Assembly: GCF_003610635.1 (NCBI RefSeq)
Contig: NZ_RAQJ01000001.1
Location: forward strand, 348,474 to 372,473
Reading direction: 5' to 3'
DNA: 24,000 nucleotides
From: Ichthyenterobacterium magnum
Lineage (GTDB): Bacteria; Bacteroidota; Bacteroidia; Flavobacteriales; Flavobacteriaceae
How positions within the stretch are numbered: the stretch's first letter is position 1; each line of letters opens with the position of its first letter. The notes under the pieces were generated by a model. That model worked only from the letters and a program-made list of their open reading frames with translations. It was not told the origin of the DNA and did not search any database. Below are positions 1 to 24,000 of the stretch, one piece after another. The position numbers were made by a program, and so were the translations under genes.

Positions 1-825
1 TATGCAAATTACAATGGGTTTTCTACAGCTTCAGGCGTTAAAGTTGTTCCGGTAATTTCAAAAATTGAAGATAATTTTGCGCTTCCAGCTATTGAAGAAT
101 TTGAAAAACTAATTACCCCAAAAACAAAAGCAATTCTAATATGCAACCCCGGAAATCCAACAGGTTATTTATATTCTAAAGAGGAGATACAAAAGCTTGC
201 TGCTATTGTAAAAAAGCATGATTTATTTTTAATAGCAGACGAAGTTTATCGTGAATTTGCTTATGATGGAAACAAACATTATTCTATAATGCAAGATTTT
301 GGACTAGAAGATTACGCAATTGTGATAGACTCTGTATCTAAACGTTATAGCATGTGTGGTGCTAGAATTGGGTGTCTTGTATCAAAAAACAAAGATGTTA
401 TAAAAACAGCTTTAAAATTTGCTCAAGCAAGGTTAAGTCCGCCAACTTTAGCTCAAATTGCTAGTGAAGCTGCACTTGAAACACCACAAAGTTACTTTGA
501 TGAAGTCATTACAGAGTATGTAGAAAGGCGAAATACCTTAATAACAGAATTGCAAAAAATAGAAGGTGTAAAGGTTGCCAAACCTAAAGGTGCTTTTTAT
601 TGTATTGCTGAGCTACCTGTAGCTAACTCAGATGATTTTGCGCAATGGCTTTTAGAAGAGTTTGATGTAAACGGAGAAACCATAATGGTTGCTCCAGCTG
701 CAGGTTTTTATTCAACACCTGGAGTTGGGTTAAACCAAATTAGAATTGCATACGTATTAAATAAAGAAAGTCTTATTAAGTCAGTTAATATTTTAAAAGA
801 AGCTTTAAAAGCATACAATAATTAA
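1..825 (+). CDS. Class I/II PLP-dependent aminotransferase (aspartate/aromatic aminotransferase-like), 5'-truncated by the window edge
   Basis: Frame 1 is open from nt 1 to TAA 823-825. My translation of nt 1-288 reads YANYNGFSTASGVKVVPV...AILICNPGNPTGYLYSKEEIQKLAAIVKKHDLFLIADEVYREFAYDG, continuous with the ORF-track piece 289..825. The PLP-lysine motif SVSKRYSMCGARIG is present. Confidence 0.88.
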   Translation, partial: YANYNGFSTASGVKVVPVISKIEDNFALPAIEEFEKLITPKTKAILICNPGNPTGYLYSKEEIQKLAAIVKKHDLFLIADEVYREFAYDGNKHYSIMQDFGLEDYAIVIDSVSKRYSMCGARIGCLVSKNKDVIKTALKFAQARLSPPTLAQIASEAALETPQSYFDEVITEYVERRNTLITELQKIEGVKVAKPKGAFYCIAELPVANSDDFAQWLLEEFDVNGETIMVAPAAGFYSTPGVGLNQIRIAYVLNKESLIKSVNILKEALKAYNN

Positions 826-1838
826 TGCAAATACTAGAAAATATATCTTTAAAAGAATATAATACTTTTGGTATAGATGTTAAAGCAAAGCATTTTGTTT
901 CTGTATCTTCTCTAGATCAATTAAAAACAGTTTTTTCTTCAGAAGCCTTTCCTAAAAAATTTATTTTAGGTGGCGGAAGTAATATGCTGCTCACAAAAGA
1001 TATCGATGCTTTAGTTGTTCATTTAAATTTAAAAGGAAAGCAAATTCTTTCAAAAACAGAAACTGAGGCTTTTGTTGAAAGCCAAGCAGGCGAAAACTGG
1101 CATGACTTTGTGCTTTGGACTTTAGATAACAATTTTGGAGGTTTAGAAAACTTATCACTCATCCCAGGAAATGTTGGCACAAGTCCAATACAAAATATTG
1201 GAGCTTATGGCGTTGAATTAAAAGATGCGTTTTACTCATGTAAAGCCTTAAATCTTGAAACTTTAGAAGTCGAAACATTTTCTAATTTACAATGTGAGTT
1301 TGATTATCGAAATTCTATTTTCAAACAACATGCTAAAGGAAAATACATTATTATAAGTGTGATTTTTAAATTAACTACCAAAAATCACCTGCTACATACT
1401 AACTATGGTGCAATTACTTCAGAGTTAGAAAGCATGAGTATTGAACAGCCAACTATTCAAGACATATCAAAAGCAGTAATTGCAATTCGGGAGAGCAAGC
1501 TCCCAAACCCAAAAAAAATTGGTAATTCAGGAAGTTTTTTTAAAAACCCAATTATTTCAAAAGATGCATTTTTAAAACTACAAAACAATTTTCCTAATGC
1601 ACCACATTATGTGGTTTCTGATACTGAAATTAAAGTGCCTGCAGGCTGGCTTATAGAACATGCTGGTTTTAAAGGGAAGACTTTTAACAACTATGGTGTT
1701 CATAAAAAACAAGCACTTGTACTTGTAAGTTATGGAGGTGCAAAAGGAGAAGATATTTTAAAACTGGCACAACTTATTCAAAAAACTATATATCGTCTTT
1801 TTGAAATTAAAATTGAAACCGAAGTCAACATTATATAA
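825..1838 (+). CDS. murB: UDP-N-acetylenolpyruvoylglucosamine reductase
   Basis: 337 aa with an FAD-binding N-terminus (LGGGSNML) and a typical MurB C-terminus (KVPAGWLIEHAGFKG). The start overlaps the upstream stop (TAATG at 823-827). Confidence 0.92.
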   Translation: MQILENISLKEYNTFGIDVKAKHFVSVSSLDQLKTVFSSEAFPKKFILGGGSNMLLTKDIDALVVHLNLKGKQILSKTETEAFVESQAGENWHDFVLWTLDNNFGGLENLSLIPGNVGTSPIQNIGAYGVELKDAFYSCKALNLETLEVETFSNLQCEFDYRNSIFKQHAKGKYIIISVIFKLTTKNHLLHTNYGAITSELESMSIEQPTIQDISKAVIAIRESKLPNPKKIGNSGSFFKNPIISKDAFLKLQNNFPNAPHYVVSDTEIKVPAGWLIEHAGFKGKTFNNYGVHKKQALVLVSYGGAKGEDILKLAQLIQKTIYRLFEIKIETEVNII

Positions 1839-1840
1839 AG

Positions 1841-1870
1841 AAGAAGCCTCAAATTAATTTGAGGCTTCTT
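1841..1870 (+). terminator. Hairpin just downstream of murB (candidate terminator; no T-run follows)
   Basis: Perfect 13-bp stem aagaagcctcaaa / tttgaggcttctt with loop ttaa, starting 3 nt after the murB stop. The stem ends in tt but there is no extended T tract after it. Confidence 0.7.
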
Positions 1871-2071
1871 AATTACTATAGAATAGTATGAAAATGCTAT
1901 TAATCAATTTCTTTAAAAGAAAGTTTAATTCTACAGTTGTATATATGATAATGGATTAAATTTCGTTTTAGTAATATTTTACTAATTTTACCACCTTAAC
2001 CTATATACGTATAAAACACCCCATTCGGATTTTTATAATTCATTTTTAACAAAAATCAAAACCATAATTTT

Positions 2072-2602
2072 TTGAGTACACCAATAGAACAACATATTGT
2101 AAAGCTACTAGAGAAAGGCGATAAAAAAGCAATTAATCTGCTATATGAAAATTATTCAAGCAGTCTCTATGGTGTTATTTTAAAAGTGACAATTAACGAA
2201 GAATTAGCTCAAGATGCGCTTCAAGAAACCTTTGTGAAAATTTGGAAAAATGCTAAAAAATACGATTCTAAAAAAGCAAAACTTTTTACTTGGCTATATA
2301 GAATTGCAAGAAATACAGCCATTGATAAACTAAGAAGTCATAACAAGAAATTTGATAAAGAAGTCCAAATAGACAAATCTAACGTATATATTCTACCAAC
2401 AGTTAGTTTAAATCAAGATGTTATAGATTTAAAAGAACATGTTGCTAAGCTGGACAACAAGTATCAAATTGTACTCAAAGCCTTATTTTTTGAAGGCATG
2501 ACACAACAAGAGGCAAGTGATGAATTAGAAATTCCGTTAGGTACAATAAAGTCTAGATTAAAAATTGGATTGCGAGAATTAAAAAAAATTTACAATCCAT
2601 AA
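2072..2602 (+). CDS. ECF-type RNA polymerase sigma-70 family factor
   Basis: 176 aa. Region 2 (AQDALQETFVKIWKNAKKYD...FTWLYRIARNTAIDKLR) and region 4 HTH (MTQQEASDELEIPLGTIKSRLKIGLRELKK) are both present. The start is TTG; there is no in-frame ATG nearby. Confidence 0.88.
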   Translation: MSTPIEQHIVKLLEKGDKKAINLLYENYSSSLYGVILKVTINEELAQDALQETFVKIWKNAKKYDSKKAKLFTWLYRIARNTAIDKLRSHNKKFDKEVQIDKSNVYILPTVSLNQDVIDLKEHVAKLDNKYQIVLKALFFEGMTQQEASDELEIPLGTIKSRLKIGLRELKKIYNP

Positions 2603-2607
2603 AATAG

Positions 2608-3399
2608 ATGGCTATGGAAACAAAACTACATTCTTTTTTACAGTCTGGTATATTAGATAAATATATACTAGGCACTACTTCTGCTTCAGAAAATTTAGAA
2701 GTAGAACATTATATTTCAACCTATCCAGAAGTTGAAAAAGAATATAATAGATTACAAGATAATTTAGAAACTATCGCAAAAGCAAATGCTGTAGAAGCAC
2801 CTAAATTTATTTTAGATGCAATTAATGATGAGTTAAATGAAACTCCAGTTATTAATTTACAATCACAAAACAGAAAAACACCTTGGTATAGTATTGCTGC
2901 AAGTATTGCTGCCTTAATATTTGCTGGAACTGCGTTTTTAATGTATCAGCAAAATCAATTATTACTTAATGAAAACCAAGTTGTAGTAGATGAAATTTTT
3001 GATTTACGTCAAGACATAGAACAAAACAATGGAAAGTTAGACGCCGTTATGCGTCAGTTTATGAAACTTAATAACCCAGAAACTGAAAAGTATGTTTTAA
3101 GAGGAAATGAACGTGCAAAAGACTTAAAAACCGTAGCATATATTAATGCTGTTGATAAAACATCTATGATAGATGTATTATCGCTTCCGCAATTACCAGA
3201 AAATCAAACGTATCAAATTTGGGCAGAGATGCAAGACAGAATGGTTAATCTCGGTATTTTAGATGCTTCAGAAAGACAATTTCAATCTATTCCGTATATG
3301 GAAAATGCTTTAGCATTAAGCATAACTATTGAGCCAAAAGGAAGTAATGCTTCTGAAAATGCTGAAAAGGCAGTTGCAGAAATATCGCTTAAAGATTAA
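2608..3399 (+). CDS. Anti-sigma factor (RskA/anti-sigma-K-like, single-pass membrane protein)
   Basis: Begins 5 nt after the ECF sigma gene. It has one central TM helix (WYSIAASIAALIFAGTAFLMY). The C-terminal domain with ...TYQIWAEM... resembles the RskA extracytoplasmic domain. Confidence 0.75.
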   Translation: MAMETKLHSFLQSGILDKYILGTTSASENLEVEHYISTYPEVEKEYNRLQDNLETIAKANAVEAPKFILDAINDELNETPVINLQSQNRKTPWYSIAASIAALIFAGTAFLMYQQNQLLLNENQVVVDEIFDLRQDIEQNNGKLDAVMRQFMKLNNPETEKYVLRGNERAKDLKTVAYINAVDKTSMIDVLSLPQLPENQTYQIWAEMQDRMVNLGILDASERQFQSIPYMENALALSITIEPKGSNASENAEKAVAEISLKD

Positions 3400-3418
3400 C
3401 AACATTTATATAAAAACG

Positions 3419-3453
3419 AAAGCTCCTTTGTTATTTTCAAAGGAGCTTTTTTT
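3419..3453. terminator. Bidirectional rho-independent terminator between the convergent anti-sigma gene and aqpZ
   Basis: 12-bp stem aaagctcctttg (3419-3430) / caaaggagcttt (3438-3449). It is followed by a T-run on the + strand, and the A-run on the other side gives a T-run on the - strand. Confidence 0.8.
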
Positions 3454-3469
3454 ATATCAAAAAAATAAA

Positions 3470-4156
3470 TTATTCTTTATCAAAAAGTGCTTTATGAATA
3501 AACCCAGCAACTAAAGCACCAGCAATTGGAGCTAACCAAAACAACCATAATTGAGGTACATATTCGCCTCCTGCAAATAATGCTTGACTTGTAGAACGTG
3601 CAGGATTAACTGACGTATTTGTTACAGGAATACTAATTAAATGTATTAACGTTAACCCTAAACCTATAGCAATTGGCGCAAATCCTTTAGGAGCTTTAAC
3701 GTTTGTACTTCCTAAAATAATTAACAAGAAAAACATAGTTAATAAAAATTCAACAATTAAAGCTGACATCATAGAATATCCACCAGGAGATAAATCTCCA
3801 TAGCCATTAGCAGCAAAACCACCAGCATCATTAAAGCCAGACTTTCCAGATAAAATAAGATACAATGCGCCTGCTGCAACCACTGCACCAATTAATTGCG
3901 CAATTATGTAACCAATTAAATCTTTAGCTGGAAATTTTCCACTTGCCCAAAGACCAAAAGATACCGCTGGATTAAAATGTCCTCCAGAAATATGTCCAAC
4001 AGCATAAGCCATTGTTAATACAGTTAGACCAAAAGCTAATGCAACACCAACAAAACCAATTCCTAATTCTGGGAATCCTGCAGCAAAAATTGCACTACCA
4101 CAACCTCCAAATACAAGCCAAAATGTACCAAAGAATTCTGCAAATAATTTTTTCAT
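3470..4156 (-). CDS. aqpZ: Aquaporin Z (MIP family water channel)
   Basis: 228 aa with both NPA boxes (HFNPAVS and SVNPARS) and six predicted TM segments. The N-terminus [21 protein letters not shown] is typical of AqpZ. Confidence 0.93.
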
Positions 4157-4300
4157 AAGTAATAATTTTAAAAGTTAGTTAATTAAAAATACATATAATC
4201 AACAATATGACACCAAAAGTGTTAAAAAGTCACACAACTCATAATTTACTAAATAGCAGTTTATAACACATAATTGTTATAGAAAATCAGCTAAAAGCAG

Positions 4301-4308
4301 TATCTTTG
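4301..4308 (+). promoter_or_regulatory. Candidate Bacteroidota -7 promoter box (TAnnTTTG) for the 4415 gene
   Basis: Exact TATCTTTG octamer. A TTG lies at 4274-4276, at a slightly long spacing for a -33 element. This would leave a leader of about 100 nt. Confidence 0.3.
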
Positions 4309-4414
4309 TAAAAATTTTAATAGATGAAACATTCATGACTAAATTTTCTTCTATCTAAGAGAATATTTATGTGAATGTTCCATGTGGCCATTAAAAAACA
4401 ATAGATAAAAACAC

Positions 4415-4618
4415 ATGAAACTTTTATTAATCACCTTATTATTATTAGGCTTAGGAATTGCAGGAATTGCTATAAAAATCTGGGCTAAAAAAGACGGAAA
4501 ATTTGCAGGCACATGTGCAAGTCAAAACCCTATGCTAAATACAGAAGGTGAATCTTGTGGTTTTTGTGGCAAAACACCAGACCAGTTTGAAAACTGCAAC
4601 GAAACTCAACATTCATAA
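4415..4618 (+). CDS. Small membrane-anchored Cys-rich protein (hypothetical)
   Basis: 67 aa with an N-terminal hydrophobic helix (LLLITLLLLGLGIAGIAIKIW) followed by a soluble tail with 4 Cys (GTC...SCGFCG...NC). Its stop lies 3 nt before the GT2 start, suggesting co-translation. Confidence 0.6.
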   Translation: MKLLLITLLLLGLGIAGIAIKIWAKKDGKFAGTCASQNPMLNTEGESCGFCGKTPDQFENCNETQHS

Positions 4619-4621
4619 GCA

Positions 4622-5737
4622 TTGACATCGTTATTTGAAGTAGTATTCTACAGCTTTATAATAGTTGTTACCATTCAAATAATTTATTATGGCTTCGTTT
4701 TTATGAATTTTTCTTTTCATAAAGAATCAGCCTCAACTTCAAAAAACATTGCTATATCTGTTCTTATTTGCGCAAAAAATGAAGCAGAAAATTTAAAACA
4801 ATTTTTACCGTCAATTCTTGAACAAGAGTATCAAAACTTTGAAGTTGTTTTAATTAATGACGACTCAACAGATGAGACTTTAAAAGTCATGGAGGCTTTT
4901 AAAGAGAAGCACAGCTCCATTAAAATTGTAAATGTAAAAACTATCGAAAAATTTTGGGGAAACAAAAAGTACGCGCTTACATTAGGCATAAAAGCTGCTA
5001 CACATAACTTTTTACTCTTTACTGATGCAGATTGCAAACCAGTTTCAAGACATTGGATAAGTGAAATGAGTAGTCATTTTTCTAACACAAAATCTATTGT
5101 TATAGGTTATGGTGCTTATAAAAAAATTAAAGGTTCTTTTTTAAACAAACTAATTCGTTTTGAAACCTTACTATCTGCTACACAATATTTTTCTTACGCG
5201 ATATTAGGTCAACCATACATGGCTGTTGGCAGAAATCTTGCTTATAGAAAAGAAACTTTCTTTGTAGCAAATGGTTTCATGAACCATATGGAAATTAAAT
5301 CTGGAGATGATGACTTATTTATAAATCAAGTGTCTAATAAATTAAACACATCTATTTCTATTTCTAAAAACAGTTTTACTTTATCTGAACCTAAAACATC
5401 TTTTAAAGCATGGATTAAACAAAAACAAAGACATATTAGTACCGCAAAACATTATAAATTTAAACATAAGATTGCATTAGGCCTTTTTTATACATCTCAA
5501 CTTCTGTTTTGGGTACTCGCAATTTTATTACTAAGTACATTATTTAATTGGAAAATAGTTTTAGCTCTAATAACCTTAAGATTTAGTATTCAATTTATTA
5601 GTTTAGGTTTAATCTCAAAAAAGTTAAATGAAAAGGGACTTATCATCCTTTTTCCGTTTCTTGAATTATTTTTAATTACATTTCAATTCTATATCTTTAT
5701 AAAAAATCTTATATCAAAACCTCAGCACTGGAAATAA
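4622..5737 (+). CDS. Family 2 glycosyltransferase, membrane-bound
   Basis: 371 aa. The GT2 signature is ISVLICAKNEAENL...VVLINDDSTDET...FTDADC. An N-terminal TM helix and several C-terminal TM helices are present. The start is TTG. Confidence 0.85.
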   Translation: MTSLFEVVFYSFIIVVTIQIIYYGFVFMNFSFHKESASTSKNIAISVLICAKNEAENLKQFLPSILEQEYQNFEVVLINDDSTDETLKVMEAFKEKHSSIKIVNVKTIEKFWGNKKYALTLGIKAATHNFLLFTDADCKPVSRHWISEMSSHFSNTKSIVIGYGAYKKIKGSFLNKLIRFETLLSATQYFSYAILGQPYMAVGRNLAYRKETFFVANGFMNHMEIKSGDDDLFINQVSNKLNTSISISKNSFTLSEPKTSFKAWIKQKQRHISTAKHYKFKHKIALGLFYTSQLLFWVLAILLLSTLFNWKIVLALITLRFSIQFISLGLISKKLNEKGLIILFPFLELFLITFQFYIFIKNLISKPQHWK

Positions 5738-5787
5738 AAGAAGCTATTGAAAAAGCAAAAGACAATGACCAAATTGCCTTTAACTTT

Positions 5788-6276
5788 TTGCTAGATAAGT
5801 TTTGGAATGATGTTTATGGATTTCAAATTAAACGTACTAAAAACGAAAATGACGCTGAAGATATAACCATTCAAACATTTTCTAAAGCTTTTGATAAAAT
5901 ACATACTTATAAAGACAAATATGTATTTAAAACATGGTTAATAACCATTTCAAAAAATATTCATATTGATTTAATTAGAAAACAAAAATCTACAATTGCC
6001 AATACTTCCAGACATGGTGATGAAAATGAGTTTTATGATATTATAGACGAATCACCTTCACCTGAAGACAAATTAATTACCGAACAAAATTTAGCAAAAT
6101 TACTTAGAGACATAAAAAAATTGAAACCTCATTATCAAGACGTGATTAACCTTAGATATTTTCAGGAGTTAAGTTATAAAGAAATATCTGAGCAACTTGA
6201 AGAACCAATTAACAATGTTAAAGTAAAGCTTTTAAGAGCTAAAAAATTACTAGCAGAAATTATTACTAAAAAATAA
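5788..6276 (+). CDS. RNA polymerase sigma-70 family (ECF-like) factor; true start probably upstream (see finding)
   Basis: Region 2 (AEDITIQTFSKAF...FKTWLITISKNIHIDLIRK) and region 4 (LSYKEISEQLEEPINNVKVKLLRAKKLL) are present. 5788 is the first TTG, but the frame is open and protein-like from 5665. Confidence 0.85.
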   Translation: MLDKFWNDVYGFQIKRTKNENDAEDITIQTFSKAFDKIHTYKDKYVFKTWLITISKNIHIDLIRKQKSTIANTSRHGDENEFYDIIDESPSPEDKLITEQNLAKLLRDIKKLKPHYQDVINLRYFQELSYKEISEQLEEPINNVKVKLLRAKKLLAEIITKK

Positions 6277-6343
6277 CCTTTTCAATCTAAAAATTATAAG
6301 CTGAGGCTTAGGTTTAAAAACAGTATATTACAATTTTACTTTG

Positions 6344-6351
6344 TATCTTTG
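6344..6351 (+). promoter_or_regulatory. Candidate -7 promoter box (TAnnTTTG) upstream of lipA
   Basis: Exact TATCTTTG, 20-23 nt upstream of the lipA start. No convincing -33 TTG was seen. Confidence 0.3.
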
Positions 6352-6373
6352 CTTTTTGAAATTTCAATAATTG

Positions 6374-7252
6374 ATGGATACTAAAACAGCTTCAAATACA
6401 GCAACAGAACGTCAACCAAAACCTAAATGGCTTCGTGTAAAATTGCCTACTGGTAAAAAATATACTGAGCTTAGAGGTCTTGTAGATAAATACAAACTCA
6501 ATACTATTTGTACATCTGGTAGCTGCCCTAATATGGGAGAATGTTGGGGAGAAGGTACTGCAACCTTTATGATTTTAGGAAATATTTGCACACGTTCTTG
6601 CGGATTTTGTGGTGTAAAAACTGGTCGCCCAGAAACTGTAGATTGGGATGAGCCAGAAAAAGTTGCGCGTTCAATTAAAATCATGAATATTAAACATGCT
6701 GTATTAACAAGTGTTGATAGAGATGATTTAAAAGATATGGGAAGCATCATGTGGTCAGAAACTGTAAAAGCAGTAAGGCGTATGAACCCAGAAACTACTT
6801 TAGAAACTTTAATTCCAGATTTTCAAGGTATCGAACAACATATTGATAGAATTATTGATGTTGCGCCAGAAGTTGTATCTCATAATATCGAAACTGTAAG
6901 AAGACTTACTAGAGAAGTAAGAATACAAGCAAAATACGACAGAAGCCTTGGTGTGTTAAAGTATTTAAAAGCGCAAGGACAACGACGCACAAAATCTGGT
7001 ATTATGCTAGGTCTTGGAGAAACTCGTGAAGAAGTAATCGCTACACTTCACGATCTTAAAGATAATGATGTTGATGTTGTTACTATAGGGCAATATCTTC
7101 AGCCAAGTAAAAAACATCTTCCTGTTCAAGAATTTGTAACTCCAGAACAGTTTGACGAGTACAAAAAAATTGGTTTAGATTTAGGCTTTCGTCATGTAGA
7201 AAGTAGTGCTTTAGTACGTTCTTCATACAAAGCTCAAAAACACATTAACTAA
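6374..7252 (+). CDS. lipA: Lipoyl synthase (radical SAM)
   Basis: Auxiliary-cluster motif CPNMGEC and radical-SAM motif [10 protein letters not shown] are both present. The length and C-terminus are typical of LipA. I chose ATG 6374; the ORF track starts at the adjacent TTG 6371. Confidence 0.93.
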
Positions 7253-8268
7253 TGATTAATGTTGCTATTAATGGTTTTGGAAGAATTGGACGTAGAGTAT
7301 TTCGTCTTATTCAAGAAAGAAATGACATTCAAGTTGTTGCTATAAACGATTTGGCAGATGCTAAAACCTTGAGTCACTTATTAAAGTACGATAGTATTCA
7401 TGGTGTATCAAATCAATCTATATCTCATTCTGAAAAAACTATAATTGCAAACAATAAAAGTATTCCGCTTCTAAATGAAACACATCCAAAAAATCTAGAT
7501 TGGAATCCTTACAATATTGATTTTGTAATTGAAGCCACAGGTAAATTTAAAGCAGCTTCAGATTTAGAATTTCATATTAAAAATGGAGCCAATCGCGTTA
7601 TTTTGAGTGTTCCTCCATTAAAAGATGATATAAAAACCGTAGTTCTTGGCATAAATGAAGATATTCTAAATGGTGACGAGACTATAATATCTAATGCATC
7701 ATGTACCACAAATAATGCGGCTCCAATGATTTCTGTTATTGATGAATTATGTGGCGTAAGGCAAGCTTATATCACCACAGTACACTCGTACACAACAGAT
7801 CAAAGCTTACATGATCAACCTCATAGAGACCTACGTCGTGCTAGAGCAGCTGGTCAATCAATAGTTCCAACCACAACTGGAGCAGCAAAAGCATTGACAA
7901 AAATTTTTCCTAAACTTTCAAATGTTATTGGCGGTTGTGGCATAAGAGTTCCTGTTGCTAATGGTTCTTTAACCGATATTACATTTAATGTTGACAAAAC
8001 TGTATCTATAAACGATATTAATTCTGCATTTAAAAAAGCTTCAGAAACACATTTAAAAAACATATTAGAATATACAGAAGACCCAATTGTATCTATTGAT
8101 ATTGTTGGTAATACGCACTCTTGCATTTTCGATTCTCAAATGACTTCGGTTATCGGAAATATGATAAAAATTGTAGGTTGGTACGATAATGAGACTGGTT
8201 ATTCATCAAGAATTTTAGATTTAATTTGCAATTTATCGGATAAATCATCACTTTTATCGAATAAATAA
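7252..8268 (+). CDS. gap: Type I glyceraldehyde-3-phosphate dehydrogenase
   Basis: NAD-binding motif INGFGRIGR, active site SNASCTTNNAAP, and WYDNETGYS near the C-terminus. The start overlaps the lipA stop (TAATG at 7250-7254). Confidence 0.9.
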   Translation: MINVAINGFGRIGRRVFRLIQERNDIQVVAINDLADAKTLSHLLKYDSIHGVSNQSISHSEKTIIANNKSIPLLNETHPKNLDWNPYNIDFVIEATGKFKAASDLEFHIKNGANRVILSVPPLKDDIKTVVLGINEDILNGDETIISNASCTTNNAAPMISVIDELCGVRQAYITTVHSYTTDQSLHDQPHRDLRRARAAGQSIVPTTTGAAKALTKIFPKLSNVIGGCGIRVPVANGSLTDITFNVDKTVSINDINSAFKKASETHLKNILEYTEDPIVSIDIVGNTHSCIFDSQMTSVIGNMIKIVGWYDNETGYSSRILDLICNLSDKSSLLSNK

Positions 8269-8269
8269 T

Positions 8270-8277
8270 TATATTTG
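8270..8277 (+). promoter_or_regulatory. Candidate -7 promoter box (TAnnTTTG) for the hybrid kinase
   Basis: TATATTTG lies 2 nt after the gap stop. It covers the ORF-track TTG start (8275), which argues for ATG 8299 as the real start. Confidence 0.4.
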
Positions 8278-8298
8278 TTCAAAATAAGTGGCCTAAAT

Positions 8299-10524
8299 AT
8301 GTCCCAAATTAAGTATTACATAGTTGCTTTATTTATATGTTTATCATTTTCATTAACAGCACAAACCAATGCTGAGAATGATACAGATGTATTAAAAATG
8401 CGCGTTAAAAACCTTATCACTCAATCTAGTTTTGATAGTGAAAGAGGTCAGTATTTTAATGCAAAAGATAACTTAGACAAAGCCTTAGAAATAGCCATTT
8501 CTATAGAAGACAGGCAAAGCGAAGGCATCATACATACCAAAATTGCAAAACTTCAGTATGCAATTAACGAACCTGAAAAAGCTTTAGTATCTCTTACAAA
8601 AGCTTCAGAAATACAAAGAGAAATTAATGATTATGCAAATCTTGCTATTTCATATAGTATAAGAGGTGTTTTACATTCTAGTAAAAAAGAATACCAAACA
8701 GCTCTAGATTATTTTAACTCAGCAAAAACTAAATTCGAAGAAGAAAACTTAGAGGAGTTTATTTCTGAAGTTACGTTAAACGAGGCTAAAATTTACCTTG
8801 AGCAAGAAGATTATAAAACGGCTAAATCTTTATTAGAAAAGACTATTGTATTAGCAAAAAAATACAAGCAAAACAACATACATAGTAATGCGCTTATTTA
8901 TAGCGGAAAAGTATTAGAAAAACTTGATAATACAGAATTGGCACTTTCTATGACCAATGAAGGTCTAGAGATTGCAAAACAAAATAAACTTGCCGAAAAC
9001 ATTAATGAAAGCTATGTTACTTTAAGTGACATTTATCAAGAAAACGAGAATTATAAGTTAGCAAATCAGTACTTAATGAAACATATTAAGTTATCTGATT
9101 CTATATTAAATATAAAGCGCGAAAACCTTTCACCAGAACGAAGAGCAGAATACATTAATGCTTATAATGATGCTGATTATCAAAAATTAAAAACTCAGGT
9201 TGAAGAGCAAGAATCTGAAAGTAGTTTAGCTAAAATCACAACCATTTTAAGTATTGCCTTAATTACCATTTTATCCTTACTTACACTTTCGTTATATAAA
9301 AACAATAATATTAGGCTAAAGACCAACAATATGCTCCATAAAAAAAATGATGAGCTCATTGTTGCTATGGAAAAAGCAGAATTAGCTTCAAAAACTAAGG
9401 CCAACTTTTTATCAACCGTAACGCATGAGCTCAGAACACCTTTATATGCCGTTACTGGTCTTACAAACATGCTATTAGATGAAAAGCCTAAAGAAGATCA
9501 AATTCCTCATTTAAAGTCTTTAAAATTCTCTGGTGATTATTTATTGACGTTTATAAATGATATACTCCAAATTAATAAAATTGAAGCTAATAAAGTAGAA
9601 CTAGATCCAGAGCTATTTAACTTAAAAATGAAAGTTGAAAATGTAGTTTCTGCCCTTAACAATTCTGCTTTAGATAATAATATTATAACACATTTTGAGT
9701 ATCAAGAAGATTTACCAGAAACCTTCTATGGTGATAATTTAAAAATATCTCAAATACTAATAAACCTAATAGGTAACTCTATAAAATTCACTAAAGATGG
9801 TGACATTTGGGTTCGTGTTTATGGTATAGATAAAAAAGGGGATAACCATACAGTTAGATTTGAAATAGAAGATAACGGAATTGGTATTTCTAAAGAAAAA
9901 CAAGAAAATATGTTTGAGAGTTTTTCTCAAGGCTCTATACAAATTAATAGAAAGTATGGCGGAACAGGACTTGGTCTTTCTATCGTAAAAGGACTTATTG
10001 AGATCTTAAAAGGTAAAATTTATTTAAAGAGTGAGCTCGGAAAAGGAACAACTTTCTTTTTTGAAATACCACTTACCTATGCTGAAGAAACTAAAAAAAT
10101 TATTAAGGAAGATTATTCAAAAAACATCAACAAATTGGACATTAGCAACATTAAAATTTTGATTGTAGAAGACAACAAAATTAATCAAATGATTACCAAG
10201 AAAATCTTGAATAAGATGAATCTTGAATGTGATATTGTAGATAATGGAGAAGCTGCAGTAGAAAAAGTAAAAGAGAATAATTACGATGTGGTATTAATGG
10301 ATATTCACATGCCAGGAATTAGTGGTTTAGAAGCCACAAAGATCATTAGAACGTTTGATAAAGAGTTAACCATTTTTGCTTTAACAGCTGTTACTTTAGA
10401 AGACAAAATGCATGAGTTTGACGAAGCTGGTTTTGATGATATTATCTCTAAGCCTTTTAAACAAGATGATTTCGAAAAGAAATTATACCAAGCACTTGTA
10501 CAAAACACAACGGCTTCTGTTTAA
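8299..10524 (+). CDS. Hybrid sensor histidine kinase/response regulator with an N-terminal TPR-repeat sensor region
   Basis: A signal peptide starts at ATG 8299 (MSQIKYYIVALFICLSFSLTAQ). It is followed by TPR-like repeats and a TM helix (ITTILSIALITILSLLTLSLY). Then come the HisKA H-box (FLSTVTHELRTPL), HATPase (GGTGLGLSIVKGL) and a C-terminal receiver (ILIVEDNKINQ...VLMDIHMPGISG...KPF). Confidence 0.9.
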   Translation: MSQIKYYIVALFICLSFSLTAQTNAENDTDVLKMRVKNLITQSSFDSERGQYFNAKDNLDKALEIAISIEDRQSEGIIHTKIAKLQYAINEPEKALVSLTKASEIQREINDYANLAISYSIRGVLHSSKKEYQTALDYFNSAKTKFEEENLEEFISEVTLNEAKIYLEQEDYKTAKSLLEKTIVLAKKYKQNNIHSNALIYSGKVLEKLDNTELALSMTNEGLEIAKQNKLAENINESYVTLSDIYQENENYKLANQYLMKHIKLSDSILNIKRENLSPERRAEYINAYNDADYQKLKTQVEEQESESSLAKITTILSIALITILSLLTLSLYKNNNIRLKTNNMLHKKNDELIVAMEKAELASKTKANFLSTVTHELRTPLYAVTGLTNMLLDEKPKEDQIPHLKSLKFSGDYLLTFINDILQINKIEANKVELDPELFNLKMKVENVVSALNNSALDNNIITHFEYQEDLPETFYGDNLKISQILINLIGNSIKFTKDGDIWVRVYGIDKKGDNHTVRFEIEDNGIGISKEKQENMFESFSQGSIQINRKYGGTGLGLSIVKGLIEILKGKIYLKSELGKGTTFFFEIPLTYAEETKKIIKEDYSKNINKLDISNIKILIVEDNKINQMITKKILNKMNLECDIVDNGEAAVEKVKENNYDVVLMDIHMPGISGLEATKIIRTFDKELTIFALTAVTLEDKMHEFDEAGFDDIISKPFKQDDFEKKLYQALVQNTTASV

Positions 10525-11531
10525 AAATTATGTACAAACTTTTTTACTAGTTTAATTAATGCTGTTGAGTCATCAATAGCAGTTTCAATAGGTAGATAAA
10601 ATAATTTTTCTGATACCTTAAAATGAGGCTTTAACCTCATATAATCCTTTTCTGTTGTTATAACAAGTTCCTTTTGCTTTAAGTTTTCTATCTCATGTTG
10701 AGAAAAATTATGATGGTCTTTAAAACTTAAATGTTCAAAACTTAATCCATTCAATTTTAAATACTCTACTAAAGGCTTTGGATTTGCAATTCCTGTTACC
10801 AATGTAAATGATTTGTCTTTCAAGCTCTTTAAATCTATTGCTTTCTTAGCTCCAAAAACCTTTTCTGAATAAGAAATATAACTAAAAAATAAGCGTTGAT
10901 GCGAAGCTAATTTTAAAGCCTTTTTAATAGCTTCTTTTTTATTAGCGTCTAATTGTTCTGGACATTTAGTAACTATAATGACATCTGCTCTTTTAGCTCC
11001 AGATCTTGGCTCTCTCAAATTTCCGGTAGGTAATACAATATCATTTACGTATAAATTATCATATGCCGTTAATAAAATATTAAAACCTGCTTTCACCTTT
11101 CTGTGCTGATAAGCATCATCTAACAAAATAACTTGAGTCTTATCTTTTAAAGCTAATAATTGCTGTATCCCATTTTGCCTATTAGCATCTACACTAACAA
11201 GTACATCATCAAACTTTTTATAAAATTGAAATGGCTCATCGCCAACTGTTGATGCACTTGCATTAACATCTGCAATTACAAAGCCTTCACTTTTTCGTTT
11301 ATAACCTCTACTAAGCGTAGCAATTTTATATTCAGGTTTTAATGCTCTAATAAGGTACTCAATCATAGGTGTTTTTCCAGTACCTCCAACACTTAAATTA
11401 CCAACACAAATAATTGGTAAATCAAATTTAGAACTAGGTTTAACACCTAAATCATAAGCTTTATTTCTTAACCAAGTAACCAAATAATAAATAGGTACAA
11501 CAGGAAATAGAATGTATCTCAAAAATTTCAT
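10521..11531 (-). CDS. lpxK: Tetraacyldisaccharide 4'-kinase (lipid A biosynthesis)
   Basis: 336 aa with an N-terminal membrane anchor and P-loop GNLSVGGTGKTP. The layout is typical of LpxK. Its stop overlaps the kinase stop on the opposite strand (TTAA at 10521-10524). Confidence 0.9.
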   Translation of the reverse strand: MKFLRYILFPVVPIYYLVTWLRNKAYDLGVKPSSKFDLPIICVGNLSVGGTGKTPMIEYLIRALKPEYKIATLSRGYKRKSEGFVIADVNASASTVGDEPFQFYKKFDDVLVSVDANRQNGIQQLLALKDKTQVILLDDAYQHRKVKAGFNILLTAYDNLYVNDIVLPTGNLREPRSGAKRADVIIVTKCPEQLDANKKEAIKKALKLASHQRLFFSYISYSEKVFGAKKAIDLKSLKDKSFTLVTGIANPKPLVEYLKLNGLSFEHLSFKDHHNFSQHEIENLKQKELVITTEKDYMRLKPHFKVSEKLFYLPIETAIDDSTALIKLVKKFVHNF

Positions 11532-11552
11532 CTCAACGAAAGTATAATATTT

Positions 11553-11560
11553 TATCTTTG
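11553..11560 (+). promoter_or_regulatory. Candidate -7 promoter box (TAnnTTTG) for the Nif3 / DUF164 pair
   Basis: Exact TATCTTTG, 17 nt upstream of ATG 11577, within the 45-nt divergent spacer shared with lpxK. Confidence 0.4.
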
Positions 11561-11576
11561 AAACAAATTCATAATT

Positions 11577-12671
11577 ATGATTGTAAAAGATGTTATTAAT
11601 TATTTAGAAGAATTAGCGCCTTTAAATTATGCCGAAGATTTTGATAATGTTGGTTTGCTAGTCGGTGATAAATCCACTAAAATAACAGGTATTCTTGTAA
11701 CTTTAGACACGCTTGAAGCTGTTGTAGATGAAGCTATTAAAAACAATTGCAATCTAATTGTAAGTTTTCACCCAATAATTTTTAAAGGCTTAAAAAAGTT
11801 AAACGGAAAAACATATGTAGAACGTGTTGTTATAAAAGCTATACAAAATAACATAGCAATTTATGCAATGCATACCGCTTTAGATAATGCATTACAAGGT
11901 GTAAATGATATTATATGCAATACGCTAGGCTTAACAAATAAAAAAATACTACTTCCTCAAAAAGGAACTATAAAAAAGCTCACAACTTACGTCCCAAAAA
12001 ATAATGCTCAACAATTAAGAGCGGCCTTATTTAAAAGTGGCGCTGGAGAAATTGGCAATTATGCAAATTGTAGCTTTAATACAGATGGTTTAGGTACATA
12101 TATGGGCAACTCTAACTCAAATCCTACACTTGGCGAAAGAGATAAACTACACACCGAAGAGGAAACCCAAATTTCTGTTACCTTTAAAAAACATTTAGAA
12201 ACTAAGGTTTTAAATACACTTTTTGAAAATCACCCTTATGAAGAAGTCGCTTTTGAAGTTACAACGCTTGATAACTACAATCAAACCATAGGAATGGGAA
12301 TGATTGGAGAACTAGAAAAAGAGGTGAAAGCAGAAGATTTCTTAAATTTTGTGAAAAATAAAATGAAATCTTCTAGTATAAGACATTCAAAACTCATAAA
12401 TAAACCAATTAAAAAAGTTGCTGTACTTGGAGGTTCTGGGAGTTTTGCTATTCAAGCTGCAAAGGCTGCCAATGCTGATGTTTTTATAACTTCAGATTTA
12501 AAATATCATGACTTTTTTATGGCAGAAGACACTATTATTTTAGCAGATATTGGGCATTATGAAAGCGAACAGTACACAAAAACGTTTTTAGCTGATTATC
12601 TCTCAAAAAAAATCACTAATTTTGCAGTCGTTTTATCAATGACAAATACCAATCCAGTAAAGTATTTTTAA
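11577..12671 (+). CDS. Nif3-like dinuclear metal centre protein (long form with an inserted domain)
   Basis: 364 aa with NIF3-family motifs (SFHPIIFKG, AMHTALD, C-terminal IGHYESEQ). The ~110-aa central insertion is typical of the long YqfO-type forms. Confidence 0.85.
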   Translation: MIVKDVINYLEELAPLNYAEDFDNVGLLVGDKSTKITGILVTLDTLEAVVDEAIKNNCNLIVSFHPIIFKGLKKLNGKTYVERVVIKAIQNNIAIYAMHTALDNALQGVNDIICNTLGLTNKKILLPQKGTIKKLTTYVPKNNAQQLRAALFKSGAGEIGNYANCSFNTDGLGTYMGNSNSNPTLGERDKLHTEEETQISVTFKKHLETKVLNTLFENHPYEEVAFEVTTLDNYNQTIGMGMIGELEKEVKAEDFLNFVKNKMKSSSIRHSKLINKPIKKVAVLGGSGSFAIQAAKAANADVFITSDLKYHDFFMAEDTIILADIGHYESEQYTKTFLADYLSKKITNFAVVLSMTNTNPVKYF

Positions 12672-12673
12672 TT

Positions 12674-13453
12674 ATGGCAAAAAAAGTTGAAATTTCTGTT
12701 GAAGATCGTTTAAGAGCATTATACGATTTACAATTAATTGATTCTAGAATCGATGAAATTAGAAACGTAAGAGGAGAACTTCCTTTAGAGGTTCAAGATT
12801 TAGAAGATGAAGTAGAAGGTCTTAATACTAGACTTGAAAAGCTAGGTACTAGCCTTGATTTGGTTGATGAAGACATCAAATCAAAAAAGAATTTAATTGA
12901 AGAAGCTAAAGCTTTAATAAAAAAATATTCTGAACAACAAAAGAACGTTAGAAATAACAGAGAATTTAATTCTTTAACTAAAGAAGTTGAATTTCAAGAA
13001 TTAGAAATTCAATTAGCAGAAAAGCATATTAAAGAATTTAAAGTTCAAATTGAGCAGAAAAAAGAAGTTATTTCTGAAACTAAAGACAGACTTAAAGATC
13101 GCACAACGCATTTAAAACATAAGCGTAGCGAATTAGATGCAATTTTAGCTGAAACTCAAAAAGAAGAAGAAGCTTTAATCAAAAAATCTGATGATTACCA
13201 AAAACAGATTGAAGACAGACTAGTAAAAGCATATTTAAGAATTCGTAATAATGTAAAAAACGGACTTGCAGTAGTAGCTATTGAAAGAGGCGCTTCTGGA
13301 GGATCGTTCTTTACAATTCCGCCACAAGTTCAAGTTGAGATTGCTTCGCGTAAAAAAGTAATTACAGATGAGCATAGTGGACGTATTTTAGTTGATGCCG
13401 TATTAGCTGAAGAACAAAAAGCAAAAATGGAAAAAATGTTTGCTAAACTATAA
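12674..13453 (+). CDS. DUF164/COG1579-family coiled-coil protein (zinc-ribbon family member, Cys-less here)
   Basis: Begins 2 nt after Nif3, which is the classic conserved pairing. It has a long heptad-rich coiled coil. The C-terminal segment ...GGSFFTIPPQ...DEHSGRILV matches the ribbon region of the family but contains no cysteines. Confidence 0.8.
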   Translation: MAKKVEISVEDRLRALYDLQLIDSRIDEIRNVRGELPLEVQDLEDEVEGLNTRLEKLGTSLDLVDEDIKSKKNLIEEAKALIKKYSEQQKNVRNNREFNSLTKEVEFQELEIQLAEKHIKEFKVQIEQKKEVISETKDRLKDRTTHLKHKRSELDAILAETQKEEEALIKKSDDYQKQIEDRLVKAYLRIRNNVKNGLAVVAIERGASGGSFFTIPPQVQVEIASRKKVITDEHSGRILVDAVLAEEQKAKMEKMFAKL

Positions 13454-13475
13454 ACAACCATTTTACAGATATAGT

Positions 13476-13505
13476 AAAGCCTTCTATTTTAGAAGGCTTT
13501 TTTTT
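13476..13505 (+). terminator. Rho-independent terminator
   Basis: 11-bp stem aaagccttcta (13476-13486) / tagaaggcttt (13490-13500) with a 3-nt loop, followed by a T-run. Confidence 0.85.
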
Positions 13506-13583
13506 GCTTCTTATTATAAAAACAAATTAATCTGTTAAGGTTTTACCTTTTAATACGTCTATTTAGTTATAAAATTTTTAGAA

Positions 13584-14240
13584 ATGAAGCATTTACTCCC
13601 AATTATACTAATTACGTTATTATTTAGCTGTCAAAACACAGCACAAGTTAACTCAAAGCAACAGGCTATTATTGATGCCGAGCCTGTAATTGTACCATTA
13701 AAAGACGGAAAAGCTAGAGCGTATTTTGCTAGTGGTTGTTTTTGGTGTGTAGAAGCTATTTATGAAAGCGTAAAAGGTGTAGAAGAATCAATATCTGGAT
13801 ATTCTGGAGGATATTCAAACAATCCAACTTATGAGTCTAGTAATACAGGTAGAACAGGACATGCTGAAGCTGTAGAAATTATTTACGATCCAAATATTGT
13901 AAGCTTTGCTACATTAGTAGACGTCTATTTTGGTTCACAAAATGTAACACAAGTAAATGGTCAAGGTAATGATAGAGGCTCACAATATCGTTCTATTATT
14001 TTTTATCAAAACGACGAACAAAAACAAATTATACTAGAAAAAAAGGAAGCTTTGGCTAAAAAGCTAAATGTAAAAGTTGCTGCCGAAGTTTATCCGTTTC
14101 AAAAATTCTGGGTAGCCGAAGATTACCATCAAGACTACGAGCGTTTACACCCAAATCATCCTTATATTCAAAACGTTTCTGTTCCTAGGCTAAACAGATT
14201 CAAAAAGAAATTCCCAGAGTTAATCAAAAGAAGCCACTAA
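13584..14240 (+). CDS. msrA: Peptide-methionine (S)-S-oxide reductase, exported/lipoprotein form
   Basis: Active-site motif GCFWCVEA plus the conserved GHAEAV and DYHQDY. The N-terminal signal has a lipobox-like LLFSC. Confidence 0.9.
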   Translation: MKHLLPIILITLLFSCQNTAQVNSKQQAIIDAEPVIVPLKDGKARAYFASGCFWCVEAIYESVKGVEESISGYSGGYSNNPTYESSNTGRTGHAEAVEIIYDPNIVSFATLVDVYFGSQNVTQVNGQGNDRGSQYRSIIFYQNDEQKQIILEKKEALAKKLNVKVAAEVYPFQKFWVAEDYHQDYERLHPNHPYIQNVSVPRLNRFKKKFPELIKRSH

Positions 14241-15040
14241 AGTTTAGTTGCTTTTAACTCAAAAAGTAAAGGATAAAGACCATCTTTAGTTTTATACATC
14301 CCAGATTTTGTTTTAATTAAATCTGGTAGTACATCATACGGACTTTCGTCATGTTCATTTAAAAAATCAATTCGTAATCCTGCCTCAGTTAGTGCTGTTA
14401 CTACTTCGCCTAAACCATGATTCCATCCATATTCTTTACTAATCATTTTTGAGTTTTGGTCTGCATAAGTCCCTTCGTACTCTTCATAAATTACTTCATC
14501 TTGATTGTATCCATATTTTAGTTCAGACTTCCCATTGGTATAATCAAACATCCACACAATTGGGTGAAATTCTACCATATAAAATTCGCCTCCTTTTTGT
14601 AATCGTTCAGCAATCATATTAGCCCAAGGTGTTAAATCTGGTAACCAACCAATAACACCATAGCTTGTAAATACAATATCAAATGTTTCTTGAATATATT
14701 TTGAAGTCTCTAATACATTACAACAAAAAAATCCTGCATCAAGTTGCAATTCATTATTTAATGTTTTTGCTATTTCAATAGCTTCATCACTAATATCAAC
14801 ACCAACACACTTAGCTCCTAACCTGCTCCAACTTAACGTATCTTGACCAAAATGACATTGCAAATGCAATAATGATTTTCCAGAAACATCTCTAAGCGCA
14901 TTCAATTCGTAAGGCATTAATGACGTTTTTCCTTTTTTAAAAGCATCTAGATTATAAAATTCACTTGCAGAATGCACTTTTGCTTTCTCGTTCCAAGTTG
15001 CTTTATTAACCTCAAAAAAATCGTCTTCTTTATTCATCAT
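14237..15040 (-). CDS. Class I SAM-dependent methyltransferase
   Basis: SAM-binding fold (LLHLQCHFGQDTLSWSRLGAKCVGVDISDEAI). I prefer ATG 15040 (MMNKEDDFF...) over the ORF-track TTG at 15061. The 3' end overlaps msrA by 4 nt in a convergent arrangement. Confidence 0.8.
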   Translation of the reverse strand: MMNKEDDFFEVNKATWNEKAKVHSASEFYNLDAFKKGKTSLMPYELNALRDVSGKSLLHLQCHFGQDTLSWSRLGAKCVGVDISDEAIEIAKTLNNELQLDAGFFCCNVLETSKYIQETFDIVFTSYGVIGWLPDLTPWANMIAERLQKGGEFYMVEFHPIVWMFDYTNGKSELKYGYNQDEVIYEEYEGTYADQNSKMISKEYGWNHGLGEVVTALTEAGLRIDFLNEHDESPYDVLPDLIKTKSGMYKTKDGLYPLLFELKATKL

Positions 15041-15186
15041 CTTATTATAACTATTAAGCAATATAGTATTTAATATTATTTGGCATAAAATTTGAATTAC
15101 ATTTTGTAATTATAACAAGGTTATTACGACTTAAATCGTATCTATTTTAAACAGCGTTTTTTCCGCATTATGCGTCTATATATATT

Positions 15187-15218
15187 AAAAGTGCTTCAAT
15201 GAATTTTGAAGCACTTTT
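15187..15218 (-). terminator. Rho-independent terminator downstream of the Fe-S protein gene
   Basis: 13-bp stem aaaagtgcttcaa (15187-15199) / ttgaagcactttt (15206-15218). The stem arms themselves are T/A-rich at the ends, so it reads as a hairpin plus U tract on either strand. Confidence 0.7.
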
Positions 15219-15242
15219 TCCTTTTTATCAATAAATTATAGA

Positions 15243-15662
15243 TTACCCTTTAAACTCAGCTTTTATATGTGTACCATCACAATAAGGCTTGTTATTTGAT
15301 GAACCACATCTGCAAAAAGCAGTCGTTTTATTTTTGGTTTCCACATTACCATGTTTATCTGTTACTTTAAGCGTACCATAAACTAGTAAAGGGCCATTTT
15401 CTAAAACCTCAACTTTTGTTTTAAGTGTTTCGGCAGTATTGTCACCTTCGGCATTCATGTAATAGCGTAAAGCTCCAGAAGGACATTGCTTCACTTGATT
15501 AATAATTGTTGTGGTATTAGCAGCATCAATTTTAACCCAAGGTCGTTCTCTAGGCTGAAAAACTTCAGGCAAACCTTTTGCACAAATAGCAGAATGAATA
15601 CACTTTTCAGCTTCCCAAACTACTGTGGTTTCTCCATTACTATATTCTCTTATTTTTCCCAT
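15243..15662 (-). CDS. Fusion of a divergent 4Fe-4S mono-cluster domain with a CDGSH iron-sulfur domain
   Basis: The N-terminal half has CIHSAIC...QCPSGAL (Fer4_19-like pattern). The C-terminal half has CRCGSSNNKPYCDGTH (CDGSH motif). Confidence 0.8.
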   Translation of the reverse strand: MGKIREYSNGETTVVWEAEKCIHSAICAKGLPEVFQPRERPWVKIDAANTTTIINQVKQCPSGALRYYMNAEGDNTAETLKTKVEVLENGPLLVYGTLKVTDKHGNVETKNKTTAFCRCGSSNNKPYCDGTHIKAEFKG

Positions 15663-15749
15663 AACTAGATTATTTCTTTTAAAGATACAAAAAAAAGAAA
15701 AAGACTAATTATCTCTTTTTTTACACTTCATTCCTAACGTATTAATTCC

Positions 15750-15757
15750 TATTTTTG
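15750..15757 (+). promoter_or_regulatory. Candidate -7 promoter box (TAnnTTTG) for the kynurenine cluster
   Basis: TATTTTTG sits at the end of the 92-nt divergent spacer and overlaps the ORF-track TTG start of kynU. Confidence 0.4.
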
Positions 15758-17050
15758 TTGGAAACCGAAAATCAATTCACTTTGTCCAACTATCAATCTG
15801 GTCTTGAATACGCAAAGCAACAAGACGCTTTAGACGAATTATCAAGCTATAGAAACCAATTTCATATTCCAAAAGACAAATATGGAAATGAACTTATTTA
15901 CCTCTGCGGAAACTCGCTTGGATTACAACCAAAAACCACTAAAGCATATATTAATCAAGAACTTGAAGATTGGGCTAATTTAGGTGTAGAAGGTCACACA
16001 GATGCAAAAAACCCATGGTTACCATATCATGAGTTTTTAGCAGAAAGCACAGCAAAATTAGTTGGCGCAAAACCAATTGAAGTCGTTACAATGAACTCGC
16101 TTACTGCAAATTTACATTTTATGATGGCTTCGTTTTACAAGCCTACTAAATCACGTTACAAAATTGTTATTGAAAGTGACGCATTTCCTTCAGATAAATA
16201 TGCTGTAGAATCACAACTACGTCATCATGGTTATGATGATAAAGAAGGTTTAATACTTTGGACACCTCGAAAAGGCGAAGAGTTATTACGTTATGAAGAT
16301 TTAGAAACAATTTTAGAACAACAAGGTGAGCAAATTGCATTAGTAATGATTGGTGGTGTAAACTACTATACAGGACAGTTTTTCGATTTTAAACGTATTA
16401 CAAAACTAGGTCACAAACATGGCTGCATGGTTGGTTTTGATTGTGCCCATGGCGCAGGAAATGTTGATTTAGATTTACATAACTCTGGAGCAGATTTTGC
16501 CGTTTGGTGTACTTACAAATATTTAAACTCTGGCCCAGGAAGTTTATCTGGATGTTTTGTACATGAACGCCATGCTTACGATAAAACCTTAAACCGATTT
16601 ACAGGTTGGTGGAGTCATAATAAAGAAACGCGTTTTAATATGCGTCACGAATTTGATGTATTGCCAGGTGCAGAAGGATGGCAGTTAAGTAATCCGCCTA
16701 TTTTATCTATGGCAGCAATTAAAGCGTCGTTAGATATGTTTAACAAAGTAGGTATTAAAAAACTTAATAAAAAGTCTAAAAAACTTACAGGTTATTTTGA
16801 GTTCTTATTAAAACAATTAGGTGAAGATACTATTAAAATTATTACTCCAGAAAACCCAGATGAACGTGGTTGTCAATTATCTATTCAAGTATTAAACGCA
16901 GACAAATCATTACATAATAAATTAACAGAAGCAGGTGTAATTAGTGATTGGCGAGAGCCAGATGTGATTCGCTGTGCTCCAGTACCTTTATATAATTCGT
17001 TTGAAGATGTATACCAGATGGTTGAAAAAATGAAAAAAATATTAAATTAA
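15755..17050 (+). CDS. kynU: Kynureninase (PLP-dependent)
   Basis: The N-terminal YRNQFHIP...IYLCGNSLGLQPK and the PLP-lysine region WCTYKYLNSGPG are characteristic of kynureninase. No ATG start is available: TTG 15755 is the ORF-track start and in-frame TTG 15782 is the alternative. Confidence 0.9.
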   Translation: MLETENQFTLSNYQSGLEYAKQQDALDELSSYRNQFHIPKDKYGNELIYLCGNSLGLQPKTTKAYINQELEDWANLGVEGHTDAKNPWLPYHEFLAESTAKLVGAKPIEVVTMNSLTANLHFMMASFYKPTKSRYKIVIESDAFPSDKYAVESQLRHHGYDDKEGLILWTPRKGEELLRYEDLETILEQQGEQIALVMIGGVNYYTGQFFDFKRITKLGHKHGCMVGFDCAHGAGNVDLDLHNSGADFAVWCTYKYLNSGPGSLSGCFVHERHAYDKTLNRFTGWWSHNKETRFNMRHEFDVLPGAEGWQLSNPPILSMAAIKASLDMFNKVGIKKLNKKSKKLTGYFEFLLKQLGEDTIKIITPENPDERGCQLSIQVLNADKSLHNKLTEAGVISDWREPDVIRCAPVPLYNSFEDVYQMVEKMKKILN

Positions 17051-17051
17051 C

Positions 17052-17132
17052 ATGTCATTCCGCACTTGATGCGGAATCCACTATAAATTGAAGTTTAATT
17101 AATTAAGATTCCTGCTTTCGCAGGAATGACAT
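17052..17132 (+). repeat. Paired-hairpin intergenic element, copy A (10-bp terminal inverted repeat ATGTCATTCC / GGAATGACAT)
   Basis: Left hairpin attccgca-cttga-tgcggaat (17057-17077). Right hairpin attcctgc-tttc-gcaggaat (17108-17127). The core 17053-17131 is 67/79 identical by hand alignment to 22426-22504. The element fills the kynU-kmo spacer exactly, from 1 nt after the stop to the nt before the ATG. Confidence 0.9.
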
Positions 17133-18533
17133 ATGAAAAACAAACAACAAAACATACTCATTATTGGTGCAGGACTCTGCGGAAGCCTTCTTGCATTACG
17201 ATTAGGACAACGTGGATATAATGTTACCGTTTTTGAAATGCGTCCAGATTTACGAAAAACAGATATTTCTGCAGGACGTTCTATTAACTTAGCGTTTTCG
17301 GATCGTGGCAATAAAGCCATGAAATTAGTTGGCATAGAAGATAAAGTAAAAGCGTTGTGCATCCCAATGAATGGTCGTATGCTTCATGATAAAGAAGGTA
17401 ATACATTCCTTTCAAATTATAGCGGACGCGAGCATGAATACATTAATTCTATTTCTCGTGGAGAGCTTAATGGTCTATTACTAACTGAAGCCGAAAAACA
17501 TGATAATGTTACCATTCATTTTAATAAAAAATGTAAATCGGTTGATTTTGAAAAAACAACAGCTTTATTTCAAGACTACAATACCAAGAAAGAATTTGTA
17601 GAAGATGCAGATGCAATTTTTGCTACAGATGGTGCTGGTTCTGCTATGCGAAAAAGTTACTATTTAGGTAAAAAATTCTTGTTTAGTTTTTCTCAAGATT
17701 ACTTAACACATGGTTATAAAGAATTAAGCATTCTTCCAACAAAAACTGGAGATTATAAAACCTATAAAAACGCCTTGCATATTTGGCCAAGAGGCGCATT
17801 TATGCTTATAGCTTTACCCAATTTAGATGGCAGTTTTACAGTAACACTCTTTTTAGGTTATGATGAAGGCGAATACAATTTCAATAATTTAACAACACCA
17901 GAAATCGTTACAGAGTTCTTCCAAAAAGAATTCCCTGATGCTTTAGAACTCATGCCAAACTTAGTTGAAGACTTTTTTGATAACCCAACTGCACCTTTAG
18001 GAACCGTAAAATGTTCACCATGGCATTATAAAGGTAATACGCTACTTATGGGAGATTCGGCTCATGCTATTGTTCCGTTTTACGGACAAGGTATGAATGC
18101 CTCTTTTGAAGATGTTGTAGAATTTGATGCCGTTTTAGATAAACATGAAGGAAACTGGGAAACCGTTTTTACCGAATACGAAAAAAACAGAAAGAAAGAT
18201 ACTGATGCTATTGCCGATTTAGCGATAGATAATTTTCATGAAATGAAAGACCACGTTGGTCAAGCCATATTTCAAGAAAAGCGAAAAATTGAAATGGCTT
18301 TAGAAAAAGAATTTCCAAAAGACTATTCATCAAAATACAGCCTAGTAACCTTTAATGAACATATTGGTTATCGAGAAGCAATGCTTAAAGGTCGTGCTCA
18401 AGATAAAGCCATATTGAATATGTTATCAGATGGTGTTATTTCTCCAACTGGTAATATGAAAGACATTTTAAACAAAGTAAAACAAGAAACCGAAGCCATT
18501 TTAGAAGACGATAGAGTTGCTGGATTAAAATGA
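17133..18533 (+). CDS. kmo: Kynurenine 3-monooxygenase (FAD-dependent)
   Basis: FAD dinucleotide fold ILIIGAGLCGSLLALRL. KMO-typical segments GRSINLAFSDRG, IPMNGRMLH, LLMGDSAHAIVPFYGQGMN and a C-terminal helical domain are all present. Confidence 0.9.
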   Translation: MKNKQQNILIIGAGLCGSLLALRLGQRGYNVTVFEMRPDLRKTDISAGRSINLAFSDRGNKAMKLVGIEDKVKALCIPMNGRMLHDKEGNTFLSNYSGREHEYINSISRGELNGLLLTEAEKHDNVTIHFNKKCKSVDFEKTTALFQDYNTKKEFVEDADAIFATDGAGSAMRKSYYLGKKFLFSFSQDYLTHGYKELSILPTKTGDYKTYKNALHIWPRGAFMLIALPNLDGSFTVTLFLGYDEGEYNFNNLTTPEIVTEFFQKEFPDALELMPNLVEDFFDNPTAPLGTVKCSPWHYKGNTLLMGDSAHAIVPFYGQGMNASFEDVVEFDAVLDKHEGNWETVFTEYEKNRKKDTDAIADLAIDNFHEMKDHVGQAIFQEKRKIEMALEKEFPKDYSSKYSLVTFNEHIGYREAMLKGRAQDKAILNMLSDGVISPTGNMKDILNKVKQETEAILEDDRVAGLK

Positions 18534-18596
18534 GTTAGCAGTTAGCAGTTAGCAGTTAGCAGTTAGCAGTTAGCAGTTAGCAGTTAGCAGTTAGCA
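18534..18596. repeat. Perfect heptamer tandem repeat (GTTAGCA)x9
   Basis: Counted directly as 9 uninterrupted units. The first unit starts on the nucleotide after the kmo TGA (18531-18533). Confidence 0.97.
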
Positions 18597-18827
18597 AAAT
18601 AAAAAGATATATTGGGAAATGATATAACCTAGTAAAGTTCATGTCCCAGATCAATTCTGAGAATTGAACATTGAAATGTAGAAATAATGAACGAAGGAAT
18701 GGAGATGCAAAACGAAGCTTTAAGCACGAAATTCCGAAAGAGAATGTTCCGAAGGAATTTCCTCATTTCAATTTGACTTTTTGGTTCGTTTTGTGTCAAG
18801 ACAAAATGAACAGATAAAAAAAATATT

Positions 18828-19262
18828 ATGAGTAATAACAACAATGAAATTCCTGCTTCAGCAGGAACAAAGGTAACACCAAGAGGAGCATATCCACATG
18901 TAAAGCAAGTAGGCGATTTTATTTTCGTTTCAGGAACGAGCTCTAGAAGACCCGATAATACAATTGCTGGTGTAGATATTATTGACGAAATGGGAACTAA
19001 ACGTCTAAATGCTGAAGTACAAACTCGTGAAGTTTTAAAGAACATAGAAAGCAACCTAGTTAAAGTTGGAGCCTCTTTAAAAGACGTAGTAGATGTGACT
19101 TCCTTTTTGGTTAATATGAATGATTTTGCAGGTTATAACAAAGCCTATGCTGAATTCTTTGACAAAGAAACCGGACCAACACGCACAACCGTTGCTGTAC
19201 ACCAATTACCACATCCAGATTTAGTGGTTGAGATTAAAGTAATGGCTTATAAGAAAGTATAG
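18828..19262 (+). CDS. RidA/YjgF-family protein; by context probably 2-aminomuconate deaminase
   Basis: 144 aa with RidA-family sequence ([18 protein letters not shown]...DVVDVTSFL...GPTRTTVAV). Known 2-aminomuconate deaminases (AmnD, NbaF) belong to this family. The gene lies between kmo and the ALDH. Confidence 0.8.
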
Positions 19263-19451
19263 ATGACTAAATTATTTGAAAATGAAATTTTACTTTTAAT
19301 TGTCGGTATTACAACTTTAATATTCGCAATATTTGATTACAGGAAAAATTATTCAAAATCTGGTGCTTATGGTAAAGCATCAAAAATTGGCTTAATACTT
19401 CTTGGAATTACTTTCATAATGTTAAGTCTAATTCAGTTTAGTAATAGTTGA
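19263..19451 (+). CDS. Small two-helix membrane protein (hypothetical)
   Basis: 62 aa with two hydrophobic helices (ILLLIVGITTLIFAIF and IGLILLGITFIMLSLI). Its ATG immediately follows the ridA-like TAG (19260-19262). Confidence 0.5.
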   Translation: MTKLFENEILLLIVGITTLIFAIFDYRKNYSKSGAYGKASKIGLILLGITFIMLSLIQFSNS

Positions 19452-19485
19452 AAATAAATTTACGGTTTAGTAGAAATAACAAAAA

Positions 19486-20925
19486 ATGAACATTCAAAAC
19501 TATATTAACGGCAACTTTCATAATCCAATTAATGACAATTGGATAGACAACTTTAATCCATCTAATGGTGAAGTTTATGGACAAATACCTAACTCAACCA
19601 AAGAAGATGTTGAAAATGCTTATATCGCTGCAAAATCTGCTTTCCCTGTTTGGTCACAAACTACATTTGAAGAGCGAAGCAGAATCATACTCAAAATTTC
19701 TGAGTTACTCGAAGCCAACTTGCAACGCTTTGCCGAAGCCGAATCTAAAGACAATGGCAAACCTTTAAATTTAGCAAAAGCAGTAGATATCCCAAGAGCA
19801 GCAAGCAACTTTAGATTTTTCGGAAATGCCATTACGCAATTTGCAAGCGAAAGCCATGAGAGTGTTGGTCAACAAGCTATAAATTACACCTTACGCCAGC
19901 CTATTGGTGTTGTTGGCTGTATTTCTCCTTGGAATCTTCCACTCTATTTATTTAGTTGGAAAATTGCTCCAGCAATTGCCGCAGGAAACTGTGTAGTTGC
20001 AAAACCAAGCGAAGTTACGCCAATGACTGCATATTTATTAGGCGAGATTTGCAACGAAGCTGGGTTACCAAAAGGTGTACTCAATATTGTTCATGGGCTT
20101 GGTGGTTCAACTGGTCAAGCCATTGTAGAACATCCAGATATTAAAGCCATTAGTTTTACTGGAGGCACAGCAACTGGAGCACATATTGCGAGAACAGCTG
20201 CGCCAATGTTTAAAAAATTATCACTAGAACTCGGTGGAAAAAATCCAAATATTATTTTCGCAGATTGTGATTATGAAGATATGTTAGATACTACTGTACG
20301 TTCGTCGTTTGCAAATCAAGGTCAGATTTGCTTATGCGGAAGTCGTATTTTTGTTGAAGCGTCTATCTATGATAAATTTAAAGCTGATTTTGTTAATCGC
20401 GTAAAGGCATTAAAAATTGGTCATCCATCTAAAGCAGACACAAATATTGGTGCTTTAGTATCCAAACCACATTTAGAAAAAGTAAAAGAATACATTCAAA
20501 TTGCTAAAGACGAAAATGGAACTGTTTTATGTGGCGGAAACGATGTTTTAGTTAAAGGCTACGAAAATGGCTACTATCTAGAGCCAACAGTTATTGAAGT
20601 TCCAAATGATGAATGTCGCGTAAATCAAGAAGAAATTTTCGGGCCAGTAGTTACCATCATGCCATTTAATACTGAAGATAGTGTCTTACAAATGGCAAAC
20701 AAAGTAAAGTATGGTTTATCAGCAACACTTTGGACTAATGATTTAAAATGCACCATGCGTATGAGTAATCAATTACAAGCTGGAATTGTTTGGGTGAACA
20801 CTTGGATGATGCGTGATTTAAGAACACCTTTTGGTGGTGTAAAAAATTCTGGCGTTGGCCGTGAAGGTGGTTTTGAAGCGTTACGCTTTTTTACTGAAGC
20901 TAAAAATGTGTGTATTAAATATTAA
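19486..20925 (+). CDS. NAD-dependent aldehyde dehydrogenase, ALDH8-like; probable 2-aminomuconate-6-semialdehyde dehydrogenase
   Basis: Catalytic Glu (LELGGKNP) and Cys (FANQGQICLCGSRIFV) motifs are present. The ICLCxSR context resembles ALDH8A1/AmnC/NbaE-type enzymes, and the gene sits in the pathway cluster. Confidence 0.85.
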   Translation: MNIQNYINGNFHNPINDNWIDNFNPSNGEVYGQIPNSTKEDVENAYIAAKSAFPVWSQTTFEERSRIILKISELLEANLQRFAEAESKDNGKPLNLAKAVDIPRAASNFRFFGNAITQFASESHESVGQQAINYTLRQPIGVVGCISPWNLPLYLFSWKIAPAIAAGNCVVAKPSEVTPMTAYLLGEICNEAGLPKGVLNIVHGLGGSTGQAIVEHPDIKAISFTGGTATGAHIARTAAPMFKKLSLELGGKNPNIIFADCDYEDMLDTTVRSSFANQGQICLCGSRIFVEASIYDKFKADFVNRVKALKIGHPSKADTNIGALVSKPHLEKVKEYIQIAKDENGTVLCGGNDVLVKGYENGYYLEPTVIEVPNDECRVNQEEIFGPVVTIMPFNTEDSVLQMANKVKYGLSATLWTNDLKCTMRMSNQLQAGIVWVNTWMMRDLRTPFGGVKNSGVGREGGFEALRFFTEAKNVCIKY

Positions 20926-21004
20926 GTGGTTAGTGGTTAGTGGTTAGTGGTTAGTGGTTAGTGGTTAGTGGTTAGTGGTTAGTGGTTAGTGGTTAGTGGT
21001 TAGT
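20926..21004. repeat. Perfect heptamer tandem repeat (GTGGTTA)x11 plus GT
   Basis: Counted directly as 11 uninterrupted units. The first unit starts on the nucleotide after the ALDH TAA (20923-20925). Confidence 0.97.
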
Positions 21005-21061
21005 AAAACAATAGAAAAAAATAATTTAAAAAGATTCTGAATCAAGTTTAGGATAACAAAT

Positions 21062-21586
21062 ATGAATTTTAAAATAACTATCTTAACATTATTAATTACT
21101 TTTCATTGTTTTGCTCAAGACAATTGGCAGACATACACAAAGGACAATTACACTATTGATTATCCTTCAGATTGGACTTACAGCAATCAAAAACCTCAAC
21201 CTACGATTCAGTTTGTTTTAAAAGCTAGTCCTAACTCGGCAAAAAATGATCAATTCCAAGAAAATATAAACCTCAATCTAGAATTTCTTAAACAAGATAA
21301 AATTAATCTAGATTCTTATATAAACACAACAATTAAACAGATTTTATCTCAAGTTAATGATGCCCAAATTATAGAAAACAAATTAATAAAATCAAATGAC
21401 TTAGATGCGAAATTGTTTGTTTGGTCTGGTAGTTTTGGAAATGGTATCGTTTTAAAATTTAGACAATTAGTTTTTATAAAAAATAAAACCGCTTACGTAC
21501 TCACATTAACTTGTACAGAGACTGATTATGAAAGCTATATTAATATAGGAAACAAAATTTTTAACAGTTTTAAATTTAAAAATTAA
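21062..21586 (+). CDS. Secreted protein of unknown function (signal peptide)
   Basis: 174 aa with signal peptide MNFKITILTLLITFHCFA|QD. The mature part is a mixed alpha/beta-looking domain with no recognisable catalytic motif. Its stop TAA (21584-21586) abuts the next ATG. Confidence 0.7.
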   Translation: MNFKITILTLLITFHCFAQDNWQTYTKDNYTIDYPSDWTYSNQKPQPTIQFVLKASPNSAKNDQFQENINLNLEFLKQDKINLDSYINTTIKQILSQVNDAQIIENKLIKSNDLDAKLFVWSGSFGNGIVLKFRQLVFIKNKTAYVLTLTCTETDYESYINIGNKIFNSFKFKN

Positions 21587-22369
21587 ATGAACTTAGAGCT
21601 CAATAACAAATACGCTTTAGTCTGTGGAAGCACTGCTGGAATTGGCAAGGCAACAGCTTTAGCCTTAGCAACAGAAGGCGTTCAAGTAACACTTATAGCT
21701 AGAAATGAAGAAAAGCTAAAAGCTACGCTTGCCGAATTACCTCAACAACGTAATCACGATTATATTGTGGCAGATTTTTCAAATCCAATAGAATTGAAAG
21801 CTAAAGTTTCTGAATATATTTCTGAAAATCATGGATTTCACATTTTAGTAAATAATACAGGTGGCCCAAAAGGTGGGCCAGTTTTTTCGGCAGATGTCGA
21901 TGAGTTTGAAAGTGCTTTTACACAACATCTAAAATGCAACCATGTACTAGCACAAGCAGTTGTTCCGTTTATGAAAGACGAAAATTATGGACGTATTGTA
22001 AACGTTATTTCTACATCTGTAAAACAACCACTAGATGGCTTAGGTGTGAGTAACACCATTCGTGGCGCAGTTGCAAATTGGAGCAAAACCTTAGCAAATG
22101 AATTAGGTCAATTTGGAATTACAGTCAATAATGTATTGCCGGGAGCAACAGGAACAGAGCGTTTAAGTGAAATTATCAAAAATAAATCTACAAAAACTGG
22201 TGTTACAATTGATGATGCATCAAATGCTATGAAAAATGCTGTTCCTGCAAAACGTTTTGCAAAACCAGAAGAACTAGCAGATGCTATTACGTTTCTTGCA
22301 AGTGAACGTGCAGCCTATATTAACGGAATTAATCTTCCTGTTGATGGTGGACGCACAAAATCTCTTTAA
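21587..22369 (+). CDS. Atypical short-chain dehydrogenase/reductase-like protein (no YxxxK)
   Basis: Rossmann motif VCGSTAGIGKA and NNTGG are present. Where the catalytic YxxxK should lie, the sequence is GVSNTIRGAV, and there is no YxxxK anywhere in the 260 aa. Confidence 0.85.
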   Translation: MNLELNNKYALVCGSTAGIGKATALALATEGVQVTLIARNEEKLKATLAELPQQRNHDYIVADFSNPIELKAKVSEYISENHGFHILVNNTGGPKGGPVFSADVDEFESAFTQHLKCNHVLAQAVVPFMKDENYGRIVNVISTSVKQPLDGLGVSNTIRGAVANWSKTLANELGQFGITVNNVLPGATGTERLSEIIKNKSTKTGVTIDDASNAMKNAVPAKRFAKPEELADAITFLASERAAYINGINLPVDGGRTKSL

Positions 22370-22405
22370 TATCAAACTTGATTTGATATCTTATAAATTG
22401 AAAAG
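22369..22405 (+). repeat. Half-copy of the intergenic element (CTTGA-loop hairpin plus TATAAATTGAA box)
   Basis: Hairpin atatcaaa-cttga-tttgatat (22369-22389) has the same loop as copies A and B but a different, fully compensated stem. It is followed by tataaattgaa (22392-22402), identical to 17082-17092. Confidence 0.75.
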
Positions 22406-22425
22406 TAATCATTAACTTTAGAACT

Positions 22426-22504
22426 TGTCATTCCGTACTTGATACGGAATCCATTATATATTGAAATAGAATTAAAAAAGATTCCTGTCTTTGCAGGAAT
22501 GACA
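22426..22504 (+). repeat. Paired-hairpin intergenic element, copy B
   Basis: 79 nt, collinear with 17053-17131 (67/79 identical by hand count). Left hairpin attccgta-cttga-tacggaat. Right hairpin attcctg(t)-cttt-(g)caggaat. Terminal inverted repeat TGTCATTCC / GGAATGACA. Confidence 0.9.
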
Positions 22505-22520
22505 AAATAAAAATAGAATC

Positions 22521-23054
22521 ATGAGTAAATTAGTTTCTCCCTTAAATTTTAAAGCTTGGATTGAAGAAAACAGACATCTTTTAAAACCACCTGTTGGAAA
22601 TAAAGTAGTTTGGAAAGATGGTGATTTTATTGTTATGGTTGTTGGTGGACCAAATAGCAGAAAAGATTATCACTATAATGAAACTCCAGAATTTTTCTAT
22701 CAAGTTGAAGGTGATATTGTTTTAAAAGTCATTGATAAAGGCACACCAAAAGACATACACATTAAAGAAGGTGAAATATTTTTATTACCTCCAAAAGTGC
22801 CGCATTCTCCACAACGAGGAGCAAACACTGTTGGATTAGTTATTGAATATCCAAGAGAAAAAGGTGTTCAAGATGCTTTACTTTGGTTCTGTGAAAATTG
22901 TACAACTAAATTGTATGAAGAAGATTTTACTTTAGACAATATTGAAACTGATATGCCTGCGATTTTCGACAAATATTATGGAGATAAAGACAAACGCAGC
23001 TGCCCAAATTGTGGTGAAGTAATGCAACCACCTAAAAAAGTACAAATAGATTAA
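22521..23054 (+). CDS. nbaC: 3-hydroxyanthranilate 3,4-dioxygenase (cupin)
   Basis: 177 aa with N-terminal LKPPVGNK, cupin core DYHYNETPEFFYQVEGD...PPKVPHSPQR, and a C-terminal rubredoxin-like CENC...CPNC site. Confidence 0.92.
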   Translation: MSKLVSPLNFKAWIEENRHLLKPPVGNKVVWKDGDFIVMVVGGPNSRKDYHYNETPEFFYQVEGDIVLKVIDKGTPKDIHIKEGEIFLLPPKVPHSPQRGANTVGLVIEYPREKGVQDALLWFCENCTTKLYEEDFTLDNIETDMPAIFDKYYGDKDKRSCPNCGEVMQPPKKVQID

Positions 23055-23057
23055 TAC

Positions 23058-23163
23058 TGTCATTCTAAACAAAGTGAAAAATCTTTTTTATTACTCTGTT
23101 TAGATTACAACTTTTTAATTAATAATAATTTATGAGATGCTTCGACTGCGCTCAGCATGACAT
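23058..23163 (+). repeat. Diverged member of the GTCAT...ATGAC element family, copy C
   Basis: The left end ctgtcattc matches the left end of A and B. The right arm gatgct-tcgactgcgctc-agcatgacat ends in the same ATGACAT that precedes the ATG in copy A. The interior is AT-decayed, with an extra inverted repeat ctaaaca (23065-71) / tgtttag (23097-23103). Confidence 0.65.
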
Positions 23164-24000
23164 ATGAAAGAAAAACAAAAATTAAGGATAAACGGTCACT
23201 CGCATTTATTACCTTATCCAGAGCAAATTCCTCAATTTATGAAGGAAAAAGAAATTTTCTGGGTAGATGATGAGCGTAAGCACATGTTACAAAAAGGTTG
23301 GAAACGCCCCGTAACCGATTCCAGTTTCTTTTTAGATGAAAAGATTGAATGGATGGAAAAAAACCGTCTGGATCATGCAGTAGTTTTAAATTTATCGCAA
23401 TTATATGGAAACGGTCTTCGCTTAGAAGAAATGAAAAAAGCCTTGCGTTTTCAAAATGATTTTAATGCTAAAGTTCAGCATGATAACCCTGATAAATTTA
23501 CTTGCGGATTTGTAGTTCATCCTGGTTTTATTCATGGTGCTCTATGGGAAATGGAACGTTGTGTAGAAGAACTAGGCATGCACGTTTTGTGCTTACCAAC
23601 ACACTTTATGGATTCTATCGGTCAATGGCGTTGTGTGTTTGACAAAGAAAACGATCCCATTTTTGAGTTAGCAAACAAGTACAAATTAGCCATTGAAATT
23701 CATCCGTACGATGGTGATAAAATGATAAAATTAGAAAACACCAATTGGCGTTTTCATTTAATTTGGATGCTTGCTCAATGTGGTGATGCCTATCATTTTT
23801 ACACTCTAAACGGAATGCAAGAGCGTTTCCCAGATATTAGAACTTGCTTTGCTCACGGTGGACAATTAGCTCAAATGAATTTAGGTCGTCGTATTCAAGG
23901 TTTTGATGGTCGTCCAGATTTATTTGAAGGTAAAACGCACCCTAGAAAAGCAGTTGGTCATCCAAATATTTATTTTGATACACTTGTACACGATACTGAT
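23164..24000 (+). CDS. nbaD: 2-amino-3-carboxymuconate-6-semialdehyde decarboxylase (amidohydrolase_2 family), 3'-truncated by the window edge
   Basis: This gene is not in the ORF track because it has no stop in the window. My translation from ATG 23164 is open for 279 codons: MKEKQKLRINGHSHLLPY...EMERCVEELGMHVLCLPTH...CFAHGGQLAQMNLGRRIQGFDGRPDLF...YFDTLVHDTD. It carries the HxH metal motif and aligns closely with my recollection of human ACMSD (EMERCVKELG, CFAHGGG, RPDL, YTDALVHD). Confidence 0.88.
   Translation, partial: MKEKQKLRINGHSHLLPYPEQIPQFMKEKEIFWVDDERKHMLQKGWKRPVTDSSFFLDEKIEWMEKNRLDHAVVLNLSQLYGNGLRLEEMKKALRFQNDFNAKVQHDNPDKFTCGFVVHPGFIHGALWEMERCVEELGMHVLCLPTHFMDSIGQWRCVFDKENDPIFELANKYKLAIEIHPYDGDKMIKLENTNWRFHLIWMLAQCGDAYHFYTLNGMQERFPDIRTCFAHGGQLAQMNLGRRIQGFDGRPDLFEGKTHPRKAVGHPNIYFDTLVHDTD

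Follow-up and report, generated by a model that had tools for sequence, protein, structure and literature searches.

The question raised by this locus is why the intergenic spacers of a kynurenine gene cluster in Ichthyenterobacterium magnum carry repeats, whereas those of the adjoining housekeeping genes carry none. An earlier note on the window (the whole stretch of 24,000 nt that was analysed) had reported two repeat classes in these spacers, and had suggested that the cluster is one long transcript punctuated by RNA modules. The follow-up analysis indicates that the spacers are probably insertions, produced by the repeated colonisation of a tight-junction operon by small, dispersed non-coding elements.

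Gene layout and repeat content of the cluster

The gene calls of the earlier note were borne out by profile matches from kynU to the ACMSD-like gene (15755 to the window end), outlining the following cluster:

15755..17050, + strand: kynureninase (kynU), first cluster gene (TIGR01814, 457 bits)
17133..18533, + strand: kynurenine 3-monooxygenase-like FAD monooxygenase (kmo; profile matches)
18828..19262, + strand: RidA-family gene (ridA; PF01042, TIGR00004)
19263..19451, + strand: accessory gene, a 62-aa hydrophobic ORF without family match
19486..20925, + strand: aldehyde dehydrogenase (aldh; PF00171; TIGR03216 at 563 bits, below the model cutoff)
21062..21586, + strand: PsbP-like secreted protein gene (profile matches)
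21587..22369, + strand: SDR gene (sdr; profile matches)
22521..23054, + strand: 3-hydroxyanthranilate 3,4-dioxygenase (haao; NF009763, 268 bits)
23164..24000, + strand: ACMSD-like amidohydrolase (PF04909), cut by the window end

Judging from its context, the RidA-family gene probably encodes the 2-aminomuconate deaminase, and the sub-cutoff TIGR03216 match makes the aldehyde dehydrogenase a candidate 2-aminomuconate / hydroxymuconate semialdehyde dehydrogenase. Using the KMO-like monooxygenase as query, 80 orthologous loci were collected (these and the metagenome loci are designated by L numbers below). Core gene order is invariant across them, and the ACMSD-like gene, the last of the cluster, is kept. 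In relatives, accessory ORFs such as GIY-YIG genes occur at the junctions, a 117-aa ORF can follow kynU, and as much as 5 kb can separate ridA from aldh; many relatives lack the PsbP-like gene, and the position of the 62-aa ORF is variable. No integrase or recombinase gene was detected in the cluster.

As previously claimed, no terminator-like site was found on the + strand of the cluster spacers, and the terminators at 3419, 13476 and 15187 were all recovered. The Bacteroidetes -7 box (TAnnTTTG) is absent from all internal spacers. All core and accessory genes are co-oriented, in relatives as well, and the internal spacers lack terminators and -7 boxes; the cluster therefore resembles a single transcription unit, and one predicted transcript interspersed with structured modules is compatible with the data. 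The spacers, and one gene, contain the following elements:

17051..17132, no strand assigned: element A (family F1), two inverted hairpins, ATTCCGCA..TGCGGAAT and ATTCCTGC..GCAGGAAT, with ends TGTCATTCC / GGAATGACA
18533..18596, + strand: (AGTTAGC)x9.1 microsatellite, 100% perfect, beginning at the last base of the kmo stop codon
18597..18645, + strand: A-rich linker joining the heptamer array to F6
18646..18811, + strand: F6, about 170 nt, with six helices, a U-run and the 3' hairpin GGTTCGTTTTGT-GTCAAG-ACAAAATGAAC (covariance-model match, 185.5 bits)
18850..18867, + strand: REP-like hairpin TTCCTGC-TTCA-GCAGGAA inside ridA, read in frame as ..EIPASAG.. near the RidA N-terminus
20925..21004, + strand: (AGTGGTT)x11.4 microsatellite, 100% perfect, beginning at the last base of the ALDH stop codon
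21033..21058, + strand: degenerate single-hairpin element (family F3: GATTCTGAATCAAGTTTAGGATAACA) directly 5' of the PsbP-like gene start
22372..22420, no strand assigned: half copy (truncated element), hairpin ATCAAACTTGATTTGAT
22425..22506, no strand assigned: element B, a second F1 copy with 83-85% identity to A
23055..23163, no strand assigned: element C, ends TGTCATTC / CAGCATGACA, right arm of F2 type (GAGATGCTTCGACTGCGCTCAGCATGACA)

All the repeats listed in the earlier note are present, among them both heptamer arrays and the 1.5 copies between sdr and haao (element B and the half copy). Its list lacked the F3 hairpin and the hairpin in ridA, and its two repeat classes give way to at least six element families plus microsatellites. 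Element A fills the kynU-kmo spacer exactly, as had been stated, but spans 82 nt, not 81 nt. Its fold is stable (z = -4.8), and a GCA/TGC to GTA/TAC replacement between A and B constitutes a compensatory change. One short-read contig of the same genome terminates within element B, and one breaks at the 18533-18596 array.

Several of these elements have close counterparts in relatives. The half copy shares 94% identity with its orthologous sdr-haao junction in Wocania (L070), the right arm of element C matches the haao-acmsd junctions of L058, L047 and L017 at 93-97% identity, and positions 21017-21058 are 95% identical to L033 13571-13612, a sequence 3' of the heptamer array of that locus. The in-frame ridA insert, of about 10 codons, is found in 27 of 79 relatives, the others reading MSENxVTPRG without it. 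The heptamer arrays share the unit GTTAG+NN, adjoin stop codons and provide stop codons in all three frames. Different heptamer units occupy the kmo-ridA junction in 9 relatives; the AGTGGTT unit is identical to that of an array after haao in L059, and another unit follows aldh in L033. The A-rich linker also lies 3' of heptamer arrays in relatives and in a trp operon locus (L219). Gramella and Aequorivita are reported to have heptamer arrays, and among long simple sequence repeats no class is commoner than heptamers (PMC4679880); the arrays described here are comparable to these microsatellites already known in Flavobacteriaceae.

Cluster junctions in relatives and repeat density

The earlier note had proposed a comparison with orthologous clusters lacking the repeats, and there the junctions without repeats proved tight or overlapping. 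In the 80 clusters each junction is either tight or overlapping, or filled by elements of this kind, and every junction shows this bimodality (71-81 loci). Orthologous kynU-kmo junctions present ATGA or ATGAnTAA overlaps, gaps of 0-3 nt, or exact TAA-to-ATG fills. Element copies occupy different junctions in different genomes, and are 90-93% identical between genera, as against 40-50% at fourfold sites of adjacent genes, a pattern that speaks for either mobility or constraint. The claim that every sizeable cluster spacer holds a repeat is thus true in the window but largely circular, because the ancestral junctions are tight or overlapping and it is the repeats that make the spacers. No transposase or RAYT gene, autonomous parent element or consistent target-site duplication came to light for these elements, and their putative mobility is therefore deduced from their distribution only.

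The concentration of repeats in the cluster is nonetheless real, and recurs in some 80 genomes. In the window, repeats are present in 5/5 cluster spacers of at least 80 nt and in 0/8 housekeeping spacers of at least 50 nt (one-sided Fisher exact test, about 8e-4 by hand calculation). The reported absence of repeats from the first 15 kb was confirmed, with no family member or heptamer array in positions 1-15700. Neither was detected in another 9.2 kb of this genome, and the 25 kb sampled from it outside the cluster contain no element. Across loci, 129 of 273 co-directional cluster spacers of at least 50 nt contain an element, compared with 6 of 276 in the flanks, and 176 copies were counted in 663 kb of cluster versus 7 in 980 kb of flank. 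An unbiased count of intra-locus repeat pairs gave 62 cluster-cluster, 14 cluster-flank and 6 flank-flank pairs, and hairpins with TGTC/GACA feet reach 1.12 per kb in clusters and 0.04 per kb in flanks. The control junctions nif3-znr (tight in 69/69), znr-msrA and fer-kynU never hold an element. The background for this enrichment comprises the locus flanks, the 25 kb of the same genome and a metagenome sample that is element-ascertained and whose members are phylogenetically non-independent.

Outside the pathway, the F1 hairpin of element A appears in 27 viral-contig stretches, none with kyn genes. The F6 3' module appears in more than 120 metagenome contigs, of which 5 carry kynurenine clusters and 3 tryptophan biosynthesis operons, the rest being diverse and including zinc uptake, sulfite reductase and polyamine genes. 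Full-length F6 lies between genes of znuA/znuC/znuB, sulfite reductase/uroporphyrin methylase, spermidine synthase/AdoMet decarboxylase, NAD kinase/DUF6089, FtsX/cysteine synthase and MazG/SDR, among others. The notion that the repeats are modules of this pathway does not survive these data, since the families are dispersed on viral contigs and in many unrelated operons. MITEs common to Flavobacterium and its phages have been described (PMC11602168).

These observations suggest a kynurenine operon whose stop-start junctions were at first tight or overlapping, and which would have been colonised repeatedly by small non-coding families scattered through the genomes of Flavobacteriaceae and of their phages. 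Three kinds may be distinguished: REP/REPIN- or MITE-like palindromic units with TGTC(A)...(T)GACA ends (elements A, B and C with the half copy, plus the hairpins 5' of the PsbP-like gene and in frame within ridA); a single copy of the multi-helix, sense-oriented F6; and perfect GTTAG+NN microsatellites, which would make up the 5' border of these insertions and hence adjoin the upstream stop codon. The survivors would be only those insertions that spared both neighbouring ORFs and brought neither terminator nor promoter, so that the operon would still be read as one transcript, now presumably with stable hairpins between its cistrons. The operon would hence be a recurrent, tolerant landing site for elements that are not pathway-specific. 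An effect on the mRNA would be a plausible consequence, candidates being 3'-end protection, processing and masking of the next start region. Pure tolerance leaves unexplained why this operon collects elements and hundreds of co-directional spacers in the same loci do not.

The F6 element and alternative readings of the repeats

The 230-nt region of nested inverted repeats noted earlier between kmo and ridA (18597-18827) is indeed structured (fold z = -3.5) and contains F6. In the F6 alignment 99% of cells are paired, against 25-51% in slid controls, and 21 pairs show compensatory changes on both sides; an Rfam search with F6 returned no match. F6 thus has the appearance of a structured RNA not described before. 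Within the KMO loci, all 27 copies are cluster-internal and in sense orientation, and in the metagenome sample 21 of the 23 full-length copies have a co-oriented upstream gene. F6 is almost always sense-oriented and sits between co-directional genes, and this strong orientation argues for an effect at the RNA level. Its conservation in situ, far above that of neutral sites, suggests function rather than junk, and of all the elements F6 is the likeliest to act as RNA.

The orientation and conservation of F6 also favour an alternative in which the repeats are selected REP-like RNA modules, acting on the stability, processing or translation of operon segments and kept to tune enzyme stoichiometry. 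It draws further support from orthologous F3 copies, which keep their stems while their loops vary, from hairpins that often finish 2-20 nt before the next start codon, and from the lack of competing terminators or promoters in the spacers. Yet the filled junction and the filling family vary by genome and many genomes have all junctions tight (kynU-kmo measures 10 nt or less in 28/81 loci), and therefore no particular module is required for the pathway; identical families, moreover, populate unrelated operons and viral contigs. We regard this alternative as possible but doubtful. Another reading treats the arrays as phase-variation switches, in which slippage would change array length and thereby expression of the downstream genes. 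The arrays are perfect, long ones exist only at period 7, and copy number varies in close relatives (1, 11.6 and 15.6 copies of one unit in three Winogradskyella; 2 versus 9 of GTTAGCA), but they are flanked by a stop codon and a long non-coding element instead of being placed within an ORF or between promoter boxes, with no -7 box nearby, and a 7-nt change has no obvious reading-frame or spacing target, all of which renders such a switch unlikely.

The palindromes could also be recombination sites of the integron attC or Xer/dif-like type, used to insert or swap cluster genes. The co-oriented accessory ORFs inserted at junctions and the 11-6-11 layout read from the F6 3' hairpin, which is dif-like, are compatible with this. 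It is nevertheless very unlikely, given an invariant core gene order, a cluster without integrase or recombinase genes, ends that do not fit the attC cores RYYYAAC / GTTRRRY, and hairpin arms that covary without a fixed sequence, which points to structure and not to a protein-recognition sequence. HutP reads UAG at 7-nt spacing, and tryptophan-activated TRAP reads UAG/GAG arrays. The UAG found every 7 nt in the arrays matches the HutP spacing, and the metagenome loci with the F6 3' module include kynurenine clusters and tryptophan operons (L136, L139 and L219), often with several copies in these, raising the idea that F6 and the heptamer array form a tryptophan-related regulatory RNA of degradative and biosynthetic operons. 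This idea, to which we assign the least credence, is already weakened by the diverse contexts of full-length F6; in addition, F6 varies in position within operons and never occupies the leader, and repeated sampling of conserved loci in related metagenome organisms inflates the association.

Comparison with known systems

Insertion by dispersed elements, the reading preferred here, invites comparison with the REP/BIME and REPIN elements of Enterobacteria and Pseudomonas (as in malE-malF). Likewise short extragenic palindromes, in single hairpins or inverted doublets (here F1, elements A and B), they lie between co-directional operon genes, are co-transcribed (as we infer here) and have conserved stems with compensatory changes. 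They differ in their GTAG foot, which is TGTCA here, and in density, which is low outside the kynurenine operon in the DNA sampled here. REPINs are mobilised by RAYT transposases (PMC3116915) and described as vertically inherited, whereas the family studied here is common to several genera and viral contigs. With MITEs such as the Correia/NEMIS elements of Neisseria, the palindromes share terminal inverted repeats, a length under 200 nt without ORF, presence/absence polymorphism at orthologous sites and occurrence on viral contigs. Correia elements can be co-transcribed and can change the expression of their neighbours. In contrast to MITEs, the present elements have no identified consistent target-site duplication or parent IS element, and are strongly clustered locally in one operon.

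The EAR element (eps-associated antiterminator) of Bacillus, a sense-oriented structured RNA of some 120-170 nt located between operon genes, resembles F6 in length, operon-internal position and orientation, and HutP sites share the 7-nt period of UAG triplets. Nevertheless, neither EAR nor the HutP/TRAP arrays have sequence or Rfam similarity to F6, which is multi-copy, variable in position and hosted by many operons. We know of no HutP or TRAP homologues here and saw none, and the perfection of the heptamer arrays is more indicative of slippage than of a fixed binding site. The Flavo-1 RNA motif (Rfam RF01705; PMC2864571), discussed for F. psychrophilum in PMC9723704, is like F6 a computationally defined structured repeat widespread in Flavobacteriaceae. 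The Rfam search gave no Flavo-1 match in the window, and one copy resides in the sdr-haao junction of a relative (L033); Flavo-1 is reported in either orientation to transcripts, unlike the almost invariably sense F6.

Finally, the TAACTGA arrays of Beggiatoaceae, Cyanobacteria and some Bacteroidetes (Gramella and Aequorivita among them; PMC4679880) and the cyanobacterial STRR sequences are also perfect intergenic tandem heptamers with stops in three frames, whose copy number and presence vary in close relatives and at which short-read assemblies break. The unit in the present arrays is instead GTTAG+NN, the reverse complement of GTTAGCA (TAACTGC) matching TAACTGA at 6/7 positions on the opposite strand relative to the downstream gene. 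Furthermore, these arrays have the upstream stop codon as their anchor instead of lying immediately 5' of a start codon, and are regularly followed on their 3' side by an A-rich linker and a structured element.

Repeats and junctions of the kynurenine cluster

The window, with a GC content of ~31%, is of Flavobacteriaceae origin, and its nearest KMO loci (orthologous clusters retrieved with the window's kmo) are those of Olleya, Psychroserpens and Winogradskyella. The gene names proposed in the earlier note (kynureninase, KMO-like monooxygenase, RidA, a 62-aa ORF, aldehyde dehydrogenase, PsbP-like protein, SDR, HAAO and ACMSD-like amidohydrolase) were all borne out, with the whole cluster on the + strand, and every repeat that it named was found in its place. 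Two pieces had been overlooked: a degenerate single-hairpin element directly 5' of the PsbP-like gene, and a REP-like hairpin (TTCCTGC-TTCA-GCAGGAA) translated in frame within the first 15 codons of ridA (window 18828-18875).

Repeats and structured elements of the kynurenine cluster (window positions; all genes on the + strand)
17051-17132: element A, 82 nt, occupying the entire kynU-kmo spacer
18533-18596: heptamer array (AGTTAGC)x9.1, 100% perfect
18597-18827: strongly folding region, the "230-nt region" of the earlier note (F6)
18850-18867: in-frame hairpin of ridA
20925-21004: heptamer array (AGTGGTT)x11.4, 100% perfect
21033-21058: degenerate single-hairpin element
22425-22506: copy B, preceded by a truncated copy
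23055-23163: element C

The ridA insert with this hairpin, ~10 codons long, is present in 27/79 relatives, the remaining ones beginning MSENxVTPRG. What passes in annotation for an N-terminal extension of RidA, and for several "intergenic regions", consists of repeat insertions. The ridA-type hairpin and its peptide also open an ABC ATPase gene located 3' of an F6 copy in a metagenomic contig (L123). Logan short-read contigs of the source genome end in (AGTTAGC)n (end of L001, window ~18563) and in element B, and the contig bearing the SDR gene (L230, window ~20975-22454) is just 1480 nt long. The elements fragment short-read assemblies of the cluster, and the tandem or palindromic sequence itself may be the cause of these breaks.

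The 80 orthologous loci, each fetched with 10-kb flanks, conserve the core gene order, and the length distribution of each cluster junction is bimodal among them. The kynU-kmo junction measures 10 nt or less in 28/81 loci, where the two genes often overlap by ATGA or ATGAnTAA, and in the other loci it mostly holds one or two small elements inserted exactly between TAA and ATG. The cluster spacers are the insertions themselves. The claim that every sizeable spacer of the cluster holds a repeat is accurate in that the repeats are present, but it is close to a tautology, because without the repeats almost no spacers would remain. The inserts sort into at least six families, with TGTC...GACA ends common to F1, F2, F3, F5 and F6.

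Families of inserts in the kynurenine clusters
F1: two-hairpin elements with ends TGTCATTCC...GGAATGACA (elements A and B)
F2: doublets of the GTCACCTCGAGCGCAGTCGAGAGG type (right arm of element C)
F3: single hairpin GAGATCCTGAAACAAGTTCAGGATGACA
F4: CCTTCCCnnnGGGAAGG
F5: GTCATTACGAGG...CGCAATGACA
F6: the "230-nt region"

Accessory ORFs, such as small GIY-YIG ORFs, have also been inserted in the clusters, co-oriented without exception. GIY-YIG nuclease-like ORFs (~105 aa) lie at 13363-13683 of locus L018 and in 9 other loci (at 12108-12422 in L016), following aldh in 7 genomes and ridA in 3. A gene for a 211-aa membrane-anchored protein is found 3' of ridA in 52 genomes, where the window has the 62-aa ORF instead. 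A Flavo-1 motif (RF01705, 51.5 bits), another dispersed structured repeat exploiting this operon, lies between sdr and haao in the kynurenine cluster of a Psychroserpens (L033, 14442-14541).

Concentration in the operon and occurrence elsewhere

The concentration of repeats in the cluster, reported for the window, was corroborated and extends across relatives. Searches with representatives of F1-F6 returned 176 copies in 663 kb of cluster sequence and 7 in 980 kb of flanking sequence, most of the latter adjoining a cluster end. Of the co-directional spacers that reach 50 nt or more, 129/273 within clusters and 6/276 within flanks contain an element. Intra-locus repeat pairs, which are independent of the choice of families, amounted to 62 cluster-cluster, 14 cluster-flank and 6 flank-flank pairs, with flanks holding ~2x as many spacers as clusters in this test. 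In cluster spacers, perfect hairpins footed by TGTC/GACA reach 1.12 per kb, compared with 0.04 per kb in flank spacers, whereas terminator-like hairpins are biased the other way (0.65 per kb in clusters versus 1.15 per kb in flanks). No elements were detected at the neighbouring control junctions of the same genomes: nif3-znr is tight in 69/69 loci, and znr-msrA and fer-kynU are sizeable yet element-free. As had been claimed, the first 15.7 kb of the window contain no similar repeats, and neither do 9.2 kb more of the same genome. The operon-level hotspot is conserved.

The element families are also found away from kynurenine genes. The F1 hairpin pattern recurs in viral contigs of IMG/VR, in 27 stretches whose GC content ranges over 34-57% and none of which carries kynurenine genes, in agreement with the published report that MITEs are common to Flavobacterium and its phages (PMC11602168). 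The 3' module of F6 returned no matches in viral contigs and was identified in at least 120 metagenome stretches; among the matches listed, 5 carry a kynurenine cluster and 3 a tryptophan-biosynthesis operon. Full-length copies of F6 were also located between znuA, znuC and znuB, between sulfite reductase and uroporphyrin methylase, spermidine synthase and AdoMet decarboxylase, NAD kinase and DUF6089, FtsX and cysteine synthase, MazG and SDR, and other genes. A tryptophan-specific reading of F6 is at odds with the Pfam annotation of its neighbours, which reveals diverse operons, and the association with tryptophan is therefore probably an effect of resampling the same conserved loci in related organisms. 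The families occur on viral contigs and in diverse operons, and the proposal that the repeats are modules of the kynurenine pathway does not hold. The kynurenine operon and a few others (trp, znu) are a preferred or tolerant site for these elements. Because no copy was found in 980 kb of flanks, a rough estimate suggests ~ten or fewer F6 copies per genome; if it holds, the kynurenine cluster would contain a few percent of the copies in ~0.25% of the genome.

The trp operon (trpG-D-C-F-B-A) of uncultured relatives is similarly punctuated in three metagenomic contigs (L136, 1-5816; L219, 2800-5960; L139, 600-2932). The L136 operon bears three F6 copies, and L219 presents (GTTAGTA)x7 3' of the presumed trpE and (AGTTAGC)x4 3' of trpG; behind each array come an A-rich linker and, next, F6 or a hairpin element.

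The F6 element and the probable operon transcript

An alignment of 19 F6 copies from different operons supports six helices, with 99% of cells forming standard pairs and changes on both sides in 21/47 pairs (122 cells). No shuffle reached these pairing values, and slid controls were just 25-51% paired. The base that follows CTTGA and directly precedes the U-run covaries with the base opening the N'TCAAG loop of the 3' hairpin (83 Watson-Crick and 5 G-U of 99 cases, comprising window 18768-18811 and all F6 copies), which suggests a pseudoknot or an alternative pairing (switch) between CTTGAN and this loop. A full pseudoknot is sterically doubtful, because no linker nucleotides would remain, and an alternative pairing is equally possible.

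Rfam searches yielded no relevant match on the window at E <= 1 or on the F6 region (18520-18840) at E <= 10, and, at gathering thresholds on 27 other loci, no match to any F6 copy; apart from Flavo-1 matches elsewhere, no family spans the elements. Membership of F6 in Flavo-1 (RF01705) or another Rfam family was thus discarded, as no copy attains a gathering threshold. A covariance model (R1) located 27 F6 copies in 1.64 Mb of KMO loci, all of them within clusters, at three different junctions and in sense orientation (27/27). For full-length copies in the metagenome sample, the upstream gene is co-oriented in 21/23 cases and the downstream gene in 21/24. Copies at the same junction have a mean identity of 74% and a maximum of 94%, to be compared with 41% identity at fourfold sites of kmo, for which random expectation is 31%, and their similarity is weakly tied to host divergence (r ~0.2-0.3). 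An identity above that of neutral sites, together with this weak tie, indicates that F6 is constrained and exchanged between genomes. No transposase or other ORF is tied to the element, since the 14 copies located "inside an ORF" fall in spurious or over-extended ORFs.

Given its orientation bias and conservation, F6 is the best candidate among the inserts for a real RNA function, and it is a well-supported candidate for a structured RNA not represented in Rfam. That it constitutes a hitherto unrecognized class of functional structured RNA within operons of marine Flavobacteriaceae, defined by ~170 nt, six covarying helices, conserved GA-rich joining regions and a sense placement between the cistrons of metabolic operons (kyn, trp, znu, cys, spe and others), is a tentative reading that we regard as rather unlikely. 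On this reading, F6 could serve as a site of processing or self-cleavage, as an antiterminator or attenuator, or as an RNP scaffold.

The earlier note had also pictured the cluster as one transcript punctuated by RNA modules. In keeping with its claim, no terminator-like (GC-rich) hairpin followed by a U-run was detected on the sense strand of the cluster spacers. The -7 box of Bacteroidetes promoters has the consensus TAnnTTTG. No such box is present in any internal spacer of the cluster, on which ground promoters carried by the elements were rejected, and a sigma-70 style scan performed no better than on shuffled sequence. In the fer-kynU spacer (window 15663-15757), the sole TAnnTTTG box (15750-15757) overlaps the TTG annotated as the start codon of kynU, the first gene of the cluster.

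The inserts are polymorphic, derive from dispersed families, are concentrated in the kynurenine operon and leave both flanking ORFs intact. The operon would still be one transcript, now with stable hairpins and one complex fold between its cistrons. These structures could keep 3' exonucleases away from upstream segments, give rise to processing sites or mask the start region that follows; such masking would matter because translation in the Bacteroidetes starts without Shine-Dalgarno pairing. Overall, the original observation was confirmed and extended, and its interpretation was sustained in part. To our knowledge, the RNA biology of this phylum has been little studied. The same operon in dozens of cultivable relatives, each junction empty or filled by a known insert, provides a natural experimental series in which the effect of small palindromic repeats on polycistronic mRNA in Bacteroidetes can be directly tested.

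Comparison with known repeat systems

The 1.65 Mb of KMO loci contain 13 perfect arrays of 3 or more copies with a period of 5 or more, and 12 of these have a period of 7. All 12 period-7 arrays are inside clusters, 9 of them after kmo, and each begins no more than ~2 nt from a stop codon. This position arises because the arrays are the 5' margin of DNA that entered a formerly tight junction. Next to them come an A-rich linker and then F6 or a hairpin element, an order also seen in the trp operon of L219. The units vary between genomes and genera (GTTAGCA, GTTAGTG, GTTAGCT, GTTAGGA, GTTAGGT, GTTAGTA, TTAGTAT, TTAGTGA and GTAAGCA), with a common core of GTTAG plus two variable bases, and every unit yields a stop codon in all three frames. 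Copy number among close relatives is 1, 2, 9, 11.6 or 15.6, a spread typical of slippage.

As perfect tandem 7-nt units that are intergenic, longer than chance and length-variable among relatives, these arrays conform to long simple sequence repeats, of which heptamers are reported to be the commonest class in prokaryotes (PMC4679880); comparable heptamer arrays, some of them in Gramella and Aequorivita, are already on record, as is the property of three-frame stops (PMC4679880). The TAACTGA repeat of Beggiatoaceae, Cyanobacteria and Bacteroidetes runs forward toward the downstream start codon (PMC4679880), whereas the sense-strand units of the window are GTTAGCA and GTGGTTA; reverse-complemented, GTTAGCA becomes TAACTGC, which matches TAACTGA at 6/7 positions. 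With the GTTAG core, UAG recurs at 7-nt intervals along the sense strand. HutP-type sites comprise two sets of three UAG triplets at 7-nt spacing beside a terminator, plus HutP itself; the window arrays have the 7-nt UAG spacing, with no terminator 3' of them and no window protein matching HutP in Pfam. On the same rather unlikely reading of F6 as a new RNA class, and by analogy with HutP, the (GUUAGNN)n arrays 5' of F6 could be a platform for an oligomeric, UAG-reading RNA-binding protein.

The palindromic families behave as REP/REPIN or MITE elements. Like REPs and REPINs, they are short extragenic palindromes (20-40 nt) that also occur as inverted doublets: elements A and B each consist of two inverted hairpins separated by ~28 AT-rich nt, and single hairpins are found in relatives (e.g. 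L069, L070). REP/REPIN elements number tens to hundreds of copies per genome; for F1, 2 copies were counted in ~980 kb of flanks and 0 in the 25 kb of the source genome sampled beyond the cluster. The window contains no gene for the cognate RAYT (Y1 transposase). The features of MITEs are present in the terminal inverted repeats (TGTCATTCC / GGAATGACA in A and B, TGTCATTC / CAGCATGACA in C), in the lengths of 82-109 nt, below 300 nt and without coding capacity, as ORFs overlapping element copies are spurious, and in the presence/absence polymorphism at orthologous sites. The comparison of filled and empty kynU-kmo junctions gave no consistent target-site duplication, and no sign of an autonomous IS with the same ends was seen, as no transposase ORF adjoins any copy in the 2.7 Mb of fetched loci. 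Integron attC sites are a poor match, since the TGTCA...TGACA ends do not fit RYYYAAC...GTTRRRY, gene order is conserved and there is no integrase in the cluster; Xer/dif sites were likewise rejected for misfitting end motifs, retained gene order and covarying hairpin arms. A literature search by element sequence strings found no paper. The finding joins elements of familiar types, namely REP/MITE-like palindromes and heptamer microsatellites, with a conserved operon hotspot and with F6, an apparently undescribed structured element.

Follow-up and report, generated by a model that had tools for sequence, protein, structure and literature searches.

The closest described relatives of the repeats analysed here come from Neisseria. 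The Neisseria Transformation Sequence (NTS, CGTCATTCCCGCGMAVGCGGGAATCYRG) is a 28-nt oriented hairpin that contains the Neisseria dRS3 repeat, and it has been generalised as 'Ssn-related motifs' (SRM) (Chenal et al., Nat Commun 2025; PMC11893778). SsnA is a GIY-YIG nuclease of 94 aa with a single domain. It binds the motif solely as ssDNA and cuts a few bases upstream; it is inactive on dsDNA, on RNA and on the reverse strand. Binding depends critically on the C that directly follows the palindrome, and cleavage on the three bases in front of it. A stem swap with the structure kept abolishes the activity. The ssn genes, which encode single-domain GIY-YIG proteins of CDD family cd10448, are usually flanked by SRMs in the manner of insertion sequences. 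The SRM search string, HGTCWYN(0-2)YYVSBRHN(0-5)WNVSBRGN(0-2)RNCYNB, was made by hand from 29 genomes (PMC11893778). The literature query dRS3/GTCATTCCCGC led us to this paper; queries with the element sequence or with peptide strings gave primer noise or no match.

The window, which is the whole stretch of 24,000 nucleotides analysed here, belongs to Ichthyenterobacterium magnum, a member of the Flavobacteriaceae near Winogradskyella. Its 3-hydroxyanthranilate dioxygenase (3-HAO) is 92-94% identical to Winogradskyella-like proteins. The elements sit in a co-directional kynurenine-pathway operon with the gene order kynureninase, KMO, RidA-like, aldehyde dehydrogenase, PsbP-like ORF, SDR and 3-HAO. 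Two doublets of 78 nt, copy A (17054-17130) and copy B (22427-22503), are found on the plus strand. Copy A occupies the whole junction between the kynureninase stop (17050) and the KMO ATG (17133), and copy B is located upstream of the 3-HAO ATG at 22521. Each is composed of GTC, the left hairpin and a C, a spacer with a box, and then the right hairpin and GAC. In copy A, the left hairpin is ATTCCGCA/CTTGA/TGCGGAAT (17057-17077), and the right hairpin is ATTCCTGC/TTTC/GCAGGAAT (17108-17127). In copy B, the left hairpin is ATTCCGTA/CTTGA/TACGGAAT (22430-22450), and the right hairpin is located at 22481-22500.

Each doublet is thus made of two inverted 8-bp hairpins, GTC-ATTCC..GGAAT-C ... G-ATTCC..GGAAT-GAC. 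The consensus of A and B is GTC-[ATTCCGyA CTTGA TrCGGAAT]-CCA and a TATAwATTGAA box in the left part, and an A/T-rich spacer followed by G-[ATTCCTGy .... GCAGGAAT]-GAC in the right part. The ends of the doublet are inverted repeats (TGTCATTCC/GGAATGACA), an arrangement that the first-pass annotation had overlooked, and every end is a palindrome too. The alignment of A and B covers 92 nt with 83% identity. According to the same annotation, a single double change, C-G to U-A, separates the left stems of A and B, and the right hairpin of B shows a C-G to U-G wobble change. Both differences are present, in DNA letters a T-A in the left stem of B and a T.G at the eighth pair of its right hairpin. 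The left-hairpin pattern was observed twice in the window against 0.01 expected.

A half copy precedes copy B on the plus strand (22369-22420). It consists of a solo hairpin, a box at 22392-22402 and a conserved spacer to TTAACTTTA, so that it reaches about 22420, an extent that had been overlooked. The hairpin, ATATCAAA/CTTGA/TTTGATAT (22369-22389), is followed by a C, and no GTC is present before it. Its first base is also the last of the SDR stop codon (TAA, 22367-22369), as had been reported, and four of the eight stem pairs differ from A, all four with compensation. The CTTGA loop is constant over the three left hairpins with different stems, in agreement with the original description. 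Two more relics are extra decayed copies that had escaped notice. One is a right-type hairpin on the plus strand (18849-18868, ATTCCTGCTTCAGCAGGAAC), translated as IPASAGT in the N-terminal extension of the RidA-like ORF. The other, read directly from the sequence, lies on the minus strand (21033-21057, GTTATCCTAAACTTGATTCAGAATC); it is a solo hairpin with the CTTGA loop, decayed to six of eight pairs, and directly precedes the ATG at 21062.

Other repeats are present in the same operon. A heptamer tandem array, (AGTTAGC) repeated about 9 times, is located immediately 3' of the KMO stop codon (18534-18595), and another, (AGTGGTT) repeated about 11 times, immediately 3' of the aldehyde dehydrogenase stop codon (20925-21004). 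In the locus L410, (GTGATAA) x3 is found at the equivalent KMO/RidA position. A composite insertion, consisting of a repeat of about 200 nt (..AATAATGAnCGAAGGAATG.AGATGCAAA..TTTTTGGTTCGTTTTG..CAAAATGAAC) and a hairpin, is present at 18620-18868 of the window, at 3822-4077 of L410 and at 4546-4872 of L246. L411 has no composite insertion, yet encodes the same 3-HAO protein as L410. In the window, the composite gives the RidA-like ORF a new ATG and an N-terminal extension of 14 protein letters, and the IPASAGT stretch of the extension is the hairpin in translation.

The hairpins fold far better than shuffles as ssDNA or RNA, with z from -4 to -6. The DNA fold energies of the five hairpins are -8.2, -6.5, -7.8, -4.8 and -4.8 kcal/mol. 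As DNA, four of the five show z from -4.3 to -5.8, and none of 200 shuffles was as good; for the right hairpin of copy B, z is -2.5 and 6 of 200 shuffles were equally good. For the half-copy hairpin, the DNA fold is significant (z -5.2) and the RNA fold is not (z -1.1).

By sequence, the window hairpins are members of the SRM. In the SRM orientation they read TGTCATTCCGCACTTGATGCGGAATCCA and, on the minus strand, TGTCATTCCTGCGAAAGCAGGAATCT. The right hairpins, read on the minus strand, are TGTCATTCCTGCGAAAGCAGGAATCTTA in copy A (17104-17131), which is the canonical oriented motif (GTC, palindrome, C), and TGTCATTCCTGCAAAGACAGGAATCTTT in copy B (22477-22504). GTC is present before the palindrome in all four doublet hairpins, on the plus strand for the left and on the minus strand for the right, and it is missing in the half copy (TTA) and in its ortholog in a related metagenome contig, L273 (CTA). 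The C after the palindrome is found in all five cases (GGAAT-C in the four doublet hairpins, GATAT-C in the half copy), and this column is more than 90% conserved in our alignment A3. The published SRM string has no exact match in the 24-kb window. When one substitution was allowed, exactly the two left hairpins were matched and no other site in 24 kb; the right hairpin of copy B needs two substitutions, at which level chance matches also arise. The string misses these hairpins only on account of a stem shorter by one pair, or of an A-T pair at an S (G/C) position.

With a stem pattern that leaves the inner three pairs free, 47 copies were recovered. Watson-Crick pairing is complete in 46 of them, the remaining one has a G.T, and 11 stem types are represented. 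A gap-free alignment of 31 distinct CTTGA-type hairpins, which includes the window half copy and its ortholog in L273 and has some rows from patterns fixing the outer pairs, shows 98.4% paired stem cells against 80.2% in shuffles. Changes on both sides occur in six of the eight stem pairs, and 46 double-change cells were observed against 11 expected. None of 500 shuffles reached the observed covariation values. When the 3' partner was slid by 1-3 columns, pairing fell to 18-42%. G.T intermediates and decayed copies occur among relatives (L150, L221, L368). In both data sets mismatches are not as frequent as compensated changes. The compensation described for the window is therefore real and general.

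L273, whose genes are 74-86% identical to those of the window, indicates the relative age of the copies. Its kynureninase and KMO genes overlap (ATGGATAA), so no copy A is present, and its SDR/3-HAO spacer retains the half copy and lacks copy B. From this polymorphism, A and B are evidently insertions, and the half copy is evidently older than B. The half element is thus homologous, as had been claimed, with an orthologous copy in L273. The orthologous half copy is TAG-TGCTGAA-CTTGA-TTCAGCA-TCATATAAATTGAAAAGTAATTGTTAACTTTA, and that of the window is TAA-TATCAAA-CTTGA-TTTGATA-TCTTATAAATTGAAAAGTAATCATTAACTTTA. Between them, 9 of 16 stem positions differ, with four pairs fully compensated and one G.T, whereas 3 of 38 surrounding positions differ (Fisher p = 0.0003); the 31 nt 3' of the hairpin contain three differences. 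Judged by this pair, the stem turns over faster than its flanks. Such fast turnover fits module replacement, templated correction or nuclease co-evolution better than simple purifying selection. The post-hairpin spacer (22392-22420) is about 90% identical between the two sequences, and the flanking coding DNA 74-86%; the spacer may be constrained or recently homogenised.

The elements are widely distributed. With the right-hairpin pattern GATTCCTG-N6-CAGGAATGAC, scanned with one genome per species, at least 120 loci were found in nearly all bacterial phyla. Among the matches listed are many Flavobacteriaceae and also Rickettsia (L176, L188 and L198 have the same right hairpin as the window), and many are doublets with a GTCATTCC..GGAATCCAG partner. 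A metagenome scan with the loop and the box gave more than 90% chance matches in A/T-rich DNA, the real ones being L273, L321, L365, L368 and L369. A viral-contig scan with the end octamers alone, a loose end-to-end pattern, gave mostly chance matches and exposed high-GC relatives, GTCATTCCCGCGAAGGCGGGAATCCA...TGGATTCCCGCCTTCGCGGGAATGAC. Members of the same doublet family (85-90% alike) occupy trp junctions in L368, L369 and L321 (trpE|G, trpG|D, trpC|F and trpF|B). L365 has one ahead of RidA and L201 one between atpA and atpG, and other junctions carry them as well. Most of the recovered box-type doublets are in operons for the biosynthesis or the degradation of tryptophan (L321, L368 and L369, trp; the window, L365 and L413, kyn). 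A special link to tryptophan-metabolism operons was set aside because the copies are few and counter-examples exist in the atp operon and elsewhere; the clustering may be chance or local hopping.

At the junctions that carry elements in the window, other relatives have different palindromic element families, giving NIME-like mosaics. A third family of palindromic doublets, GCCCATCCCTAnCCCTTCCCnAAGGGAAGGGAA ... GGATGGGC, is found at the SDR/3-HAO junction of L241-L250, in the place taken by the half copy and B in the window.

No GIY-YIG ORF was found in the 24-kb window, and the cognate nuclease is therefore shown in relatives only. In L247 and L248, a decayed GIY-YIG gene is located between RidA and Aldh of the orthologous operon. 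In L400-L405, many of which are marine Winogradskyella-like contigs, an intact gene of 106 aa is present in the same RidA/Aldh slot, and L406 has a paralogue with the same hairpin flanks in a beta-oxidation operon. These genes encode 106-107 aa and are flanked by ATTCCTGC..GCAGGAAT hairpins. The flanks, ATTCCTGCG.AGGCAGGAATCTC / ATTCCTGCGTAGGCAGGAATCTC and the inverse, are of the right-hairpin type of the window; beside the genes of L247, L400 and L406 this stem is found without the canonical GTC. The Winogradskyella-type protein has a Pfam GIY-YIG domain (1.7e-15) and is 53% identical to a GIY-YIG protein of Pirellulales, with a canonical SRM downstream of the Pirellulales gene. Sequence searches of NCBIfam and PDB gave no subfamily name for the Winogradskyella-type protein. 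A second GIY-YIG type (L247 8717-9034; 105 aa, MKTYYVYILKCSDG..) adjoins GTCTCGACTGCGCTCGACCAGAC, the right arm of another hairpin family, GTCACCTCGAGCGCAGTCGAGAGGT / GTCTCGACTGCGCTCGACCAGAC; L245, L247 and L248 have this family complete at their KYNU-KMO junction. One genome may thus hold separate nuclease/hairpin pairs.

Each left hairpin is followed by a near-identical box, as had been noted: TATAAATTGAA in copy A (17082-17092) and in the half copy (22392-22402), and TATATATTGAA in copy B (22455-22465), all on the plus strand. A role of the box as a promoter is not borne out. Compared by eye with the Bacteroidetes consensus (-7 TAnnTTTG and an upstream TTG at proper spacing), TATAAATTGAA has no TAnnTTTG, in line with the first description, and a sigma-70-type promoter scan found sites no more frequently than in shuffles. 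Short-spacer copies (L150, L221) have no box, and it is kept within one spacer subfamily only. An intrinsic terminator, defined as a G+C-rich hairpin and a U-run, was found on the plus strand of neither element; the right hairpin of copy B is terminator-like on the minus strand only. In Rfam, no family was found at the gathering score. At relaxed thresholds the one informative match was FtrB (RF02748, Francisella sRNA B), which matched copy A on the minus strand (17037-17150) with 26.6 bits against a gathering score of 66, and copy A is not counted as a member. The FtrB consensus contains guCauuCcCGCGuAGGCGgGaauCUC, the same hairpin type as the window element, which accounts for the sub-threshold match. 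FtrB itself may be a transcribed copy of an SRM-type repeat.

We propose, with a probability of about 0.7, that A and B are non-autonomous and MITE-like, each a doublet of inverted SRM/NTS-type hairpins that would serve as ssDNA sites for an Ssn-family GIY-YIG nuclease. The kind of repeat is that described in 2025; the low-GC, doublet-forming form is new, and it is not a new RNA. Following Chenal et al. (2025), the hairpin would fold where the DNA is single-stranded (replication, a transcription bubble, incoming DNA), and the cognate nuclease would bind it. The nuclease would read the stem sequence, the shape and the 3' C, and GTC would guide a nick a few bases upstream of the hairpin. In the case of the doublet, two nicks are predicted just outside both ends and on opposite strands, which is the geometry of an SRM-ssn-SRM unit, and the doublet may be a gene-less derivative of such a unit. 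Stem complementarity would be kept because folded copies alone get recognised and propagated or replaced. As the half copy has the hairpin and the C but no GTC, binding without cutting is predicted for it. Several points weigh against the proposal: the 24-kb window has no GIY-YIG ORF, the published string has no exact match in it, and the hairpins beside the Winogradskyella GIY-YIG genes do not have the canonical GTC. SsnA also spares the reverse strand, which leaves a single site for cutting on each strand of a doublet and gives no direct route to excision. To our knowledge, Flavobacteriaceae are not known for natural transformation, and we know of no other process in which a function of Ssn has been demonstrated.

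The first-pass annotation had interpreted the compensated stems as a functional RNA or ssDNA structure under selection. The compensation stands, and of the two molecules ssDNA is favoured over RNA, since the hairpins carry determinants of the NTS/Ssn-related motif that SsnA binds and cuts only as ssDNA. Most likely, the structure is maintained as ssDNA. A role in mRNA, in which host selection on RNA folding would keep intercistronic stem-loops for upstream stabilisation, processing or translation tuning, would explain why every copy is located within a co-directional operon, a few bases before the next start codon, and why 11 of 12 doublets share one orientation relative to transcription, with the CTTGA hairpin on the sense strand (p = 0.006). 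The good folding of the elements as RNA (z about -5), the G.T/T.G intermediates and the same hairpin in FtrB are also consistent with it. However, the occupancy of the junctions varies among relatives, which are empty or have other element families, the oriented flank of the right hairpin is on the antisense strand, and the same motif occurs in all phyla beside a DNA nuclease without RNA binding. The sub-threshold Rfam result, a sense strand without a terminator-like U-run and a half-copy hairpin that folds as RNA no better than shuffles also argue against it, and we regard an mRNA role as unlikely.

Selection is also not the sole reading of the compensation, because the stems change faster than their flanks, which fits module replacement or hairpin-templated mutation. 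Complementarity could arise without selection if intrastrand template switching (quasipalindrome correction) or swaps of hairpin modules produced double changes in one step. The contrast in the half copy between stem and surroundings (p = 0.0003) is expected from such events; the L273 stem, TGCTGAA/TTCAGCA, is identical to a stem type in L194 and L176, and the junctions are mosaics of different hairpin families. On the other hand, decayed copies (L368 3257-3329; window 21033-21057) keep uncorrected mismatches, and the unpaired GTC and C, whose conservation equals that of the stem, cannot be explained by correction. Such events would account for stem change and not for the existence of the elements, and they are compatible with the nuclease-site interpretation; as a full explanation they are improbable. 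REP/REPIN elements mobilised by RAYT, an IS200/IS605-type Y1 transposase, have the same architecture, a pair of imperfect palindromes in inverted orientation around a short spacer, and are likewise intergenic and in multiple copies; Chenal et al. themselves draw this analogy (PMC11893778). The conserved head here, however, is GTCAT and not GTAG/CTAC, and no Y1 transposase was seen in the window or in the orthologous loci, whereas relatives have GIY-YIG genes with these hairpin flanks. The head sequence and the enzyme found thus exclude REP/RAYT, to which we assign a very small probability.

If A and B are nuclease sites of this kind, a further proposal is that Ssn-family GIY-YIG ssDNA nucleases act in trans to mobilise the doublets. 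These would then be true mobile elements, with strand-biased insertion at operon junctions and with stems that diverge more quickly than the flanks as nuclease specificity changes. We consider this possible and put it forward tentatively, with the odds against it. If true, the doublets would be a GIY-YIG counterpart of REPIN/RAYT and of IS200/IS605, and the CTTGA hairpin on the sense strand would lie on the lagging-strand template where the operon is co-oriented with replication. The pairs of empty and occupied sites, the junction mosaics and the orientation bias make the idea that Ssn units are mobile elements testable. An unannotated flavobacterial repeat is now placed in the Ssn/SRM system, so far characterised in Neisseria. 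As the published string misses low-GC variants with 8-bp stems, the SRM abundance in Bacteroidota is probably underestimated. Annotation is affected as well: the hairpins lengthen ORFs or give them new ends (RidA, Aldh), and could be miscalled as sRNAs or terminators.

Compared with SRM/NTS, the window element has the same GTC(AT) head, the same ATTCC..GGAAT palindrome and the C after it. It is likewise intergenic and multi-copy, clustered around particular genes and spread over phyla, and in relatives small single-domain GIY-YIG genes are flanked by the hairpins. It differs in the stem, which is 8 bp (not 9) with A-T pairs, in the CTTGA loop of one hairpin, and in the arrangement as an inverted doublet of 78 nt that has no gene and a conserved A/T-rich spacer. 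Its host, a flavobacterium, is low in GC, and no nuclease partner is seen in the window.

Palindromic elements of Rickettsia are hairpin repeats with GTCAT..ATGAC-type ends that are translatable inside genes. The IPASAGT extension (18849-18868) may be compared with them, and the relation is only a lead. Like dRS3 and the NIMEs, the intergenic mosaic elements of Neisseria, the window elements have an ATTCC..GGAAT palindrome that flanks short repeat units, with mosaic turnover at fixed intergenic sites. The dRS3 of Neisseria, which is a phage integration target as well, is strictly ATTCCC-N8-GGGAAT, whereas the window units are ATTCC-N11-GGAAT or ATTCC-N10-GGAAT (ATTCCGCACTTGATGCGGAAT and ATTCCTGCTTTCGCAGGAAT), and they are not dRS3. 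With REP/REPIN, the doublets share the inverted arrangement of imperfect palindromes folding on ssDNA, and, as proposed, an origin as non-autonomous copies of what flanks a single-copy enzyme gene. In REP/REPIN, however, the head is GTAG and the enzyme is an HUH Y1 transposase rather than a GIY-YIG nuclease.
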